Source: Lepidodermella squamata
Lineage: Eukaryota > Animalia > Gastrotricha
Direction of reading: 5' to 3'
Assembly (NCBI GenBank): GCA_047495785.1
Contig: JBLDXI010000013.1
Span: 3,720,001 to 3,784,000, forward strand
Length of the DNA: 64,000 nucleotides
Part shown: in pieces, positions 1 to 64,000 of the stretch
Numbering within the stretch: the stretch's first letter is position 1
How the letters are laid out: every line of letters begins with the position of its first letter
Translations under genes and position numbers: made by a program
Notes under the pieces: model-generated
What the model saw: the letters and a program-made list of their open reading frames with translations, nothing else
Database searches by the model: none
Told to the model about the DNA's origin: nothing

Positions 1-459
1 GCATTTTCCTTAGCCGCAAATCTATTGAATCATTCATTTTGCTTACAAATCACGAAATTGCAGGGAAGCAGGTCCTGGGTCGTCACCAAGCCACTCTTCG
101 GTTTCTCTTCGCATTTCACCCTAAGTATAGTGATATTTTCTCATTGTGAGTACGGTATCAATATAGTTCTTGTCATCATTTGCTTGAAAATCTCTGGAAA
201 GCAACTGAATCCCAATTTTGTTATGAGGAGCAACACATGTTCGGACATTATACTCCCGTTTTGCAGGTCAAAGGTCACACGTGCACACGTGATCAAAACG
301 TGTGATCAAAACACTAAACTTTAAGGTTGTTGCTAGTGTGGTAGTTTCGTCGTTTCGTCATTTCGTCATTTCGTCACCATGAAAAAAAAATTTGATTTTA
401 TTTGTACTTGATCGGTTCTTATGAGTAGACAAAATTCCTTAGTATTTTTGTTCCAAGTG

Positions 460-553
460 GTCCGATTTGGGATCACCACGGTGAAAATTATATTTAAAAT
501 TTTTATAGGCGATTTTTAAATAAAATTTTCACCGCGGTGATCCCAAATCGGAC
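460..553. repeat. Near-perfect inverted repeat (about 40 bp arms, 14 bp spacer), probable foldback/MITE remnant
   Basis: GTCCGATTTGGGATCACCACGGTGAAAATTATATTTAAAA (460-499) is the reverse complement of 514-553 with 2 mismatches. Confidence 0.8.
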
Positions 554-635
554 TTCTATCACTTTGATTAATATCTCACGGTCAAATACCATGGTATTTA
601 TTACCATAAACGAAGTTATTTTTTTCCACTGTCAT

Positions 636-1282
636 TCAAATCGCAGCTTCCACGCCTTGCGATGCTGGGGCTTGTCTGGAACCGCAGCAAGCCATGAAGG
701 CAAGGAAAAACAGAGTCTTAACAATTGTCAGAACTCGACCACCGAATAATATGCAGGCTAAAAAGAGGTGAAGGAGGCTGAAGATGAAATCGATTGTTAA
801 CACTAGCTGAGCTTACCTATAATCCCCATGATATTAGCACATCCGAAGCCATTTGCACAACCGTAAACGTCGTTGAATTCCAGGTTACTACTTGTAGCTA
901 AAGCTGCGACCAGCAAACCGAATGCCGTGATACAGCAGGAGGCGTAAAACAGGTTTATAAGAACTGAAAAAGCAAAAAATGAGCCTTATTCTTCATTCTT
1001 CGAAATCGTGGCATTACTCATACCTGTGACGTAGGGGTTTTCGCATAATTCACGCTTAGTTCGTCGCAAGATTGAGCTGATAGATTCTGCTATCAATTCC
1101 GTCGCACTGTACGCTACTCCAAAGGCAAAGGCGACAAGGAATAGGTCGGGGTTACCTCGGACCAAGAGCTTGCCAGTTAGGCCTAGACCGGCTGCCGTGA
1201 AAGCAAGAAGAACAACACTCCCAGACACACTGAACGAATCTTGGCTACCTCCACGGTGCGGATTGTTGGTAAGATCATCCAT
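636..1282 (-). CDS. Small multi-pass membrane protein, family copy 1 (3 exons)
   Basis: Exon 1 ORF MDDLTNN..FLVAFAFGVAYSATELI; spliced exon 2 YASCCITAFGLLVAAL..GCANGFGCANIMGII; exon 3 ACILFGGRVLTIVKTLFFLAFMACCG..AAI*; GT-AG introns. Confidence 0.75.
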
Positions 1283-3421
1283 GAAACGATGCAGTTATTG
1301 TGTTTTCGTGTATTCGGGAGAAAAACTCTCTAGTTTTCTATTCAAATTAGAACTATTGCACACGAATGAACTGGGAGGTTTCATTTTTTGCCTCATGTGA
1401 GTTTACGAAATATTTCGTCATTCCTTTCTGTTTATACCTCTTACTTCTTAGCACCTAGGCATAAAGACTTTAAATGACAAATCTCTTTATTTTTAGAAAG
1501 GCATCCATTTTCTCTGTATAACTTTGTCATGACGATCAGGTGTACGAATTTTGTTAAATTTTTGAAAAAAATATACGACATAGAGACAAGTAAATCTGTA
1601 AGATGACGGCGAAATTAAATTCCAAGCCACTGAAACGCCAAGCTTTACTTAATCTTTCGCGTTTAATTGTAGTCACCCTAGATATATTTTCTTGGGACTG
1701 GTTTCAATAGTTCTCATCTAGCATCATTATCTGCTTGAAAATCCTTGATTCTTTATTTACCGGTTCTCATGAATATAATCAATTTAGTATTTATTTTCCT
1801 CTTCCATTTCATTCCCAGCTTCCACGCCTCGCGATGTTGGGGCTTGTCTGGAACCGCAGCAAGCCATGAAGGCAAGGAAAACCAGAGTCTTAACAATAGT
1901 CAGAACTCGACCACCGAATCCGATGCAGGCTGCAGAGAAGAATGAATTTGACAATGAAAGCGATAGTTAATTAACCCAACACACCTATAATCCCCATGAT
2001 ATTCGCGCATCCGAAGCCATTTGCACAACCGTAAACTTCGTTGAATTCCACGTCGCTACTTGTAACTAAAGCTGCAACCAGCAAACCAAATGCCGTGATA
2101 CAGCAGGAGACGTATAACACGTTTATAATGACTGGAAAAGCTAACCATGGACCTTGTTCTTCGAAATCGCAGAATTCATACCTATGACGTAGGGCTTTTC
2201 GCATAATTCACGCTTAGTTCGTCGCAAGATTGAGCTGATTGATTCTGCTATCAATTCCGTCGCACTGTACGCTACTCCAAAGGCAAAGGCGACAAGGAAT
2301 AGGTCGGGGTTACCTCGGACCAAGAGCTTGCCAGTTAGGCCTAGACCGGCTGCCGTGAAAGCAAGAAGAACAACACTCCCAGACACACTGAACGAATCTT
2401 GGCTACCTCCACGGTGCGGATTGTTGGTAAGATCATCCATGAAACGATGCAGTTATTGTGTTTTCGTGTATTCGGGAGAAAAACTCTCTAGTTTTCTATT
2501 CAAATTAGAACTATTGCACACGAATGAACTGGGAGGTTTCATTTTTTGCCTCATGTGAGTTTACGAAATATTTCGTCATTCCTTTCTGTTTATACCTCTT
2601 ACTTCTTAGCACCTAGGCATAAAGACTTTAAATGACAAATCTCTTTATTTTTAGAAAGGCATCCATTTTCTCTGTATAACTTTGTCATGACGATCAGGTG
2701 TACGAATTTTGTTAAATTTTTGAAAAAAATATACGACATAGAGACAAGTAAATCTGTAAGATGACGGCGAAATTAAATTCCAAGCCACTGAAACGCCAAG
2801 CTTTACTTAATCTTTCGCGTTTAATTGTAGTCACCCTAGATATATTTTCTTGGGACTGGTTTCAATAGTTCTCATCTAGCATCATTATCTGCTTGAAAAT
2901 CCTTGATTCTTTATTTACCGGTTCTCATGAATATAATCAATTTAGTATTTATTTTCCTCTTCCATTTCATTCCCAGCTTCCACGCCTCGCGATGTTGGGG
3001 CTTGTCTGGAACCGCAGCAAGCCATGAAGGCAAGGAAAACCAGAGTCTTAACAATAGTCAGAACTCGACCACCGAATCCGATGCAGGCTGCAGAGAAGAA
3101 TGAATTTGACAATGAAAGCGATAGTTAATTAACCCAACACACCTATAATCCCCATGATATTCGCGCATCCGAAGCCATTTGCACAACCGTAAACTTCGTT
3201 GAATTCCACGTCGCTACTTGTAACTAAAGCTGCAACCAGCAAACCAAATGCCGTGATACAGCAGGAGACGTATAACACGTTTATAATGACTGGAAAAGCT
3301 AACCATGGACCTTGTTCTTCGAAATCGCAGAATTCATACCTATGACGTAGGGCTTTTCGCATAATTCACGCTTAGTTCGTCGCAAGATTGAGCTGATTGA
3401 TTCTGCTATCAATTCCGTCGC
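1083..3421. repeat. Direct tandem duplication, 1158 bp unit, apparently identical
   Basis: 1083-2263 matches 2241-3421 by eye; identical ORFs are offset by exactly 1158 bp (1170/2328, 1745/2903, 1971/3129). Confidence 0.9.
1784..2440 (-). CDS. Small multi-pass membrane protein, family copy 2 (chimera of copies 1 and 3)
   Basis: Same 3-exon structure; 5' part identical to copy 1, 3' part identical to copy 3. Confidence 0.75.
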
Positions 3422-3598
3422 GCTGTACGCTACTCCAAAAGCAAAGGCGACTAGGAATAGGTCGGGGTCACCTCGGACCAAGAGATTGACAGTTAGGCCT
3501 AGACCAGCTGCAGTGAAAGCAAGAAGGACAACGCTCCCAAACACACTGCACGAATCTTGGCAACATCCTAAGTGCTTATTGTTGCTGAGATCATCCAT
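2942..3598 (-). CDS. Small multi-pass membrane protein, family copy 3
   Basis: ORFs 3299-3598 and 3129-3362 plus a terminal exon ending ..GNEMEEENKY*. Confidence 0.75.
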
Positions 3599-4030
3599 GA
3601 AACGCTGCAGCTATTGTGTTTTCATGCATTCGGGAGAAAAACTCTCAGGTTTTGTACACAACACAGCTATTCCAAAAGAATGCACTGAGGGGTTACATTT
3701 TTTGCCTAATGTGAGTATTTCGTCAGTCCTTTCTATTTACCTCGTATATTTGGCACCTACGGCATAAAAAGACTTTAACTGATAAATCTCTTTCTTTTTT
3801 TATTAAAAAGCAAGAAGGCAAATTTCTCTGTATAACTTTGGCATGATCATAAAAATGACGATCAGGTATACGAATTTTGTTAAATTTTTGAAAAAAATAT
3901 ACGACATTGAAACAAGTAAAGCTGTAAAATGACGGCGAAATTAAATTCCAATCGCTCGATACAAGTGGAGATAATGAAGTTACTTTGAGTATCTATATTA
4001 AAGTCTGTACAATGTTAATATGGCCAAAGT

Positions 4031-4793
4031 TCACGCATTACTGGTCTCGCGACTTTCAGACCTCGGCTGGTGAGTCATTGCTGTTTCTTGCGTAGCTTGC
4101 CGATTGTTGTTACCCGTTTCTTCGTCAGCGGCGGCAGCAGCAGCAGCCGCTCCACCAGCAGCCGCTGCTCCACCAGCGATGCAGCAACAGCAGCAAACGC
4201 CACAACAGAAGAGGCAGGCAAGCTGAACGGCAATCCAAAATACTCGAACGCCATAACTTATACTAGCTACAAACACACGAAAAATAGAACCTTTGAAGTC
4301 CTTAGTTGAAGGTCTTTACCAATAATAGCCATGATATTGGCGCATCCAAATCCATTAGCACAACCGAAGATTTCATGGTTCGGAATATCCGTACTACTTG
4401 CTAGAGCCACGACAAGAAGAGCAAATGCCGTGATACTGCAGGCTGCATAAAGTAGTTGCCTGATTGCTGTGGAGGAATCAAATTTAACATTTGTTTAGCG
4501 ACCTTAAAGGTCAAGTTACCGGTGATCCTTTTCTCCCCAGCTTTCGCGCAAACAGAGGTGACCTTCTGAAGAATGCATCCGATTATGCCAATCAGGACTT
4601 CAAGTCCGCTGTAAGCGACTGCGAACGCGAAAGCTTGAAGGAATTTATCGTAGTCGCCACGGAACTTGAAATTGACGGTCAGTCCGAGGCCAGCGGCGGC
4701 AAATGCCAGGATCCAAATGCTCCCGCCAAATTCGCTGGATTCCTGCTTTGTCCCATACTTGGCTCGATTCTGGTTATCGCTCCCGTCAGCCAT
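4031..4793 (-). CDS. Small multi-pass membrane protein, family copy 4 (Cys/Ala-rich tail)
   Basis: RGDYDKFLQAFAFAVAYSGLE; middle exon with GCANGFGCANIMAII; last exon YGVRVFWIAVQLACLFCCGVCCCCC. Confidence 0.75.
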
Positions 4794-4991
4794 CTTTCAG
4801 CCAGGACCAAGCAATGTTTAAAACCTAAAGATAATGGAAATTTTGATTATAACTGAATCTCATTATTATCATTGGCGAAGTATCGTAGATGAAAGATGAA
4901 AGACCCAAGCCATGAAAGATTGAAGAGACTAGACTCCATTTAAAGCACCAGGAAAATTAGCCAAGACGTGAATTTCTGCGATTCCAATTTC

Positions 4992-5853
4992 CTATTCCAA
5001 CAATTGTCGTTCCTCGTGCAGGACCTTCGCGTTGTCAGTGATTCGATCCATCTCTGAGGATTCAGTAGCACCGGGTTTCGCTCCTTTCTCTGAATTACCG
5101 CCGACCATAGCTTGGCAACAAATGCAGCAAAAGGCGCAGCAAGTTGTGCAGATGAAGCACATGGTGCATACAATGATGAAAACCCGGATGCCATAGCCGA
5201 TTACAGCTACAAAATTAACCACATAGTTTCATTATTGAATGAATCATTAGTCCTAAATTAGACTATAAATCGGATGTAACTTGATATCATGAATCATAAT
5301 TCTTGACTTCGAAAATTGTAAGCGTTGAATTTACCGATAATTGCCATGATGTTAGCGCAGCCTGAACCTCCTATGCAGCCACATGATTCTGCGTAAGGTG
5401 CATCGTTGCCTTTTGACAAAGCTGTAATGAGTAGCGAAAACGCCGTAATGCTACAGGCGGCATACGTTGAGTTCTTAACGCCTTAGTAAAAAATGTAAGC
5501 TATAAATAGAGGCATGTTATATGAAGAAGTTTACTGAGCAAAACATGCTCGCTTGATTCGGCACAAGCATTGGTGACACTCCGCAAGACAACGCCGAGAA
5601 TTAGGATCAAAATCTCGAAGCTGCTGCATGCGATGCTGAAGGCGAAAGAGATGATGAACCATTCGCGATCACCCCGAAAGAAACCATGGGTCGTTAAAAC
5701 GAGTCCAGTTATGCAGAAGGCTAGTAAAAGGAGACATCCACTCAAATCGCCGCTGTCCTGTTTCGAGGCGATTTTCCTCTTGCTATCAGACGGCTTCTCG
5801 TCGTTGTGTTCAAGAGATTCCGAAGTGTCACCATTTTCATCTGGAATATTCAT
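4992..5853 (-). CDS. Small multi-pass membrane protein, family copy 5
   Basis: RGDREWFIISFAFSIACSSFE; middle exon with GCIGGSGCANIMAII; last exon YGIRVFIIVCTMCFICTTCCAFCCICC. Confidence 0.75.
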
Positions 5854-8267
5854 TATAAAGCAGCTGAGCACCTTCGACGTAAGCAAATATTATAGCTGTG
5901 CAATCATATAGGAATCGACGACAGAGTAAGTTTATGAGAATTAAATTTCTCTTTGCCGCGAATTAAGTAATAAACAATAACGAAAAGCCTGCGATATGAA
6001 TTCTGAGTACTCAAAATCAATAGAACGGGCGCTAATCTATCGACTTTTTGCGGAAGTCTGCAGGTATGAAGATTTCCCTTGTGTGGCTCAATAACTGGAA
6101 CATGCTAATCCCGTCACTCGCCAATTGTTGACGTATTATTAGCTTGATCTAAAATTAGAGTTATGACGTGAAGGAGATAATTTTGAGCGGCACCAAGGTA
6201 AACAGCTAAATTATTCCTAATAGTGATGCCCATCTACCTCTAATAAGGGAAAACGATGGTAATGAACCTTTTGTCTCTATCTCGATCTTATGTTTGGAGT
6301 TTGTAAAATTGAAACAATAGCGTAAACAGTAAACAGTAAGCAAAATTTTTGCAGTTGAACGTGACAAGATAATAACATTAAGATGATGGCTCATAGTGCA
6401 AATACTATGCAGCAATAATTTCCACGTTTTTTAGTGGCTGTGCGTTTTAGAAATAATACTACATTATAAAACAGGGGAAAAATACGGTAGTAGGAATATA
6501 GCATAGCGAAATATTCCCATGCCCGTATTAGTTATGCTTAGAGGCGAGGGTAGGTCATACCTAGCATCCATGTGCTCGCCGTATTTACTTGTGCAAAAAA
6601 TACATGGGCCACAAAAATGCATATGCGAGATACATTATACTATGGCGGCATATGCGCTGCTGCGACTGCCGCGTGTCATAAATGATGCATGACATGTGCA
6701 AGGTCGATTTTTCGCGCTTGTTTTTGAGTTGCGCTTAAACCATTATGATAGTGCAACTTATTCGCACGCGAGCAACAAGCGGTATGAGTTTGTTGTGGTG
6801 ACAAATAAGCCTTACCCAGGTGTGCCAGCAAATGATTTGTCTACCGTCATTTATAGATATATACTTTGTGTAATTATGAATAAAAGCACGCAAAAAGCGC
6901 CGATTATTTCGTCAGGAAAATTTTACTGCAAATACACTGCTGAACTGCACCTGAAAATGCTGCCTTTTGTTTATTTGTTTTTGGAATACAAACAAAATTA
7001 CCAATTATCAAATGCCATGTTTTACTATCGACTGGTATAATTCGGCGTCGTTCATAGGTTATACATTTTTGCTAGTGAGGAAATAATTTCATGCAGGCAT
7101 GAAGCCATATTATTGGTCCGTGAGAACATTTTAGCATTTCTTGCTATAGGGTTGAGTTGTTAACGTTAGTTCTGACGCCAATACAGCAATGCCAGCTGAA
7201 CATACTTCAAACTTCATTTGAATACGTCAACATATATGAAATTTACTTGAAAAACATAGAACGCACAGGGTGTTAAAATTCAGCGAAGAAAACCCGCCGA
7301 AAACCCGACGGAAATGGTTTGATAATTTTCGGTATAATACCTGTCCTAGCCCGATATCTTGGAATTGTTTGACAAGGATTGACATTTCCAGGAAAATTAA
7401 AATAGCCTCTGACCATTGTATAATAAATTGCTCGGTTCTTAGACTATATGATTTTACCGAGGTTCGAGCTTCCTCCGGTTGCTTTCCTTATAAGAATCCT
7501 TGAAACATAGTTAAGTTGAAAGAGGACAATTCAGTGCGACATTTCAGCCGATGTGAGCTATCAATATCGATCACTAATAAGCGTTCTCTTGATTTTGTTG
7601 CCCGATGGGCGACACTCTTTCGGGAAAAAATAATATTCTGACAGTGTGTGTCGTGGTAAAGGGCACACAATGCGATTTTCGCCACCAGCACCTGAAACCC
7701 TGCTGAAGATCGACAAGGCTACGAGGCATCATCGCTTCTTACTGAAAAAAATTAAAGCGACGTCAAATGCATAATATTTGACCTAATTGCTGGTGAGCAT
7801 CAGGGCATTTTTTGCCTTAAAACCTAATTTATAGGTCACACATTAAGCTTGACGGCTTAGCCAAGTCGATATAATTATCGATATTTGTGAGAGCGTCAAG
7901 GGTTCGTCTCAACGTGCCGCCATCGCTTTTTTCGACGACTTGACGGAGCAAAAAGAAATTACATACGAGGAAAAAAGAAATCAGTTTGTGAGCTGGCGGG
8001 TGTATGCGATTCGCTGTGTGCGTATGTTTTTCCTCGTATGCGTAAGAAAAAAAAATAGAAACGAGTTTGTGCGAGAACCTTTACCAATGTATTAAGCAAT
8101 TCATAAAACATCGAAAGGTACAGTCAAATGCTCATCCCTACGACGAATTTATTTCCCGGATAATATTTCCAACACCAAGGTAAGGAATTTTATTTTGCAC
8201 GTGAACTACAATTTGCACATGACAACTCTCAATTCAGCAGGATGGTTTCAGCAGGACATCCACAACT

Positions 8268-8611
8268 TTACTTCTTGTTCTTGAAGTAAGAGAACTGACC
8301 ACCGAACGGGTACAGGTGTTCGCAGTGTGTTAGCAGGTTGCAGGCACCTTTCCCCTCCAGGTACTTGACTGCAACGCACGCGTGCTGGGCCTGGCATTTA
8401 GCAACGCAATTAGCGACAGAGTCCTCGATCAGTCCTCCAATGCTGTTCGAAGCGCTAGAGGCGCAGACTTGGTGGTTGAAGGTGAAACCTTTGAATTCGG
8501 CTGAAAATAGCATCAGCTTTGAGAAAGGCGAAAAGAGTTTGCTGAAAATTACATACCGTGAGCAATCGCTACGCCAACCATCATGGCAGCAACAACAATC
8601 TTAAGGAACAT
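8268..8611 (-). CDS. Secreted single PAN/Apple-domain miniprotein, copy 1 (exons 8557-8611, 8268-8500)
   Basis: Signal peptide MFLKIVVAAMMVGVAIAH, 56 nt GT-AG intron in compatible phase, mature part with PAN pattern SVANCVAKCQAQHACVAVKYLEGKGACNLL. Confidence 0.8.
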
Positions 8612-8677
8612 GATAAAATTGTAATTAAAGTTTTGAGAAAAAGGACGAATTGCTTGATCTATGCTTGGTGAAGCTGG

Positions 8678-8685
8678 TTTTATAG
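8678..8685 (-). promoter_or_regulatory. TATA box (CTATAAAA) upstream of the PAN miniprotein gene
   Basis: About 67 nt upstream of the ATG; the same motif and spacing occur in copies 2 and 3. Confidence 0.5.
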
Positions 8686-9049
8686 GGTGGGAAAATACGT
8701 GCAGATGATCCTAACTGTTTTTTTACACCCATACCAAAGTCAACAAGGGAGGTGACGCGGTGGGGGGCGTAGCGGATCTATGAAGCGCGCCCGGTAGAGC
8801 AATATACTGCCATATGGAGTGAAATTCCTTTGACGTAGAGATGATTCAAGAATTAAAAACAACAGCTGAATTGACGAATATTTGCAAAACAATTGAATTC
8901 ATGCGTAGGTGCAAGTTGGTATGATGACGAAATTTAACAGAGTATACATGAACTCCCTATTTTTCTCATTCTCATTTCATATATTCCATCGCTTGAAAAA
9001 TGCTGCTTGATTGTCATTATTTTCACATGTTTGCTGGATTGCAAAAAAC

Positions 9050-9324
9050 CATCGAAAATGATGACTGCAAAAACGATTTCCGCGCAACTGTACGCAACGC
9101 TGAAGGTATTGGGTATTGGCTGATATAAATAATTACCGATCGCCGCGAACCTGATAGTTAATGGCAGTTCCAAGTACAGCTGCGACAAATAAGGCTAACA
9201 GAAACATGTTTGCGCCGACATCGATGACCATACTTCGCTTCCTTTGCTTTTCCTTGGCCTCCTCATCCTGAGGCTGTTGGTTCCCACCTCGCCTAAAGCC
9301 GTCCATGTAGAAGTGTGCTTTCAT
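9050..9324 (-). pseudogene. Truncated pseudogene of the membrane-protein family (paralog of copy 6)
   Basis: Near-identical to exon 1 at 14958-15281 but with an in-frame TAA after RGDR, a small indel, and no downstream exons. Confidence 0.75.
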
Positions 9325-9446
9325 TTCTCCGTTCTTAATCTGTAGGGAATAACCAACCCTTGTCTTTCGCTCTGCCCGTAGCTATTATTGCAAGAAGCCT
9401 AAAAGCAACAGGTGATGGCTAGTAGTGTTTAAAATACTGCGTCACT

Positions 9447-9800
9447 TCAGACAGATTTCAGGCAGATGCTTGATGGCGGTGACATGGCTAGGTGGCGGTT
9501 GTGTTCATCCGAGATGAACGGTGCAGGTCCGGATATTATTCGTGGTGGAGCGATTCTGAGCGGTGTTTCAGACAGATCTGACGTGCTTGGGATACGTTTT
9601 CGCGTTACCAGTGGCGTTGTTGGCGTTGTAGATGTCAATGGCGCTGCGGACGTTGTAGTAGTCGCTGTCGCCGTTGTCGTATCCCAGCGTATCGAGCTCG
9701 ACTGTTTCGAACTACGGAATATGAACCCTCCCGTCGTGAAATTGCGTATTACGCCTTGAAATAAACATATTCAAAGCGACGCCGAATGCTTATGAAAGAA
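9447..9800 (-). pseudogene. Thr-rich coding-like fragment, duplicated at about 12526-12820
   Basis: RNFTTGG..RSSK..TTT..PSTSDL is shared with the 12.5-12.8 kb copy; no clean start and the splice donor is altered. Confidence 0.35.
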
Positions 9801-9965
9801 ACCTCATCAAAACCGGAAAGTACAGCCGATTCATCATATATCGATTTTATTTCCCGAATAAACCTTCCAACACCTAGGCAATGACTCTAATTCCGCTCGG
9901 GAACTACAACTTGCACATGACAACTCTCAATTCAGCAGGATGGTTTCAGCAGGACATCCGCGACT

Positions 9966-10309
9966 TTACTTCTTGTTCTTGAAGTAAGAGAATTGACCAC
10001 CGAACGGGTACAGATGTTCGCAGTGTGTTAGCAGGTTGCAGGCACCTTTCCCCTCCAGGTACTTGACTGCAACACACGCATGCTGGGCCTGGCATTTAGC
10101 AACGCAATTAGCTACAGAGTCCGTGATTAGCCCACCAATGCTGTTCGAAGCGCTAGAGGCGCAGACTTGGTGGTTGAAGGTGAAACCTTTGAATTCGGCT
10201 GAAAAAACCAATAACTTTGAAAAAGGCGACAAGACTTGCTGAAAAATTACAAACCGTGAGCAATCGCTACGCCAACCATCATGGCAGCAACAACAATCTT
10301 AAGGAACAT
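9966..10309 (-). CDS. Secreted PAN/Apple miniprotein, copy 2
   Basis: Same two-exon structure; mature sequence differs from copy 1 by one E/T change. Confidence 0.8.
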
Positions 10310-11519
10310 GATAAAAGTGTAATTGAAGTTTTGAAAAAGGGACGAATTGCTTGATCTATGCTTGGTGAAGCTGGTTTTATAGGGTGGGAAAATACGTTTA
10401 GATGATCCCACTCACTGTTTTTTGTTTTTTTACACCCATACCAAAGTCAACACGCGAGGTGACGCGGTAGAGGGCGTAGCGGATCTCGGAAGCGCGTCCG
10501 TTATTAGAGCAATATATTCTATGAAATTCATGTGACTTGGAGATTATTCAAGAATTAAAAACAACAGCTGAATTGACGAATATTTTAAAGAAAACAATTG
10601 AATTCATGCGTAGGTGCAAGTTATTTTGGCAAGTTGGTTGGTGCTTATATGATTAAAATTAATAGGTGAAGTAATCAGGAGCTTTCAAAATTCGCTTCAA
10701 TTCATGAATATCCAAGTTTTCACAGAATTCCCTCGATGACAGGGAACCTAGGCCGATCAAGGATGGAGTCGCGCAAGGTATACTATCAGTAGCCCCACCC
10801 TTTTCATATTTTTTTAACAGCCTATTCGACACTATCGGTTAACTGGCGATTTAATAAATAGGGAGTTAGCATGCGGTATTTTAATATACGCAACTTAACT
10901 AAACTCTGAAATACACAGGTAATCCGTTTCTCACTTGCCAGAGAAGAAAAAGACATGGGAATCGTTTTCGACGATAACTAGTTGCCCTGGTTGATCGATT
11001 CAAGGTGTCACTTTTGACAAAAAACCATGTCTCGAAAATTTAGGAACAAATTGCACCCAGACCCTCCGCCTGTGCAGCCCACCTGTCCGAATGCCACCGA
11101 AACCCTGCCATCATGCTATTAAAGGTACACCTCTGGTCAAGTAGTATGGACGGGGCAGCGAGGCGAACGTTTCTATGGCCGACAACAGCACATCACGACA
11201 CTACAGCTTGGAAGCCGGCGTACCTCTCGTCATAGAACGGGTAATATCTAGAACTACGAAGGCTGCCATCAGAGCGATTCTGGTTGCCACCGAAGCTGGA
11301 CTCGAGATGAGCGAATATTGGCACCCCTCAGTAAAATAACCATTGACATTATTTGCTCGCACATGATTGAAAATCTTCAAATTCCCAATGATTAATAAAG
11401 GAAAGATCTTAATCAGTTCATAAATATTATTCAGTTTTAATAATATCTTAACGTTGAATATCCAATATCTTGAAGCATCTGCTTTATGGGCATGTTTTTC
11501 ATTGTCAGGCGTCAGGCGT

Positions 11520-12820
11520 AGCAAGTCCTCGTCCCATTCAAAGGCCGATGATCGGTAATATTCTAACTCGCCAGTTTTTATGATATGATTACACGAAAGG
11601 CGGAAAATGTTGCCGCTTTGCGAATGTTTTATGCTGAAAATCGATTTTCTGGCGCAGCTGTTGACGCGCCAGAGTGAAGTAGTCGCCGGTTTGTGGAGGA
11701 GTAACGAGCTATATTAAACCGTACAACATCGCTGGCTTGCCGCACCAGCCTTTCGGTCAAATTCGAGAATAATGTTGAATACGGCTTTCCAGCTGATAAC
11801 GGGATCGAGCTAAAGCGTGTTCAGAATCAGCGACGAGACCGGTCTGTTGTAGCCAGTAAGGTTTCGTAACAATATCGCAGAATTCAAAGGGGCAGACGAT
11901 TTTATGGGATGAAATTTGTTTGCAAGCATTGAGACAACTAGTAGGAAATAGGCGGGCGGGCTGGTCTGAGCGATGGATGGCAAACATACCGACGTAGAGG
12001 ATCAGGGGGCAGTTAGAAAGCTGTGGTTATCTAGCAAGCTGATGGAGAGAAAGGTTAAAGTCGCACGAACATGTAGACCAGCTGTTTCTGAGTGCCTTTG
12101 AGCAATGCTTGCGGGAAATGTGGTCGGAAGTGAAAGCGTCTGTGTCAAGCTCGATTTGACGTTTTGATCGAGTAGAGGTGGTCGAAGAAATGCGAGGAGC
12201 GGCGACTTCGGCTACGGCGAACCACAGATAAAAGCAGGAAAACGACATCGACATTTTATTTGCTATTTGCTATTTGCAGGCTTTTCGGGCGTCGTCACGG
12301 TTGATTGATTTTTCTCAGGTGACGAGGCTGGTCGGTTTTGCGGGGCCTCCGACTCCGGTGGTACAAGGCTGGCCAAGTCCATGTCTAACTGGAATGGTGT
12401 CGGTCTTCGGAGGAATCCTGGCGAGGCTGGCAAATGACCGTTATTTTGCATTCGAAATTTGTGTGCTAGCGCACACATTATTATTGGGCTGAATGTTTGA
12501 TGTTGTTGACAAGGATTAGTCGCGGTTATCTTCGTCGGAGGTAGACAGTGCTGAACGGGTGATTATTGGCGGTGAAGCGATTCTGCTTCAGATCTGACGT
12601 GCTTGGGTAAATCTTCGCGGTATCGGTGGGGTTCTTCGCGTTGTAGGCGATGGCGCTGTAGACGATGTAGTAGTCGGTGTCGTAGTTAAAGTTGCCGTTG
12701 TAGTGCCGTTTCGAACTACGAAGCATGTACCCACCCGTCGTGAAATTGCGTGTTACGTCTTACGTCTTAGAAAAAATTAATTGAAAGCAGCGCCAAATGC
12801 TTACCAAAGAAACCTTATCA
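11520..12820 (-). pseudogene. Decayed coding-like region continuing the Thr-rich fragment
   Basis: Elevated GC and several short same-strand ORFs (12526, 12263, 12027, 11757) broken by stops and frameshifts; no recognisable domain. Confidence 0.3.
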
Positions 12821-12973
12821 ATTTTAACACCGGAAAGTACAGTCAATTCACCATATATCGAATTTATTTGCCAAACAATATTTCCAACACCAGGGTAGGG
12901 AATTTTATTTTGCACGTGAACTACAACTTTGCCTTCAATTCAGCAGGATGGTTTCATCAGCATTTTCGCGACT

Positions 12974-13320
12974 CTATTTCTTGTTCTTGAAGTAAGAGAA
13001 CTGACCACCGAACGGGTACAGGTGTTCGCAGTGTGTTAGCAGGTTGCAGGCACCTTTCCCCTCCAGGTACTTGACTGCAACACACGCATGCTGGGCCTGG
13101 CATTTAGCAACGCAATTAGCGACAGAGTCCGTGATTAGCCCACCAATGCTGTTCGAAGCGCTAGAGGCGCAGACTTGGTGGTTGAAGGTGAAACCTTTAA
13201 ATTCGGCTGAAAAACAATAACTTTGAAAAAGGCGAAAAGAGTTTGCTGAATAATAAGAAACATACCGTGAGCAATCGCAACGCCAACCAACATGGCAGCT
13301 ACAACAATCTTAAGGAACAT
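12974..13320 (-). CDS. Secreted PAN/Apple miniprotein, copy 3
   Basis: MFLKIVVAAMLVGVAIAH, intron, then AEFKGFTFNHQVC..SYFKNKK* (TAG at 12974-12976). Confidence 0.8.
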
Positions 13321-14276
13321 GATAAAAGTGTAATTGAAGTTTTGAAAAAGGGACGAATTGCTTGATCTATGCTTGGTGAAGCTGGTTTTATAGGGTGGGA
13401 AAATACGTGCAGAGGATCCCACTCACTGTTTTTTGTTTTTTACACCCATACCAAAGTCAACAAGCGAGGTGACGCGGTAGAGGGCGTAGCGGATCTCGGA
13501 AGCGCGTCCGTTATTAGAGTAATATGCTGCTATATGGAATTAAATTTATGTGACTGGAAGATTATTCAAGCATCAAAACAACAGCTGAATTGACGAAAAT
13601 CATCAGCAAGAAAACAATTGAATTCATGCGTAGGTGCAAGTTGGCAAGGCAAGTTGGTTGGTGCTTATATGATTAAAATTAGTGGGTCAAGTAATCAGGA
13701 GCTTACAAAAATTGCTTCAAGTCAGGAATAACGAAATTTCCACTTGGGACCCTAAGCTGATCAAGGCTGGAGTTCCGCAAGGTGCTATTATCTGTCCCCA
13801 CCCTGCTTAAACTATACTCTGAAAAACCACAGTTAATCCGCTTTTCACTTGCCATAGAAGACCTGATCTGTCTGTTTTTCTCATTCTCAGTTCACATTCC
13901 GTCGCTTGAACAATGCTGCTTGATTCTCGATGACATCACACTTTAGCTTGATAGCAAATCGATCGTATATCGAACAGCTATAACCTTCGGCTTCCACTTC
14001 CATCAAAAATAGCAATCAAATAGACGTCTAATCAGCCTTAAAGCGATTTCAGCTATAAACTCAAGTTTATGGAAAAGATATCAATTCCCGATTTCACTAT
14101 CACGTTTTCATTGTCTATCAAATCTACAAAGCAAAGGTTTCATAATTCTTAGAATTGATCATTAAATTAATATCAAGTAGGTACATCAGGTAATTTAGTG
14201 CATATACGTTTGATAAATTAGAAAGTTAATTAATCAAGCTTTCGAAAAATCGCTTCAAGTCATGGATAACCAAGTT

Positions 14277-15263
14277 TTAAACGTTGATGTGAGCTTCGGC
14301 GGTCTTTCTCTCAGGATCTGGATTGATCGAAATCGTGAGCATCGCAGGTTCGACAGGCTGTTCTGAAGATTGAGCCGTGGCTCGCAATTCATAGGTTTCA
14401 GCCCGATTTTCAACAATAGGTCGAGGCGCCTGCTGGACTGGTTGTTGTTGCTGCTGGTGTTGGTGATGCTGGTTATTCTGGGCAAGTTCCTGATCCCGTT
14501 GTTCTCGTTCGAGCTGCCTATCCGCAGCTGATTTGGCGATGCAGCACATGCAACAAGCGGCAATGCCGGCGCAACAAACTGCGCAAAAGGCGCAGAATAC
14601 GGCCATGGCGAGCATGGCTACTCGGAACCCATAGGCGATGCAAGCTTAAGAAGGAAAGAAGTCACAATGGAATCGAAGGGAATCGTTCTTCCATACCTAT
14701 AATGTCGAGAATGTTGGCGCAGCCGTAGCCATTGGCACATCCCCAAAGTGGAGAGTTGTCGACATCCTTACCAGAAGCCAGAGCGGCGATAAGGACGGCA
14801 AATGCAACAATACTGCATGCAGCAGATAGAACACTCTTGATTGCTAAAGAAAATTGTCAATGCAATGAGAACAATTAAAATGATAATATAATGGAAAATG
14901 ATATATAAGGATAATATATTTTATAAAATAATGGATGGGTTTCCTGAATGAGCAGTTTTACTTACTGTTCAGTCGATCCTCATTGACTGCATCTAGTGTG
15001 GCGGTTTTCAGGCGCAAAACGAAAATAATGACCGCAAAAACGATTTCCGCGCAGCTGTACGCCACACAGAAGGCATTGGCTGATATGAATAATTTCCGAT
15101 CGCCGCGAACCTGATAGTTTATGGCAGTTCCAAGGGCAGCTGCGACAAAGGCTAACAGAAACATGTTAGCGCCGACATCGGTGATCATACTTCGCTTCCT
15201 TTGCTTTTGCCTGGCCTCCTCATCTTGAGGCTGTTGGTTGCCACCTCGCCTAAAGCCGTCCAT
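14277..15263 (-). CDS. Small multi-pass membrane protein, family copy 6 (Cys-rich then Gln-rich tail)
   Basis: RGDRKLFISANAFCVAYSCAE; middle exon with WGCANGYGCANILDII; last exon YGFRVAMLAMAVFCAFCAVCCAGIAACCMCC. Confidence 0.75.
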
Positions 15264-16139
15264 GTAAAATTGTGCTTTCACTTGAGAAAAAGTCTATGTA
15301 TCTCCGCTCGTAATCTGTAAGAAATAACCAGGGACCGCACTCGTCTTTCGCTGTGCCGGTAGCTATTACTGCGAGAAGCTAAAAAGCAACAGCTGATGGC
15401 CAGTCGTGTTTAAAATACTGCGTCATTTCAGAGAGATATTTCCATCGCGCAAAGTTGAATCCGCCTTTGACGCCCGTCACGCAGATTCAATGAATCGCAC
15501 GGTTGTTTGTCGGATCGAGGGCACGCAAGTGCGCGACAACAGGGGAGGTCCCTTTCATCGCGGAGTTCTGAATAGACGATATTTCTGTAATGAACAGCGA
15601 TTGAGACGAGGGGGATATATGTCTGCGTTTATTCACATGGTCCACACCTGACCGCGGGTCACGATGGGTGACGAAGCGAGTGCAGGTGACGAATCGGTTT
15701 TCGGAATGGTAACGTGCGCATTCATGCCGATCTCCTTAATCACCTCCAAAGGTAGCTGAATCAGTAGTTCTGCGCTTTTCTGGAGAAGATTCAGCGAGCG
15801 ATACATGCTGGCAAAGCCGGTTCAGGTGACTTCAGCACCTATTTCGCAGCTCCTTACCGCCATAACGCAATAAAGATCAATACGAACTCCAACTTAAAAA
15901 AGGGATGCCAACGTTTTTCATACTATAAGGGATCCTTGGAAGGTTACAATGAGCGTCAATGAGCAGGAACCCCTTTCAAAGGGTCGAACCGAATGCGGAA
16001 GCTAAGATAGCCATGATATAGTCAGCGATCAGAAAATACGATTTTAATTATTGGCGGTGCGAAATTATATGCTAGACGAGCGCATTGTTAAAGTCATTTT
16101 CCTTACGTTAGACAAAGGCCTGCAAATTGTGAGATGCTC

Positions 16140-19130
16140 ACATCACACGATCACTGCATATGATAACATCATTCCACTTCGTTTTTACTTCCATTATTTC
16201 AAATCCAGGGCTAAGCTCGATGCCGAAATAATTATTATCATAAATTACGACCTTGGTGGCGACTTCTCTCTGAAACAGTTCGATGCCTGCTCTCACTCAC
16301 TTTCGCAGCGAATAAAGCAACGGAGCCAATGATGCAATATGCTATCGTAATTGCAGATACGATTATATGAAAATTAGCCGGATTTTCTAGTGTAATTACG
16401 ATGAGAAGCGCACCGGCGATCAGAATTAAAATTTCAGCGTGTAAGCCCAGGACAGCACGTTTCAGAGCTGATCGCAAGTTTTCAATTTTTCTAGCCTTTG
16501 AAGAATGAACAAATCTTTCGAAAAAAATTGAACTTTGACACTTTGAAGACTTACCGGTGGAATTGAATTAATTCGAATCGCCAGAAAGACTAACCTCAAC
16601 AACAAAACAGCCATCAAAACCGCCATCAATGATATGAGTATGTTAGAATTCAGGTCCAGAGTACAATAGATGCGGTAGTACTTGACTATAACACCGGAAG
16701 ATATGTTACTCAAGTCATTTGATAGGCGATAAAATTTGGATTCGGATAACGACCTAGTCAAAATGAAGATGACGAAGAGGGCCGCTTGAAGAGCTGTTAA
16801 CAATAGGGGTAGATATCTTATTGAATGGATAATGGACTTCTTTCCAGAGCTTCTTCTAATCGATGCTGGCTTGCTTGAGAGTGAGCTCCTTGTGGATCCA
16901 AGAGATTCGTAAATTCGGGTGATGGCATCAGTATGAAGTCGAGCTGCTGTATTGTAAAGGGCTTTGGCGAGAGCATATCCTCTTTCCAATTTAACAAGCT
17001 GACTGGAAAGTGATAGATTGAATCCAGTCACAACAAAAAACCATTGAAAATAGCAGTTCATTACGACGCTTGATACGATTCCAAAGGGCAGAGCCAAGCT
17101 ATGAGAGAGCATCAAAATGAAGCTAACAAGCACTTGAAGATCTTCGACAGTCAATTCTTTAGGGTTAACCATGGAAATCGAGATTAGCCTCCTCTTAGCC
17201 GTGACACCAAGAATTAAAGTTGTTAGACAAATGGCGATCATAATAGCAGAAATCCCTGCAAATTACAAGTGCAAATGTGGAATTATTCGATTCTCCCACT
17301 CACCAAACAAGGAAATCACAGGGCCGTTTGGAATTAAAGGCAGTTGTACATCCAGGTAGGCGAAGCTGTCTTTCGGCGGTAAGCCATTATAGGTGCCCCA
17401 TGAGAAGTTGTTTGCAGTGTAAATGATTGAACCGTTATTTCTGGTGGAGCTGTAATAGGCTGGGATGACTACAGCTGTTACATTACCAATAATCTGATAT
17501 TGAGAAAAAGCGATTGGCACGGAACCGGACCACTGTCCATTCGGCTTAACCGAGTAATCACCTTTGAATCCGGCGACCCTCGTCTTTATTATGCCCTGTT
17601 TGAGGTATTCTCCGATGGTTGAGTCGGCCATTGAATCGTTAAAACTTAGATTTCCTAATTGGAAAAAAGATGAGATGGCATTCAGGGTTGATACAATTTT
17701 ACTCACTTGATCGAAGGATTGAATATGTGTTATTCACTATTGCCCCTATTATGAGGGCTTTGTCGTAACAAACAAGCGGCCAATTAGATAGGAATTTAAA
17801 TTCCTCAAAGTTGGGCATCCTTTGTCGTATTTTCGTTGAAAAACCAGACATTGTAAGTCCAGTTGAATCAGGAAGAAGCTGGTTATCGAAAACTTCAGCG
17901 CGAGACGAATCGCCATAAAATATAGCATTTAGAATCACCTGAAAATACGTGATTAGTTAAGCAATGAGAGTTTCTCGTCAACTAACCTCCCTTATCATCT
18001 CGTGAGTGCACCAAGGGCTGACAACTTCAGGAATATCGATGTCGAACTTGACGTAGGCCCACGAGCTGATTATATACTTGTAAGATGGCCCAACTAAGCC
18101 ATATCGATGCAGATAACACATGGCAGCGGTTGGTGCTGAAATTTCCAGCATAATGATGTGCGGATCGCGATCTGCCATTTCGCTAAATATCTTATCGTAC
18201 TCGGCTGGGTCTTGAGAGCCTTCGCTGATTTTGTCCATCCAAACTAGGGATATGTTTCGCTCCTCTAAAGCGTCAATGACCAGCGCATCTAGCTGATAAA
18301 GTTAACAGACAAATTCCTCTCTACTGTTTGGTTTATAAGTACTCGAGATTACCATATTATATAAGTCGGCCAGTTCAGATAAAATTCCGACTTTCCTCCA
18401 GCCCATTTCTATCACAAATGCCGCTACTGCTTGATAGGCGACTTCCCCTGTGTCTCCGAATGGAAAAAAATTTCGATATGCAACCCGATTTGTTTTCAGC
18501 TCGACTTTGTTTGGGAAAACGGAGGCCTTATAGTTCAAGATTTTAAATAGAAAACATTTCATGATCTGAAATCATTCTCGAACCGTAAATACGTTGTAAC
18601 GCTTGCTAATACTTGCTGCCAACTTTTGAGCAGTAACCGTGCAGTCTGAGATGAAAATAAACGGGATTCTGTGGAAATAACTTGAGCTTCCTTCCACTGC
18701 ATCGATGAAATTTCCAATATCTACAGCATCACTGCACTGGAATAAATCAAACTGTTGCTTATTAACAACGTGCCAACGCCGCTCTCCTTACCAAATCATC
18801 TTTCAGCTGAATCGCAAGCTCGTGGTCCGGCAACCAGTTTTCCTGTAGTCTAAGCTGGTCAAGAGCAAGCTGCATAGCCCGAGGACATACTGGTCCCGAA
18901 GGAAAGAATTCACTTCCGAAGGTGATTGAAGCCATCAAAGTTATTAATGGCCTCCCCGAGGTCAGGTTTGTCGAAGACGGAAGGACATAATCAGGCATGA
19001 GATCATCAGGCGACGAAAACTCGCTGGCTGCAGTGGAACTTCTCCAAATTTGTGGTATTGTAGCATGCTGCTCATAGCCGCTTACGCTTAGGACACCCGT
19101 AATCATTAAAGATTTTATAATAGAAATCAT
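16140..19130 (-). CDS. Divergent class C GPCR, GABA-B-receptor-like (Venus flytrap + 7TM), multi-exon; 3' end approximate
   Basis: Signal peptide; GPVCPRAMQLALDQL..WLPDHEL; EMGWRKVGIL; DPHIIML..MCYLHRYGLVGPSYKYII; seven hydrophobic segments at 16300-17320. Confidence 0.75.
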
Positions 19131-20785
19131 TCTATAGCTAGACTACGTTAAAAATCGACTTGATAGGAAAGGTCACACTCAAGTACAAACATGTAGCTGC
19201 AACCTCTGTTTCCCCCGCGGAGCGTGCTCAACTCTAATAGTCGTAATAGCCTAACTAGCTTTGCTTCAAGTTTTTTAAACTGAAAGGTAAGGGAAGGAAA
19301 TGCATAATCTGATGATATAAGTGTAGCTTATAGATTATACAGGGCGATATATCCTTGATACGTGATATTTAAAGACTGCGCGGGGTATCCCCGTGTTATA
19401 TACGGAACCCTTTATTGGACTATCTATTATGTAGAAAGAATTATTAATACCTTGACGACAATGGAATCGAATCCATACCCCTAGCGACTAGGACACTGAA
19501 TGATTCTTTTGCTAAACAGTCGATTTAGGAGTAGAAAAGATGGCGACGTATTCAAATATGCAGAAAATGAGCGCTTGCTCTTAGGAATCTCGCCTCTCGC
19601 CCCGCCTCCTCAAAAATCTTACTTCATACCTTGAGGCAATCGGAAGTATACTTATAGAACCTTTATTTTTTTAGATTCATTGTTTTGCTAGTTCAATCCA
19701 ACAACCGACTTCTCAGATAACGCTGTATGTCTTTGGCCTGTTTACTTTTGTCTGATTCATTACAGCAACATGAAATTAAGGAAATGAAAATTGATGCTCG
19801 AAATTCGAAGATGCAGCTGTTTTGAATAAATGAACTTCCCTCGCCAAAATATGCAGTCGTTTCGCAATCACGATTTTTTGCCTGAGCATCAATCCACGCC
19901 TCACTAATACATGATCTACAAGCATGTAGTTGCGCTTCTCACTCCTGTTCCAGCACTATAATCTCACAAGAAATGCTTGTCTGAACCAGGAATGAGTGCA
20001 TCAAGTGGATCCCCTGCTAAGATACCTCATGGGCAGACACAGAGCGTCGGTTTTTTCATGATTTTATCCGCGGTCAGGTACCAACTGAATAATTTTCGAC
20101 TATATTATCCGTCAGGCTTAAATCATACCCATAAATTTTGAACCATCTCGTAGCTCAATTCCGGATGATATCATTTGTTTATTTTTCACGCTAAAGTTAA
20201 CTCTCCTCAGTGCTGCTAATTCACAGAATGGTGTGAAGCACAGCGTATATAGTGTAAGCCAATATCTGCACTTCCGCCACGCAATTTTTTAGACTTGCAC
20301 TAGCAACAGCGCTGTGGCCACTCTTTAGCAAGGCAACGCAGAAAAAAATAAATAAAAATAATAGTTCGCGCATATATCCATCATCATCGAAGTATCGTGT
20401 TGTATATTCTTATCAGTTTAATAAGAATAGCCGCGAGTTGAATCAACATATTGAATTATGCATCAATCGCCCTCACTTGTTCTAAGGCTACGAATGCGAG
20501 AGATGCATTGATTTATTTTTCATCATCTCGCTAACTACATGGAGAAAATCGCATTACGACCGCAAAGGGTCGCCGCTTATTAGCTTACGGCTACTTGAAG
20601 TCAACAGCCTTTATCTTAGTTTTATTATTTGCTTTTCCGACGCTATATATCTCAACGATTAGCCACCGCACAAAAAACCGCCGCTTGTCTGTCTTCTCTG
20701 TGGGGTATAAATCTCGGTCGGCAAAAAATCATCAACGCTTCCGATAATTTTGTTTTTTATCTCTTCTGCGAGCTAGAGACGTTTT

Positions 20786-23615
20786 ATGAACAAAAGTACC
20801 GCCAAAGTAGATGCCGATTTTAATGATCGTCTTTCATTTGTTTGGCAACGATGTGAGCATTTGCTGACAACAAATCTTTCACTGTCGAAGGGAGGCCTGG
20901 GTAATCACCTTGTTGCGAGAAATTTGATTACCTTCGGCGATTTCAATCTCCTTCAATCAATAGTATGTGTGATTTGTAATCTTAGAATTCATATTTCATT
21001 TCCCTTTTTATATAGGTGGAAATAAGCGTTGATGAAAGGACCAGGTTTCTATTCGAAAAATTGCTCTTCATGAATTGTGACCGGCGACGTTGGGGGGATA
21101 TAATAGGTGCTATACGAGATTCGGGTTCAAATAATGTTGCTGACGAGCTTGTTAGGCATTTCAATGAATTCGATAAAGATTTGTTGGGTTCTGAGAGGTA
21201 GGACCAAGAATTGAATGAATGACCAGCTCAGCTTTCATCTTTCAGTGACACAAAAATTTTCGGCCACATTCCCGATCTCAAAGATGACGATTGTCCATGT
21301 TCCTATGAAAATGAACGTCTGCTGCAACAGAGCTTCTTGCAACTATGCAAATCCTCAAATAACGGTTGGTTTTTGTATTCTAAACGAGATACATTTTTAA
21401 TCGGTTTTCAATCATTCTAGGCGTTTTATTAGTAGATTCTGCTTTGAACCTCGGCAAAACTGCTTTGATAATCGTTCAAGGCGTCGCTCTCAATCATCAG
21501 TTTCTGAAAAACCAATGCAACATAGACACTGTTGTTTGGCTCCACGTCTGCCGCTACTTTGACCGCGGAGTTTTCGATGATGCCAAGTTTCAGCGCGACC
21601 TAGCTGACATCCTCGAGATAAATTGCGATGAACGGAATGGCAAATCAAGTCGGGAAATTAATTTCCATTTCAAGCATCAGGAATCTTTCCATTCGTATCT
21701 TGTGGTTTTGGAACACTCTTTGCGGCCAGATGTTGTAAAAAACGTCCAGCCATTGATGGGGCAAAAAACTAAAATGATTATTTCTTCGGAAGGAGGAATG
21801 GCTTTCTCCCTTTCCCCGGAACACGCGCTAGTCAAATTATCCAACCGCAGCGACGAATTTAATCCTCCGCAAGATTTCCGCTCCATTTTTACTGAAAACG
21901 TTGCCGTAAAGGAAAAGTCTTTCGCTTTTCTTATATTCGAAAAGGCTACGGCAGTTTGTATTGAAGACTTGGAAATATTATGGCAATGCCCAGCAGATCA
22001 AGCTCTTGAATTCCTAGCTCTGTTAGAACGATCGCGTGTTGTTACGAAGACTTATAGCAATCAAAGTTTCATCATGGACTGTTCCGCTTACGAAGCTCTT
22101 TCGAATTTCACCATTGATGTGGAGAAACTTGGGCAAAGCATTCATGACTTGCGGTCGCGATTGATGTTAGTCATCAAGAACGCTGCTGGAGAAAACGTTC
22201 TACATCAAGCTGTGAGGAATAGCCGAAAAGCTCTGATAGAAGCAATTTTTCAGACTTTTCACGCTTATCCCAATCTTGGTCTTGTTCAGCTTTCAACTGA
22301 GCAAACCAGCGAAGGCGAAACTGCGTTGCATTACCTTCACAGAATTGAAATTCTGAAACATGAAAGTACTCAATCCCAAGAAAGCTTGACTTACACTCGA
22401 CTCTGTAGAACGGTGGACAAATTACTGGCAACAGAAGGCGGGAGATCAATCTTCAGCATCAAAAACGCTCAGAAGAAAACTATTATGCACCTTCTTCAGA
22501 GTGACGTTCTCACAGCAAAAGTCTGGTACCGGAATGCGTTGTTGATTTCTGCAGCTTATGGGTTCGAAAAGTTGGCCGAGGTTCTTCTCGATGTCGGAGT
22601 GATCAGCAATGAAATCAATGCAATTAAAGATCGTCAAGGGAACTCTGCTATGCTCTTGGCTACGATCAATAAGCAAACAATGGTAGTTGAGCATCTATTG
22701 CGGAAATGTCCCAATATTCACGTCAACGATCAAAATCGCTTGCAAGATACGGCCTTATTAATCGCGGTTCGAGATGGCTCGACTGAAATTGTTAAATTGC
22801 TATTGAAGTCGAAAGATATTGACCTATCAGCTAAGACCAGCCGAAACTGCAATCTGTCTTTGTTCGATTACAACTCATCCAGCCGGAATTGTGGTGTCAG
22901 CGCAATGGCTATGGCTGTGATTCATTGTAATCCTGAAATAGCTGAGTTGTTGGTTCAAGCTGGGGCGGCATTGGAGCCTTACGAAGCGAGAGGTCTGCTG
23001 ACTATGGGTCACGTCAGAGTGAACAGAAAAATCTGCGATTTGGTGCGCACTTCCATGACCAAAGGATCAAATGGAGATTTCTCGCCTACTACAGAAAGGA
23101 AGTCGTCCATCACTTCAAGTACTTTATTACTAACACCTCCTATCGTAAGGTCCAAATCAATACCCAGGAGCCTTGAATGCAAAGAAACGATCAAAGTGAT
23201 TAGTCATATCGATGGAAGGTATGACATAGTAAATAGCGCTGATGAAAAGCTGGTTTCCTTCACAATCAGCCCTATTTTGGATCAAAGACCTCTTTACTCA
23301 TCTAGCCAAGATTTATTCCTGGCATCAACTGCCGAAATTGGTGCCTTAGCACCTTTGATGTTTGCTGCTCTCAAAGGAAACACGTCTCTCAGCACCCTTT
23401 TCCTCTCAAAAAGGACTCTGCCGCGATTTAACAACAGCCTTTTGATAACCCTGCCAAAGAAAGGCCAAATAATCTTGAGCCAAGAAACAAAGGACATCAA
23501 GGACGAAGTTAGCCCATCATCATCGAGCAGCTCGAAACAAATAGCCGTTGCAACGGTGGCTCTTGCAGCCGGTACCTCGATAGCTTTCATTTTAAATCGA
23601 ATAAAATTTTACTAG
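20786..23615 (+). CDS. Apaf-1/CED-4-like protein: CARD-like + degenerate NB-ARC + ankyrin repeats + C-terminal TM anchor (4 exons, 890 aa)
   Basis: Exons 20786-20962, 21016-21197, 21246-21364 and 21421-23615 join in frame via GT-AG. Ankyrin motifs (GENVLHQAV, GNSAMLLA, DTALLIAV) are clear. P-loop-like LLVDSALNLGKTAL, VVWLHV, YLVVLEH, KMIISS. Confidence 0.8.
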
Positions 23616-23696
23616 TCGCAACAAATTATCAAAATATATTTAATGAGGAAGCAATAAAAACACAATGAAGGATGAAGGATGAGGTATGTTGTGTCA

Positions 23697-24474
23697 TCAT
23701 GGGAACCAGCGGTCGAAGAAGAAACGAACTCCAGGGCGGAAGTTATCGCGGCACGCCATACAGTCTGCAACTAGAGCTAAGATCAGGGCTCGAAGGCCGA
23801 GAAGAGCCGCGGAGATTATTGCCAACATGTTAGCACAGCCAAAGGCGCCGCAGGTTCCAATTGGGCCACTGTAAGCTGCACCGGCTTTTATTAGGCTAGC
23901 TACGAAGACGCAATAGGTCACAACACTTGCCAGGATGCTTATTGCAGTAGCTAGAAAGACATCAAATGAGAAAGTGCTTGGTCAAACGTTGCAGTAGCTT
24001 ACCAACTCCGACATTGAGTAAGTCATAACACTTCGGGGTGAAGATAAAGTAAGCCGCGGCGTAGAATAAGGTCTCGGCTGCGGAGACAATGGTACTTAAA
24101 AGAAAAGCAGAATGGAAGTCGTCGCGCTCCCCGCGGTAAAGTAGTTCGTTCGGAGCCTCTTCCGAAGAAATGTAGATCAGGATCAATCCACAGCCGCTGC
24201 TTGTTAGAATTAGAATGCTGAACATTAGGGCTGACAAAGTCGCAATGCTTCTGTATAATTCGGCTTTTCGTTGTAGATGAGTTTGTACCACTGGGCGTTC
24301 CTCTACAATAATGGCGGGCTGAGCGGCCTTGGTTTGTTGATAGAGGTCGTTGCCAGCTGTAACTGTTACAGATGCAGCTGAGGATCGCTGGGATGAGCTA
24401 TTGCCCCATGTATCTGCAATGCCCACGTTGCTATCAAGCAGTTGAACAATCGAAATTCTTGGGCCTGAATCCAT
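23697..24474 (-). CDS. Small multi-pass membrane protein, divergent family copy 7
   Basis: RGERDDFHSAFLLSTIVSAAE and CGAFGCANMLAII..GLR..CMAC match the family motifs; 2 exons. Confidence 0.7.
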
Positions 24475-25113
24475 TGCACTTAATTACTGAAATTCCTATT
24501 ACAATAAGCAAAAAATCAATGGCTGCTGAATATATGCGAGGTGTCAAAAATGGCCTGGGTGACACATAATCAATCCTATTCATAGAGAACTCTAAAATTA
24601 GTGTAGGATGGCCTATGTATGATTCATAATTTCGAGCTACCGATGAAATATTGCCTCATAAATCCAGACGTTATCGCCATATATGGGTCTTCAGAGTAGT
24701 CTTTTTTTAATTGCGTACCCACCATCGAATAACGCGGCCATTGTCGTGGTGTAGTCACTACAATGGGCGTGCACGAGTCAACCGGCCAAAACACGCATTG
24801 TGCTTATGCGTCTTGTTTTTTTCTTCCCGTTTTTATTCTGCCTATATTATGACCCAGCGTACAAGTAACAAACAACCTGATGATTACTCATCGGCCCATT
24901 CACGCACTAGGTACTGGAGACATTGCGTAATGTGAAGATTTTACGCCAATATAACAACCGCTGCGGTAAGGCGCGTAAATATTTTGTCACACACAGGGCT
25001 AAAAACGTTACTATCTCGGCTTGGCCTATACCTCAAATAACCGCACGGATGAATGGACCATCTCCAAAATAAAACGATTCTCAACGTAAAAAATAGCTTT
25101 TTTATTTAAAATT

Positions 25114-28100
25114 TCATAACGCATGGTTTTGCAAAGCGAAAACGAGTGAAGTCACTGTGAGGATAACAGCAATTATCCTTGAATCGCAGGTGTTTATCGA
25201 GGTCGAGCTGACAGAAGAATCTTTCTGGCAAACTCCGTTGGTATTGCAAAATGCCATAGCGCCTAAACTTGGGGATCTGCAATTCATGTCGCCGTAACAC
25301 TTCGAACCAACGGTATCTACGGAATATCAGAAAATCAGCTGAAAAGTTGGGATTGTAGCGAATTTTCAATTACTTTCGATGCAAGTTGTAGTTCCGTTAG
25401 TTGAGGTTTGTTCGACATGGGAAGGCGCGCAGTGGCATGTGTCTTCGTCAGCTTCGTCCAATCGTTTTAGATCGCAAGGATCGCCGCAGACGAGGCCTAA
25501 ACTACCGTCGCAAACTGAATCGAGAATAGGAACACGAGCTTTCGTGCAAACGTCTCCAAATTTTAGTGCTGTTGTAGCAAAAAACCGCTGAAGTTACGGA
25601 GCATTGCTATACAAGAAAACTTACGTTTCCCACATCTATCAGCTTGGAAATTTCTCACGTGACCTCTTTGACTGCAACGGCAAACTGAAATATCGGAATT
25701 CAAACATAAAAATGATAAAAAAGATCTCTCTCGAGCTACCTCATCTTTTGAAATAGCAATTAAAATTACCCATCGATAAATCATTTTTTGGCATTTTTTC
25801 CGAATTTTCCTTAAATTTCGAATATTTTATTCATTTTAATTTATTTCGAGAACGCATTCTAAAACTTTTATAATATTACATACAGATCACCCTATTATAC
25901 TGTGTGTCCCATTATTATATTTTCATTTTTCCACAAATACATGCGGTCTACATATTTTCATGCTTTAAAGAGACCAAATTCAAGCCAAAATTTATTCGAT
26001 ACTTTGGCAACTTTGGAAACCTTGGAAATATTCGTTTCTGCTTGCATAACCATCAATATTGGCTTCCTGAACTTCGGAAAATCGATCATTTGTAAAATCG
26101 ATCTTGGAATCGATATCGGCCAATGTTCACAGTATTATTTCCTATAACAGCCCGGGCTAGTAAAATTTTAACCGCGAAATATTGAAATATTCGAAAGTTA
26201 ATTGTTAAGAATCGCCATTTTTACGTGTTTTCAAACCGACTTGACCTCTCAAGGCTGGGCTGCTACTAGGGATGGGCGCCGTGAATTTAGCGACAGGGCT
26301 GCTATTGGAGCAAATACGGTAATTGGTAAACAGCGAAAAGTGTCCAGTAGCGAAATGTGAGATCTATCGGTTATAGGCATAAAAAAAATGAAGATTCGAA
26401 GAAAAATTTGCGCCTCGAAAAACCATGAGAAATCTATTGCTGGAGGCTCAAAAAACCGATGAAATTCCGATGGTAAAAGTTTTTGGAAAATGCTGCTTTT
26501 TTACCCGGTTTGACCCAATTTCTCAAAATCCTTTCATTTCTGTTAAAGATTCGATAATTTTTGAAATTTCTCTTGCCATAAGATGGGACAGCATCGCCTT
26601 TCATTTTAAGCTTTTAGGTCCTTTTTCAGTGTTTTCCTTGGTTGGAGTACTCAGGGACCTAGGATGCTAAGTAAGTAAAAATTCGGGAAATGTTCGTTTT
26701 TCACTTTTGAAGTCCAATTTTCATGGAATTATTCGAAATTTCTCACCGAAAAAGTCATCGCATTCAACTGCGCTGCCGCCAAGCTGCGGGCAGTGACTAT
26801 CGCTGACGCATTTATCCGCCGCGTTGTCGATCCGCCTCAACTGGCATATCGGCACCTTTGCCGAGAAGAACGCCGAGTCGGAAAAATCGTTCGATAACAC
26901 GGTTTGATAACCAGGCGGGCAGTCGCAATGCGGCACCAGCGTGTTGATAGGGTCGATTAGAAGTGACGGCCGCATCACGTGACTCATGGGCATGCCGGGT
27001 GTTCGCACTTGCGTTAGGCAGTACTTCGACATGCTATCGGTGGAGCTTTCACTCGGGAAGCCGGTGAGTTCGGGTGCGCACACTTCGCCGTGGAACCGGG
27101 AGACGGTGCCGTTTATGCACCTGCAGACACCCTCGTCGCAGTATGAGTTATTGGCGGCACAGACGCCGACGTCGAGGTCCTGCGAGCAGAAATCACCCAC
27201 TCGCTTTACTGAAATGAAAAATTGTCAGATTTCAAGAAAGTATAAACAAATGCCCGCAATTATAATCTTAGGTTTATAATGCATTCATGGTTGAAATGGT
27301 CCCAGAGAACTAAATGCGATCTGATTGGAAATCGGCCTCTATGGTGGCTTTCACAACTTATTGCCGCTGTTATAACGAGAATTCTAATGAAGTTCGTCAT
27401 CATGCTAAGCTTTGATTCCTTATCAGCTAACCCATTTCACTTCAAGCCTAGCCGTTTTGGATTTTTCAAAGCGAAAAAATCACTGGGCCGATTTTCTATC
27501 TTACCACATGCATACCCTTTCGCCACCCGAATTTGCAAAAATGCCGCCGTTTTCCAACGAAACTTTGATTTTATATTGCTTCGAATTTTTTATTTGATTT
27601 AGAGAATCCATGATTTATGGGCTGAATTATAAGAAATCACTGGCCCACAGAGACAGCTAAACAGGACAGGACAGGATCCCACTTTTACCGCAGAAAAATT
27701 CAAAAGCTCAAAATATTGGAGACATAAATAACGTTCTATTGGAAAAATAGAAAATAAGTGTTATGTAAATCTTGAATTACCGTAAATACCGAAATAGGAG
27801 TGTAGGATCACAACTCATCTACAATTTCGGGAACAGATTTGAAGCGATCTCGGTGGACTAAGCCTTTGTTTTCATAAATTGCCTTCGTAAAAATGTAGGA
27901 CGGTGCCTAATAACTCGGTATTTACAGTATACTCCGGGCTCTGAATTTCTGTAGAGCACATTTTTGTAAACTAAAGCTTTTAGAGCACATTTTTGTAAAC
28001 TAAAGCTTTTCCAAAATTGGCAAAATACAGATAGTAGAATCCATTAAAATCCATAGTGAACGAGGACATTACTCAGGTTTTTCCACGCTATGAAAATAAT

Positions 28101-28460
28101 GGAATTTTCTGTTAACAAATTCCCAATAACTGCAATTTTCTGGAGAATTTCCTACCTCTAAATTTGCTTGCTACGGCGAAGTTACACTATAACTAGAAAT
28201 ATTCTCTCGCTGAACCCTTAACAGCAAAGAAGCTCAATAAACAAACATTTTACGCATTTGAATTTTCGCAACGTGCCAATGTAACGAGCGCCATAGCCTC
28301 GTTTGCAGCCACAAACGCCCCATAGGCACATTGATCGTTGACAGGTCAGTTCGCCCATATCCGTACAGTCATCGTTGGTCAAACAGTACCGGGTCGCTTC
28401 GATGGCTGCAAAAGCGAAAATCGCCAAAATCAAAACGGAAAAGATCGATAAATACGACAT
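25114..28460 (-). CDS. Cys-rich EB/EGF-like module surface protein with signal peptide and probable GPI signal (about 5 exons)
   Basis: MSYLSIFSVLILAIFAFAA signal; repeated modules such as GDFCSQDLDVGVCAANNSYCDEGVCRC and FGDVC..VC..CHC; C-terminal hydrophobic tail IIAVILTVTSLVFALQNHAL*. Confidence 0.7.
27780..27927. mobile_element. Tc1/mariner-type MITE in an intron
   Basis: TIR CCGTAAATACCGA / TCGGTATTTACAG (1 mismatch), flanked by TA on both sides. Confidence 0.6.
27952..28009. repeat. 29 bp perfect tandem duplication
   Basis: TAGAGCACATTTTTGTAAACTAAAGCTTT x2. Confidence 0.85.
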
Positions 28461-28699
28461 TTTTGAAAAAGAAAATTTTTGAATTTACGAAATTTTATTC
28501 ACAGAACTATTTGTACACTACAACACAAGCTTAGCAACGCTTGAATATATAGAATGAATGGCGATTATATAATGTTGCAAGCTTGAATATCTGTATTGAT
28601 ATAATGTCAAAAGAATGGTGATATGAATGGCAAGCGAACAGAAATAGCAAGAAAATTCATATCAATTCATGTCATCATTTGAAAAAATTCTGAATCACG

Positions 28700-29853
28700 T
28701 CAGGCCATAACCAACATTTCGCTAGCTTTGGGGCCATTTCTGCCGTTCGGATCATCGGTAATCGAAAAGTGATTTCCAGTAAAGTAGAAAGTAATCCTCC
28801 TATAAAAAAATAGTTGTTAAAAAATGAAATTTAAAAATTCTTCAAAAATTACCAATTTTTAATGTAATCGGCAAATTGTGGGTTATTTTGCGCCACGTCA
28901 ATCATGTTATCATTAGATACGATAACACCGCCAGTTTCATAAGCAAATTTAACAATAGCCAGGTCATCGTATGGGTTGCAAACGCTGCCATCAGCCAATT
29001 TTTTACGCGGAATAACCGAAATGTGACCCTTTTTCTCCAAATCGTGCAGAATTTCTTGCTGCAGCGTTTTCGGCTTCAAATTTTGCGGCGAGCCGCGAAT
29101 ACGAATTTCAGGTACAAAAGCGTAAACTTCGGGGTGACCTCTTTCCAGAAAGAAATCGATCGCTTTTTTAAGGCCGAGGCAAGAATAATTGACATTACGA
29201 CCGTGAGCCATGCAAATGTTATTCGCATCAATCGCAATCGGTCGCAATTTCGCCGGTGAAGTCGAGAGGGTCTTCCTAATTTTCGGCGCCGTCGAATTCA
29301 TAACATCGCTTAATTTGACAGGAATGCATTTAACCGGTTCCGATTCAATGATTCGAGTTTTATAGTCAGGGTAGCAATCGTTCAGCAGCTTCAAAGCTTC
29401 TGAGCATTTCTTGCTATTTCTAAATCTAGCGACGACGATGCCTAGCGAGACATCGCCGCTGCACTCGATCGAATCCGCGCCCATCCAAGCCAAGTGTTGC
29501 TTAACCGCCGATTCCTTGATATTCGGCGTAAAATCAGCTAATTTTATCTCGACCAATGTCGGGTCGTTTTCTGGGTCGGAATTGCTAGATTCGCTTGGCG
29601 GCTCCTGATCCGAGTAAAATTCGTTGCTAGACGCTAGGCCCGACTCAGGTTCATTAGAGCCAGCGATCATATCCTGAAGGCTTTCGAAGGCTAAGCCAAC
29701 CTGGCTGGCTTCATTTCCAAAAATATGAAGAATTTTCGTCACCGAGTCGTTCATGATGGTAACTTGCGGGAATACTTCGCCGAACTCCATTGTTTCCCAT
29801 AGACTGCCTAGTTCCGGCGGGTAGGTTATATGTTTGTGGACTTGAGAGCTCAT
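28700..29853 (-). CDS. NYN/PIN RNase of the Regnase (ZC3H12)/N4BP1/RDE-8 family with N-terminal KH-like and RRM-like domains, copy A
   Basis: RPIAIDANNICMAHG, FFLERGH..AFVP, YDDLAIVKFAYETGGVIVSNDNMID; spliced last exon RITFYF..DDPNGRNGP..MA*. Confidence 0.85.
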
Positions 29854-30544
29854 TTTTTTAATAAAATTCTAAAAAAAGTATCAAAAAAGAATTAATCGAC
29901 AAAGCTTAAAGTGGTTAAAAGACGAAATGTTTCATCAATAGGAACGCATTTTTTTTACTGTCAGTTCGTGACTCATGTGGCGTGATACCATCAATTATTA
30001 ACGTACAAAAAGTAGCCCGTAGTTCTTTACAGCTTTTGAAACACCTGGATCGTTACGATTAAGCAGAAAACAAAGCGCGCAAGTGTAAAATAATAACGGC
30101 CTATCGTCATTATTATTATTATCATCATCATTTCGGTGGAGAAAAAAAGAAACCGGCGGTGTCATCTCTTTCGTTAATGTGCGCAAGGAGAATCAGACAA
30201 CAAAATGCTATACAAAATCGATTCCTCTCAAAAATAGATACCTATAAGCTCTAGTATTTTAACAATTAGTGGGATTCTTTACTTAAAATCTAGAAACCTA
30301 GAATTTTCCGCGGATTTTCTTCACATTTCATCCAAGTCCAGAATTTCAAAAGTCCATAAAAGTTAACCGATTGCGAAGCAAAAAATATTACGAACATCTA
30401 GGAGCAAACGATTCACCAGGCGCTTATTTTGTCACGATTTTTTAGTAAGCATATAAAGCAAAGAGATCGCCGTCACTTTGCGCCTCCAGTACAGCAGTAA
30501 ACTGGCAGTAATTATGAATAGAAAAAAACGCGGAAGAAAAGCAT

Positions 30545-32299
30545 TCAGTCATCAGCAATGAGCATTTCTTCCGCTCGTGAAGCGCGTCTTCCATTCGGGT
30601 CATCGATTAGCATGAAGTGATCTCCGGCAAAACAAAAAGTGATTCGCCTGAAAATGACAAAACTTGCTAAAACTTGGGAAATTGTGATAAAAAAATCACC
30701 ATTTGTCAATATAATCTTGATATTTAGGATTATCACGCCCGACGTCGATCATGTTATCGTTGGAAATGATGACACCTCGCGTTTCGTATGCGAATTTCAC
30801 GATCAAAACGTCGTCGTACGGGTTGAATTTCGATCCGTCAGCGAACTTTTTGCGAGGAATGACTGTTAACCGCCGTTCGCCCTCCAATTTGTGAAGAATA
30901 TCTTGGCGTTCGATGCGAGGGTTCTGACTCATTGGCGGGCAGCGGATTTTCATTTCAGGAATGAACGCGTACACTGAGGTATGGCCCCGTTCCAGGAACC
31001 AATTGATTGCCAGCTCTAAACCATAGCACGAATAAAACTGATGATTTCCATGGTGCATGCATAGATTGTTTGCATCTATTGCCACTGGACGACGACGTCG
31101 AGAAGGCACCTAAACCAAAAAATTTAACAAAACTTGCCAAGAATCAAAGGGAAAACTTACAACTGGGGGAATAGAAACGGGCATCTGTTGCTGAAAGTAT
31201 GGTGAGCGAGCTGAGTTTGAGGAAGAATTCATCTTAGGACGATTGCGACTAGAGTCGCTAGCACTTGGTACGGAACTAGCGCCAGCAAAATTTTTCCGAG
31301 AGGAAGCCGAAGAGTTATAGAGAGATTGTTCCTGTAAAGGAGACTTTGGACGACGAGGAGGGCCCGATCCGTGTTCGGGCGATGAATTATGACGCCGTGA
31401 AAGACCATATGCATCACTCGATTTAGGGCGCTGGGGAGGCGGCTGCCCTTTGACGTGTTGCTCCAGCAAATTGCGACGCGCTAGAGCGTCTTTCTTCAGT
31501 TTTTCCGTATCACTGCCATCGTCAGATTCATGATGACGGAAGTACTGCTCAAGTACATCTGGGTCGGAAACTTGGAATGCAGCTTTCCTCCTAAACGAAG
31601 ATCAATTTAATGGCCAAACTATCATAAACTATCTGAAACATACTTGAAAGGAGAGATTACTTTATCCCATGAGCCTTTAGAAATGGTACTTATAACATAT
31701 TGAGGATAAAATTCCTGAAGCCTTTCTCTAGCCGATGAACACTCCCGAGCGGTTTTGAACTTCACGTATACTGTTCCAGTTAGGAAATCTCCAGGCTTAG
31801 TTCTATCTTTAGGGCACTCGATTGACTCTGCCTGCATCCATGCAAAGGATTCCCGAATTTCATCGTCGGTAATATCGGGCGCAACGTCGTTCAACTTGAT
31901 CTCTAAACCAATTGGTTTGTTCTGATCATCGGAGCTACTAGTTGCTCCTAGCGGTATTTCAGCAGGGTTGGGAAGGGGCGCTGACTTATTCTGAAACATC
32001 TCGGCCATATCATTGTCAGCAGAATCACAATAACCATCAGCATAGATTTTTTGAAGGCATGCTTCCGAGATGAATGATTTTAACGCGAAAGCAGCGTTGT
32101 CAGCAGTGGCAGCATCGGGCCCGAAAATGTGAAGGATGCTAGACACGGTGTCCTTGATGATATGGACACCAGGAAAATTTGCCGCAATATCAGCTGTTAC
32201 TGCTTCGGACGAAAACGTGGCGGCTAAATCTTCAGGGAAGTCGACTGTGCGGTAGATCTTCCCACTACTAGATGCTCGATAGTCCATAGCAACCGACAT
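30545..32299 (-). CDS. NYN/PIN RNase with KH-like and RRM-like domains and an S/P/R-rich linker, copy B (4 exons)
   Basis: RPVAIDANNLCMHHG, YDDVLIVKFAYETRGVIISNDNMID, RITFCFAGDHFMLIDDPNGR; N-terminus homologous to copy A (ILHIFG, EIKL.D..P.I, AWM.A.SIEC). Confidence 0.85.
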
Positions 32300-33189
32300 T
32301 AACGTTTACATACACTTTATAATAATCAACAACTAGTAATAAACACAAACAACGTAAATCATCGTTCAAACAATTCTCAATACTCGGGAGTAGGAAGTAA
32401 GGTAAAAGATGAATCAAGAAATTGATCCATTCTGCACCAAAATTCACCAATACTGTATACTTATGCCTTACGCTATAATTATCGCGAAGGCCCTAAAATT
32501 AGGGGTAGAACAAATTAGCGATAAAACCTTCAGTAAACGGAAAGCCCTCAAAGTTAACACATTAGAAGGCTGCTTTGTTTACAATAACATAATAATGACG
32601 AAGATTCTCGCGCGTCATGTATTACATCAGCAATAGCGAATATTCACGAGAGACTAATGGGACCGATGGGATAAGTAAGCCCTGGCGAAGTCCAATTCCA
32701 CGCGTATACAGCTTTTTAAATACAAAAAGGCTCAAGACTAAAGAATAATAAAAAAGGATTAAGAGTCTCGGAATGACAATGGTTCGTAAGTTTCTCACTG
32801 AAAAAATTCCATCTCTCATACTTACACATTATCTGAGCCAGAAACGTCTCTGAACATCAAAGAAAAACGAGAAACGGAGAGAAAAGATAGAAACCTTTCC
32901 AATCTGATTTATTCTTCCGATCAGCAAACAGCAGAACATATACCACAGGAAACTGACAAGGCAAAGATAAGGGATGAGGGCAAGGAGCCAAAACAGTTAG
33001 AAAGCACTTCCGTCAGAGTCAACAAAATCGTCCGTCTATGGGAAAAGTCAGCTGACGCAAAGGTGACGGAAAACTTACACAATATATTTTATTTATTACT
33101 CACTAACAAAATATATTTTATATTAAATTTTTTATTATAAAACATACAAATTACTATTTTATTGCCGCATATATTTTAATCGATTTCAA

Positions 33190-33712
33190 CCAAGTTGGTC
33201 CTCCAGAGCCTCCAGAGAAGCACCAGTCGAGCTAAGCTAGCTCTTCAAGCCGACAGAGGTGAACAGAGGTGAACCCCGGACTCCGCAGTTCCGCTAGCGG
33301 CAGCCTCAAGGCCACGCAGTCTGACATTGTCACTCAAGATCGAACTTTCCTCATCCGCGGCTCGAAGGCATGGAGCCAGACCGACCCCTTCATTCGTAAG
33401 CTCACTAGCTCGAAAGCCTGTCGCGAAGCCGCCTACCTGCAGCAATTCTTCATCGAGCAGGTGTCTGAATGGACCAAATAGATCATAACTCTATTTTTAT
33501 AATTTATTTTCGTATCATACTGTGCCAATCTGCGCCTAATACCGAATCCTCAGTGACAAGTCTAACTTATCAACCCAAGCCCTGTTAAATCGCCAGAATT
33601 GGTGTCAGAGTCTAACATCCATCCATCAATTTTTTGAGGCTTCTTCACTCTTCTCTCTGCGCTCAGAGCGGCCGCTCTTCTTCATCTTCCTGGTCCAAAT
33701 AAATAAATAAAT
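33190..33712 (+). mobile_element. Probable 5'-truncated LINE (CR1/L2-like) 3' end
   Basis: ORF LRSSASGSL..RTFLIRGSKAWSQTDPFIRKLTS resembles the LINE ORF2 C-terminal motif RxFxxxGxxxWNxLPxxIR; followed by a UTR ending in (AAAT)n; no TSD found. Confidence 0.45.
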
Positions 33713-34024
33713 TAAACTTAATTCCATGTTGAATCCTCTAGCCTTGTTAACCCTTTGTTACGATTTATCTTACAGTTGACAATGGGGCGTCGGCATGACA
33801 TGACATGAAAAGTCAGCAGTGAAACAGTTATTGATCCACGATCCATCCAAGATTATACCCTCGTCATGCCTATCCGGACAATCTGTCTCTTATTTATTAC
33901 TGCACTTGCTATAAATAATTAAGGCTGTAAACAAAACAGAGAGATCTGCGCATTTACGAAAAGATTGAACAACAATGTTGGGTAGCATCTAACGAGTAGC
34001 TCACATGCATATTCATAGAAACAG

Positions 34025-37000
34025 TTAAATGTCTGCGATAACCGACTTATCATCTTCATCAAAAACTTCTTCTTCTTCCTCATCTTCTTCTTTCAGATTT
34101 TCGACCGCTACAGACAAAGCGTGGCGATTACTATCAGCGGATTTCCGAGATGAGACATCTGAGGGACGAGTCCCCACGTTAGCAGCCTTTGGGAGGAAGA
34201 GCCTGTTGTGCGCTGCATCAGGATCTTCTGAACTAGTTGCGCTTGGAGGATTGACCGGCAAGTCATTTATAGATGTTAACAAATGACGTCTCCTGTATGG
34301 TGCAATAGATCTTCTCAAGAGATGGGGCGATCTAAGAAATGGACGATAGATATATAAATCAAATTAATTTTGGAGCTTACTTGGGAAGCATTGCACTTTG
34401 AGCATCCGATTGATCGCTAGTGTTTGATCCTTGATTTCGATATCCATTGCCACCAGCTAAATTCTCAGTACTACGTGAAGTAAGCCCCGTCATACTTGAG
34501 CCTGAGAAAATGTCCAAAAGTTCGAATCGAAAGCTTGATATGTCCTGCTTAATTTCTTCCAAGTCGACAGTTCCGCTACTGCCCTGTATGGTAAGGCCCA
34601 TAATGAATCGGCGAACAACTTTGTGAATGACGTCATTGAAACGCGGAGCAGGCGCCGCCATCTCACGCCATATAATTCCACCTACAAGTGAGCTGACAGC
34701 TATGATGCCGTTGTGGGTTTTGTCCGCACCCGGACCATCTTGATTTAAACTACTAGTTACAGTCGAGGGGTTTGCTTTCGCGTCGTTGTCCTCGAGTGAC
34801 TCTGCATCATCGCTCATAAATGGCGTAGCTGCAGCTGATCTTGTGTTTGCTTTCTTGAGGCGGCTGAAGCGAAGTTGTTTGAAAAGCCGTTGGAAAGTCA
34901 TAATCAAGTATCTTGGGTTTGGAATGAGATTGAAAGGAGTTGGAACTGTCGGAGAATAATCGGCGATATACTCCAAAAATAATATTGTTCTTGCGTATTT
35001 CCATTCCATTTCTGAGTTGATCTTAAATAATAAAATTTTATAGTTCGCGTAAGTTGACTGAATCTTTAAATCACCTTGATTGCTTCGTAACTGTTCGCCA
35101 TCATAGCTATAAGCATGTTAAGCAGAACACAAACAACCACAACACTGTAGCCACCGTACATAATGTAGCCGATTCTCTCCACCCAGATCATACTTCCATC
35201 GGCGAAGTTTTGAAGATTCATGTAATCCGACTCGCCGAGGCCGAAAAGTGACCAAAAAACCGTGCGGAAGGTGAGCTCAATATCGCCAAACCGTTTCTCG
35301 GCCGGAATGTTGGGTTCATATGAAGAATTAAGCTGAAGAATTTGTCGTAGCGATGGATTGAAATACCAGTAAACATTCATAGTGCCAATCATAAAAGCCG
35401 CGAAGACGACAAGAAATACAAAGAAGAAAGCAAAAATGTCGTTAACAACGCGCATTAACGCGAGGTAACACGGCCCGAAGACCTCAAGTACCGGGAAGAT
35501 GTAAAGAAGTCTGGAAAACGAGAATACAGCACCAACGGCAAAAAGTAGCTCGCTACATGTTAAGGGGTCTACGGGATGAAAGTAAAAACGATCCGAATTG
35601 ATCCAATATAGCTTGTTGGGGAAAAGTAATAAGGAGGCGTTTGAAACTGGCTGCTCTGCGAAAAATGTCACAGCATCGATTGTCTGAAAGCAAACTTGAG
35701 ATGACAAACTTTGAGGCAGACGGAATGAATTTCTTACCTTGCCATAAGACATGAAACGGTAGAATAATGCCGCTGCAAAAACGGCCAACATAACGTAGTC
35801 GATAAAATCAAAGGGAGAGCGGCACACTGTTGCCCATCTTTGGTTCAACCGATTAGGAATGTCCCGAGTGATGATATCGAAAAGCTTCCGGAAGAGCAGC
35901 CCTAACAGCCAGATGCTTACAGCCCACGACATCCAGTTATCACCACGCGGTCGAATGATGAAGTCCTTACCAAAGCTACACATTTCTGCCACGCCTCTTG
36001 CGGAAAGCTCACCAACTGAATCTACAGCCTGCTCCCCAGAGCTTTTAAAAGACGCTGGATTGCTGCAAGGACCGCAAAACGCCTTACAGTACTGGTAAAC
36101 AGTTTCGTTAAGGTTGTAAAGCTTCACTGTTCGCGGGTCTGATATCGCCGACGTCAGATTACTGAGCCTCTCAGGTTCGTTGTAGCAGCCAAACGTGTTA
36201 ATTGACAGCATGCACAAAATCCCGATGAAAATCATGTAAGACACCGAATAAGCTACAAATTTAACCAAAGGTCTGGAGATAAGTTGCCCAGGTCTCGAAT
36301 CAGGTACAATCCAATGGAAGAACATTAAAATCGGGTAGCCCAACATAATAAACAACAAATTGAGGAAAATTTTGCTGGGTCCGGAAGCACCTTGAAATTG
36401 ATTGAAACCTCGCAACCAACGGCGCATAAGTTCCTGTTGGCAAGACCAATGTGAGACGAATTCTTTCTGTTTGTACTGAATTGCGACTCGCAGACGTGCA
36501 AGGGGTTCAGACTTGACGAAGACGGTTTCAAAATTTGATTCGCTGGACGATTGAGCGGATAGACCATTCCCGAAAAAGGAAGACTCTACCGCTGCATCGA
36601 CTGCTGGTGAGTTGTTGCTACCTGAAGTTCGTTGGCTATTCGAAGTTTTAACACTATAACAATTTAGTATAGTCTTCAGTTCGTAGTGAGTTCTGACGTT
36701 GTCGAGGAGTTTTACGACATAATGACTCAACTGCGCGACGAGCTCTTTGTACTCGCGTTTGAAATGCTTCTCCTGAGCCGCTCTTATCTCCATTTGCCGC
36801 GATAGCTCAAACGCGGTTTGGAAGGGATCTGTTGAAGTAAGGGAGATGTAAGCTTCCGACGTTAAGGCGCGGTACTCATTCAGTCGCCTCTTCGCGTGTC
36901 TCAACAGATCGCGGCTACTATGTGGAATGTCTTTATCCGGGGCACAGCGGTCGCAGTTACAGTCGAAATCGTGTGGCAGTGGGACTCGCATTCCATCTTG

Positions 37001-37755
37001 CCATAGCAGATGAACTATTCCAAAAAGGTTCTTCTGGCAAGCTAAGATGATAGGTGAGATGTCATCAGAGAACGGACTGGTTTCGGGCAACTTCGAAGCA
37101 AGCTCCGGCCATCTGTTGTGGTACTGACGGTAGTTGGGATGCTTCAGAATTAGCTCTGTGATGTTTTCGTAACTGTAGAACAATGAAATTGATAAACATT
37201 AGAACGGAATTTTAAGCTTACTTATGGCTAATCGCGAGAAGCAAGGCTTCGTAAAGGTTCACAGGGTTCGATTTATCGAGCAGCATTTCGACAATCTAAA
37301 AGTTAAGTTTGATTGAGATTGTTGTCGATTATGGGTGTTTTCCTTACCTCTGCATGCTCATTTACAACTGCTATTTGGATAGCGGTTCGGCCAAAAGCGT
37401 CGGCTGCGTCGCAGTCTAAAGCTGGATTCTGGCTAAGAATCGCCTCAACCCCAGGTGCATCCCCATACTCCGCAGCCCAGAAGAGGTTACGTAACTCTTC
37501 ACTCGGCTGGGGCACGAACATTTGCAGGGTCGATTGGCGCCGGCGCATAGTTTTGTCCGGGCCTCGATCAGGGTGCTTTCTAGGCGAACTTCCTTTCTGA
37601 AGGTTAAGAATAAGGATATTCGAGCCGAGATCGAGTCGGAAATGCCTCACCTTGCCATTACTTGCCGTACTGCTATTCGAATACATTTTCCGAAGGGCCT
37701 CAGGCCGGGTAAAGGACGTGATTCTTTTCACAGCCCGCACGGCTCTTACGGACAT
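34025..37755 (-). CDS. TRPC: TRPC-family cation channel, paralog A
   Basis: Ankyrin AAEYGD..GRTAIQIAVVNEH; DISPIILACQKN; PHDFDCNCDRC; YRALTSEAYISLTSTDPF; pore FRTVFWSLFGL; LLNMLIAMMANSY; TRP box EWKYAR; EIKQDISSFRFELL. Confidence 0.92.
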
Positions 37756-39130
37756 TCTTGCGATATCTCCTCGCGTGTTATCTAGCTTATTGTAACTGAA
37801 TAATTAATAAAATTAGGCTGATAGCTGATTTTGTACAGTGGCACATGTAAAAATCGTCCTAAAAAATTACAATTAGCCATCGCATAGCAAGACTAAGATA
37901 AGGCGGTTTGTCGTAGTTTCTCGGACACAACAACGACGGGGAAAGCTAACAGATTGTAGCACACCTGTCGACATTTTTGTAACCCCACTACGCGACAACT
38001 CGAAAAACGTCGCGCAGCTAATTAATTACTTTTGGTATTATTACGAATGGAAAAATTATTGAATAGGCGCAGCTTACGTATTTCCCAAGAAGGGCGCTCT
38101 TCGCGTGATTAAATGCTTGATAATAGTTTAATCGCTGATGTGAAGCGCTGATATCAATATAAAAAAGAACGCGCACTCAATCACACTTTATTGTGAAGAA
38201 AAAAATTAGCAGCAGATAGACGATATAAATCATGCGTGACCTGCCGCGCACCTGCAGTGAATGGACACCCTGAAAAAACTCACTATTTTTAGCCGATTTC
38301 ACTTCATCCCGAATGAAAAATTGTAGATTAATAATGCAGTCTCTAGCGTGGTATATTAAGTCTTAATAAAATTAAGCCGTCTTTAATAGCCCGTTCGTTT
38401 GCACCCGTGTATTGCGGAGGCCTAGCATCAGCTGTTTTACGCATGATTTGTAGCGCAAATCAGACATTTGGTCTTGTTATAAAGTGCGCTGTTAGTAAGG
38501 AATGTAATAACATCGACAATGCGTCTTTAGAATTTCGGCCGAGGTCGGTGCGCGGCTCTTAGTAACGAGACAAGACTGAATTCCGAAATATTTCGGCTGA
38601 TTCGATAATATTTATCCATTTTTTTGGAATGAAGTGCGGGAGAAGAGGAATAGTTTCGTATATTATACACCAGGGTGAATTTCCGAAGTTTACCTACAAC
38701 CAAATTATCGATATTTTTAGCTATACCAATCGTGCTCAAACAATAAATGATATAAATTGACAATATATAGATGCTTTGTTCAATTGTCCATAATGGTGTC
38801 ATACAAATGTGCCGACGTGCTACTAATTATTGGACCTGCATTATTTCATATTACGATTGAAGTCCACGAAAATTCAAATATTTTATTGCTCAAATATTTT
38901 TGATTTTTTTTCCTCCATTTTTTAGATCACAAATAATTTTCAATATACCGTGAACGCAGCCGAACTTCGCCATGCAGCTAAAAGCAGTTCCAATAAATAT
39001 CAATTGAATCCATTAAAATTTCTCAGGTTTTTGTTGTTAAAAGCAGCAATTATTTCATAATGAGATTAATACACACAGCAGCGTAAAATTTGTACACATG
39101 AGATGGGTTTAGAAGAGACTAAAAATCCCG

Positions 39131-42100
39131 TCACAGTTCTTCTTCAATTTCTTCATTAACTTCCTCGAGAAGGGCAGCCGGTTGAGTGGTGTTAACGTCG
39201 TTACTAAAACTGCGATGAGTCGTGACGCTGGCTACGGCAGATGATCGGCTGACCGGCGAAGGCCGGGCGAGAGGGCCTGATGCAGACCTGCCACGACTGA
39301 GTGAGAGAGGTGGTGTTGAAACTTCGGTGCTTCGGTCGGTTGAAGAGGCGGCAGCCGAGCCGGGCATTTCTGCGTCATCACTTTCATCGCTGCTGTCTTC
39401 TTCTTCGGAATCTTGTGACTCTGAAGGCGGGGCTGCTACAACGGGTATGAGACTACCGACGATTGACTGAGGCATCAGACTGCGCCGGCGGTAGGGTGCG
39501 ACAAATCTTGGTCGCGGAGATCTGGTTCTAATTGGACAAAAAAATTAATTAAAATTCAACCATGCGTGAAATTAATTTGAGAATATTTAAAAAAATTAGA
39601 AATAATTAATTACCCAGTCATTGATAACGTTTGAACGATATCATGTATAGGCGAGTTTTGCTCACTGCCAAAAATCGCTGTGACTTCCGAAGATGGAGTT
39701 GTCAAATGCTGTTGTGAAACCATTAGCAGGTTATTGCCAACACTATTAGTTCGAGGTAAATTAGGATTGACAGATGGCCCGCTGTCGGTATTATTTGCCG
39801 GCACCTGACCAGCCGTTCCGATGAACGATTTCGTAGACCCGGGCGAGTTTTGCTGCAAGCTAGTCCGTGACAGCCGTCGGACGTTGCTGATTAAACTTGT
39901 GTTCATGCTTGTCGCTTGATTGGACGTTGGCATCAGCCCGCCTTGAGGGACATTCATCGTCATTTGTGTTGAGTTTGGATTGTTTGTTGTCAGCAGGTTC
40001 AGCACTTCGAACCTGAAGCTGGATATGTCTTGTTTGATTTCTTCGAGATCGACTTTCGTTTCGCCTGAAGCTGTGCTCAGGCCCAGAATGTAACGGCGAA
40101 GGATGTTGAACACAACAGACCGAAATTTGACTGAAAAGAACATTCAAACTTTAATAAAGGTAGGGAAAGAAAAGTGAACAAACAATGTGACGGTTTAGGG
40201 GATCGGGCGAGGTAAGAAACGAAGTGTAGGAGGTAGGAGTACATGGTAGGAGTGTGAATGATGTGAAATTGAAGGTTGGGGGAATCAAGGGGGAACATTT
40301 ATTACCAGGGTGGAGGCTGGGGGAAGGATTGAGAATCCAAAGGGAAAGATAGGGTAGATGCGGCATGGTTTGGGGAAGGAAAGGGAAAGGTTGTTGAAGA
40401 ATTTAGCCCTAAGGGGAAGGCTGGGGGAGATAGTAGGGATAGTTTGGGGACGAATATGGAAAAATGGAATACAAGGGGAAGGTTTGGGGAAGGAAAATGA
40501 AAGGAGAGTTAAGCTTACCTAAATGGGGATTTATCGGCCGTCTACGATGAGTTGAGCCTTCACTACTGCCGCCTGATTGTTGATCCGGCACCAAAAGATG
40601 CTGCATAGCATCACGAGACGCGCTCGGCCTTCGACTCCCAGCACCCAACGGGGTACTCGTTTTTGCCGGATTGTCGCTATTCTGCCGGCTCATATGACGC
40701 GAACGAACTCGCGGCGATGAAACTGGAATAGCGTTGAAGCATTTGTTCATGAAGCAGAAGTTGCAACACGCCGGCGTGTCATCTTCCTCATCATCAGGGC
40801 TATGCATATTCAAATGCGTGTTACTGGTCATTGTCCCATTTTCAACGCGAAGGTTCGATTTCGACGGAGATTTCTTACTCGCAGTAATAGATTCCTATTT
40901 AAACCAAAAATTAGTAATTATTTACTATTTCTTTGACGAAAACGAACACTAAAACTTGAAGTAGACATAGGATCCCTTGTGGTATTCGGCGTAGGAAACG
41001 CTGAACTGGCACTATTCGCTGCGAGCCTTGCGATATTCGGGTGCCCAGGCACTGTGAAAGACTCGTTTAACACCTCTTCGTCAACAGTTACACCAGCCGC
41101 CGCCGCATTTTCTGCATCATCGTCGACTATTCGAATTTCAACCGGGGCTTGGGGTGATTTCGCCTTGGCCGCAGTGTGTTTCGCCCCGGCTTTCGGCAAC
41201 GTGTTGATTACAATAGGCTGACCTTCGGCGCAGAAAAATCCCAAACTGGAACGGCGCCGTTTGCGCCGCTGCGGTCGAACTGCGTCGATTAAATTGCAAA
41301 TCATGTCCCACATATAGCGCGGGTTCGGAAACAAGTTGAAAGGCGTCGGAATAGTTGGCGCATGCTCCGGGATATACTCCAAAAACAAAATTGTTCGAGC
41401 GAATTTCCACTCCATTTCCGAATTTTGCTATGAGATAAATCCTAATTAAACCCTGATTAAGAAAAATATAAAAAAAATACCTTGATAGCATCGTAGCTTT
41501 TAGCCATCATAGCGATTAACATGTTAAGGAGGATGCAAACCTAAAAATTAATTATTAAAATAATCGGAAATTTTTCGGGTAGCTTCAACATACCACTACA
41601 ACGTTGTAGGCGCCATACATTATGTAGCCGATTCGTTCGACCCAAACCATACTACCATTGCCGTAGTTGTTAACGCTCAAGTAATCTGACTCGCCGAGGC
41701 CGAATAAAGCCCAGAAAACGGTGCGGAAAGTGAGTTCAAGGTTGCCGAATCGTTCGGCAGCTTTTATTTCGACTTCGTAGGTCTCGTTTAGCTGCAGCGA
41801 TCGCCGTAAAGTTGGGTTGAAAAACCAGTAGACGTTGAGCATGCCAAGCATAAACGCGGCAAATACGACGAGAAAGACGAAGAAAAACGCAAAAATATCC
41901 TTCACCACGCGCATCCTAAATTAAGATTAGAAAGGGAACACAAGAAATTTATAATTAAGGTAATTAAAAAAATTGATATTTTATTCTTAATTTTTCAAAA
42001 AAAAATATGGAATAAATTATTATAAAAAAATTATATTGATTTTTTTATTTGTATTAAAAATTGAAAAATTTAAATTTCAAATTTCCTAAAAAATTGAAAA

Positions 42101-44891
42101 ATAATTACAAGGCGAGGTAGCACGGTCCGAAAACTTCAAGAGCAGGGAAAATGTAGAGCAGTCGAGCGAATGAGAAGACGCCACCGACAGCAAACAGCAG
42201 TTCACTGATAGTCAACGGATCGCTCGAGTGGTAAAACATGCGATCTGAGGGCAGCCAGTACATATATTGCGGGAATAGCGCGTATCGCGACGGAGACGGG
42301 CGAAGTGACAGGAAAAACACGACCGTTTCCGTGACCTTGAAATACGCGTACAGCCGCGAGATCAGCGAGCAAATGTAGAAAAACAACTGGCCGAGATCGA
42401 TCATGTCAAATGGAGCTTTGAACATAGCCTTCAATAACGAAGTCCCAGGCACTGCTATTCCGACTGTACCACGAACGAATTGGCGCACCTTTCGGCAAAA
42501 TAAGCCGAAAAGCCAAACTGTGACAATCCAGCAGATCCAGTTGTCTGAGTTTGGCCTGACGTGGAAGTCCTTGTCGAGGCGGCAGATTTTCCAGACGCCG
42601 GCTGGGGACAGTTCGCCGAGTTGTGAGACAACGGGTTCATCTTCGTCCGGCTCTTCGATTGGGTAGACGAGGCCGCGCGTTTCATTGCAAAATGTCCGCA
42701 CGACCTCGTACAAATCATCGCCGTGATCGGCGTCGCTCGACGATGTTATGCCTTTTATGTGCGATATTATGTAATACATCGGCTGGTAGTTGTCGGCTAA
42801 AAATGAAAAAAATCAAATTTAAACGAAATAATTTGTAACAACTTGGCATTTCTGCTAATTAAAGAAAGGATGATTCATCGACTTTAGGAACATGATCATT
42901 ACCATTTTTTCAATTAAATGAAGGGGAATTTCATTAGGTATCATTTGGTTGATCATAAAAATCCTGAAAAATCAATCGATAGCGAGAAATAATTGGGTCA
43001 AAATAATCGCTCCACTGAAATTGAAGTTCTAGCGTTCTAGAACCACATTTTGTAAGATTTTTTCGGTCAGGTAATGGATCCACCCTATAAGTATCACTGA
43101 GATGTTGTACCTATTTATAAGCTTCCGGGTATGCATAACAACTTTCTTTGTTGGCTTCCCTGACTGAGGATAAAGAGAAAATCACTGATTTTGAAAATCG
43201 ATAATTGAAAATCGAAAATGAAATTTGAAAATCGATGATCGACATCTGATCTCATTGAGAAACTTGAAATTAAATTGTTCTCACCTGGATGTTGTATTTC
43301 CGACAGTTTTGGCGATGCGTCGTAGTACCCAGTTGGCGTTATGGTTATTACAAATAAAATCGTCAGGAAGAAAATGTAAGACATGGAATAAGCAACAAAT
43401 TTGACCATCGGTTTCGCCACAATTCGACCCATTTTGCTCTTCGGCGCCACCCAATGGAAAACCATTAAAATCGGGTAACACACAACTGTCAACAGCTAAA
43501 ACAAAAATTTATTGAAATTTAAACACAATTATTTTTTAATTTGATTACCAGACTGGTGAAAATTTTAGTGGGGCTCGACGATCCCTGATATTGAGAGAAT
43601 CCTCTCAGCCATTTTCGCATCAACTCTTGCTGACAGGCCCAATGTGATACGAACTCTTTCTGATGGTAATGAATCGCGACTCGAAGCCTAGACAAAGGCT
43701 GCGGCAGAATTTGGTCCGGCGTCACGATTTGCTTCGCCTGTTTCTTCCTCAGAACAGTATCGCCAGTACTCGAAGCCGCGAATCCACCCCCGATGCCGCC
43801 AGACCAGTCTAAAATAGTCTTTAACTCGTCGTGAGTTCGAATGCAGTCAAGCAGTTTGACAACATATCGCCGCATCAATTCTATCAAAGCTTTGTATTCA
43901 CTCTTGAAATGCTTCTCCCAAGTAGCGCGTAATTCCATCTCCTTGCATAGCTCGAACGAAGTTTGGAAAGGGTCGGGCGATGTTAGGGAGATATAGGCCT
44001 CGGACGTAAGGGCGCGGTACTCGTTCAAGCGACGTTTAGCGTGCTTCAACTGGTCTTCCATCCTCGCATCTTGGCAAGCCCCACAAGCGCAGTCGAAGTG
44101 ATGCGGAACTGGAACCCGCATTCCGTCTTGAAGCAGAAGATGAACGATTCCGAACAAGTTCTTCTGACACGCCAGGATTATAGGTGAGATGTCGTCGGAA
44201 AATGGGCTGGTATCTATAAAAACGAAGTCATAGTCAATAAAAAATCGAGTCGGGTAGTTAACCTGGCAATTTAGCGGCTAACTCTTGCCACCTATTGTGA
44301 TACTGCCGATAGGTAGGGTGTTTGAGAATTAATTCGGTGATATTTTCGTAACTAAAAAAATTCAATAAAAAATTTAGTTTAAATTGAAAAAAATTTCATA
44401 CTTGTGGTTTATTCCCAGTAAAAGGGCGAGATAAATATTAGCAGGTGAAGCGTGGTCCAACAGCATTTCGACGATCTAAAAAAATTCAATATTGGAAAGT
44501 TATTAGAAGCTCGGAAACTGTATACCTCAGCATGCTCATTCGCGACGGAAATTTGTAGGGCTGTTCGCCCGAACATGTCCGGAGCATTCGTGTCGAGGTT
44601 CGGATGGGTGATTAAAATTTCAGTGACGCTTGGTATGTCGCCGAATTCAGCGGCGTGTAACAGGTCCCGTAAAACTTCCCCGGGTATGGCGATCTGCGAG
44701 AACAACTTGAGCGTCGACTGGTGTTGACGCACTTTTTTCTCGAGTTTCCGCTCCTGACGCTGATGGCTCTATGAATGAGAAATTTAAGGAATAATTAGCG
44801 ACAGAAAAATTAGTTGAAAGCAATTATAATCAAAATGTTATCAATTCAAGTTGGGGAAAAATTAAGAAAATTATACCTTGGATCGATTCAT
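39131..44891 (-). CDS. TRPC: TRPC-family cation channel, paralog B (many exons; start tentative)
   Basis: Same motifs: PHHFDCACGAC, YRALTSEAYISL, FRTVFWALFGL, EWKFAR, EIKQDISSFRFEVL. Confidence 0.92.
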
Positions 44892-45911
44892 CGTAGCTTT
44901 TAAAATTTCAAACCGGCTTCATTCGGGAATTATGACGATATCGACGTATACGAACGACTGAAGCGAAGACAATTCCTCGTAGAAAAATTGCTAAAAATGG
45001 GTCGAAAAAGAATTGTAATTTTGCAGACACTGGAAACACATGCAAACATTTTATCGCCACGCGATCAACTTGAAGCGTGTGCGATTTTAAATGTAAACAC
45101 GAAAATTAATGATTGCGGTCACGATTGCGACCTCGAAAAATACCGACTTCACCTAAAATGCGAGTTAATATAAATATCTGATTATTGTTTAGCGCGGTTG
45201 AATAGGGAGGTAATATAATGGACTCGTTTAGCGGGTCCACTCATCAAAACCGCCGTATCATTTTCAAAACGGCGCTTTGTTAAAAATTTTGAAAAGCGGC
45301 CTAAATTTCTTGGAATGATGATGATAGGCCATCGTGTTTTTAGATGCGCGAGTTGTTTATTATGTGCGTGATGCCACGTGCGCAGTGTCAAACTAGAAGA
45401 TAGTACCCATTCTCTATCTTTGTTTTTCAAAGGGCGTTGCGCATTTCCACTTTGTACATCGTGATCTGCGTGTAAGACACATCATATCATATATTATTGA
45501 CGCAGCTAAGTCAACACCGCCGTGGAACTTCCTTAAACTAGATGTACTGCTTTTAGCCCTCGACAAAATACCCGCCTTCGTCTTGTTGTTGTTTGTTGAT
45601 CTCGAACAGGAGCCGCCACGCCAAAAATCAAGTTCAGCTGTCCAACTGTAAAATGGCCCGTTGCGAAAATTCAAAACTGTGCATCAACTTTTATTCTCAA
45701 TTCAATAATTATTTAAGAACACAAGTGAAAATATTATTATAAATACTGATTTTTTTCAAGCCAGTAGCAACTTCCAACAATACTGAGCCACAACAAAAAA
45801 TGAGGTCGTGACAAAAATTATAAATTTTTTGCATAATTATCACATTTAAAAATTATTATTGAATACACAACAAGGTGGAGATTTTCACGCTTTTGAGATC
45901 ATTATATATTA

Positions 45912-48900
45912 TCATTTTTTAGCTCCTCCGCCGAGGAATAAATTAGGATTGAATGATTTCTGTTGAGGCTGAGCGGCTTGCTGCTGCGGTCGATCAGGCA
46001 CAGGCGGGCCCTTGGCGCCCGTCAAAGGCCGCCCGCCACCACCACCTGTTGATCGCTGAACGGCCAGCCCGCCCCGCGGCGCCCAGTTCGGCGAGGGCGA
46101 ACCTGCGCTTGTTTCCGTTTCTTCGTACTCTTCCTCGTCTTCGTACTCATCCTCCTCGCCTTCGTCGTCGAATGACGTATTGTTCACGTGGCCTGATTGC
46201 TAAAAATAGTAAAGAAAAATGATAGAAAAAATCATTGAAATGTTACGGAGCAAAAGTTTTCAAATGTAAGATTTTCAAGGCACTAGAGCTTCTTCAATTA
46301 TTCAATGACTAAAATCTTCTTGAACACTGCGATGACCTATTAAATCCATCCTGGCGACTCTCCAACTTTCAAGGGGCAGAAACTAGGGTAACACGCAGCG
46401 GGGTCTATCGCTTACAATCTAATTGAGCGATTCGGGGCTTATTACAACTCGAAGCTGGTGAACACATTAACTGGTGAATCATTGTTCGGTGAATTATGGA
46501 CAAATCGCTGTCCCTGGGATTCATTTTGTGGTCACTCTATTTCGTCTGGGCCAAAGTCATTCCCTCAGCTGCTCATTTACTGTGTCATTTCTAGTGCCTC
46601 GTTGATCATTTATTCGTTGTGATTGCAATGGCCGAGCCATGTCGAAAATGCGGCAAAACTGTATGCCCAGACAGCTTGAAGATACAGCCGGTTTTTATGA
46701 ACTAACGGGCGTGCCAAGAAGAAAGATGTGCCGTAACATTTCACACCAATTTGCGTCCGGGCGAAATTCAACGCCGTTGTGCCTTGCCCTGAGAGGGCCT
46801 ACAACAAGGCCATATGCAAAATTGCAGGTATCCGAAATCGCGATAATGGTTAGTTTGCCTTGAAATCACTCAGGCTCCACTCTTGGGGTGTACTTTTGTC
46901 AACAAAATATTGACATATTTTTGCTTTTTAGCTGAACTTCTTGCCTTCCTGAGGGGTCACTCATCTGATTTTGATAATTTCACACTGCCCACCATGAAAC
47001 AACGTAGCGTGATCACTTCTTTTTCCCGCCTGAGAGAAAGTGTGTCGATTCCAATTGAAGTTGTGAGAATTTTATGTCAACTTTTTTGAGGCAGCTTACG
47101 TCGCTGATTTCCGTCTACACGGCACTACGGCTTTGCAAGCAGCAGCTGTCGAAACGCCTAATCCGAAACCGAAGGAAGACTTCCGATACGAATTCAACAA
47201 TCACATCAACCTTTTCTTACCTATGTAACGTCATTGCTTCAGAATGAATACGTGCGTCAAGCCTCGAACTACACGGCTTTCCTAGCGAAATGACGACTGC
47301 GACAATGTCGTGTTTCCAAGAAATCTCCGATGTTATCATTAATGGCGAGGCTGGCACGGGTGTTGGAGCCGTAGCAGCTGGCGATGTTGTAACCGTTGCC
47401 CCGATTGAGGGCTGGGAATCAACGTAAAAATGCATCGCACTAAGCGTCAAATGTCGAATTGTCCAACTTTTACAAGACCGCAATTAACGGAGCACCAGGA
47501 AAGTCAGAATCTTCGTGGCCAACAACGTATTGCACAACGTTCACGAGCGTTTCGAAAATGCCGTTTACCTATCTACCTGGAATTCATCAAATACTTCGAG
47601 CCCATCTACATCGTTAAGCCTCTAGCGAACTGGTTTGAGATAGTGTTTGCGTTTTGTTACACCGACAACGGAAATAAATCTCTGAGCAACGCTACCAAAT
47701 CTGGGATCGATACCGATACCAAAGCCTCTATTGTCGACAGTTGCGAAGAGCCCTCACCGGCCAAAAAAATGAAGAAAGCAGTTTTCCCCACGTCCAACCA
47801 ACTCAAACCAGGAGCGCGCGGCTACGAAACCGCGCTTACGCTATTATCAAGTAAGTGTGACCATGTCTTGCTTTATGTGAGCCTTATGTGGACTGAAATC
47901 GAAACTTATTCACTGATCAGATCTGCGGCTGATGGCGACGAAATCGATGGGGTCCTCTTCGACACAAAACGATACATCAAACTGTCCGTCAAACTGAGCA
48001 CGCCTCGGGATGACCGAAACGCTTCGCAATAACTGCACCTATCGTTTTACGAACTGCAAAATCAAAAAATCAACGTGCGTTAATTTATTCTACATCAAAG
48101 CCCTTGTACGCCCACGGTGGTTTCATCTCCTCACCCTTTAGCGCCAAATAATTTTATTTCTGCCTCCATATTAGAAAACATCGGCAGGTATGGCGCTCAC
48201 CCTTGAGCGAGGCACATTTGCCGAGCTGGGTCGCAATCACGGCCAGCCGATCAAGCAATCTACGGCTCTTCTCCGAGTAACCGACCTCGCATTAATGGAG
48301 GAGGAGCTCGTACCCTTCGCATTGGCTGCCATAGTATATGAAATAGACGAGGTGGAGGGCGAAGGATCAAAGGTTAGGATACATTTTTCCTTGTTGAACT
48401 TTGCCAACTGCCACTATGTACCAGAAACGTCGCGATATTCAACTGACGGATGGCTACAACAGCGGGTAAACTACTGGTTAGGTATTACCAAACCATCGGG
48501 TTTTCTCCGGTAAATTGTAAATTTCATCGGTAAACTCGAAATTAAGGCTTGGGGAAATGCTATTCGTGAGTTCAATTCTGGAAAATAGACACACTGTCTG
48601 CTGAAACAAACCTTTGAAAATTGGGGAAGAGGCGAACTGCCAGTGACGGCTTTTCTCGGCTGAGGTGCCCCGGATGGCGACGACCCGGCCCTTTGAACTG
48701 GCGATTGCTGGGCCCTCGGCTGTGGCGACGCCTGCATTCTCTGCTGGGGCGATGGCTGTTGGCCTCTCGGCACTGGGCTTTGCTGCGAGCGGTGAGACGC
48801 CGCTGATTCGCTGCGAATCGACGCCGGCCCTCCGGTTGAAATTCCAAGAGCTGATCTGCAATACTCGGCCAGGTCAGCTTCGATATTGATCCCTTGCATA

Positions 48901-50053
48901 GCGGTTAAAATCGGCGTCAACTTTTCAATAGCTCGCGTATGGAATGCCAGTTCCAATACGATAGCTTCAGTCAACACTTTCTAATAATTATTCAACAAAA
49001 TTAAAAATTAATGAAATTTTTTAAATTTCAACCTTGAGTTGCTGCAATTTTGTCCGCTCAAAATTAATTAATTCAGACTCGCTTTTATTTTGAGCAGCCA
49101 ATGCGTCAAGGCTGCCAGATTGTTTATTCAAAGATGTTTCCGCTTGTTTCTGAAAAAAAAATATTAGAATACTTAATATAATCGATATTTTAGATTTGAA
49201 ATCCCTACCGTAGTTAATTTTGATTCGCTGCCAGAAAAACTTCGCCGCAGACTTTTCGCATCTTTACAGTCGTTTGAAAGCTTGAGGAAAAGTGGAATGA
49301 CGCTGCTCTCGATTTGGCCCAATTTAGCCTGGCGGTAGTCCTGAGTAGACACAAGGTACTTGGCCATAGATTCCATCGCGTTTTTCGTCGTAGGGCTGTA
49401 CATGTGCGGCCCACGAGCGAATTCAACGTTGATTTTCGCAACATCGTCAACTGAAATTTAGAATAAATATACAGTGTTGGAACGTTAAAACAATGCATGA
49501 AGCTACATTAGCTATTCAAAATGTGGTTCCTATGCGAAATGTGCTTACTTTAGTACCTATAGAGCTCTTATCAACTTGTTTTTTTACTTGTACATGAGTG
49601 CTGGTATTTAATTACTGATGTGTTCGGCTCAGTAGCTTAGTGGTAGAGCGTCTGCCTAGTAAGCAGAAGATCGAGGGTTCGATCCCCCCCTGAGCCTAAC
49701 CGAAATTATTTTTATTTTTTTATTCTTTTATTTTCGTATAGACCAACTCGGCTCTTTAATTATGTTCAAGTTTATATAATTTTTTTAATTCTTCGATTGT
49801 TAATTCCATCTCTTTCAGCGCATAATGCAAATGTTTGCATATTCACTTGATTTTTTTCATTATGAATATAAGGCTTACAGGCATCTCGAAGTCCAGCTTC
49901 TTTCCTGGCTATCGTTGAAAAAGCCCCAGTCATCGATTCCAAATATTTCTCAAAATTCGACAATGCATGCTGGGCATTGCTGAAAAATTCGAAAAAATAT
50001 TTAAAAAAACTACAAAATAAGGAATTAACTTACGCGGGAGGTTGAAGAGGCAT
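45912..50053 (-). CDS. FAM92: FAM92/CIBAR BAR-domain protein (about 6 exons; acidic and Pro/Gly-rich last exon 45912-46199)
   Basis: NFEKYL..IARKEAGLRD, QDYRQAKLGQIE, FERTKLQQLK, ELAFHTRAIE..INIEADLAEY match FAM92 hallmarks; the last intron 46200-48611 joins in phase 0. Confidence 0.8.
46628..48510 (+). pseudogene. Decayed gene or transposon remnant nested antisense in the FAM92 intron
   Basis: Higher-GC coding-like tract with broken ORFs (46639, 46883, 47430, 48190) in an unusually long 2.4 kb intron; family not recognised. Confidence 0.35.
49626..49697 (+). tRNA. tRNA-Thr (anticodon AGT)
   Basis: Acceptor stem GGCTCAG/CTGAGCC, D arm GCTTAGTGGTAGAGC, anticodon arm TCTGC-CTAGTAA-GCAGA, T loop TTCGATC, downstream T-runs. 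Confidence 0.93.
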
Positions 50054-50137
50054 TCAACAATAGTTTTCAACTAATCTTTCATAAAAATAATCTATGGCAT
50101 CAATATATATTTTTTATCCAATAATTTCATCAATATT

Positions 50138-51886
50138 TTAGCACATCGCAATATTAGCCAGCTGTTGAGTTGCAATAATTGAATTCAATTTAACATAAAT
50201 CTCCAACAAACAGTACGCATCAGCCGCCGCGTACAGCAGCTGGCCCTCGTCTAACGGCCGCCGGTTCCAGTTCGACATGCGGTACATTTTCGGCACCCGC
50301 TGCCCCAGCGCCCATTCAGCAACGTAGGCAAGCGATCGCGGCGGTTTATCACCGGCCAGCGGTGAATTTTTCTCGCGCAACGCCTGCCAAACACGAGTTG
50401 AAAACACCTCCAACTCGACGACATTTTTCGGCTCGAAGCACGCAAATTCAGCCGGGAAAGACTTGGCAAACATTTGAAGATCATACTTGAAGCCATGAGC
50501 AATTTTTTGAACACCCTCAGATTTCAGCACCCGACGAAACAACTCCCAGTCGCTCTTCGCAAATTTCAACTCGAGCGACTCTAGATCGATGATAAAAACT
50601 CGATCGATCAAGGCGATTTGAAGAATAGCCATTTTCGGCTCGCGATCCGGCGGCGTGACGCCCGTCCACTCCGCATCAATGCCAATCGACCGCATCAAAG
50701 GATCGCCTAAACTGCCAACAGACAGTATGTAGTGCATAGCGGTTTGAAATTCTCGCACAGAGTCGATAAAGGCGATGGTTTGCCTCGGCAACGGGAAGCG
50801 GTATAACGTTAAATTATCATTATCAGGCTGAACCTCACCCTGCATCATCACATTTTTCGCATCTCTTGGAATTGAAAATAAACGATGTAGAGACAACTGG
50901 TCGACAAAATGCGCCGCCTCAGCGTTCAACCCGCATTTGAGCAAACTTGAAATAGCATATGGAGCAAAACGCTGGTCAATATTAGCGAAGGTTGATATCA
51001 AATCTCGAAAAGTCCTAACATCCATTTCAGCCTCAGGACCGAAAGTCGATCGAATCAGGAAACTGACCTTCTTTTTCATGTCAAACAGTGACATATTCGG
51101 GTATTTCCGAATCGAAGCTAGGTCATTCAAGTCACGCGGCAGCTTTGAAACGGTCAGATCGAAAAAATCACCCGCAATACGAATATTCGTTCCAGTTGGG
51201 CCTAGTTCCGAGGCTAAACGGCCTGAATCAATCAACGAATCGAGATACGACAAAATTTTATGCCGTTTTTCGGCAGAAACTGCGAGGAGAATTTTCTTTA
51301 GCGTCGCGCTTTTGTTCATGCAAACGAGATAAATCGCCAATTTACCGAACATTTCGTCATTCAAAATCGACTCGACAGGTAGTATTTCGCAATGAATGTC
51401 GAGAATCGAAGACAACTCGCGAAAATTCCGGGCATCCGCGAATTTTTTAGCCGCTTCGGCGAAAATTTCGCGGACTTTGTCATTCTGGCGACTCGAGAAA
51501 CGGAATAAAGCATTGGCGAGGGAAAAATTTCGGGACGAATTGGCTAATGATAATGCGGCGGCTTGAGACTCAATTTCAGGCGCGATGAATTTCGCAAAAT
51601 TTTCATTCCACGAAGTTTGATTGCGAAAATCGTCGACAACTCGCTGTTGCTGCCATGCGAGAAAGCTGTCCCAAATGCAGTTGTACAGCGTATCCTTCGG
51701 ATTTTGGGCAGATTCTGCATTTTCGAGGAACGAATTGGCAAGATCGAGAAAGTCCTTGAACGGATTTTCACTGCGATTGAAAAATGCGATTATTGCATCG
51801 CTGCAGGCATTCCGAGAATCAACGGCTTGTTTTGCCCATAAATCGCGAAGAATAACCACCACACTTTCGACATTATTAGCTGCCAT
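50138..51886 (-). CDS. EXD3: EXD3/MUT-7/Nibbler-like DEDDy 3'-5' exonuclease, paralog 5 in transcription order (NTD + EXO)
   Basis: Intronless 582 aa; IGIDAEW, GFKYDL, SNWNRRPLDEGQLLYAAADAYCL. Confidence 0.88.
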   Translation of the reverse strand: MAANNVESVVVILRDLWAKQAVDSRNACSDAIIAFFNRSENPFKDFLDLANSFLENAESAQNPKDTLYNCIWDSFLAWQQQRVVDDFRNQTSWNENFAKFIAPEIESQAAALSLANSSRNFSLANALFRFSSRQNDKVREIFAEAAKKFADARNFRELSSILDIHCEILPVESILNDEMFGKLAIYLVCMNKSATLKKILLAVSAEKRHKILSYLDSLIDSGRLASELGPTGTNIRIAGDFFDLTVSKLPRDLNDLASIRKYPNMSLFDMKKKVSFLIRSTFGPEAEMDVRTFRDLISTFANIDQRFAPYAISSLLKCGLNAEAAHFVDQLSLHRLFSIPRDAKNVMMQGEVQPDNDNLTLYRFPLPRQTIAFIDSVREFQTAMHYILSVGSLGDPLMRSIGIDAEWTGVTPPDREPKMAILQIALIDRVFIIDLESLELKFAKSDWELFRRVLKSEGVQKIAHGFKYDLQMFAKSFPAEFACFEPKNVVELEVFSTRVWQALREKNSPLAGDKPPRSLAYVAEWALGQRVPKMYRMSNWNRRPLDEGQLLYAAADAYCLLEIYVKLNSIIATQQLANIAMC

Positions 51887-52054
51887 GATATTTAATAATT
51901 TTACCTATTCAGTTAAGAATAGCAGTAGTATAATATTTGATTTATTGTAGAATGAAAGAACAAGACGTGGGGAAGAATTTCTTCATCACTGGATAGCAAA
52001 AAACTTGAAATGAAAAAATTCATTTTGAAAGCATCAACAAATAATGCTGATAAT

Positions 52055-53731
52055 TCAGGGTAAGGAAAACCGCTCAGCTCTCGCAGCTTTTTTGCGCTCA
52101 TTTTCAGGCGTGGAAGTTCGCGATTTAGAAGCGGTCGGCGGTTCAAAATTCGGGAATTCGCCCAATCTCAACAGCATGTTCGCAGCAGCCCTTGACTTAG
52201 CGTCAGCTTTATTTTTCCCGATGCCTCTAGTCACCATCGAAATTTCACCCGAGATCGAACATTTCGCAGTGAAAAGCATCTCACATTGAGGGCGCGATGG
52301 ATCGTTGCGAATATCGAAATCTAGCGTGATTGATTTCTTTTTCGCCAAAACATGCAAAATGTCACTCGGATTTTTCGACCATATTTCAGCGGCAAATTTC
52401 GTAGAATCAATCGAAGCATTCAAGCAATTGGCGATATATTTCGCCTGATCTTTCATCGAAGCGATAGGCACACCAATGAATTCGACTTTTTCGGGTTTTT
52501 GACTTGACGATTGGGCGGAGAAATGGTGTTGAATAGTCACGACAGTTCTTTTATGGCTCCGAGCTTTTTCGCCCAAAACCGAAATTCCAACGTCATTTTC
52601 TTCGAAATCGACATTGAAACCCAAATGCCGCAAATAACCGCCGAGATCGAGGAGGTAAGGGTCGAATAACAGACTGAATTCGGCAGGATTTTTCAAATTT
52701 TTCTCGATATTCAACGTGGAAGAACACGATGACTGATCGTCAATAAACGACTCGGAATTAGGTATCAACAAATTTCGAGAACGAATAACATCGCAAATCA
52801 CGTCGTAAATTTCCAGCAAGCAATAAGCGTCATTTGCTGCGTATATCAGCTGGCCACGAGATAGCGGACGCCGGCACCAATTCGACATTCGATACATTTT
52901 CGAGAGAGGCTTTCCGAGAAAAGTTCTCGCAACTTCAGCCAGATTTTTCGGCGGGCCGACGTTGGTAGAAGCATCTAGAGTGACCCCATTTTTCAAGGTA
53001 ATAGGACCACAGCCTCGAACTCGAAGGGCGTCCCAAACGCGAGGAACAAGAACCTCAATATCAACAACGCTTTCCAGCGCTAATTTACTGCAATACTGGG
53101 GGAAAGTTCGACCTAAAGTCACTACGTCAGAATTGAAACCGAACGCGATTTTTCTCACGTCTTTCGATGCGAAAAATTGTTGAAGGAACGCCCAGTCACC
53201 CTTGGCCAATTTACGCGACAAATTTTCGATATCAACAATAAAAACTGAATTTTCAATGCCGAGTTGAATTATCGACGTCGCGCTGACTGAGTTTGGCAGA
53301 AAATTCGGCAGCCATTCCGAGTCGATTCCGACACATTTATTCTTCGGCAACGCCAGGATATTTTCGAAAATTTCTCGAAATTTCGGCGGAGAATCGATGA
53401 ATTGTATCGAGGATTCAGGTATCGGTAAAGTGTAGAATAACGGCGACGGTTGACTAGGAAAATGCGGCGCTTTTTTACCTGGGCCTGGGGTGTGAGCCAG
53501 GGTGCGTAGAAAATGGTGCAGCTTGTACTTGTTCGCCATGAAACGCGCTTCTTCGTAATAATGCTTCTTGATAAGAGTTGAAACTAAGAAATGAGGATAA
53601 CGTGAGTCAATATCTTCAAAACGATCGACCATATCACGAAACGTCGCAATGTCCATTTCAGCTTTTTCCCCGAAAACCAATTTCAACATGTAAAAAGTTG
53701 AGCCTTGAAGCTGCGAATAAGTCGCCGTCAT
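52055..53731 (-). CDS. EXD3: EXD3/MUT-7-like exonuclease, paralog 4 (short NTD + EXO + partial Mut7-C + dsRBD)
   Basis: 558 aa; VGIDSEW, GFNSDV, SNWCRRPL..YAANDAY; LLFDPYLLDLGGYLRHLGFNV; GIGKNKADAKSRAAANMLLRL. Confidence 0.88.
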   Translation of the reverse strand: MTATYSQLQGSTFYMLKLVFGEKAEMDIATFRDMVDRFEDIDSRYPHFLVSTLIKKHYYEEARFMANKYKLHHFLRTLAHTPGPGKKAPHFPSQPSPLFYTLPIPESSIQFIDSPPKFREIFENILALPKNKCVGIDSEWLPNFLPNSVSATSIIQLGIENSVFIVDIENLSRKLAKGDWAFLQQFFASKDVRKIAFGFNSDVVTLGRTFPQYCSKLALESVVDIEVLVPRVWDALRVRGCGPITLKNGVTLDASTNVGPPKNLAEVARTFLGKPLSKMYRMSNWCRRPLSRGQLIYAANDAYCLLEIYDVICDVIRSRNLLIPNSESFIDDQSSCSSTLNIEKNLKNPAEFSLLFDPYLLDLGGYLRHLGFNVDFEENDVGISVLGEKARSHKRTVVTIQHHFSAQSSSQKPEKVEFIGVPIASMKDQAKYIANCLNASIDSTKFAAEIWSKNPSDILHVLAKKKSITLDFDIRNDPSRPQCEMLFTAKCSISGEISMVTRGIGKNKADAKSRAAANMLLRLGEFPNFEPPTASKSRTSTPENERKKAARAERFSLP

Positions 53732-53831
53732 TATTGTAAAAAAAAATTCAAACTAATTTCAACAAAAAATGCAATGGGTAATTAATTTAATCAATGGCAC
53801 AGAAAAAAAAAACAAGTTAAAATATAATTTT

Positions 53832-55796
53832 TTAAGGCGATTCAGCCTCTGTCAAGCTAACATTTGAAAGATCGAGCTCAGACGAAGAGGAAGAAACATC
53901 GGCAATATTATTATTGCAAAATAGAGCCAATTCCAAGTTTTGAGACGCGATAACATAATTTATCTGAGCGTAAATTTCAAGAAGACTTGTAACATCACAG
54001 GCCGCATACAAAAGCTGGCCTTGGTCGAGCGGGCGGCGATTCCAGTTCGACATTCGGTACATTTTCGAAATTCGCCGGCCGAGAAATTTTTGCGAGACAT
54101 CAACAAGGCTTTTCGGCGCTGTTTCACTCAACGAAACGTCAAGAATCGAATTCGAACCAGGCAGTGAAATTGGGCCGCAATTTTTCTCGCGAAGATTTAG
54201 CCAAAGTTGATCGACTACGCCACCGATATCGACAGTATTCGAAAATTTCAGATCGCGAAATGCATCAGGGTAGCTACGTTGCAACATGCTGATGTCAGAA
54301 TTGAAGCCAAAGGCAACTTTCGTGACATCGGAAGACGAGAAGAAATCACGCATTAATTGCCAGTCACATTTGCTCAACAATTTTTTCAGGGAAATTAAAT
54401 CGAGAATGAAGACGCGATCTGAAGTTCCGAGCTGTAAAATCGAGGGAATTTGTTGTTGCCCGGGAGCAACAACTCCGGTCCATTCAGCATCTAACCCAAC
54501 TAAACCGTTACTTTCCAGCAATAGGCTCATTATTTCACGATATTTTTCAGCAGTGTCCACCATCAAAATAGAGGTCAAAGGCAGCGGAAATTCATAAATA
54601 GGCAACGAAAAATTCGTTTTTGACGGACTTTTCAACTTTTTCTCAGGCGATGACGCCTGTTGTTGTTGTTTCACGGGTGAAAAGGACGAGAAAACGGGAG
54701 AATAAACCAGTTCAGTGAAACCGAAACACTCGGCCCAATAACGAGCTTCGTCTAAATGGCCGAATTTCATCAGTGTCTTGACAATTTTCTGCGAAAAACG
54801 GTTATCAATTCGCGAAAATTCGTCGATTACCTCGCGAAACGTGGCTAAATCCATTTCTGCCTCGCTGCCGAACGTCGATTTAATAATATATGCTGATTTC
54901 TTTTCAAGTTCCATATAAATTATATTACGACAAAATCGACGAGGCGGGCGGATGTTTCGCCACAGTTCAACAGCATTCGACTCAAAAGTCGTTAGAGACA
55001 CATGGAAATTTCGCCCCTCCTCCAATTCAGCCCGAATAGCAGGGAAACGGTCATTCAACGGCGTTCCGATGAAAGAATCAACATAAGCGACTACTTCGAA
55101 AATTCGACTCGAGGGGCGGACGTGTTTTAACATTTTCGAAGCTACGCCAGCTCGATTTTTACAAGCCATGAACAAAACTTGTTTTCGCAACAAATCATCG
55201 TTAAAATCTGCTACAGCCTGCCATAATTTAGGCCCAAGACTTTCTAACATAGCCAACAAAGCGTGGTAATTTTTGCTATTCGCATGGCTCCGCAACTCTT
55301 TGACAAAAAATTCCAAGACTTCTTGGCGGTCATGATCAGGGAATCGAAAGAGCAAACACGCGGTGCCGAAGCTACGATTGTTATGCTTAACAGCTAAATA
55401 AGCGGCTCGCTTCAGAATTTCGACATTAATTAGGCCGCTGAATTGTTCCCACCACTCGTTATCGAATTTAATGTTGTCTTTTCGGTGAATTTTACCACGG
55501 GGTAGACGCGTTTGCTGCCAAGCTATGAAGCGGTGCCAAAAACGAAGATGCAAACTGTCGGAATTTGCGATATTTTCCGGTTCGGCAGGTAAACTTTCCA
55601 TTAGCTCCAAGAATGAAATGAAAGGATTTTCAGCCGCGGCGAAAAAGCTCCAAATCGCCATGGTCACCATATCTCGATTTTTGTTGTCGGTTTTGCGGTC
55701 AAGCCATGTCTTTTGAGCCCATTCGCTGAAAATCGCCACATTTTTCACGTCGATCCCAGGGTCCAACACTGTAACTTGAGGCGTATTTTCTTCCAT
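53832..55796 (-). CDS. EXD3: EXD3/MUT-7-like exonuclease, paralog 3 (NTD + EXO)
   Basis: 654 aa; VGLDAEW, GFNSDI, SNWNRRPL..YAACDV. Confidence 0.88.
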   Translation of the reverse strand: MEENTPQVTVLDPGIDVKNVAIFSEWAQKTWLDRKTDNKNRDMVTMAIWSFFAAAENPFISFLELMESLPAEPENIANSDSLHLRFWHRFIAWQQTRLPRGKIHRKDNIKFDNEWWEQFSGLINVEILKRAAYLAVKHNNRSFGTACLLFRFPDHDRQEVLEFFVKELRSHANSKNYHALLAMLESLGPKLWQAVADFNDDLLRKQVLFMACKNRAGVASKMLKHVRPSSRIFEVVAYVDSFIGTPLNDRFPAIRAELEEGRNFHVSLTTFESNAVELWRNIRPPRRFCRNIIYMELEKKSAYIIKSTFGSEAEMDLATFREVIDEFSRIDNRFSQKIVKTLMKFGHLDEARYWAECFGFTELVYSPVFSSFSPVKQQQQASSPEKKLKSPSKTNFSLPIYEFPLPLTSILMVDTAEKYREIMSLLLESNGLVGLDAEWTGVVAPGQQQIPSILQLGTSDRVFILDLISLKKLLSKCDWQLMRDFFSSSDVTKVAFGFNSDISMLQRSYPDAFRDLKFSNTVDIGGVVDQLWLNLREKNCGPISLPGSNSILDVSLSETAPKSLVDVSQKFLGRRISKMYRMSNWNRRPLDQGQLLYAACDVTSLLEIYAQINYVIASQNLELALFCNNNIADVSSSSSELDLSNVSLTEAESP

Positions 55797-55864
55797 TTTT
55801 AATGTCTATAAAAATGAATAAAGCGATGAAATTTATTAAAATATAATTCAGCAAAATAAAATGT

Positions 55865-57679
55865 TCATAATTCGCACTCGGAAGATGAAGAAACATCTGT
55901 CTGAGCAGGCTCCAACAAATCCAACTTGATATTCAACGATTCAATAACAAATTTAATTTCATCGAAAATGTCCAACAAACAAACAGCGTCTATTGCCCCG
56001 TATATAATCTGAGCTCGATCTAACGGCCGTCGATTCCAGTTAGATTTGCGCACCCGTTTAGAAATGCGCCGGCCCAAAAAACGCTGGGCAAGTTCGGTCA
56101 AACTACCGGGAGCATTGCAAGCGGCAACATCGAGAATAACACCGGAATTTTTCAGCTTTACTTGGCCAGAATTAGCGAGGCGTAAATTTGTCCACAGTCG
56201 AGGCGCCACAATTTTCAAATCAACGGTATTCAACAGTTCAAAATTTCGAAAGTGATCGGGAAAAGAGGTTTTCAGCATAGTTGCATCGGATTTGAAGTCG
56301 AAGGTGACTTTTTGCACTTTTTCGGAAGAGAACATGTCTAGCAGAAGTTGCCAGTCATTTGGCTCCAGTTTATCGCTCAGAGTTACGAAATCGACTAAAT
56401 AAGCTCGATCTCGAAGACCGAGCTGCAAAATCGAAACAAGCTGCTTCTGGCCGGGTAGAGGTATACACGGCCACTCTGAATCAATCCCAACTACAGAGGC
56501 TGAATTGAGAATATAGAGTAGAGCTTCACGAAATTCAGTCACGTTCGATAGCAGATGAATTGAATTTTCAGGCAAAGGATACTCGTAAACTGGCAGTGTA
56601 TAATCAGCCTTTGAAGGGCTTAAAATACGCTTGGTCTTTTCGTTACAATGTGAATCGCCAACGACCGAATTCAAGCCGAAAATGTTCGCCCAATAATGAG
56701 CTTCTTCGCACATGTTTTCATCACTCAACGATTTGATAAGAAATTCACGGCACCGAGGTTCAATCTCGCAATAGGCGGCAATCAGCTCTCGAAACGTCGC
56801 CAAATCCATCTCGCTGTGCTCTTCAAAGGCCATTCCAATGAGGTAAGTTATTTTCTTGCGGATTTCAGCGAACGCGACATTGGGGCATATTTTCTGAGGT
56901 ATATTCATCAAACGGCACAGTTCGGCCGCGCTCGACTCGAATGAATCCAAGGTGAATTGGTTAGTGGAAAGCTCAGTTTGAATTAAAGCACTTCTCTCGT
57001 GATTATGCATTCCGACAAAAGAGTCCAAATAAGAAAATATAGCAGAAGTTCCCTCTGTTTCTTGGTTAATCATCAACAATTTTTTCGCAATTTTGACCTT
57101 GCCTTTGCAAATCAGCAACAAAACTAGGCAATTTAATGATTTCTTGTCAAGTTCGAGATGCATTTCGGTCAATTTCTCGCTCATCTTCTCCAGGATATTG
57201 GAAACCGCTACGTAATTGTCATGCTTTAGTAGCTCGGATACCTTTCCCGAAATATCACGGAGGCCTTTCTCATCAACATAAGTGGATAACCGGAAAGCAG
57301 CACTTATTACAGAGAAATTAGCCGCGTTGTTCCTCAAAGCAAGATTCAAAGCTCTGTCGACGATCTCGGGTGAGACATAGCGACTGAATCGAATAGACCA
57401 CAAATCAACGCCGTGATGAGTAATTTTATCTCGCTGGATGGTAAATTGCTGCCAGATAATAAACCGAGTCCATATTAAATTTTCTAATTCTTGAACGCAG
57501 CCATGTAGAAAGTGGACAATGTCAATTATCGAGGAAAATGGATTCAGGCTCTTGGAAAATAAATCTTGCAGGAGATTAGCGATCTTTTCTTTGAAGTCGG
57601 GATCTTGCTGCAGCCAAGCTTTCTCGATTAATCCGGCCAACGCTCTCGCATCATCATTAGACTTTTCATTAGAGCTCAT
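55865..57679 (-). CDS. EXD3: EXD3/MUT-7-like exonuclease, paralog 2 (NTD + EXO)
   Basis: 604 aa; VGIDSEW, DFKSDA, SNWNRRPL..YGAIDAV. Confidence 0.88.
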   Translation of the reverse strand: MSSNEKSNDDARALAGLIEKAWLQQDPDFKEKIANLLQDLFSKSLNPFSSIIDIVHFLHGCVQELENLIWTRFIIWQQFTIQRDKITHHGVDLWSIRFSRYVSPEIVDRALNLALRNNAANFSVISAAFRLSTYVDEKGLRDISGKVSELLKHDNYVAVSNILEKMSEKLTEMHLELDKKSLNCLVLLLICKGKVKIAKKLLMINQETEGTSAIFSYLDSFVGMHNHERSALIQTELSTNQFTLDSFESSAAELCRLMNIPQKICPNVAFAEIRKKITYLIGMAFEEHSEMDLATFRELIAAYCEIEPRCREFLIKSLSDENMCEEAHYWANIFGLNSVVGDSHCNEKTKRILSPSKADYTLPVYEYPLPENSIHLLSNVTEFREALLYILNSASVVGIDSEWPCIPLPGQKQLVSILQLGLRDRAYLVDFVTLSDKLEPNDWQLLLDMFSSEKVQKVTFDFKSDATMLKTSFPDHFRNFELLNTVDLKIVAPRLWTNLRLANSGQVKLKNSGVILDVAACNAPGSLTELAQRFLGRRISKRVRKSNWNRRPLDRAQIIYGAIDAVCLLDIFDEIKFVIESLNIKLDLLEPAQTDVSSSSECEL

Positions 57680-57732
57680 TAATTTTTGTTAAAATGATCT
57701 AGCGAAAAAAATAAAAAATAAAAATTAAGAAA

Positions 57733-60117
57733 TTAATACTCATCCTCGAGCTCTTTCTCAGTCAATAACAAAATCATGTTAGTTGCAGCACGATTTTTCG
57801 CATCATGCTTAGAAGCCCCGACGCCTTTAGTTTCTAATAACAATTCACCAGATGAAGTCGAATGCAAGCGGCAAATAGTCTCGAACGGAGGTTCGTCATC
57901 AGAGCGACCAGGCTTGATAACATCTTCGTATGTAGCGTGGCCACGATCAGGCAGGTGAGCAGAAACTTGATGCAGACGCTGAATTGGATTTTTAATAACA
58001 AAATTTTCATCAATCTTTGTAGCATCAACACGAGTGCCGAGCCTGAGAGCGAGGAATTCAATCTGATCTCGGAGTGAACCAGTTGGAACTGAAATCAACT
58101 TGTCCGATTGTTCCTCGTTGATACAGGATGTTATGATTATGCAGTCGTTTAAATTTGCTTTTTCTTCCAAATCAGTGATATCGCATTGTTTTGGTATGAT
58201 TGAAACATCAAATCCAATCCGTCTCAAGCAAAGACCAAGGTCAACCAAGACAGCATCACAAAGAAGGTGGAACTTGGAATAATCAGCTGAAACGTCATCT
58301 TTCACATTATTCGTATTTTCCACATTCAAATTGCAAGCAGAGATGAGAAAAGACATTGAGCGATATATTTCTAACAAGCAATACGCGTCGATCGCAGCGT
58401 AGAGTACTTGGCCTTCATTCAATGGCCGTCGCCTCCAGTTTGATAATCTGTACATTTTGTTTATTCGTTTTCCAATGAAAATTCGTGCGACATCGGATAA
58501 ACTTGACGGGACTTCCGCAGTCTTAACGTTGAACGATAAGTTGTTTTCCAGCTGAATAATCGGATGATTAGCCGCTCTTAATAGTTTCCATAATCTGACA
58601 GTTAGGCTCTCGAAGTCAACCAGGTTAACAATTTGAACGCCATCCATTTGCGGAAACGATTCAAGCAAAGCGGAGACATCGGACTCAAATCCAAACGTCA
58701 ACTTCTTTATTTTAGGAGAAGAAAACAACTCTTTCAGCAAGCTCCAGTCGCTTTCATTAAATTCAGCCGATAATTGATCCATATCGAGAAGAAAAACGCG
58801 ATCAGAGACTGCAAGTTGGAGAATAGATATTTTTGATTTGCTGCCAAGTTGGCACATTGCGGGCCATTCGGAATCAATGCCAATCAGTAAGTCATGCTCG
58901 GTCAGTTTGTCAGCTTCAGATAGAAGGCAATCAAGAGTACGCTGGAAATCTGCTCTCGAGCTCACAACTTTTACACATTGGCGAGGGATCGGCAGCGCGT
59001 AAAATTGAGAACTGGCAATGCTTTCATTCATCTTATTTCTATCGCTGAGGTAGTTTTTGCTGTTATCATGAGTTAAAAGGCAAGTTTCGATATTAGGAGG
59101 CAATTTCTCCATATCCTTCGCAAATTGCAAGAAGTAACGAGCTTCATTGGGAAGACCGTGAGAAGATAGGTAAGAAATAACCCATGATAGAAAACTAAGA
59201 TGATCATTCGCTAAAAGTAAAATGAACTCGTGAAAAGAATCAACGTCCATTTCGGCTTCAACGCCAAATGCTGCGCGTACCATGAACAGAGTCATTTCCT
59301 TTAGGTAAATCAAAACGACGTTGGGGCAGCAGTCAGGTAAAATATTCAAATCGGCTATAATACCGGATAAGATAGTGAACATTGAAGAGTGGGAATAGAC
59401 AAGCTTAGCTGGAGACGCGAGAATGTCAGAAGTGAATGGATCAGAGTCTTCCGAAATTTCAGGAATCACAAGAGCATCTAGCGATGACATGAGGTTAATA
59501 ATTTTCATTGGAGAATTCATAGATTTTAAAATAGCTTTCAGCAAATGTCCCTCCTTTTTGCTTATCAAGAATAGCGACAGATTCTTTAGCTGATCATCGC
59601 TAAGAATGTCACACAGCTGGAATTTATCAGCACCCAAGTGATCAATCATAGCAGCAGCAGCTCGGAAATTGTTCTCGCTGATCAATTGAGACAGTTTTGC
59701 AGAAAATATAAGTGAGATTGGACGATCACGGCAGTGTTCCTTGAACTTGAAAGTGTTAGACGCAGTAGAAAAATACCGCATTTTGTTCTTGAAAGATAAT
59801 TCAACAGCACGCAGCAATTGTTCGCCAGATAGAAGGTCACTCATAACGTTGTTTTGGTTCGTCGAAGCAGATACAGATTCCAGCTTCTTCGTGAATTGAT
59901 GCCAAGCATAATCTGTGACCTTTTCCCAGTATCTTATAGGTTCCGTGGCAAGGTGGTCAATAAGGTTCAAAAACGCCTCGGCTGGATTAGCAGCTTCTTC
60001 AAAGTAACGATCAAGAAAATGTAGAACGGCTTCCTTGCTATTAATTTCGTTTGTCCGCTCTCTCAAAATCAAATCAAGGTTCAACACCAATGCCGTGACA
60101 TCGGAAACACAGGACAT
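57733..60117 (-). CDS. EXD3: EXD3/MUT-7-like exonuclease, paralog 1 (NTD + EXO + partial Mut7-C + dsRBD)
   Basis: 794 aa; IGIDSEW, GFESDV, SNWRRRPL..YAAIDAY; LLCDAVLVDLGLCLRRIGFDV; NPIQRLHQ..PPFETIC..GVGASKHDAKNRAATNMILLL. Confidence 0.9.
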   Translation of the reverse strand: MSCVSDVTALVLNLDLILRERTNEINSKEAVLHFLDRYFEEAANPAEAFLNLIDHLATEPIRYWEKVTDYAWHQFTKKLESVSASTNQNNVMSDLLSGEQLLRAVELSFKNKMRYFSTASNTFKFKEHCRDRPISLIFSAKLSQLISENNFRAAAAMIDHLGADKFQLCDILSDDQLKNLSLFLISKKEGHLLKAILKSMNSPMKIINLMSSLDALVIPEISEDSDPFTSDILASPAKLVYSHSSMFTILSGIIADLNILPDCCPNVVLIYLKEMTLFMVRAAFGVEAEMDVDSFHEFILLLANDHLSFLSWVISYLSSHGLPNEARYFLQFAKDMEKLPPNIETCLLTHDNSKNYLSDRNKMNESIASSQFYALPIPRQCVKVVSSRADFQRTLDCLLSEADKLTEHDLLIGIDSEWPAMCQLGSKSKISILQLAVSDRVFLLDMDQLSAEFNESDWSLLKELFSSPKIKKLTFGFESDVSALLESFPQMDGVQIVNLVDFESLTVRLWKLLRAANHPIIQLENNLSFNVKTAEVPSSLSDVARIFIGKRINKMYRLSNWRRRPLNEGQVLYAAIDAYCLLEIYRSMSFLISACNLNVENTNNVKDDVSADYSKFHLLCDAVLVDLGLCLRRIGFDVSIIPKQCDITDLEEKANLNDCIIITSCINEEQSDKLISVPTGSLRDQIEFLALRLGTRVDATKIDENFVIKNPIQRLHQVSAHLPDRGHATYEDVIKPGRSDDEPPFETICRLHSTSSGELLLETKGVGASKHDAKNRAATNMILLLTEKELEDEY

Positions 60118-60751
60118 TTCAGATTAAAAACGAGGTTGAATCTATGAAGAACGATAAAACTTCACAAACTTGGGACTTGATGAACTGGCTTATGAATATA
60201 GCATGGCAGATGCTTTGAATTATCATCTCACTTGAATCACTTGCGTGCATACGCATTAGCTATGTCTACCATCCACCCGACTCGAGTGCAGTTGGCGTAA
60301 AACCATGAGAAAAGGCTACCGCAGACCGGCAAACAAGCACGCGTTGCTACATATAAAAAATTTCGGCACCTTGCTAGCGAATTCAACTTATTGATTCGGT
60401 TAGCAAGATGACAGATTGGTATATTTTATGAATTGCAAAGTTTTTCACGCTAAATAAAAGCAGCATTGCGCGCGCGTCCATCACGTCGCGTCAATGATCG
60501 GCCTCTCTGCATTCCTCGCGAGTTCGCGAGCCGCTGAGTTGGTCCTAGGATCTGGATGCTTAGGCGCGCCTTTGTTCCGCAGAACGAAAGTGAACTCTAA
60601 AAGATATTTAGCCATTTCCATTTTAGTCATATGGAGGCACCTCCGTTTTATTAATGAGATTCCTTCAAGGAGGCACAGGGCACAGTATCCTTGATGACCA
60701 GCTGAGAGTTGTCGTTTTAGTGGCGCGGCGGAATTCAGTCTCAAACGTATT

Positions 60752-60780
60752 TATAATAATAATAATAATAATAATAATAA
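60752..60780. repeat. (TAA)n microsatellite
   Basis: About 9 ATA/TAA units. Confidence 0.85.
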
Positions 60781-61508
60781 TTTTATTTCCAAAACAAAGT
60801 TTTGAGGACGGAAAGGGTACGCAGACCGCTTACATCGGCCCTTTTATTCAGTATTTGGCAGAAGACTTAAGATTCAGTGTAACCAGTGTCTTATAAAAAA
60901 TTTGAATCTCATTCGCGTTCCTCGTAGTGGGAAGTAGGAGTCGGCGCTTTTCTCTTTTCTAGCTCTCTTCCAGCTGGTGATGCCTCCTCTATCTTTCTTC
61001 TGCGCCCACTATTGACGTGTTTATAGTAACGAGTTGTTTTTGTTGACCTGCCATGAAATCTTGGACGCCAATCTCAAAAATTGTAGGTCCGTGGTACTCC
61101 CATTTCTCAGTTCTTTGAGGAAGTTTGCAGCAGGCATCCCTTGAAAGCCAGACAAAATCATATGGGATAAGTAGGAGTGCAATTTATGTACGTTACTGTT
61201 ACTAATCGAGTGGCAATTTTGTCATCACGATGAGCTTGTGCTCAAAAACCAATCATGCGGGAGGAGTTGATTAGTTGAAGTAAAATATCGCGGATTCCAT
61301 GAAAACAATAGTGGGAAATACTTATTCGAGGTCTGTGTTTTTCCTTTTTCAGTAGCTGTGTGACATCGTATCCCATCGTTCACATCTACAATTTTTGGTT
61401 TCTGTTGCCCTAACATCATGGTATAGATTTTTTCCGCAGCTTTTGGAGATATACATATGAGTTCAATAAGCCCTGATTTATTTTATTTTATCACGTTAGA
61501 GTCTTTTA

Positions 61509-63973
61509 ATGAAATCGGAAACAAAAATGAAGACTGTTTCGAGTAGGCGAAATTCTCGCAAACAAGTCGTGTCTGAAGTCGACGAGCAACAGGAAAATAT
61601 AAAATCATTTGACGAAAACCTTTCTGATGTTTCGTTGGAATCATGCAAGAGCGAAGATGACGACTGGGTCGACCGCGAAGAAAAGCAGGTTAGCTCTGCG
61701 GATAGCGGAGCTGTCTTATCCAAGAAATCTCCAGTAAAGCGATACGTGAAACAATCTCCTCGGAAAGATGAATATGAATACGATTCTTCGGATGAAGAGG
61801 TAGGTATTATTAGTCCCAATGACCCAAACACAATTTATTAATGCTCATTTGCTATCCAGGACATCCGAAATACCGTAGGAAACATTCCTCTTCAATGGTA
61901 TAAAACTTACGACCACATCGGTTACGACTGGTCCGGAAAGCGTATCCTCAAACCGAAATCGGCCGATGGAAGTTCGCTTAGCCGCGATCTTATCGATATT
62001 TTCATTTCCCGCATGGACGACCCGAACTTTTCACGAACTGTCATTGATCCCCAGACAGGTCAGGAAGTTACGCTATCCGATAAGGATCTCGAGCTCGTGC
62101 GAAATATTCAGCGAGGGAACTATCCAGATCTTAGTCACGACCCCTATGAGCCCTGGGTTGATTTGTATTCGCACGAAGTTGAGCAATTTCCAGCTGTCGA
62201 TGTTCCACCTAGCAAGCGTAGTTTCTTGCCATCTTTGGCGGACCGTGTCAAAATTGGCCGAATGGTTCATTCTATTAAAATGGGTTGGATGAAACCCCGA
62301 GGCGCCAAGCCGTTGTTTGCAACTGATCAGCAAGAGAAGTACTATTTGATGTGGCGTGACGGCGAGGAACCGGAAACCAACAAACACTACAAAACTCGCA
62401 TTCCAGCTCCGAAATTGCCGTTACCGCCCACGACTGAGTCTTACAACCCACCTGCTGAACACTTGTGGACACCTGAGGAGAAGGCGAAGTGGGAGAAAAC
62501 CGACCCAGAAGATCGTCGTCAAAATTACGTGCCTCAAAAATATAACTCGCTACGTCAAGTGCCGGCCTTCTCTCAGTTTATCCAAGAGCGCTTCCAACGC
62601 TGTCTTGATCTGTATTTGTGCCCACGTGCTACGAAAAATAAGACTCCAATTGATAATCCTGAGGATTTGTTGCCGAAATTGCCTCGACCCCGTGACCTGG
62701 AACCTTTCCCGAAAACAGTCAGTGTTACCTACACAGGTCACACGTCACTTGTTCGATCTGTCTCGCTCGATTACAGCGGTCAGTGGTTGGTATCTGGATC
62801 AGATGATGGCACAGTTCGTTTCTGGGAAGTTTCAACTGGACGTTGTATGCGAACTGTCACGTTAGCAAGCGGCAGTCCTGTTAAACAAGTGGCATACAAC
62901 CCGAATCCTCAACTTACCTTAGTTGCTGCTGTCGTGTAAGTTTTTAATCATAATCATTCATCTGATCGAAATTTTGGACTTTGCCTTTCCTGGTTAAGCG
63001 CAGGAAATGCCATCAAAAATGAGATAACTCCCACTGTTTTTTGTTGTTGTGCTTAAATCTTATCTCATCGGATGCTTTGCTGATTACTAATTATTCTAAG
63101 TGCGTGTCTGTTTATTCGTATAGCGGTAACGAGTTGGTGCTAATCAACGCGGGATTAGGAGATAAGGTGCTAGTCGAGGCGACCGCCTCGCTGTTTTCTG
63201 ATATCTCTCCATCGAAACCAGTTGTAGTCGAGGGAAACAACGCAAATGTAAAATGGAGCGTCCCTAAATCGTCGGCGAGTAGCGGCGGGGCTATTCTCAT
63301 GCGAATCGAGCACCAAAAAGAGATCGGACGTGTCGATTGGCATGCTAAGGGCGACTATTTCGTCGTAGCTATGCCCCAAGGCCTAAGTCAGTCGGTCTAC
63401 GTTCATCAAATGTCGAAACGGCGAACGCAGAACCCGTTCAAAAAGGCGAAGGGCATTGTTGGAAGTGCTTTATTCCACCCGACTAGGCCGCAACTGTTTG
63501 TGGTCACCCAGCAATCGATCCGGATCTATGATTTGTTGAAACAGCAGCTGTTGCGTAAATTAACTGCGAATTGCAAATGGATTTCTTCGGCCGAAATTCA
63601 CCCGAGTTCTGGCGATCACGTTTTAATTGGCAGCTACGATTGCCGGTTGAACTGGTTCGATTTGAACTTATCACCCAGGCCGTATCGAATGATTCGACCT
63701 CACCAATCTGCTGTTCGGCGTGTAACTTTCCACAAAAGGTACCCACTTTTTGCGTCGTGCTCTGACGACGGGTCGATTTTGGTCAGTCATGCGACTGTGG
63801 ATGATGATTTGCTCACAAATGCGACGATTGTTCCTTTACGAGTGCTGCGAAATGGTCACGATGTTGCGTCGGATAAGCATAATGGCTTAGGTGTGCTGGA
63901 TTGCGTCTTCCACCCCACACAACCGTGGTTGATTTCGAGCGGAGCTGACGGCAAAATTTGCCTGTGGACTTGA
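61509..63973 (+). CDS. BOP1: Ribosome biogenesis protein BOP1/Erb1 (exons about 61509-61799, 61860-62935, 63124-63973)
   Basis: DSSDEE|DIRNTVGNIP, ESYNPPAE, ERFQRCLDLYLCPR, PKLPRPRDLEPFP, WD40 repeats, FHPTQPWLISSGADG. Confidence 0.97.
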
Positions 63974-64000
63974 GAAAAGTCTCGCGCTGAGAAAAATTGT

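What the first reader, a model, noticed from the sequence alone, without database searches (positions are those of the whole stretch)
20786..23615. Apaf-1-like protein with an ankyrin sensor and a tail anchor (CARD - NB-ARC - ANK - TM)
Seen after manual splicing: a ~110 aa helical death-fold-like N-terminus (HLVARNLITFGDFNLLQS..ERTRFLFEKLL..IIGAIRDSGSNNVADEL), then IFGHIP..LLQQSF, LLVDSALNLGKTAL..ALNHQFLKNQC..VVWLHV, paralleling the Apaf-1 Walker A region. Next come a Walker-B-like YLVVLEH, a winged-helix-like LW..ALEFLALLERSRVV..FIMD, about 8 ankyrin repeats instead of WD40/LRR, and a terminal IAVATVALAAGTSIAFIL-NRIKFY. A moderately hydrophobic TM followed by basic residues is typical of mitochondrial-outer-membrane tail anchors. 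Walker motifs are degenerate. Inference: a membrane-tethered apoptosome or NLR-like immune receptor, or a decoy. The ORF track shows only the last exon as a long ORF.
Basis: partly seen in the sequence, partly recalled or inferred. Interest (0 to 1): 0.82.

Follow-up and report, generated by a model that had tools for sequence, protein, structure and literature searches.

The report
Tail-anchored ankyrin protein with degenerate STAND-like core
This is a real, spliced and conserved animal gene for an 890-residue protein that has ankyrin repeats, a membrane anchor at its very end and probably a worn-down Apaf-1/NLR-type switch domain. The proposed death-fold (CARD) head and any apoptosome role are not shown.

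Summary
The four-exon model (20786-20962, 21016-21197, 21246-21364, 21421-23615, + strand) gives an 890-aa ORF. All three GT..AG introns (53, 48 and 56 nt) are removed in contigs of one probable RNA run and not in the DNA run. Haplotype differences are mostly synonymous (25:13), so the gene is under selection.

- **Ankyrin repeats:** confirmed by Pfam, about 7 in all, 4 of them folded with confidence.
- **Tail anchor:** confirmed as a sequence feature. One 18-residue hydrophobic segment (867-884) is followed by NRIKFY. ER or mitochondria cannot be decided.
- **NB-ARC:** only partly supported. Pfam, NCBIfam, PADLOC, PDB and two very large protein searches found nothing, and AlphaFold2 without relatives failed. 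Language-model neighbours are NB-ARC/NACHT/nSTAND clusters (0.93). A home-made NB-ARC profile aligns the segments in the right order but weakly. GKT is kept; Walker B is EH, sensor 1 is SSE, MHD is IMD, and the ARC1/GLPL subdomain is missing.
- **CARD:** There is only a faint lead.

The scan has already noted many NB-ARC-ankyrin genes elsewhere in this genome. This looks like a very divergent, shortened, membrane-anchored one.

The parts
20786..20962 (+). Exon 1 (residues 1-59), start ATG at 20786. It encodes the first half of the N-terminal domain.
   Evidence: Frame and GT donor at 20963. The joint 20962>21016 is seen in an X1 contig. An in-frame TAG lies 4 codons upstream.
20963..21015 (+). 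Intron 1, 53 nt, GT..AG
21016..21197 (+). Exon 2 (residues 60-120). It encodes the second half of the N-terminal domain, the putative but unproven death fold.
   Evidence: No Pfam, NCBIfam, PDB or atlas hit on this piece.
21198..21245 (+). Intron 2, 48 nt, GT..AG
   Evidence: joint reported as 21195>21244, cut +2
21246..21364 (+). Exon 3 (residues 120-160): an acidic, Cys-containing linker and the segment before the P-loop strand.
21365..21420 (+). Intron 3, 56 nt, GT..AG
   Evidence: joint reported as 21363>21420, cut +1
21421..23615 (+). Exon 4 (residues 160-890 plus stop TAG at 23613-23615)
   Evidence: Long ORF. X1 contigs run through the stop codon without a joint.
21423..22142 (+). STAND-like NTPase region (residues 161-400): a nucleotide-binding domain followed directly by a winged-helix-like segment, with no ARC1/HD1.
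   Evidence: Atlas neighbours are NB-ARC/NACHT/nSTAND at 0.93, with 197 of 256 features shared. Alignments to the NB-ARC profile are colinear but weak. Among the listed haplotype differences in this region, 18 are synonymous and 4 are not.
21438..21461 (+). Walker A-like P-loop SALNLGKT (residues 166-173). Lys172 and Thr173 are kept; the first Gly is replaced by Ser.
   Evidence: Read directly from the sequence
21696..21716 (+). Walker B-like strand YLVVLEH (residues 252-258). E-H stands where NB-ARC has D-D or D-N.
   Evidence: Aligned to LlvlDN of the NB-ARC profile
21774..21791 (+). Sensor-1-like strand MIISSE (residues 278-283). By spacing, Glu stands where the profile has the invariant Arg of T-S-R.
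   Evidence: MIISS is aligned to vlvTS. The Arg is invariant in the 25 verified NB-ARC domains.
21915..22082 (+). Winged-helix-like segment (residues 325-380), ending in F-I-M-D (376-379) at the MHD position. His is replaced by Met.
   Evidence: This is the best local match to the NB-ARC profile in hmmsearch and hhalign. The WHD sub-profile scores 4.8 bits, reached by 7 of 2000 shuffles.
22185..23072 (+). Ankyrin-repeat region (residues about 415-710): about 7 helix pairs and a long capping helix. The Pfam-supported core is residues 512-675 (22476-22967).
   Evidence: Pfam Ank_2, Ank_3, Ank, Ank_4 and Ank_5. In the AlphaFold2 model, pLDDT is 75-97 over exon-4 residues 370-530.
23307..23408 (+). 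Isolated helix pair (residues 789-822), ankyrin-like, inside an otherwise low-confidence linker.
   Evidence: AlphaFold2 helices 629-650 and 654-662 in exon-4 numbering, pLDDT up to 88
23541..23594 (+). Transmembrane segment IAVATVALAAGTSIAFIL (residues 867-884)
   Evidence: Highest hydropathy window of the protein, mean Kyte-Doolittle 2.25. Codons read.
23595..23612 (+). Six-residue tail NRIKFY after the TMD, net charge +2
   Evidence: One haplotype has I887L.
23653..23658 (+). Candidate poly(A) signal AATAAA, 38 nt after the stop. Another AATAAA lies at 23600-23605 inside the CDS.
   Evidence: Sequence only. Not verified.

Best explanation
The locus encodes an 890-residue cytosol-facing protein held on an organelle membrane by a C-terminal tail anchor. 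From N to C it has:
- a roughly 118-residue domain of unproven fold;
- a short acidic, Cys-containing linker;
- a very divergent, shortened STAND (NB-ARC-like) module, made of a P-loop domain followed directly by a winged-helix segment;
- about 7 ankyrin repeats;
- a roughly 150-residue, mostly low-confidence Ser-rich linker;
- one TMD.

The P-loop Lys-Thr is kept. The Walker B acidic pair, the sensor-1 Arg, the MHD His and the whole ARC1/GLPL subdomain are replaced or missing. The most likely mode of action (inferred, not shown) is therefore a nucleotide-binding but poorly hydrolysing, or nucleotide-independent, scaffold. The ankyrin array would bind a partner or ligand at the membrane surface, and the N-terminal domain would pass on or block a signal. 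On this view it is a membrane-tethered regulatory or decoy member of the lineage-specific NB-ARC-ankyrin expansion of this genome, not an ATP-driven Apaf-1-type apoptosome.
For: Gene and expression:
- Spliced model.
- All three introns are removed in X1 contigs and not in the DNA run X2.
- 25 synonymous against 13 non-synonymous haplotype differences, pN/pS about 0.15. In the NTPase-like region the count is 18:4.

Ankyrin: Pfam E = 8e-18; AlphaFold2 helix pairs with pLDDT 75-97.

Tail anchor: the only strong hydrophobic window is residues 867-884, 6 residues from the end. The N-terminus is not hydrophobic.

STAND-like core:
- ESM-atlas neighbours are NB-ARC/NACHT/nSTAND clusters at 0.93-0.90, with 197 of 256 features shared and recognition 3808. 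Nine of the ten best hits that carry a family share that family or its clan.
- A profile was built from 102 bacterial NB-ARC domains. 25 of 25 checked are PF00931.
- That profile aligns VVWLHV, LVVLEH and MIISS to its RNBS-A Trp strand, Walker B and sensor-1 strands (2.3 bits, reached by 36 of 2000 shuffles).
- It also aligns the ILW..ALEFLALLERS segment to its winged helix (4.8 bits, 7 of 2000). Reversed sequences score below zero.

Context (leads only, not tested here): earlier notes of this scan report many NB-ARC-ankyrin genes in the same genome. One is a four-exon gene ending in a CaaX motif.
Against: - No curated family model (Pfam, NCBIfam, PADLOC) matches the region, even at E <= 10.
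- PDB phmmer gives only chance hits.
- phmmer against 1.84 billion representatives found nothing. Two word searches found nothing.
- Against the NB-ARC profile, whole-domain hmmsearch gives 0.3 bits (61 of 2000 shuffles reach it) and hhalign P is 0.08-0.11.
- With the P-loop held fixed, the NBD score is reached by 152 of 2000 shuffles.
- Both AlphaFold2 models are below pLDDT 50 in this region, so there is no structural evidence.
- The sub-domain tests used segment limits chosen after seeing the alignment. Composition shuffles are a lenient null.
- The scaffold or decoy mechanism is inference from motif loss only.
Confidence: 0.6

Rival explanations
1. It is an orphan tail-anchored ankyrin protein whose N-terminal 400 residues are not a STAND module. 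On this view the GKT tripeptide and the hydrophobic strands are chance, and the region has some other, lineage-specific fold.
For: Every statistical sequence test is null or marginal. Both AlphaFold2 runs give no confident fold there. About 75 residues that every NB-ARC domain has (ARC1 with GLPL) are missing.
Against: The language-model neighbours are consistently NB-ARC/NACHT/nSTAND, with values that the tool says chance hits seldom reach together (0.93, 197 shared features, recognition 3808). The weak profile alignments fall in the correct order and at the expected spacing. The tripartite layout of head, P-loop region and repeat array is that of STAND proteins.
Confidence: 0.2
2. It is a working membrane-tethered apoptosome or MAVS-like adaptor. 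On this view a true CARD at the N-terminus recruits a CARD caspase or kinase, the NB-ARC oligomerises on nucleotide exchange, the ankyrin array senses the trigger, and the tail anchor places the complex on mitochondria.
For: The exon-1 piece has weak language-model neighbours that carry CARD (0.81-0.80; all ten best hits that carry a family are of one family or clan). The P-loop Lys-Thr is retained. The tail has two basic residues after a TMD that contains Gly, Ser and Thr. The whole gene is under purifying selection.
Against: - The tool states that scores under 0.9 are leads only, and that a third of shuffled proteins also get ten hits of one family.
- Exon 2 has no usable hit.
- No CARD, Death, DED or PYD profile and no PDB chain matches either piece.
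- The Walker B acidic pair, the sensor-1 Arg, the MHD His and ARC1 are all changed or missing. This argues against a normal nucleotide switch.
- A GRAVY of 2.25 favours the ER at least as much as mitochondria by PMC5450235.
Confidence: 0.12
3. It is an active NLR-type immune receptor of the genome's NB-ARC-ankyrin family, and its motif changes are tolerated. On this view it still cycles ADP/ATP and signals through its N-terminal domain from a membrane.
For: The family context comes from earlier notes (untested here). The ankyrin array could serve as a sensor. Selection on the NTPase-like region is strong, at 18 synonymous to 4 non-synonymous differences.
Against: Four nucleotide-handling elements are lost together. 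The gene stands alone in this window, with no paralog nearby (tblastn). Clustered, fast-evolving receptor genes usually lie in arrays. pN/pS of about 0.15 shows conservation rather than diversification.
Confidence: 0.08

Closest known systems
Apaf-1 / CED-4 / Dark (animal NB-ARC apoptosome adaptors)
   Same: Order of parts: N-terminal small domain, then a P-loop domain, a winged helix and a repeat array. GK[ST] is retained. A Trp-containing strand follows the P-loop, then a Walker B strand and a sensor-1 strand, all colinear with an NB-ARC profile.
   Different: - No PF00931 match.
- No ARC1/HD1 with GLPL/GxP.
- E-H for the Walker B D-D, Glu for the sensor-1 Arg, Met for the MHD His.
- Ankyrin repeats instead of WD40.
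- Its own tail anchor.
- CARD not shown.
NB-ARC/NACHT-ankyrin NLR-like proteins of fungi and early-branching animals
   Same: A STAND core joined to ankyrin repeats and a variable N-terminal domain. Expansions of NB-ARC genes without LRRs are described in placozoans (PMC6321704), and ankyrin is a usual repeat type in fungal NLRs (listed). Earlier notes of this scan report NB-ARC-ankyrin genes in this same genome.
   Different: This one is much shorter in the NOD region and lacks detectable sequence similarity to any of them. It also ends in a transmembrane tail anchor. A full-text search found no paper that describes a tail-anchored NB-ARC protein.
MAVS (CARD adaptor with a C-terminal tail anchor on mitochondria and peroxisomes)
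   Same: A small N-terminal signalling-type domain and a long linker, ending in a single C-terminal TMD with a short charged tail. The tail decides the organelle (PMC13032619 listed; rules in PMC5450235).
   Different: MAVS has no NTPase or ankyrin part. Here the CARD is not demonstrated, and there is no sequence similarity.
CED-9/Bcl-2-tethered CED-4 (established knowledge, not tested here)
   Same: An NB-ARC adaptor kept at an organelle surface.
   Different: In that system the tether is a separate tail-anchored Bcl-2 protein. Here the anchor is part of the same polypeptide. No BH motifs were looked for.

Membership tests
NB-ARC / STAND NTPase (PF00931; Apaf-1, CED-4, plant R proteins) | Significant match to the curated NB-ARC (or NACHT/nSTAND) profile | tested here: not met
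   No NB-ARC, NACHT or nSTAND hit at E <= 1 on exon 4 or at E <= 10 on residues 161-420. NCBIfam and PADLOC also gave none.
NB-ARC / STAND NTPase | Walker A P-loop GxxxxGK[ST] after a beta strand | tested here: met
   VLLVD-SALNLGKT, residues 161-173. Lys and Thr are kept, and the first Gly is Ser.
NB-ARC / STAND NTPase | Walker B hhhhD[DN] with its acidic residues | tested here: inconclusive
   LVVLEH aligns to LlvlDN. Glu replaces the Asp that is invariant in 25 verified domains, and His follows.
NB-ARC / STAND NTPase | Sensor-1 Arg (hhhT[TS]R) | tested here: not met
   MIISS aligns to vlvTS, and the next residue is Glu283. The Arg is invariant in the reference set.
NB-ARC / STAND NTPase | ARC1/HD1 helical subdomain with the GLPL (GxP) motif | tested here: not met
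   Profile positions about 166-250 have no counterpart. The HD1 sub-profile score is reached by 740 of 2000 shuffles. Only about 40 residues lie between the sensor-1 strand and the winged-helix segment.
NB-ARC / STAND NTPase | ARC2 winged helix ending in the MHD motif | tested here: inconclusive
   This is the best local match in hmmsearch and hhalign. The sub-profile gives 4.8 bits, reached by 7 of 2000 shuffles. The motif reads I-M-D, so the His is lost.
NB-ARC / STAND NTPase | NOD fold similar to solved Apaf-1/CED-4/NLR structures | tested here: inconclusive
   AlphaFold2 without relatives gave pLDDT 36. With an ankyrin-only alignment, the region stays below 50. No fold search was meaningful.
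NB-ARC / STAND NTPase | Language-model neighbourhood among family members | tested here: met
   Top clusters are NB-ARC 91%, NB-ARC 79% with nSTAND3, and nSTAND1 94%. Score 0.93-0.92, 188-197 of 256 features shared.
Death-fold superfamily (CARD/DD/DED/PYD) | Profile match to a death-fold family | tested here: inconclusive
   No hit on the exon pieces. The domain is split between exons 1 and 2 and could only be searched in halves, so the test is weak.
Death-fold superfamily (CARD/DD/DED/PYD) | Six-helix bundle fold | not testable with these tools
   The spliced N-terminus has no reference and could not be handed to the structure tools. The exon-1 atlas lead to CARD clusters is 0.80-0.81, below the tool's 0.9 line. 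Exon 2 gave none.
Ankyrin-repeat proteins | Repeated 33-residue helix-turn-helix units that match Pfam Ank models | tested here: met
   Ank_2 8.4e-18, Ank_3 7.7e-14, Ank 3.3e-11, Ank_4 1.8e-10 and Ank_5 1.1e-6, all above their cut-offs. Four helix pairs have pLDDT 75-97 and about three are more divergent.
Tail-anchored membrane proteins | A single TMD within about 30 residues of the C-terminus, no signal peptide and no other TMD | tested here: met
   TMD 867-884 with a 6-residue tail. The next hydropathy peaks (1.63) lie in the ankyrin-like helix and the P-loop strand. The N-terminus is polar. Membrane insertion itself is untested.
Mitochondrial-outer-membrane tail anchors | Low TMD hydrophobicity combined with a moderately basic tail | tested here: inconclusive
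   GRAVY is 2.25 and tail charge is +2. PMC5450235 puts high GRAVY with the ER (yeast ER > 1.75) and says that tail charge can redirect a protein to mitochondria.
Apaf-1 orthologue | CARD + NB-ARC + HD2 + WD40 propellers | tested here: not met
   No WD40 family was found; the repeat region is ankyrin. No relatives at all were found by sequence.

The most novel reading that the evidence does not exclude
A self-anchored death-signalling platform. A true CARD-like head and a minimal NB-ARC (NBD plus winged helix, without ARC1) would be fused to an ankyrin sensor and to its own tail anchor. One polypeptide would then do at an organelle surface what CED-9 plus CED-4, or MAVS, do with separate parts. 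Together with the CaaX-ending paralog noted elsewhere in this genome, it would define a membrane-tethered branch of animal STAND receptors.
Probability: 0.12. Interest if true: 0.8.

Novelty: new variant of a known kind. Interest (0 to 1): 0.48.

Why it matters
If the core is indeed a cut-down NB-ARC, this protein shows how far a STAND module can be reduced and still be kept by selection. It has lost ARC1, the catalytic acidic pair, the sensor Arg and the MHD His.

It would also show that an animal lineage has joined such a module to ankyrin repeats and a tail anchor. I found no description of that combination. This would help in reading the large NB-ARC-ankyrin expansion of this genome, because some members may act at membranes or as regulators rather than as soluble switches.

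If the core is not a STAND module, the gene is simply an orphan tail-anchored ankyrin protein.

Tried and rejected
Searches that found nothing useful:
- **Whole-exon-4 word search:** only ankyrin-driven hits of 23-35% identity over the repeats. BLASTP of the two length-matched hits showed ankyrin similarity only.
- **Region-limited word searches and exhaustive phmmer of residues 161-420:** nothing, so no alignment could be built for folding.
- **tblastn against plasmids and a metagenome scan:** nothing.
- **PDB phmmer of four sub-segments:** chance hits only (ZAP, LHC, Cro, eIF2B).
- **tblastn of the model against the window:** no paralog in the 64 kb.
- **Pfam on nine neighbouring ORFs:** no caspase, Bcl-2 or NB-ARC neighbour.

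Structure prediction:
- **AlphaFold2 on the single sequence:** pLDDT 36, unusable.
- **AlphaFold2 of exon 4 with an ankyrin alignment:** resolved only the repeats.

Home-made NB-ARC profile:
- It was built from loci fetched with a P-loop DNA pattern and verified by Pfam.
- Whole-domain tests were not significant. Only the sub-domain tests were marginal.

Ideas set aside:
- I rejected folding the query with bacterial NB-ARC rows as its alignment, because the result would reflect the alignment and not the query.
- I did not type the spliced N-terminus, or Apaf-1/CED-4 sequences from memory, into any tool. My remembered motif spacing for Apaf-1 and CED-4 served as a lead only and is not used as evidence.

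The organism could not be named. P0001, the best ankyrin hit, comes from marine metagenomes.
Full report
**1. The observation**

ORF listing and the raw sequence show a long ORF from 21444 to 23615 and three short upstream ORFs in other frames.

Joining 20786-20962, 21016-21197, 21246-21364 and 21421-23615 gives 2673 nt and an 890-residue protein with one stop at the end. The introns are 53, 48 and 56 nt, each GT..AG with a pyrimidine-rich acceptor.

Two public runs hold the stretch.
- In run X1 (labelled RNA only as a guess), contigs skip exactly these three introns.
- In the deeper DNA run X2, no such joint exists.
- X1 contigs cross the stop codon without a further joint.
- X1 depth is zero upstream of about 20842. 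With the in-frame TAG four codons before the ATG, this makes 20786 the likely start.

The support is one run from one study. The 'opposite strands' joints in X1 lie between short contigs of an allele-rich stretch, and I take them for assembly artefacts.

**2. Is the gene under selection?**

Both runs carry a second allele that differs by up to about 8% locally. Of the 38 listed differences inside the CDS, 25 are synonymous and 13 are not. With about 598 synonymous and 2072 non-synonymous sites, pN/pS is about 0.15. In residues 161-400 the count is 18 to 4. The table lists only the best-supported half of the differences, so these are estimates. They still show a working gene, including its odd NTPase-like part.

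**3. Ankyrin array**

Pfam finds Ank_2 (8.4e-18), Ank_3, Ank, Ank_4 and Ank_5 above their cut-offs.

AlphaFold2 of exon 4, with 27 ankyrin proteins as its alignment, gives the following. In exon-4 numbering, add 160 for protein numbering.
- Four canonical helix pairs with pLDDT 75-97: 372-391, 409-428, 444-461 and 494-512.
- About three looser pairs before them (259-358, pLDDT 50-82).
- A long capping helix (519-549).
- One isolated helix pair at 629-662, inside an otherwise low-confidence Ser-rich linker.

'About 8 repeats' is therefore close: I count about 7.

**4. Tail anchor**

The highest hydropathy window of the protein is IAVATVALAAGTSIAFIL (867-884, mean Kyte-Doolittle 2.25), followed by NRIKFY and the stop. 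The N-terminus is polar and no other window comes near. The sequence definition of a tail-anchored protein is met.

The target membrane is open. PMC5450235 shows that TMD hydrophobicity and tail charge act against each other.
- High GRAVY favours the ER (yeast ER proteins are above 1.75).
- A charged tail shifts proteins to mitochondria or peroxisomes.

A GRAVY of 2.25 with a charge of +2 lies between these cases.

**5. The NB-ARC claim**

Curated and database tests are negative.
- No NB-ARC, NACHT or nSTAND model matches in Pfam, NCBIfam or PADLOC.
- No PDB chain matches.
- No relative was found by word search, by exhaustive phmmer against 1.84 billion representatives, by tblastn on plasmids or in metagenome contigs.
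- Without relatives, AlphaFold2 failed (pLDDT 36; still below 50).

The positive evidence is of two kinds.

First, the language-model search places residues 161-420 among NB-ARC/NACHT/nSTAND clusters. The score is 0.93, with 197 of 256 features shared, recognition 3808, and nine of the ten best hits that carry a family sharing that family or its clan. By the tool's own figures, chance hits seldom reach these values together.

Second, I fetched real NB-ARC domains to make a targeted test.
- A DNA pattern for the P-loop GMGG[VI]GKTTLA found 120 bacterial loci.
- 102 uninterrupted 355-residue domains were cut out.
- 25 of 25 checked are PF00931.
- Against the profile of the 102 domains, the whole region scores only 0.3 bits, reached by 61 of 2000 shuffles.
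- hhalign gives P of 0.11 and 0.077.
- The alignments that do appear are in the right order:
  - DTVVWLHV on the Trp strand after the P-loop;
  - YLVVLEH on LlvlDN (Walker B);
  - MIISS on vlvTS (sensor 1);
  - ILWQCPADQALEFLALLERS on the winged helix just before the profile's 'rlHD'.

Sub-profile results:

| Sub-profile | Score | Shuffles reaching it (of 2000) |
|---|---|---|
| NBD | 2.3 bits | 36 |
| Winged helix | 4.8 bits | 7 |
| ARC1/HD1 | no signal | 740 |

Reversed sequences score below zero. With the P-loop held fixed in the shuffles, the NBD score is reached by 152 of 2000.

These tests are marginal. The segment limits were set after seeing the alignment, and composition shuffles are a lenient null. 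Taken with the tripartite layout, I put the odds that this is a STAND-type module at about 3 to 1.

**6. What kind of NB-ARC?**

If the alignment is right, the module is heavily worn.
- The P-loop keeps Lys172-Thr173.
- Walker B reads E-H, where the reference set has an invariant Asp followed by Asn or Asp.
- By spacing, Glu283 stands where the reference set has an invariant Arg.
- The MHD position reads I-M-D.
- The roughly 75-residue ARC1 subdomain with GLPL has no counterpart.

From established knowledge of STAND proteins, these elements bind and sense the nucleotide and drive the ADP/ATP switch. Losing four of them at once argues for a protein that at most binds nucleotide and works as a scaffold, regulator or decoy. 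This step is inference.

**7. The CARD claim**

The presumed domain (residues 1-118) is split between exons 1 and 2, and the spliced sequence has no reference. It could therefore be searched only in halves.
- Neither half matches any Pfam or NCBIfam family or any PDB chain.
- The exon-2 half has no usable language-model neighbour.
- The exon-1 half has neighbours at 0.81-0.80, two of which carry CARD in 17-20% of members. The tool classes this as a lead only.

The death fold is neither shown nor excluded.

**8. Surroundings**

There is no paralog in the window. No neighbouring ORF has a caspase, Bcl-2, TIR or NB-ARC domain. The next gene downstream is convergent and encodes hydrophobic segments.

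**9. Comparison and novelty**

It works like, and probably derives from, NB-ARC-repeat proteins. It fails several membership tests for NB-ARC proper, and it is not an Apaf-1 orthologue.

NB-ARC genes without LRRs are expanded in placozoans (PMC6321704), and ankyrin-bearing NLRs are common in fungi. A full-text search for 'tail-anchored' with 'NB-ARC' found no description of such a protein. MAVS is the nearest analogue for a small signalling head on a tail anchor.

Earlier notes of this scan list 43 NB-ARC findings in this same genome. They include a CARD-like NB-ARC-ankyrin gene with a broken nucleotide loop and a four-exon NB-ARC-ankyrin gene ending in CaaX. I could not fetch those genes, so kinship with them is untested. 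They do make this locus one more member of a kind already seen here, and a very divergent one.

**10. Verdict**

This is a real, expressed and conserved gene. The ankyrin array and the tail anchor are confirmed. A degenerate STAND-like core is probable. The CARD and the apoptosome role are unproven. I class it as a new variant of a known kind, of moderate interest.

Noticed in passing
window 21471-23550: Both public runs carry a second allele of this gene that differs by up to about 8% over stretches of 170-510 nt. One example is 17 differences in the 220 nt from 21629 to 21848. DNA depth there splits roughly 77 to 50. The organism is therefore highly heterozygous, or the sample is mixed.
   Followed up: partly
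window 23697-24474 (- strand): A convergent downstream gene has two ORFs (23962-24474 and 23697-23921) that encode several hydrophobic, Cys-containing segments and have no Pfam match.
   Followed up: partly
window 26724-27200 (- strand): An ORF gives a sub-threshold Pfam hit to the EB module (E 0.0088, 16.5 bits against a cut-off of 24.3). From memory, this is a Cys-rich module known mainly from nematode proteins.
   Followed up: no
L001:1014-3662 and L001:5427-5810: The best ankyrin-only hit (P0001, 882 aa, all ankyrin repeats) is encoded without introns on marine-metagenome contigs, next to a small CUB-domain gene. Several other hits combine CUB and LDLa domains with ankyrin repeats (P0004, P0008, P0015).
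   Followed up: no
window 21684-23464: Run X1 shows five 'opposite strands' joints inside exon 4, between short contigs of an allele-rich stretch. I take them for assembly artefacts of the contig set, not for real rearrangements.
   Followed up: no
window 49626-49697 (+): A single tRNA gene is the only Rfam match in the 64 kb window.
   Followed up: no

Follow-up and report, generated by a model that had tools for sequence, protein, structure and literature searches.

A tandem pair of KH-RRM-like-NYN genes in Lepidodermella squamata, an architectural variant within the Zc3h12a-type nuclease family

Among RNases of the Zc3h12a type, Regnases are targeted by their CCCH finger and KHNYN is brought by ZAP, and the targeting of such enzymes to RNA is still an open question; to our knowledge, the di-KH domain of KHNYN does not bind RNA. 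The catalytic residues of human ZC3H12A are D141, D225, D226, D244 and D248, together with N144 (PMC5499597), and a C-terminal CUBAN/CUE-like domain has been called ancestral for the N4BP1-like proteins (PMC9888277). Two neighbouring genes of Lepidodermella squamata, here named A and B, lie in the analysed window, a stretch of 64,000 nucleotides. The favoured reading, with a probability of about 0.7, is that they are two old tandem paralogs within a subfamily of Zc3h12a-type NYN/PIN endoribonucleases that is restricted to one lineage and has KH-like and RRM-like N-termini. The predicted domain order runs from a type-I KH unit without GxxG through an acidic disordered linker to a probably degenerate RRM, which is followed, in B only, by a linker of ~140 residues, and then by a complete NYN domain.

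Both genes are intact and spliced and lie adjacent on the minus strand at positions 28700-32299 of the window, exactly where the preliminary description had located a tandem pair, and are built as follows.

Gene A, 28700..29853, minus strand: 366 aa, 2 exons; based on the ORF, the sequence, a GT..AG intron and the Pfam PF11977 match on exon 2
Gene A exon 1, 29853..28853, minus strand: contains nearly the whole protein
Gene A intron, 28852..28800, minus strand: 53 nt, phase-2, GT..AG
Gene A exon 2, 28799..28703, minus strand: matches PF11977 profile positions 128-152
Gene A stop codon, 28702-28700, minus strand: last base is 28700
Gene B, 30545..32299, minus strand: 532 aa, 4 exons, ATG at 32299
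Gene B exon 1, 32299..31644, minus strand: KH-like and RRM-like units
Gene B exon 2, 31590..31161, minus strand: low-complexity linker of 143 aa, 46% S/P/N/Q/G, basic, no Pfam match
Gene B exon 3, 31109..30700, minus strand: main part of the NYN catalytic domain, Pfam 1.2e-28
Gene B exon 4, 30647..30548, minus strand: matches PF11977 profile positions 128-152
Gene B stop codon, 30547-30545, minus strand

The introns of gene B measure 53, 51 and 52 nt, each with GT..AG ends. A tandem pair with the same N-terminal module occurs in a relative, on four ENA metagenome contigs, with an intergenic gap of about 141 nt, and gene A, gene B and the upstream gene of this second pair share a last intron at the same phase-2 position. 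The exon joins of gene B are confirmed, because the relative's ortholog has the N-terminal module and the linker in one single ORF, without the last intron; its linker is comparable and ends with ...IPPQV at the same intron position. A look-up found no record of the exact product of the gene A ORF, and all sequence searches of A and B were run exon by exon. Both genes are under long-term purifying selection: pN is 0.22-0.50 versus a saturated pS of ~0.8 in every comparison, the N-terminal module included, and selection is given in this form as dN/dS is not computable with saturated pS. That A and B are pseudogenes or gene-prediction artefacts is extremely improbable, given the open frames in all exons, the canonical introns of 51-53 nt, the catalytic residues that are intact in both, a pN far under the saturated pS and the orthologous ORFs of the other organism, which back the exon joins.

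The catalytic domain of gene B is covered by exons 3 and 4 above, that of gene A mostly by its first exon:

Gene A NYN domain (RNase_Zc3h12a), main part, residues 203-332, 28855..29247, minus strand: IDANN, YDD and SNDNMID; Pfam 2e-29

Pfam RNase_Zc3h12a (PF11977, cut-off 23 bits) matches gene A with 102.7 bits (2e-29) and gene B with 100.2 bits (1.2e-28), which is far beyond chance in both cases. The PDB sequence matches of the NYN domain include ZC3H12C at 5e-26 (~40% identity) and KHNYN at 6.5e-17, with the E-values of ZC3H12A/B/C ranging from 5e-26 to 4e-22. A and B each carry IDANN, PYDD and SNDNMID, which line up with fish ZC3H12A and ZC3H12C, and in the alignment the equivalents of D141, N144, D225, D226, D244 and D248 are kept in A, B and both genes of the relative. 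The last exon of each gene contains DDPNGR, past which the proteins continue for only 15 (A) and 13 (B) residues. A C-x6-9-C-x4-6-C-x3-H motif is absent from every minus-strand frame of 27800-32600, the Regnase N-terminal UBA-like domain (PF18039) and C-terminal domain (PF18561) give no match in any exon at E <= 1, and a C-terminal CUBAN/CUE-like domain is absent, the stop codons lying 13-15 residues beyond the NYN end motif. The preliminary description had stated that both genes keep the Regnase-type catalytic aspartates and end right after DDPNGR, without CCCH or CUBAN, and had suggested the Pfam profile as a check. It is borne out on each point: all five Asp equivalents and the Asn were found, the 13-15 remaining residues and the frames hold no CCCH-like motif, and the Pfam match is significant for A (2e-29) and for B (1.2e-28). 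By analogy with Regnase-1, N4BP1 and KHNYN, A and B would be Mg2+-dependent endonucleases that cut single-stranded RNA, and the N-terminal module may provide the targeting.

The first unit of this module is located as follows in the two genes:

Gene A KH-like domain, residues 5-66, 29656..29841, minus strand: AF2 pLDDT 73-86; structural matches all type-I KH
Gene B KH-like domain, ~residues 15-78, 32066..32257, minus strand: alignable to its counterpart in gene A

The AF2 model of the gene A N-terminus was built from a 4-sequence alignment and is of moderate confidence (mean pLDDT 63, domain pLDDT 66-86); AF2 of gene A exon 1 from the single sequence reached a pLDDT of 38 and was used solely as a secondary-structure hint. 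In the model, the KH-like unit, of which ILHIFGNEASQVGLAFESLQDMI forms residues 41-63, has a beta-alpha-alpha-beta-beta-alpha topology (E5-10, H13-21, H24-27, E31-36, E41-46, H49-66), and the structural neighbours over residues 5-66 are 100% KH domains of type I, with Z of 7.5-9.1. They include vigilin KH4 (Z 9.1, 3.1 A, 71 residues) and SF1 (Z 8.5, 1.9 A, 64 residues), as well as MEX-3C, PNPase and FBP. As modelled, the first N-terminal unit is a type-I KH fold. Each protein has a single such unit, which begins ~5-20 residues from the N-terminus and carries no helical extension. P, L, F, V, I, D and LHIF are invariant across the four sequences, none of which (0/4) has GxxG between helices 1 and 2, and neither Pfam KH_1 nor the profiles KH_N4BP1_1st and KH_N4BP1_2nd (PF23050, PF23052) give a match to A or B. 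A degenerate KH-like unit without GxxG had been proposed from the letters alone, and both the fold, by AF2 and its structural neighbours, and the missing GxxG agree with this. The loss of GxxG need not be recent decay, because KH1 of KHNYN is likewise without it (PMC11997328).

The second unit follows after an acidic disordered linker:

Gene A RRM-like (ferredoxin-like) domain, residues 99-170, 29344..29559, minus strand: AF2 pLDDT 66-80; RNP1-equivalent LGIVVARF
Gene B RRM-like domain, ~residues 132-208, 31676..31906, minus strand: RNP1-equivalent TGTVYVKF; sub-cut-off RRM_1

In gene B, EIKLNDVAPDITDDEIRESF...TGTVYVKFKTARECSSARERL lies within exon 1. The AF2 model of gene A has a beta-alpha-beta-beta-alpha-beta topology (E99-104, H114-123, E128-131, E139-144, H147-160, E165-170), and on this model the second unit has a ferredoxin-like fold, one that fits an RRM without being diagnostic of it. 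Its RRM neighbours are TIA-1 (Z 8.1), MEC-8 and RBM19; among the best matches of residues 92-175 by geometry alone are GHMP-kinase C-domains, SbtB (PII-like), ACT, CutA and de novo designs with Z 8-9.7, versus 7.6-8.2 for RRMs. This ranking would be expected of a different ferredoxin-like module, for instance of the ACT or PII kind, with a small ligand or a protein as its binding partner, which would make the architecture KH-like, unassigned alpha/beta domain and NYN. The eroded motifs also agree with this somewhat unlikely reading: RNP2 is IKLxD, with the aromatic residue missing, RNP1 is TGTVYVKF, LGIVVARF or DGLIYAVF, in which the Gly and the last Phe are kept, and Pfam RRM_1 (PF00076, cut-off 20.7 bits) remains sub-cut-off on gene B residues 137-196 (E 0.035, 14.4 bits), with a signal of this kind in 2/4 members. 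However, the sole sequence-level signals for the second unit are RRMs, every one in register, including the best PDB matches of the profile (RBM19 and nucleolin RRMs, E about 1), and Foldseek (3Di+AA) ranks RRM proteins first, its best matches being tandem-RRM proteins. Furthermore, a diKH-RRM-NYN paralog on another contig, with two KH_1 matches, NYN at 3e-38 and RRM_1 at 8e-7 (above the cut-off), carries this RRM_1 in the corresponding place, flanked by KH and NYN and preceded by a similar acidic linker. The RRM between KH and NYN is read as a lineage trait, because this paralog carries a Pfam-significant RRM_1 there. The second unit is most likely a degenerate RRM, an assignment of moderate rather than firm confidence, and may serve weak RNA or partner binding. 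Of the RRM-like unit proposed beforehand, the beta-alpha-beta-beta-alpha-beta fold and weak in-register RRM signals stand, whereas no RRM_1 match in A or B reaches the cut-off and the fold is not RRM-specific. The exon 2 linker of gene B sits between the RRM-like unit and the NYN domain and has no equivalent in gene A.

The 121-Mb genome contains four PF11977 loci in total. The diKH-NYN paralog has KH_1 and NYN and likewise ends directly past NYN; a C-terminal CCCH or CUBAN domain is found in 0/4 NYN genes of this genome, which suggests that the family was apparently remodelled as a whole in this lineage. Comparison of the N-terminal module with the KH/RRM exons of both KH paralogs (BLAST, hhalign) gave weak matches at E 0.05-0.6, two of them in the expected register, but no significant sequence link to their KH or RRM (hhalign E 0.05-0.3, low probability), and the KH exon of the diKH-NYN paralog has no match among PDB sequences. 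In an NYN tree of 7 sequences, the only supported grouping joins the diKH-RRM-NYN and diKH-NYN paralogs (90/87). The subfamily would most likely have arisen from the KH+NYN (N4BP1-like) branch, because the same genome keeps these two paralogs and all four genes are without a C-terminal CCCH or CUBAN domain. Alternatively, A and B could be Regnase (ZC3H12) orthologs that have diverged through loss of the CCCH finger and acquisition of a new N-terminus, and would then not stem from the N4BP1/KHNYN branch. Such an origin would account for an NYN domain closer to ZC3H12A/B/C than to KHNYN, for a word-indexed protein search with gene A exon 1 that matched only two fish ZC3H12A proteins, via NYN, and for the finding that no canonical NYN+CCCH gene was detected in this genome. 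However, the higher ZC3H12 score does not discriminate, because the KH-bearing diKH-RRM-NYN paralog also scores higher against ZC3H12B/C than against KHNYN, so that the preference reflects the divergence of KHNYN. PF18039 and PF18561, both carried by the fish ZC3H12A matches, are absent from A and B, the N-terminal unit of A is modelled as a KH fold, and the nearest protein-language-model clusters are KHNYN (scores 0.78 and 0.76, taken as a lead only). A Regnase origin is unlikely on this balance.

An exhaustive HMMER search of the databases reached found the N-terminal module in just one other organism. With its profile, the word-indexed search returned only the relative's ortholog, and with the NYN profile a single protein; JGI metagenome scans with both profiles yielded zero matches, and the ESM Atlas gave no usable match to the N-terminal module alone. 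The part of the literature that was covered yielded no account of a KH-RRM-NYN protein of the PF11977 type. The preliminary description had considered an RRM in this position unfamiliar, and had named two outcomes that would speak against it, N-termini that do not fold as KH and RRM and an architecture of a standard ortholog type. AF2 gave a KH fold and an RRM-compatible fold, and the architecture is not widespread, with the module in one other organism among the databases reached; in the partial literature, no published description of an RRM at this place was found. The tandem KH-RRM-like-NYN arrangement is an architectural variant that is new within a known nuclease family, with a putative function.

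Regarding the pathway in which the pair may act, two proposals go further. In the first, the ancestral Regnase (NYN+CCCH) and N4BP1 (diKH+NYN+CUBAN) designs would have been replaced in this lineage by a small tail-less KH-(RRM)-NYN set, and A and B would be co-regulated, possibly heterodimeric, and recruited via the GxxG-less KH and the degenerate RRM to an RNA-silencing or antiviral/anti-transposon pathway; taken in full, this is an improbable scenario. In the second, which is more doubtful still, the pair would be a small-RNA-pathway nuclease module like, or orthologous to, RDE-8 with NYN-1/2, cleaving Argonaute-targeted RNAs as a heterodimer. RDE-8 and NYN-1 form a heterodimer of CCCH-less Regnase-family NYN proteins, although no KH or RRM is reported for them (bioRxiv 10.64898/2026.09.04.749402), and the adjacency of A and B is kept in the distant relative with its gap of about 141 nt.

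Among the described systems, N4BP1, KHNYN and the invertebrate N4BP1-like proteins share with A and B an N-terminal KH-type fold followed by a Zc3h12a-type NYN domain with the full catalytic set; KH1 of KHNYN also lacks GxxG, like the KH unit of A and B. However, N4BP1 and KHNYN have an ex-diKH of two type-I KH domains and a helical bundle (PF23050 and PF23052), while A and B have one KH unit and, between it and NYN, an RRM-type domain. Furthermore, A and B are without the UBM/UBA and the CUBAN/CUE-like tail of these proteins and, with 366 and 532 aa, are much shorter. Regnase-1 to -4 (ZC3H12A-D) provide the closest solved NYN domains by sequence, with the same catalytic residues and a C-terminal DDPxGR element, but they carry a CCCH finger after NYN, a UBA-like N-terminus and a C-terminal domain, none of which is present in A and B, whose N-terminus is the KH and RRM-type module. 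The RNAi nucleases RDE-8, NYN-1/2/3 and ERI-9 of C. elegans, members of the Regnase family, are likewise CCCH-less NYN proteins with multiple paralogs that work in pairs; by contrast, the nematode pairs join an active partner to an inactive one, whereas A and B both look active. MARF1/limkain b1 is another animal endoribonuclease that pairs a PIN-like NYN with RRMs, but its nuclease is a PF01936 NYN and not PF11977, the order is NYN then RRM, and LOTUS domains are present, and this resemblance is convergent, not homologous. The practical value of the pair is moderate, given a putative function and a family known so far from two organisms. Without a ubiquitin-binding tail, and with a gene A of 366 aa that is almost single-exon, A and B offer a compact comparative system for the contributions of accessory domains. 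If the pair did prove to be a silencing or antiviral module, it would represent a third way to aim a Zc3h12a-type RNase, beside the CCCH finger and docking through ZAP and the ex-diKH.

Genes A and B, the tandem NYN nuclease genes on the minus strand of the window, lie in a eukaryotic region (window GC ~40-48%) and occupy exactly the interval 28700-32299 assigned to them in the preliminary description, which is bounded by the stop codon of A and the ATG of B. Their introns are 51-53 nt long with GT..AG boundaries, and the genes and their neighbours are arranged as follows:

29853..28853, minus strand: gene A exon 1 (product 366 aa)
28799..28703, minus strand: gene A exon 2 (stop 28702-28700)
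32299..31644, 31590..31161, 31109..30700 and 30647..30548, minus strand: gene B exons (product 532 aa; stop 30547-30545)
35066-37183 and 37303-37755, both minus strand: large ORF for a multi-pass membrane protein, preceded by an ankyrin-like exon; upstream neighbour of B, resembling a gene for a TRP-type cation channel
28218-28460 and 26721-27200, both minus strand: small ORFs just downstream of A for cysteine-rich proteins with a signal peptide, one of them with EGF-like Cys spacing

A related tandem pair is carried by an ENA metagenome contig from another organism (L006; ENA ERZ23486787 scaffold_2705, NYN pair at 4319-7080). In its gene B ortholog the N-terminal module and linker form a single ORF whose end falls at the shared ...IPPQV intron position, and the NYN exon continues without the last intron through ...DWRITFCFAGDHFMLIDDPNGRR..., which supports the exon joins of gene B.

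Searches and folding of A and B were performed exon by exon. Both genes match Pfam RNase_Zc3h12a (PF11977; 2e-29 for A, 1.2e-28 for B), with profile positions 128-152 being matched by the small last exons, and the nearest solved structures to the NYN domain are ZC3H12C (5e-26), ZC3H12B and ZC3H12A, followed by KHNYN (6.5e-17). The catalytic set of human ZC3H12A comprises D141, D225, D226, D244 and D248 (PMC5499597), and the equivalents of all five, together with that of N144, are retained in A and B as IDANN, PYDD and SNDNMID. Both proteins stop 13-15 residues past DDPNGR, the element closing the NYN domain, and a CCCH-like pattern is absent from all minus-strand frames of 27800-32600. Since the catalytic residues, the end close after DDPNGR and the absence of a CCCH finger all hold, the earlier observation was right in every detail.

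A six-frame search of the 121-Mb assembly with gene A and the Pfam profile revealed only four Zc3h12a-type loci, a lower bound given that such a search works per exon. Two lie in the window, and the other two are NYN paralogs elsewhere in the genome:

G000:C54:3259081-3262470, about 190-2043, plus strand: paralog L003
G000:C66:279516-282911, 2426..about 1340, minus strand: paralog L004, compact, ~345 aa

L003 encodes two KH_1 domains, both with GxxG, an acidic linker, an RRM_1 domain (8e-7, above the cut-off and interrupted by an intron) and NYN (3e-38), while L004 encodes two KH units and NYN, ending directly after it with ...RDPCGRNGPGRDLLLNN and a stop codon. No CCCH or other C-terminal domain was found at any of the four PF11977 loci, and the Lepidodermella squamata genome seems to have no canonical Regnase (NYN+CCCH). 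From this four-locus survey, including the architecture of L003, the order KH-acidic linker-RRM-NYN is a family trait of the lineage, and the A/B pair resembles an offshoot that is shortened and evolves fast. A small NYN tree contained one resolved grouping, L003 with L004 (90/87). The NYN domain of L003 reads PYAD, as opposed to PYDD in the others, placing Ala at the D225 equivalent, and judging by this residue L003 may be a weakened nuclease or pseudonuclease. Directly upstream of L004, on the same strand and separated by a stop codon and ~80 nt, lies a P-loop GTPase ORF (MMR_HSR1 1.9e-6; weak AIG1/septin).

Ahead of NYN, the ~200 N-terminal residues of A and the stretch encoded by B exon 1 align end to end with 33% identity. 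Single-sequence AlphaFold modelling of gene A exon 1 was poor (pLDDT 38); a better model was obtained for gene A residues 1-198 from a four-sequence alignment of A, B and the two L006 proteins, P0003 and P0004, with pLDDT of 73-86 over residues 1-60 and of 66-80 over residues 100-170, on either side of a disordered linker (residues 67-96). In this model domain 1 (E5-10, H13-21, H24-27, E31-36, E41-46, H49-66) runs beta-alpha-alpha-beta-beta-alpha, as type-I KH domains do. Domains 1 and 2 were compared with 48,161 PDB representatives in a Foldseek-independent structural search, and all matches over domain 1 were KH domains, a second search giving the same picture. They include vigilin KH4 (Z 9.1, rmsd 3.1 A, 71 aligned residues), SF1 (Z 8.5, 1.9 A, 64 residues) and MEX-3C KH1 (Z 8.5, 2.8 A, 70 residues), as well as PNPase, IGF2BP3, FBP, FMRP, Dim2 and ASCC1. 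The proposed KH-like unit lacking GxxG is thus borne out by the modelled fold and by the helix 1-helix 2 loop, which contains GxxG in none of the four sequences.

Domain 2 (E99-104, H114-123, E128-131, E139-144, H147-160, E165-170) is modelled with the beta-alpha-beta-beta-alpha-beta fold expected of the RRM-like unit proposed earlier. Its geometry fits RRMs (Z 7.6-8.2; TIA-1, MEC-8, RBM19, 9G8, NELF-E), although other ferredoxin-like folds, namely GHMP C-domains, PII-like, ACT and CutA proteins and designed proteins, match equally well or better, so that the RRM identity is only moderately secure. By contrast, the sequence-aware Foldseek ranking is topped by tandem-RRM proteins (HuR at 9e-4, HuD, Pub1, Sxl, PABP), and the sequence-level signals are all RRM in the correct register, with Pfam RRM_1 in two of the four members; in the N-module of A and B, Pfam gave just RRM_1 in gene B, sub-threshold at E 0.035. 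The best two PDB profile matches are the RBM19 and nucleolin RRMs (E ~1), and hhalign placed beta3-alpha2-beta4 onto the second of the exons encoding the RRM of L003 (E 0.05). Together with the significance of this paralog's RRM at the same position, these signals tip the balance, and domain 2 is probably an RRM. Its RNP motifs are eroded: RNP2 is IKLxD and lacks the aromatic residue, and RNP1 reads LGIVVARF in A and TGTVYVKF in B.

Run exhaustively with HMMER against 1.84 billion representatives, the N-module profile retrieved two proteins only, P0003 (6.6e-49), the gene B ortholog, and P0004 (2.3e-9), which combines the N-module with NYN (Pfam 7.5e-26). Their genes are adjacent on one 20.4-kb scaffold, encoded by the same strand and ~141 nt apart in operon-like packing, and the layout recurs on three more contigs. 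The upstream gene resembles gene A in its one-exon layout and in having a phase-2 intron at the same place, ahead of the last ~25 codons, its NYN being 46-47% identical and no nearer to A than to B, so it may be either the ortholog of A or an independent duplicate; it ends in ...SEDDHLLYTST without the DDPNGR motif. The gene B ortholog has lost the first and last introns. No further N-module/NYN relatives were added by word-indexed searches, two JGI metagenome scans or an Atlas search with the N-module; with gene A exon 1 in full, the closest named Atlas clusters were KHNYN (0.78 and 0.76), which serves as a lead only. In all comparisons pS was ~0.8, hence saturated, versus a pN of 0.22-0.50, the N-module included, indicating that the genes are old and under purifying selection.

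By family resemblance, A and B would be metal-dependent endonucleases that cut single-stranded RNA; among their relatives, Regnase-1, N4BP1 and KHNYN have RNase activity. The KH-like unit may act as a docking surface, by analogy with KH1 of KHNYN, which likewise lacks GxxG (PMC11997328), and with N4BP1, where the KH domains bind EDC4 (PMC13586276), while the RRM-type unit could bind RNA or a partner weakly. Regnases form homodimers and RDE-8 forms a heterodimer with NYN-1 (bioRxiv 10.64898/2026.09.04.749402), and a comparable A/B dimer is possible. An antiviral or RNAi role is speculation.

A and B are members of Pfam RNase_Zc3h12a, and no description of a KH-RRM-NYN (PF11977) architecture was found in the searchable literature, which was partially covered. 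The observation made in the preliminary description is confirmed and its interpretation supported, the RRM call less firmly than the rest: A/B is a new architecture within a known nuclease family, lineage-restricted as far as available databases show. The CCCH finger, PF18039 and PF18561 that define Regnase are all absent from A and B. In MARF1, NYN likewise occurs together with RRMs, but this NYN is of the other family, PF01936. The nearest design is that of N4BP1-like proteins, with a KH-type domain ahead of NYN; however, the ex-diKH domain and CUBAN that define N4BP1/KHNYN, the latter ancestral for N4BP1-like proteins (PMC9888277), are both absent from A and B.

What the first reader, a model, noticed from the sequence alone, without database searches (positions are those of the whole stretch)
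50138..60117. Array of five intronless, catalytically intact MUT-7/EXD3/Nibbler exonuclease paralogs
Seen: five head-to-tail single-exon ORFs, each with ExoI (D-x-E-W), ExoII (F-x-x-D) and ExoIII (SNW-x-RRPL..Y-x-A-x-D) motifs and a shared FG-x-EAEMD-x-x-TFR-like motif, but strongly diverged elsewhere. Neighbouring genes all have introns. Established: this family is normally single-copy and acts on small RNAs (Drosophila Nibbler trims miRNA/piRNA 3' ends; C. elegans MUT-7 acts in Mutator-focus 22G biogenesis and transposon silencing). Inference: an old, selectively retained expansion with division of labour in small-RNA or antiviral defence, possibly seeded by a retrocopy.
Basis: partly seen in the sequence, partly recalled or inferred. 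Interest (0 to 1): 0.88.

Follow-up and report, generated by a model that had tools for sequence, protein, structure and literature searches.

The report
Ancient five-gene MUT-7/Nibbler exonuclease array
Five back-to-back intron-free genes for small-RNA-trimming exonucleases of the MUT-7/Nibbler/EXD3 family are real, catalytically intact, come in three different domain layouts, and are kept gene-for-gene in a distantly related animal, so this is an old, selected expansion of a normally low-copy RNA-silencing enzyme.

Summary
There are five minus-strand single ORFs (582, 558, 654, 604 and 794 aa) with 53-168 bp spacers. All carry an intact DEDDy 3'-5' exonuclease domain and are 30-36% identical to each other.

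The family call is supported. The best solved structures are Nibbler EXO domains. A confident ORF1 model matches human EXD3, fly and mosquito Nibbler, and worm MUT-7 and ZK1098.3 over its full length, far ahead of WRN, EXD2 and EXD1.

New here:
- An unnamed relative from metagenomes keeps the same array next to BOP1, with 1:1 orthologues for four genes.
- Neutral sites between the two species are saturated. BOP1 is about 80% identical, while the array orthologues are only 23-56% identical per domain.
- All ORFs and catalytic residues survive, and pN/pS within the relative is about 0.22. The array is therefore old, selected and fast-evolving.
- Three layouts are conserved: NTD-EXO-CTD-dsRBD (ORF5), NTD-EXO (ORF1, 3, 4) and EXO-CTD-dsRBD without the NTD (ORF2). 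A dsRBD stands where the MUT7-C zinc finger normally is.

Not shown: a retrocopy origin, expression, operon transcription and a small-RNA role. Other first-stage notes on this genome had already flagged the dsRBD fusion, the operon-like packing and a sixth copy 1.77 Mb away.

The parts
57733..60117 (-). ORF5, 794 aa, the full layout: helical NTD, DEDDy EXO (about 58324-59004), half MUT7-C (CTD-N, about 58018-58284) and dsRBD (about 57748-57975). Orthologue of the relative's 750-aa gene.
   Evidence: (exo1 1.1e-19; dsrm 2.9e-4; Mut7-C 0.015)
55865..57679 (-). ORF4, 604 aa, NTD-EXO (Nibbler-like layout). The most divergent copy (FEEHSEMD, KRVRKSNW). Sister to ORF3 plus its orthologue, with no orthologue found in the relative.
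   Evidence: AU p=0.033 against an ORF3+ORF4 clade
53832..55796 (-). ORF3, 654 aa, NTD-EXO. Orthologue of the relative's 633-aa gene.
52055..53731 (-). ORF2, 558 aa, with no NTD. It has a short helical FG-x-EAEMD module, EXO (about 52772-53419), CTD-N (about 52412-52684), dsRBD (about 52163-52369) and a basic tail. Orthologue of the relative's 512-aa gene, which is truncated in the same way.
   Evidence: dsrm 3.5e-7; AF2 pLDDT 85
50138..51886 (-). ORF1, 582 aa, NTD-EXO. Orthologue of the relative's 627-aa gene.
   Evidence: (AF2 pLDDT 93.4)
51887..52054 (-). ORF2-ORF1 spacer, 168 bp, with AATAAA and a pyrimidine-rich ...AG shortly before the ATG.
53732..53831 (-). ORF3-ORF2 spacer, 100 bp, T-rich with an AG acceptor-like site.
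55797..55864 (-). ORF4-ORF3 spacer, 68 bp, with AATAAA then ttttatag 11 nt before the ATG.
60118..62012 (.). Region between ORF5 and the divergently transcribed BOP1 gene. It is the only long non-coding stretch next to the array and the likeliest site of a shared promoter.
49878..50053 (-). Start of the next same-strand, intron-containing gene: ATG 85 nt after the ORF1 stop, first intron 49980-50033. Another note calls it FAM92-like; Pfam did not confirm that here.

Best explanation
The stretch holds five functional paralogous genes for DEDDy 3'-5' exoribonucleases of the MUT-7/Nibbler/EXD3 family. A lineage-specific ancestor had already swapped the MUT7-C zinc finger for a dsRNA-binding domain. 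It was duplicated in tandem before this species and a distant relative split. The copies then settled into three layouts: NTD-EXO-CTD-dsRBD (ORF5), NTD-EXO like Nibbler (ORF1, 3, 4), and EXO-CTD-dsRBD without the NTD (ORF2).

Shown:
- the genes, domains and catalytic residues;
- family membership;
- orthology and conserved synteny;
- purifying selection, combined with much faster protein change than in the neighbours.

Inferred from the known family biology (Nibbler trims Argonaute/PIWI-bound small-RNA 3' ends, MUT-7 is needed for siRNA amplification, and the NTD and CTD act as RNA-binding arms; PMC11347159):
- each copy trims RNA 3' ends;
- the NTD forms work on single-stranded 3' ends of Argonaute/PIWI-loaded RNAs;
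- the dsRBD forms are brought to duplex or hairpin substrates;
- the fast-changing NTDs track different or changing partners.

The 53-168 bp spacers suggest that the five genes, and perhaps the next gene, are transcribed together from the BOP1-side promoter and resolved by trans-splicing. This is not shown.
For: ORFs and motifs.

Family:
- PDB sequence hits are Nibbler 1e-19, WRN 4e-13 and EXD2 5e-3.
- Foldseek on the ORF2 model gives Nibbler EXO first, at 8e-15 and TM 0.82.
- The ORF1 model (pLDDT 93.4) matches EXD3, Nbr, MUT-7 and ZK1098.3 over residues 6-575 at 4.5e-20 to 2.7e-14. The next hits match the EXO domain only: WRN-exo-like 1.6e-8, EXD2 2e-6, EXD1 4e-6.
- Named hits of the profile search are all 'exonuclease mut-7 homolog' and align from the NTD through the EXO domain.

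Age and selection:
- Relative locus L001 has BOP1 followed by genes of 750, 633, 512 and 627 aa, with 62-189 bp gaps.
- The tree puts the ten proteins in one clade (100/100) with four 1:1 pairs, each supported at 99/93 or better.
- Four-fold sites differ at 0.66-0.76, which is saturated.
- BOP1 is 75-84% identical, against 23-56% per domain for the array.
- Polymorphism is 14 synonymous and 11 nonsynonymous differences, binomial p=1.9e-4.

Layouts.

Spacers.
Against: No expression, small-RNA or biochemical data were obtained. The only hint of transcription is a run guessed to be RNA that holds 62% of the sampled words. Fast divergence could reflect relaxed constraint outside the catalytic core rather than an arms race. 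Between-species dN/dS cannot be measured because dS is saturated. The polymorphism counts are small and come from one relative. DEDDy enzymes can also act on DNA, so RNA specificity rests on family analogy. Short spacers alone do not prove an operon.
Confidence: 0.72

Rival explanations
1. The duplicates are decaying or functionally redundant and drift neutrally. The motifs survive only because the copies are young or by chance.
For: Paralogues and orthologues are very divergent, at 23-56% identity. One copy (ORF4) has no orthologue in the relative.
Against: Neutral sites between the two species are saturated, yet nine ORFs of 512-794 codons are open and all DEDDy residues are invariant. pN/pS is about 0.22. 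The chance of one such open frame is about 3e-16.
Confidence: 0.03
2. They are WRN-exo/EXD2-type DNA exonucleases for repair or replication, not small-RNA enzymes.
For: The EXO domain also matches WRN exonuclease well, at 4e-13 and Foldseek 1.5e-10. Substrate was not tested.
Against: Nibbler, EXD3 and MUT-7 score best by sequence and by fold. Only they match the N-terminal helical domain over the full length. Two copies carry a dsRNA-binding domain.
Confidence: 0.05
3. The array was founded by a retrocopy of an intron-containing parent, the dispersed paralogue, and then amplified by tandem DNA duplication.
For: There are no introns in 9.6 kb of array CDS here or in 7.6 kb in the relative. Neighbours have introns. 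A dispersed paralogue in the relative has two introns and the full layout. A first-stage note reports a similar copy 1.77 Mb away in this genome.
Against: The dispersed copy's introns are 11 and 4-19 residues away from the nearest introns of the Priapulus, Mya and Blattella genes. It lacks the nine or more shared ancestral introns just as the array does. The tree leaves it in a basal polytomy, not as sister to the array. No poly(A) or target-site traces can be expected at this age. Exons of 0.9-2.1 kb are common nearby, so the lineage is intron-poor in general.
Confidence: 0.3
4. The genes are separately transcribed from tiny intergenic promoters in a compact genome, and there is no operon.
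For: No read evidence was obtained. The spacers are A/T-rich and could hold minimal promoters. In the relative, the gap to the next gene downstream of the array is about 400 bp.
Against: Gaps of 53-168 bp must hold a 3' UTR, a poly(A) signal, a promoter and a 5' UTR. AATAAA followed by pyrimidine-AG just before each ATG fits trans-splice resolution. The tight spacing is conserved in the relative at 62-189 bp. These are first-stage notes only, but other notes on this genome suspect SL trans-spliced operons.
Confidence: 0.4

Closest known systems
Drosophila/Aedes Nibbler (Nbr; PDB 7JW6, 7JW2; UniProt Q9VIF1, Q179T2)
   Same: ORF1, ORF3 and ORF4 have the two-domain layout of a HEAT-like NTD plus a DEDDy EXO domain. 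It is the best solved-structure match, and the full-length fold matches.
   Different: Identity is only 16-29%. There are five tandem copies instead of one. Two copies carry CTD-N plus a dsRBD, and one lacks the NTD.
Human EXD3 and C. elegans MUT-7 (Q8N9H8, P34607; PMC11347159)
   Same: The NTD-EXO-CTD order is that of ORF5 and of the dispersed paralogue. The CTD-N motif (V-D-x-M-L-x-G-L-G-x-x-L-R-x-x-G-x-D) is recognisable. EXD3 is the top structural hit.
   Different: The CxxC...CxxC zinc finger and its insertion are absent, and a dsRBD follows CTD-N instead. The Pfam Mut7-C match is below threshold. No MUT-8-binding insertion is present.
C. elegans ZK1098.3 (P34603), the MUT-7 paralogue with a partial CTD
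   Same: It is a precedent for a retained MUT-7 paralogue with a trimmed C-terminus, and it is a full-length fold match (PMC11347159).
   Different: It is a single extra copy. It is not part of a conserved multi-gene array and has no dsRBD.
WRN exonuclease, EXD2 and EXD1
   Same: They share the DEDDy fold and the ExoI-III motifs.
   Different: Scores are weaker and the match covers the EXO domain only. They have no MUT-7-type NTD.
Lineage-specific duplications of RNAi and piRNA genes (for example the Drosophila obscura group, PMC6505081)
   Same: Duplication and fast protein evolution of silencing-pathway genes.
   Different: The papers found describe no MUT-7/EXD3 array and no dsRBD fusion.

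Membership tests
MUT-7/Nibbler/EXD3 3'-5' exoribonucleases | DEDDy exonuclease domain (PF01612) with all catalytic residues | tested here: met
   Pfam E 1e-17 to 1e-20 in all five. D, E, D, Y and D are invariant in the five window proteins and the five proteins of the relative.
MUT-7/Nibbler/EXD3 3'-5' exoribonucleases | EXO domain closer to Nibbler/MUT-7/EXD3 than to WRN, EXD2, EXD1 or RRP6 | tested here: met
   PDB phmmer gives 73 bits for Nibbler, 51 for WRN and 18 for EXD2. Foldseek PDB gives Nibbler 8e-15 first. In Swiss-Prot models the top five are all MUT-7 family, followed by a gap of 1e6 in E-value.
MUT-7/Nibbler/EXD3 3'-5' exoribonucleases | N-terminal HEAT-like helical domain colinear with that of MUT-7, Nbr and EXD3 | tested here: met
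   Met for ORF1, 3, 4 and 5. Profile alignments to named mut-7 homologues run from profile position about 5 to 595. The ORF1 model is all-helical over residues 1-330 and aligns with EXD3, Nbr and MUT-7 from residue 6. ORF2 and its orthologue lack this domain.
MUT-7/Nibbler/EXD3 3'-5' exoribonucleases | MUT7-C domain (CTD-N plus zinc finger). It is typical of the family but absent in drosophilid Nibbler. | tested here: not met
   Only the first half is present in ORF2 and ORF5 (Pfam Mut7-C E 0.077 and 0.015, profile positions 3-82 of 146). The CxxC...CxxC columns are empty and a dsRBD follows. ORF1, 3 and 4 have no CTD.
MUT-7/Nibbler/EXD3 3'-5' exoribonucleases | Single-stranded-RNA 3'-5' exonuclease activity on small RNAs and a role in silencing | not testable with these tools
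WRN-exo / EXD2 DNA exonucleases | Best match to WRN/EXD2, with no MUT-7-type NTD | tested here: not met
   these are weaker matches that cover the EXO domain only.
dsRBD (PF00035) proteins | alpha-beta-beta-beta-alpha fold with a match to the dsrm profile | tested here: met
   ORF2 scores E 3.5e-7 (31 bits, cut-off 23). ORF5 scores 21.8 bits, just under the cut-off. The relative's dispersed copy scores 23.6 bits. The AF2 ORF2 model has H455-465, E468-475, E485-493, E496-505 and H508-522. Atlas feature hits are dsrm clusters, with weak scores.
Spliced-leader-resolved operon | Same-strand genes with spacers of roughly 50-200 bp | tested here: met
   Spacers are 168, 100, 68 and 53 bp, plus 85 bp to the next gene. 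In the relative they are 62, 189 and 141 bp.
Spliced-leader-resolved operon | Polycistronic precursor RNA, and a spliced leader on downstream cistrons | not testable with these tools
Rfam found no SL RNA gene in the window.
Retrogene-founded family | Intron-bearing parent that keeps ancestral intron positions, with intronless derived copies | tested here: not met
   The dispersed copy has two introns, but at new positions. All ancestral positions shared by Priapulus and Mya are empty in it as well. The tree does not polarise it.

The most novel reading that the evidence does not exclude
The array is a co-transcribed toolkit of exonucleases that splits RNA 3'-end processing among substrates. 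The Nibbler-like copies would each serve a different Argonaute/PIWI partner. The dsRBD-bearing copies, one of them without the NTD, would form a new kind of MUT-7 enzyme that is guided to double-stranded RNA. Candidate substrates are Dicer products, hairpins and viral replication intermediates. On this reading the fast change of the NTDs reflects an ongoing conflict with transposons or viruses.
Probability: 0.2. Interest if true: 0.8.

Novelty: new variant of a known kind. Interest (0 to 1): 0.62.

Why it matters
MUT-7/Nibbler/EXD3 is conserved from sponges to mammals, yet a function is known only in worms and flies, and vertebrate EXD3 is still unexplained (PMC11347159). This lineage has run a natural domain-dissection experiment on the enzyme: NTD only, CTD only, or both, with a dsRBD in place of the zinc finger. 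It has also kept each version for a very long time. That gives directly testable hypotheses about what the NTD and CTD arms contribute and whether a MUT-7 enzyme can be aimed at dsRNA. It also adds a strong case of duplication plus fast evolution in an RNA-silencing gene outside arthropods and nematodes.

Tried and rejected
- **Word-index homologue searches.** Searches with ORF5 and with the five-protein alignment gave nothing. The exhaustive profile search was needed.
- **Read laying.** There is therefore no expression, splice or spliced-leader evidence. ORF5 was used as 57742-60117, the ORF5-ORF4 spacer was not read or searched, and ORF5 was not looked up by exact sequence. Local scripts still held the full ORF5 translation.
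- **Exact look-ups.** ORF1 and ORF3 are not on record in public assemblies.
- **Taxon placement.** A paper search for the metagenome sample codes found nothing relevant.
- **Closer relatives.** A metagenome scan found only two remote EXO-only loci (GC 54% and 72%). A viral-contig scan found none.
- **Between-species dN/dS.** Abandoned because four-fold sites are saturated.
- **Parent-gene test.** The test by shared intron positions was negative.
- **FAM92 name.** Pfam did not confirm it for the downstream gene.
- **Other checks.** No further MUT-7-like fragments lie elsewhere in the window. Some animal loci were withheld or not on record.

Full report
**Observation.** One search shows five uninterrupted ORFs on the minus strand at the stated coordinates:
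- ORF1, 50138-51886, 582 aa
- ORF2, 52055-53731, 558 aa
- ORF3, 53832-55796, 654 aa
- ORF4, 55865-57679, 604 aa
- ORF5, 57733-60117, 794 aa

They are separated by 168, 100, 68 and 53 bp. At 42-44% G+C, one open frame of 582 codons has a chance of about 3e-16. Pfam finds the 3'-5' exonuclease domain DNA_pol_A_exo1 in every copy, with E 1e-17 to 1e-20. The five proteins are 30-36% identical. They share invariant ExoI (D-x-E-W), ExoII (D) and ExoIII (Y-x3-D) residues and the S-N-W-x-R-R-P-L block.

ORF2 begins at the FG-x-EAEMD helical module and has no N-terminal domain. ORF2 and ORF5 continue past the exonuclease into a half MUT7-C domain and a dsRNA-binding domain. The dsrm E-values are 3.5e-7 and 2.9e-4, and Mut7-C is below threshold. 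No further copies or fragments lie elsewhere in the window.

**Family.**
- By sequence, the best solved structures are the Aedes and Drosophila Nibbler EXO domains (1e-19). WRN follows at 4e-13 and EXD2 at 5e-3.
- An AlphaFold model of ORF2 (pLDDT 85.3) shows a short helical module, the EXO fold, a beta-alpha-beta CTD-N and an alpha-beta3-alpha dsRBD. Foldseek ranks Nibbler EXO first, at 8e-15 and TM 0.82.
- A model of ORF1 (pLDDT 93.4, pTM 0.88) has an all-helical domain over residues 1-330 followed by EXO.
- Against Swiss-Prot models, the five best matches to the ORF1 model cover nearly its whole length. They are human EXD3, fly Nibbler, Aedes Nibbler, worm MUT-7 and worm ZK1098.3, at E 4.5e-20 to 2.7e-14.
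- WRN-exo-like proteins (1.6e-8), EXD2 (2e-6) and EXD1 (4e-6) match the EXO part only.
- In an exhaustive profile search of 1.84 billion representatives, every hit that carries a name is an 'exonuclease mut-7 homolog', and the alignments run from the NTD through the EXO domain.

**A conserved orthologous array.** The five best hits of that search (300-555 bits, against 257 or less for all other animals) come from one unnamed organism assembled from several ENA metagenomes. Its contigs carry, next to a divergently oriented BOP1 gene, four head-to-tail single-ORF genes of 750, 633, 512 and 627 aa with gaps of 62, 189 and 141 bp. This is the same neighbourhood as in the window: BOP1 on one side, the same intron-bearing gene and TRP channel genes on the other.

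A maximum-likelihood tree of 55 proteins puts the ten proteins of the two species in one clade (100/100). Within it there are four 1:1 pairs, each supported at 99/93 or better: ORF5 with the 750-aa gene, ORF3 with 633, ORF2 with 512, and ORF1 with 627. These pairs follow the gene order.

ORF4 is sister to ORF3 plus its orthologue (100/90). An AU test disfavours a species-specific ORF3+ORF4 clade only weakly, at p=0.033, and the group was named after the tree had been seen. So at least four, and probably all five, duplications predate the split, and the relative probably lost the ORF4 type. The three layouts are kept orthologue by orthologue, including the missing NTD of the ORF2 type.

**Selection and rate.**
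- Four-fold degenerate sites differ at 0.66-0.76 between the species, for the array and for BOP1 alike. Neutral sites are therefore randomised, and between-species dN/dS cannot be measured.
- Against that background, nine ORFs of 512-794 codons remain open and all five DEDDy residues are invariant. This requires purifying selection.
- Within the relative, two assemblies differ by 14 synonymous and 11 nonsynonymous changes over the four genes. That gives pN/pS of about 0.22 and a binomial p of 1.9e-4 against neutrality. The counts are small.
- The proteins nonetheless change far faster than their neighbours. BOP1 is 75-84% identical and the TRP channel 75-97%, whereas array orthologues are 23-30% identical in the NTD, 36-44% in EXO and 29-35% in CTD-N and dsRBD.
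- Whether this speed reflects positive selection or loose constraint outside the catalytic core is open.

**C-terminal domains.** In an alignment with 35 other animal homologues, ORF2, ORF5 and their orthologues keep the first MUT7-C motif (…D-x-x-L-x-x-L-G-x-x-L-R-x-x-G-F-x-V…). They lack the two CxxC pairs of the zinc finger, and the dsRBD occupies that end. Busetto et al. describe MUT7-C as a TOPRIM-like CTD-N plus a zinc finger with variable insertions. They show that it adds RNA affinity and speeds degradation in MUT-7 and EXD3 (PMC11347159). Replacement by a dsRBD is not mentioned there or in the other papers I found. This confirms another first-stage note (s1-379615).

**Origin.** In the relative, a sixth, dispersed paralogue lies on another contig. 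It is 911 aa with the order NTD-EXO-CTD-N-dsRBD, followed by an RG-rich tail, and it has two introns of 54 and 48 bp. A first-stage note reports a similar gene 1.77 Mb from this window, which I could not read.

The tree leaves it in a basal polytomy. Its introns are 11 and 4-19 residues away from the nearest introns of the Priapulus, Mya and Blattella genes. It lacks the nine or more positions shared by Priapulus and Mya just as the array genes do. Intron loss therefore goes back to the ancestor of the whole clade, in a genome where exons of 0.9-2.1 kb are common. A retrocopy founder stays possible but is not specifically supported.

**Transcription.** The spacers contain AATAAA-type signals followed by pyrimidine-rich stretches ending in AG 10-30 nt before the next ATG. 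The next, intron-bearing gene starts only 85 nt after ORF1. The only long non-coding stretch is the 1.9 kb shared with BOP1. This fits a polycistronic unit resolved by trans-splicing, as another note proposed (s1-379862).

I have no read evidence. The only hint is a run guessed to be RNA that holds 62% of the sampled words. Those places cover most of the ORF5-ORF4 spacer and the last two codons of ORF5.

**Mechanism.**
- Shown: five intact genes of the MUT-7 family in three conserved layouts, under selection.
- Inferred from the family's known biology: each enzyme shortens RNA 3' ends. The NTD-bearing, Nibbler-like copies act on single-stranded ends of Argonaute/PIWI-loaded RNAs. The dsRBD copies are recruited to duplex or hairpin RNAs. 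ORF2, with no NTD, may depend wholly on its CTD-N and dsRBD arm.
- The fast-changing NTDs suggest diverging partners.

**Rivals.** The rival explanations are neutral decay, WRN/EXD2-type DNA enzymes, viral origin (no viral relatives), retrocopy founding and separate promoters. They are weighed in the Rival explanations section.

**Verdict.** The observation and the family assignment hold, and the inference that the expansion is old and retained is now backed by comparative evidence. The array is a new variant of a known kind: a conserved multi-gene MUT-7 array with domain shuffling and a dsRBD fusion. It is not a new kind of system. Interest is moderate to high for small-RNA biology. The functional claims remain to be tested.

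Noticed in passing
window 49626-49697 (+): A tRNA-Thr (AGT) gene sits on the opposite strand inside an intron of the gene that starts 85 nt downstream of ORF1.
   Followed up: partly
L005 10163-12997 (relative's dispersed paralogue): The 911-aa MUT-7 paralogue has two short introns at non-ancestral positions. After its dsRBD it has an RG-rich tail (GRGRARQ…HRRGAQ). This could be a methyl-arginine or Tudor-binding site, as in PIWI-pathway proteins.
   Followed up: partly
window 53832-53900, 55865-55910 and equivalent positions after the EXO domains: An acidic, serine-rich patch (D-V-S-S-S-S-E…) directly follows the EXO domain in ORF3 and ORF4, and more weakly in ORF2 and ORF5. It may be a phosphorylation or short-linear-motif site.
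   Followed up: no
window about 34377-44753 (-); L001 14341-21884: There are several TRP-channel (TRP_2 / Ion_trans) genes in tandem, conserved at 75-97% with the relative. The best named homologues are only 30-33% identical, in gastropods, so the organism has no close annotated relative.
   Followed up: partly
P0006 (Strigamia, 1334 aa), P0011 (Notodromas, 1317 aa): These predicted proteins contain two MUT-7-type stretches each. This suggests fused annotations of tandem duplicates, so smaller MUT-7 duplications may exist in other invertebrates.
   Followed up: no
window 60760-60800 (minus-strand reading): A short (ATT)n microsatellite and G+C-rich patches lie in the 1.9-kb region between ORF5 and BOP1, the likely shared promoter region.
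   Followed up: no

What the first reader, a model, noticed from the sequence alone, without database searches (positions are those of the whole stretch)
57733..58280. MUT-7 exonuclease fused to a dsRNA-binding domain that replaces the Mut7-C zinc ribbon
Seen: after EXO comes the N-terminal half of Mut7-C (LLCDAVLVDLGLCLRRIGFDV..IIITS..DQIEFL). The expected CxxC zinc-ribbon half is absent. A dsRBD-like segment follows instead (NPIQRLHQ..YE..PPFETICRL..GVGASKHDAKNRAATNMILLL, about 57760-57990). The same fusion is conserved in the paralog at 52055-53731 (NPSDILH..FTAKCSI..GIGKNKADAKSRAAANMLLRL). I know of no EXD3 with a dsRBD. Inference: a duplex- or hairpin-targeted 3'-5' exonuclease acting on pre-miRNA, siRNA duplexes or viral dsRNA.
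Basis: partly seen in the sequence, partly recalled or inferred. Interest (0 to 1): 0.88.

Follow-up and report, generated by a model that had tools for sequence, protein, structure and literature searches.

The report
MUT-7 exonuclease carrying a dsRNA-binding domain
Two of five tandem MUT-7/EXD3-type RNA exonuclease genes in this unidentified animal-like genome have swapped the family's usual zinc-finger tail for a standard double-stranded-RNA-binding domain, an arrangement I did not find described for this small-RNA-processing family.

Summary

**Architecture.** The 794-aa ORF (57733-60117, minus strand) reads:
- MUT-7-type N-terminal domain;
- intact DEDDy 3'-5' exonuclease;
- the N-terminal half of MUT7-C (CTD-N);
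- a canonical alpha-beta-beta-beta-alpha dsRBD.

The paralog at 52055-53731 (558 aa) has the same tail.

**Evidence for the dsRBD.**
- Pfam dsrm scores 27.5 and 36.1 bits on the isolated domains (cut-off 23).
- A four-sequence profile hits Loquacious, R2D2, Staufen, PKR and TRBP in the PDB, down to E 7.6e-11.
- The AlphaFold2 model aligns to solved dsRBDs at Z 8.7-11.6, about 2 A rmsd over about 70 residues.

**Zinc ribbon.** None of the four tails has a CxxC pair. Canonical MUT-7 homologues have two.

**Conservation.** A syntenic array on a metagenome contig (about 30-40% identity) keeps the fusion in both orthologues. The fusion therefore predates that species split. The dsRBD is about as conserved as the catalytic domain (38% against 39%).

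**Novelty.** I found no other exonuclease with this tail in 1.84 billion representative proteins, and no mention in the two domain surveys I read. Three green-algal clusters combine this exonuclease domain with dsrm in a minority (14% where listed) of members.

**Not shown.** dsRNA binding is inferred:
- the region-3 lysines are largely kept;
- the loop-2 histidine is lost;
- the 794-aa copy's dsRBD is not basic.

Expression could not be checked. I rate it a new variant of a known kind, of moderate interest.

The parts
57733..60117 (-). 794-aa ORF: MUT-7/EXD3-like protein, NTD - EXO - CTD-N - dsRBD (the finding's gene).
   Evidence: Single uninterrupted ORF. Pfam exo, Mut7-C N-half and dsrm. 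Atlas nearest clusters are 'MUT7 exonuclease'.
58909..60117 (-). N-terminal MUT-7-type domain (about aa 1-403).
   Evidence: Aligns with the N-terminal regions of the Adineta, Athalia and Trichogramma MUT-7 homologues. No Pfam model covers it.
58354..58908 (-). DEDDy 3'-5' exonuclease domain (aa 404-588).
   Evidence: PF01612 71.3 bits. D415, E417, D480, Y573 and D577 are invariant in all 13 aligned sequences.
58003..58278 (-). CTD-N, the N-terminal half of MUT7-C (aa 614-705), without the following zinc ribbon.
   Evidence: Pfam Mut7-C profile 3-82/146, 15.8 bits. hhalign to canonical Mut7-C: 78.6%, E 1.7e-5, CTD-N columns only. Fold hits to Mut7-C proteins, human EXD3 617-851 and MUT-7 CTD 8q66. 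No CxxC.
57742..58002 (-). dsRBD (aa 706-792; fold matches cover aa 709-789).
   Evidence: Pfam dsrm 27.5 bits on the isolated domain. AF2 a1-b1-b2-b3-a2 with block pLDDT about 85-90, except the b1-b2 loop. VIA-align Z up to 11.6 to solved dsRBDs.
52055..53731 (-). 558-aa paralog: short NTD - EXO (aa 119-312) - CTD-N - dsRBD - short basic tail.
   Evidence: Pfam exo 61.9 bits, Mut7-C N-half 13.5 bits, dsrm 31.1 bits. It lacks about 265 N-terminal residues present in the other paralogs.
52142..52384 (-). dsRBD of the 558-aa paralog (about aa 450-530).
   Evidence: Pfam dsrm 36.1 bits, E 1e-8. phmmer hits to Staufen-type and other multi-dsRBD proteins in 1.84 billion representatives. pI 9.6.
52385..52684 (-). 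CTD-N of the 558-aa paralog (about aa 350-449).
   Evidence: Pfam Mut7-C profile 3-60. Aligned with the 794-aa copy's CTD-N at 34% identity.
50138..57679 (-). Three further array members (604, 654 and 582 aa) with NTD + EXO only, plus the 558-aa gene between them.
   Evidence: Pfam exo only. They form one clade, support 81/88, consistent with a single loss of the C-terminal domains.

Best explanation
These are lineage-specific members of the MUT-7/EXD3/Nibbler family of 3'-5' exoribonucleases. The variable zinc-finger half (CTD-C) of the MUT7-C domain has been replaced by a canonical dsRBD acquired by domain shuffling.

Shown: the domain order NTD - DEDDy EXO - CTD-N - dsRBD, the loss of all four zinc-ligand cysteines, an intact catalytic pentad, and conservation of the fusion in two paralog lineages and two divergent species.

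Inferred: in MUT-7 and EXD3 the CTD acts as one arm of an RNA-binding 'forceps' that raises ssRNA affinity 6-8 fold (PMC11347159). Here that arm would be re-specified. The dsRBD docks on an A-form duplex while the EXO domain works on the adjacent single-stranded 3' end. The enzyme would then trim 3' overhangs or tails of hairpin or duplex RNAs, such as small-RNA precursors, Dicer products or structured RNAs.

The 558-aa form has a truncated NTD and a basic dsRBD, so it probably depends most on the dsRBD for substrate capture.
For: - Architecture: Pfam; profile-profile; PDB profile search; AF2 topology; fold searches.
- PDB profile hits: Loquacious E 7.6e-11, then R2D2, Staufen, PKR and TRBP. 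In the fold searches the N-terminal part matches Mut7-C/EXD3 and the C-terminal part matches dsRBDs.
- No CxxC in any tail. DEDDy invariant.
- Conservation: a syntenic metagenome locus next to BOP1 holds 750-633-512-627 aa genes. Its 750-aa and 512-aa genes keep the tail. w794 and L750 form a clade at 98/99. dsRBD identity is 38%, EXO 39%, linker 16%.
- RNA-binding competence, region 3: the KKxAK motif reads SKHDAK, NKADAK and TKQEAK in three of four copies.
- RNA-binding competence, dsRBD type: the family profile scores Loquacious dsRBD1 (22-23 bits) and dsRBD2 (14 bits) far above dsRBD3 (4.9 bits). From general knowledge, dsRBD1 and dsRBD2 bind RNA and dsRBD3 binds Dicer.
- RNA-binding competence, charge: the short paralogs' dsRBDs are basic, pI 9.6 and 9.7.
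- Literature: the CTD is an RNA-binding, structurally plastic module (PMC11347159).
Against: - One run guessed to be RNA holds 47% of the gene's sampled words.
- The loop-2 GPxH histidine, a standard minor-groove contact, is absent in all four copies.
- The dsRBD of the 794-aa copy has pI 6.6 and its CTD-N is acidic, pI 4.6.
- The top structural matches include the protein-binding dsRBD3 of Loquacious and TRBP and Staufen dsRBD5, though only about 1 Z unit above RNA-binding dsRBDs.
- The two metagenome orthologues are not recognised by Pfam dsrm on their own.
- The organism and its small-RNA pathways are unknown.
Confidence: 0.6

Rival explanations
1. The dsRBD is a 'type B' protein-interaction, dimerisation or localisation module, like Loquacious/TRBP dsRBD3 or Staufen dsRBD5. 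It would recruit the exonuclease to a partner such as Dicer, an Argonaute complex or a granule scaffold. This would be functionally analogous to the C. elegans CTD-C insertion that binds MUT-8, and it would not bind dsRNA.
For: - Top VIA-align matches are Loquacious dsRBD3 (Z 11.6), TRBP dsRBD3 (11.4, 11.0) and Staufen dsRBD5 (10.5).
- The loop-2 histidine is lost in all four copies.
- The dsRBD is neutral in the 794-aa and 750-aa lineage, pI 6.6 and 7.8.
- Precedent: animal CTD-C insertions are used for partner binding (PMC11347159).
Against: - At sequence level the profile matches the RNA-binding dsRBD1 and dsRBD2 of Loquacious, and Staufen, PKR and TRBP dsRBDs, far better than Loquacious dsRBD3 at 4.9 bits.
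- Two of the three region-3 lysines are kept in three of four copies. Typical type-B dsRBDs lack them.
- The Z differences are about 1 unit and not discriminating.
Confidence: 0.27
2. The dsRBD-like segment is not homologous to dsRBDs. It would be a diverged MUT7-C CTD-C, or an insertion that lost its zinc ligands and merely converged on a small alpha/beta fold.
For: - Animal CTD-C insertions are highly variable and can form beta-sheets (PMC11347159).
- Some Foldseek alignments to whole Mut7-C domains span the whole model, at rmsd 13-19 A.
Against: - Significant sequence matches to canonical dsRBDs: Pfam above the cut-off for both window copies, phmmer hits to Staufen-type proteins in a 1.84-billion library, PDB profile E 7.6e-11, hhalign E 1.2e-9.
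- hhalign to canonical Mut7-C stops at the end of CTD-N.
- Atlas Mut7-C hits align only about 92-100 residues, the size of CTD-N.
Confidence: 0.03
3. Gene-model artefact or decaying gene. The dsRBD would belong to a separate downstream gene, or the ORFs would be unexpressed pseudogenes of a recent tandem amplification.
For: - Expression could not be checked.
- The window's proteins are not on record in the public protein or gene collections searched.
Against: - Frames of 794 and 558 codons are uninterrupted.
- The same contiguous fusion occurs in two orthologous ORFs of a species only about 30-40% identical. That requires long-term purifying selection.
- Catalytic residues are invariant.
- A run guessed to be RNA holds 47% of the gene's sampled words.
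Confidence: 0.04

Closest known systems
MUT-7 / EXD3 / Nibbler family (C. elegans MUT-7, PDB 8Q66 CTD; human EXD3 Q8N9H8; Drosophila Nibbler)
   Same: N-terminal MUT-7-type domain and DEDDy RNase D-type EXO domain with all five catalytic residues. The CTD-N half of MUT7-C sits directly after EXO. Tandem-array members without a CTD resemble Nibbler's NTD+EXO layout.
   Different: The CTD-C zinc finger (two CxxC pairs with a lineage-specific insertion) is entirely absent and a dsRBD sits in its place. The family has expanded to five tandem intronless paralogs. One dsRBD-bearing paralog has lost most of the NTD.
Canonical dsRBD proteins (Loquacious, R2D2, TRBP, PACT, Staufen, PKR; Pfam PF00035)
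   Same: alpha-beta-beta-beta-alpha fold, about 2 A rmsd over about 70 residues. Shared G-x-G-x-S-K-x-x-A-K-x-x-A-A signature at the start of helix 2.
   Different: A single dsRBD fused to an exonuclease rather than tandem dsRBDs. The loop-2 GPxH motif is lost. The 794-aa copy is not basic.
RNase III / Drosha / Dicer (nuclease followed by a C-terminal dsRBD)
   Same: General logic of a catalytic RNA nuclease followed by one C-terminal dsRBD. RNase III dsRBDs are among the best fold hits.
   Different: The catalytic domain here is a DEDDy 3'-5' exonuclease, not an RNase III endonuclease. There is no homology outside the dsRBD.
ERI-1 / 3'hExo (SAP domain + DEDDh exonuclease) - comparison from general knowledge, not tested here
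   Same: A 3'-5' exonuclease in which an accessory nucleic-acid-binding domain holds a stem or duplex while the 3' overhang is trimmed. This is the mechanism I propose here.
   Different: Different exonuclease subfamily (DEDDh) and a different accessory domain (SAP), placed N-terminally.
Green-algal 3'-5' exonuclease clusters in which a minority of members carry dsrm (ESM Atlas, about 378 aa, Chlorophyta)
   Same: The Pfam pair PF01612 + PF00035 occurs in one protein in three clusters; the listed one has dsrm in 14% of members.
   Different: Short proteins. Mut7-C is not among the listed cluster's common families, they are not animal, and feature similarity is low (0.77-0.79, 120 shared features). 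I could not retrieve their sequences to compare.

Membership tests
MUT-7/EXD3/Nibbler exoribonucleases | RNase D-type DEDDy 3'-5' exonuclease domain with intact D-E-D-Y-D residues | tested here: met
   PF01612 scores 62-74 bits in all five window paralogs. D415, E417, D480, Y573 and D577 are invariant across 13 sequences.
MUT-7/EXD3/Nibbler exoribonucleases | MUT-7-type N-terminal helical domain upstream of EXO | tested here: inconclusive
   It aligns with the N-terminal regions of the Adineta, Athalia and Trichogramma homologues at low identity. Atlas nearest clusters are MUT7 exonucleases at 0.84-0.86. No fold model of the NTD was made. The 558-aa paralog lacks about 265 residues of it.
MUT-7/EXD3/Nibbler exoribonucleases | MUT7-C CTD-N subdomain directly after EXO | tested here: met
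   Pfam Mut7-C N-terminal profile positions score 13.5-15.8 bits, sub-threshold, in three proteins. hhalign gives 78.6%, E 1.7e-5. Fold hits: Mut7-C proteins over model residues 6-107, human EXD3 CTD, 8q66.
MUT7-C domain (PF01927 / IPR002782) | C-terminal zinc ribbon with four conserved cysteines (two CxxC pairs) | tested here: not met
   There are no CxxC motifs in the four tails and two in each of three canonical homologues. The Pfam match stops at profile position 82 of 146.
dsRBD (Pfam dsrm PF00035) | Sequence match above the curated threshold | tested here: met
   Isolated domains score 27.5 and 36.1 bits against a cut-off of 23. In full-length context the scores are 21.8 (just below) and 31.1. 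The two metagenome orthologues are not detected by Pfam alone.
dsRBD (Pfam dsrm PF00035) | alpha1-beta1-beta2-beta3-alpha2 fold | tested here: met
   AF2 gives a1 117-126, b1 132-140, b2 151-159, b3 165-173 and a2 176-197. The top 50 VIA-align entries are all dsRBDs, Z 8.7-11.6.
dsRBD, RNA-binding (type A) | Region 3 KKxAK lysines at the N-terminus of helix 2 | tested here: inconclusive
   The first and last lysines are kept in w794, w558 and L750. The middle one is H, A or Q. L512 keeps only the first.
dsRBD, RNA-binding (type A) | Region 2 GPxH loop histidine | tested here: not met
   The aligned position is D, C/Q, Y or G/D in the four copies.
dsRBD, RNA-binding (type A) | Measured binding to A-form dsRNA | not testable with these tools
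   Needs EMSA or FP with purified protein.

The most novel reading that the evidence does not exclude
An under-sampled animal lineage has rebuilt MUT-7 into a small family of specialised exonucleases. Two are anchored on double-stranded RNA by a dsRBD: one has a full NTD, one is NTD-less with a basic dsRBD. Three are Nibbler-like and lack a CTD. Together they would define a duplex-directed 3'-trimming or dsRNA-degrading step in small-RNA biogenesis or antiviral defence that has no counterpart in model organisms.
Probability: 0.25. Interest if true: 0.72.

Novelty: new variant of a known kind. Interest (0 to 1): 0.55.

Why it matters
MUT-7/EXD3/Nibbler enzymes shape siRNA, miRNA and piRNA 3' ends. 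The role of their C-terminal domain was only recently assigned: RNA binding plus lineage-specific partner binding (PMC11347159).

A natural variant that replaces the zinc-finger half with a well-understood dsRNA-binding module is an evolutionary experiment. It supports the view that CTD-C is an exchangeable substrate- or partner-selection module. It also predicts a substrate switch from single-stranded RNA to duplex-flanked 3' ends.

The prediction is directly testable with recombinant protein. If confirmed, the result would add a new way of coupling dsRNA recognition to exonucleolytic trimming in animals.

Tried and rejected
- The search for homologous proteins, all three searches. The C-terminal region of the 794-aa protein found nothing. 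The whole 558-aa protein gave 5 hits. A 13-sequence profile gave 5 hits and nothing new except an RNase D/HRDC protein. No architecture survey was possible with this tool.
- The search for related loci in JGI metagenome contigs. Two alignments were too divergent to seed a search. The single protein and a 6-sequence alignment found no relatives.
- The look-up of encoding contigs for the window's own 794-aa and 558-aa proteins: not on record.
There is therefore no read-level evidence. The 794-aa protein was referenced from 57742 upward. All fold and profile searches used the trimmed alignment A2 and the model m7f67a372a7d9.
- Organism identity: not obtained. Run names are coded, and the only close relative is an unnamed metagenome contig.
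- Literature searches for a MUT-7, EXD3 or Nibbler protein with a dsRBD found none.
- Rejected readings: a chance dsRBD-like motif (multiple significant scores), a divergent CTD-C (hhalign to Mut7-C ends at CTD-N), and a read-through of two genes (the same fusion occurs in four ORFs of two species).
Full report
**What is in the sequence**

The minus strand of 50138-60117 carries five closely spaced long ORFs, each uninterrupted. The gaps between them are about 50-170 bp.

| ORF (minus strand) | Length |
|---|---|
| 57733-60117 | 794 aa |
| 55865-57679 | 604 aa |
| 53832-55796 | 654 aa |
| 52055-53731 | 558 aa |
| 50138-51886 | 582 aa |

Pfam finds the RNase D-type 3'-5' exonuclease domain (PF01612, 62-74 bits) in all five. 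Only the 794-aa and 558-aa proteins have further matches:
- a weak Mut7-C match confined to the N-terminal part of the profile (positions 3-82 and 3-60 of 146; 15.8 and 13.5 bits);
- dsrm (21.8 and 31.1 bits against a cut-off of 23).

Scanned as isolated domains, the two dsRBD segments score 27.5 bits (E 4.8e-6, full profile 2-66) and 36.1 bits (E 1e-8). Both are above the curated threshold.

In a 13-sequence alignment with rotifer and hymenopteran MUT-7 homologues, the DEDDy residues D415, E417, D480, Y573 and D577 (794-aa numbering) are invariant in every array member.

**Is the tail a real dsRBD?**

Four independent lines agree.
- *Library search.* I ran phmmer with the last 219 residues of the 558-aa paralog against 1.84 billion representative proteins. 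It returned 25 hits at E below 1e-3.
  - 23 are Staufen-type or other multi-dsRBD proteins, with Pfam dsrm scores of about 80-170 bits, matched over the dsRBD part of the query.
  - One is a repeat protein, which I read as spurious.
  - One is the orthologue described below.
- *PDB profile search.* A profile of the four family tails (alignment A2) hits Loquacious (E 7.6e-11 and 3e-9), R2D2, Staufen, PKR, TRBP and PACT. All hits fall at profile positions about 115-194.
- *Profile-profile comparison.* hhalign against an alignment of nine canonical dsRBDs gives 96.4% probability, E 1.2e-9.
- *Structure.* Two AlphaFold2 runs gave pLDDT 77.9 and 72.3 and pTM 0.74 and 0.72. The second used a sequence trimmed by two residues.
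  - Both give helix 117-126, strands 132-140, 151-159 and 165-173, and helix 176-197. Ten-residue blocks average about 85-90 pLDDT there, except the b1-b2 loop.
  - VIA-align on the trimmed model lists only dsRBDs among its top 50 PDB entries: Z 8.7-11.6, about 2 A rmsd over about 70 residues, model range 112/115-195.
  - Foldseek against PDB, Swiss-Prot AFDB and the ESM Atlas agrees.

**Is the preceding segment half of MUT7-C, and is the zinc ribbon gone?**

- hhalign of A2 against three canonical MUT7-C domains aligns only the CTD-N columns: 27-123 against 9-105, 78.6% probability, E 1.7e-5. The alignment stops where the canonical proteins begin their first CxxC.
- Fold searches match model residues about 6-108 to stand-alone Mut7-C proteins, to 'exonuclease mut-7' proteins, to human EXD3 residues 617-851 (rank 6 in Swiss-Prot AFDB) and to the MUT-7 CTD crystal structure 8q66.
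- None of the four tails contains a CxxC motif. Each canonical homologue has two.
- Busetto et al. 2024 (PMC11347159) describe MUT7-C as a conserved CTD-N plus a variable CTD-C. Its zinc finger carries lineage-specific insertions. They show that the CTD raises ssRNA affinity 6-8 fold in MUT-7 and EXD3.

In those terms, this protein keeps CTD-N and replaces CTD-C with a dsRBD.

**Conservation in a second species**

The best database relative (P0001, 38% identity) lies on a 53-kb metagenome contig, held here as L001 and L002. Beside BOP1 this contig carries a tandem array of 750-, 633-, 512- and 627-aa exonuclease genes. BOP1 is also the upstream neighbour of the 794-aa gene in the window.

The 750-aa and 512-aa proteins align over the whole CTD-N + dsRBD tail, including the G-x-G-x-x-K-x-x-A signature and the following helix. 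Pfam alone does not detect their dsRBDs.

In a maximum-likelihood tree:
- w794 pairs with L750 (support 98/99);
- w582 pairs with L627 (99/99);
- the CTD-less paralogs form one clade (81/88).

Both the fusion and the duplication therefore predate the split of two species that are now only 30-40% identical. The CTD-less genes are best read as one secondary loss.

Between the w794 and L750 orthologues the dsRBD is 38% identical. The catalytic domain is 39%, CTD-N is 25-28% depending on the alignment, and the linker is 16%. That pattern indicates selection on the dsRBD.

**How unusual is it?**

- Apart from the orthologue, no exonuclease-bearing protein matched this tail in the 1.84-billion library.
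- Among the 100 nearest ESM Atlas clusters, animal MUT-7 clusters carry exo alone or exo + Mut7-C.
- Three Chlorophyta clusters combine exo with dsrm. The listed one is about 378 aa, with dsrm in 14% of members and low feature similarity to the query.
- Exo + dsrm is therefore not absolutely unique, but I did not find it in animal MUT-7/EXD3.
- The 2017 PIN-superfamily classification lists only three Mut7-C architectures: exo + Mut7-C, stand-alone or ubiquitin-like fusions, and an oomycete tRNA-edit fusion (PMC5499597).
- The 2024 MUT-7 study never mentions a dsRBD (one search shows zero occurrences of 'dsRBD'; one search shows zero of 'double-stranded').
- My database surveys were weak, so 'rare' is better supported than 'unique'.

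**Mechanism**

*Shown:* an intact DEDDy exonuclease is covalently linked, through CTD-N, to a dsRBD fold.

*Inferred:* the dsRBD replaces the CTD-C arm of the RNA-binding forceps. It would hold an A-form duplex while the exonuclease acts on the adjoining single-stranded 3' end. The enzyme would then trim overhangs or tails of hairpins or duplexes. From general knowledge, this resembles how ERI-1/3'hExo uses its SAP domain.

For RNA binding:
- Two of the three region-3 lysines are retained in three of four copies.
- The family profile prefers Loquacious dsRBD1 and dsRBD2 (22-23 and 14 bits) over dsRBD3 (4.9 bits). From general knowledge, the first two bind RNA and the third binds Dicer.
- The dsRBDs of the short paralogs are basic, pI 9.6 and 9.7.

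Against RNA binding:
- The loop-2 histidine is lost in all four copies.
- The dsRBD of the 794-aa copy has pI 6.6.
- Type-B dsRBDs top the structural list by about one Z unit.

I put about 0.6 on the dsRNA-anchored exonuclease reading and about 0.27 on a partner-binding or localisation dsRBD. The partner-binding reading would parallel the MUT-8-binding insertion of C. elegans.

**Limits**

Transcription and transcript structure are unverified.
- A run guessed to be RNA holds 47% of the gene's sampled words.
All later searches used the ORF from 57742 upward, that is alignment A2 and the second model.
- The organism was not identified.
  - The gene content looks metazoan: a TRP-channel-like ORF with the TRP_2 domain, BOP1, a Zc3h12a-type NYN RNase, and RING/B-box/NHL genes on the related contig.
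  - The genome appears poorly sampled. The window's proteins are absent from the collections searched, and the nearest named MUT-7 homologue is a bdelloid rotifer protein at 30% identity.

**Verdict**

The structural interpretation is supported. The functional interpretation is plausible but untested. This is a new architectural variant of the MUT-7/EXD3 family and is moderately interesting.

Noticed in passing
window 52055-53731 (-) and L001:12092-13630 (+): The 558-aa paralog and its 512-aa orthologue lack about 265-290 N-terminal residues of the MUT-7 NTD. Only about 100 bp separate the gene from the upstream one, so no missing exon is likely. These two copies also have the most basic dsRBDs (pI 9.6 and 9.7).
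   Followed up: partly
window 62013-63973 (+); L001:4707-6665 (-): BOP1 (BOP1NT + WD40) is read as two adjacent ORFs of 308 and 310 aa. It is the conserved divergent neighbour of the exonuclease array in both the window and the metagenome contig, which supports orthology of the loci.
   Followed up: partly
ESM Atlas clusters; AFDB cluster hit A0A059LJ82: Three Chlorophyta clusters (the listed one about 378 aa) combine PF01612 with dsrm, in 14% of members of the listed cluster. [quoted passage not shown] It is unclear whether algae have an analogous exo + CTD-N + dsRBD layout. I could not retrieve the sequences.
   Followed up: no
window 49626-49697 (+): A tRNA gene (Rfam RF00005, 67.7 bits) lies just downstream of the array.
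   Followed up: no
window 28849-29853 (-), 35066-37183 (-), 21444-23615 (+): Other long ORFs in the window: a Zc3h12a-type NYN RNase (102.9 bits), a TRP-channel-like ORF (TRP_2 + Ion_trans) and an ankyrin-repeat protein. Several ORFs of 200-260 aa have no Pfam match.
   Followed up: no
The tool calls it a filter that also trips by chance. They cover the last two codons and the stop of the 794-aa ORF plus most of the 53-bp spacer to the next gene. I did not analyse them further.
   Followed up: no
L001:9306-9935 (+) (tail of the 750-aa orthologue): This copy has lost the first conserved acidic residue of CTD-N (LH-S-S in place of L-x-D). Its dsRBD has five cysteines, including a CCC run. It is the most divergent member, with a branch length of 1.63.
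   Followed up: no
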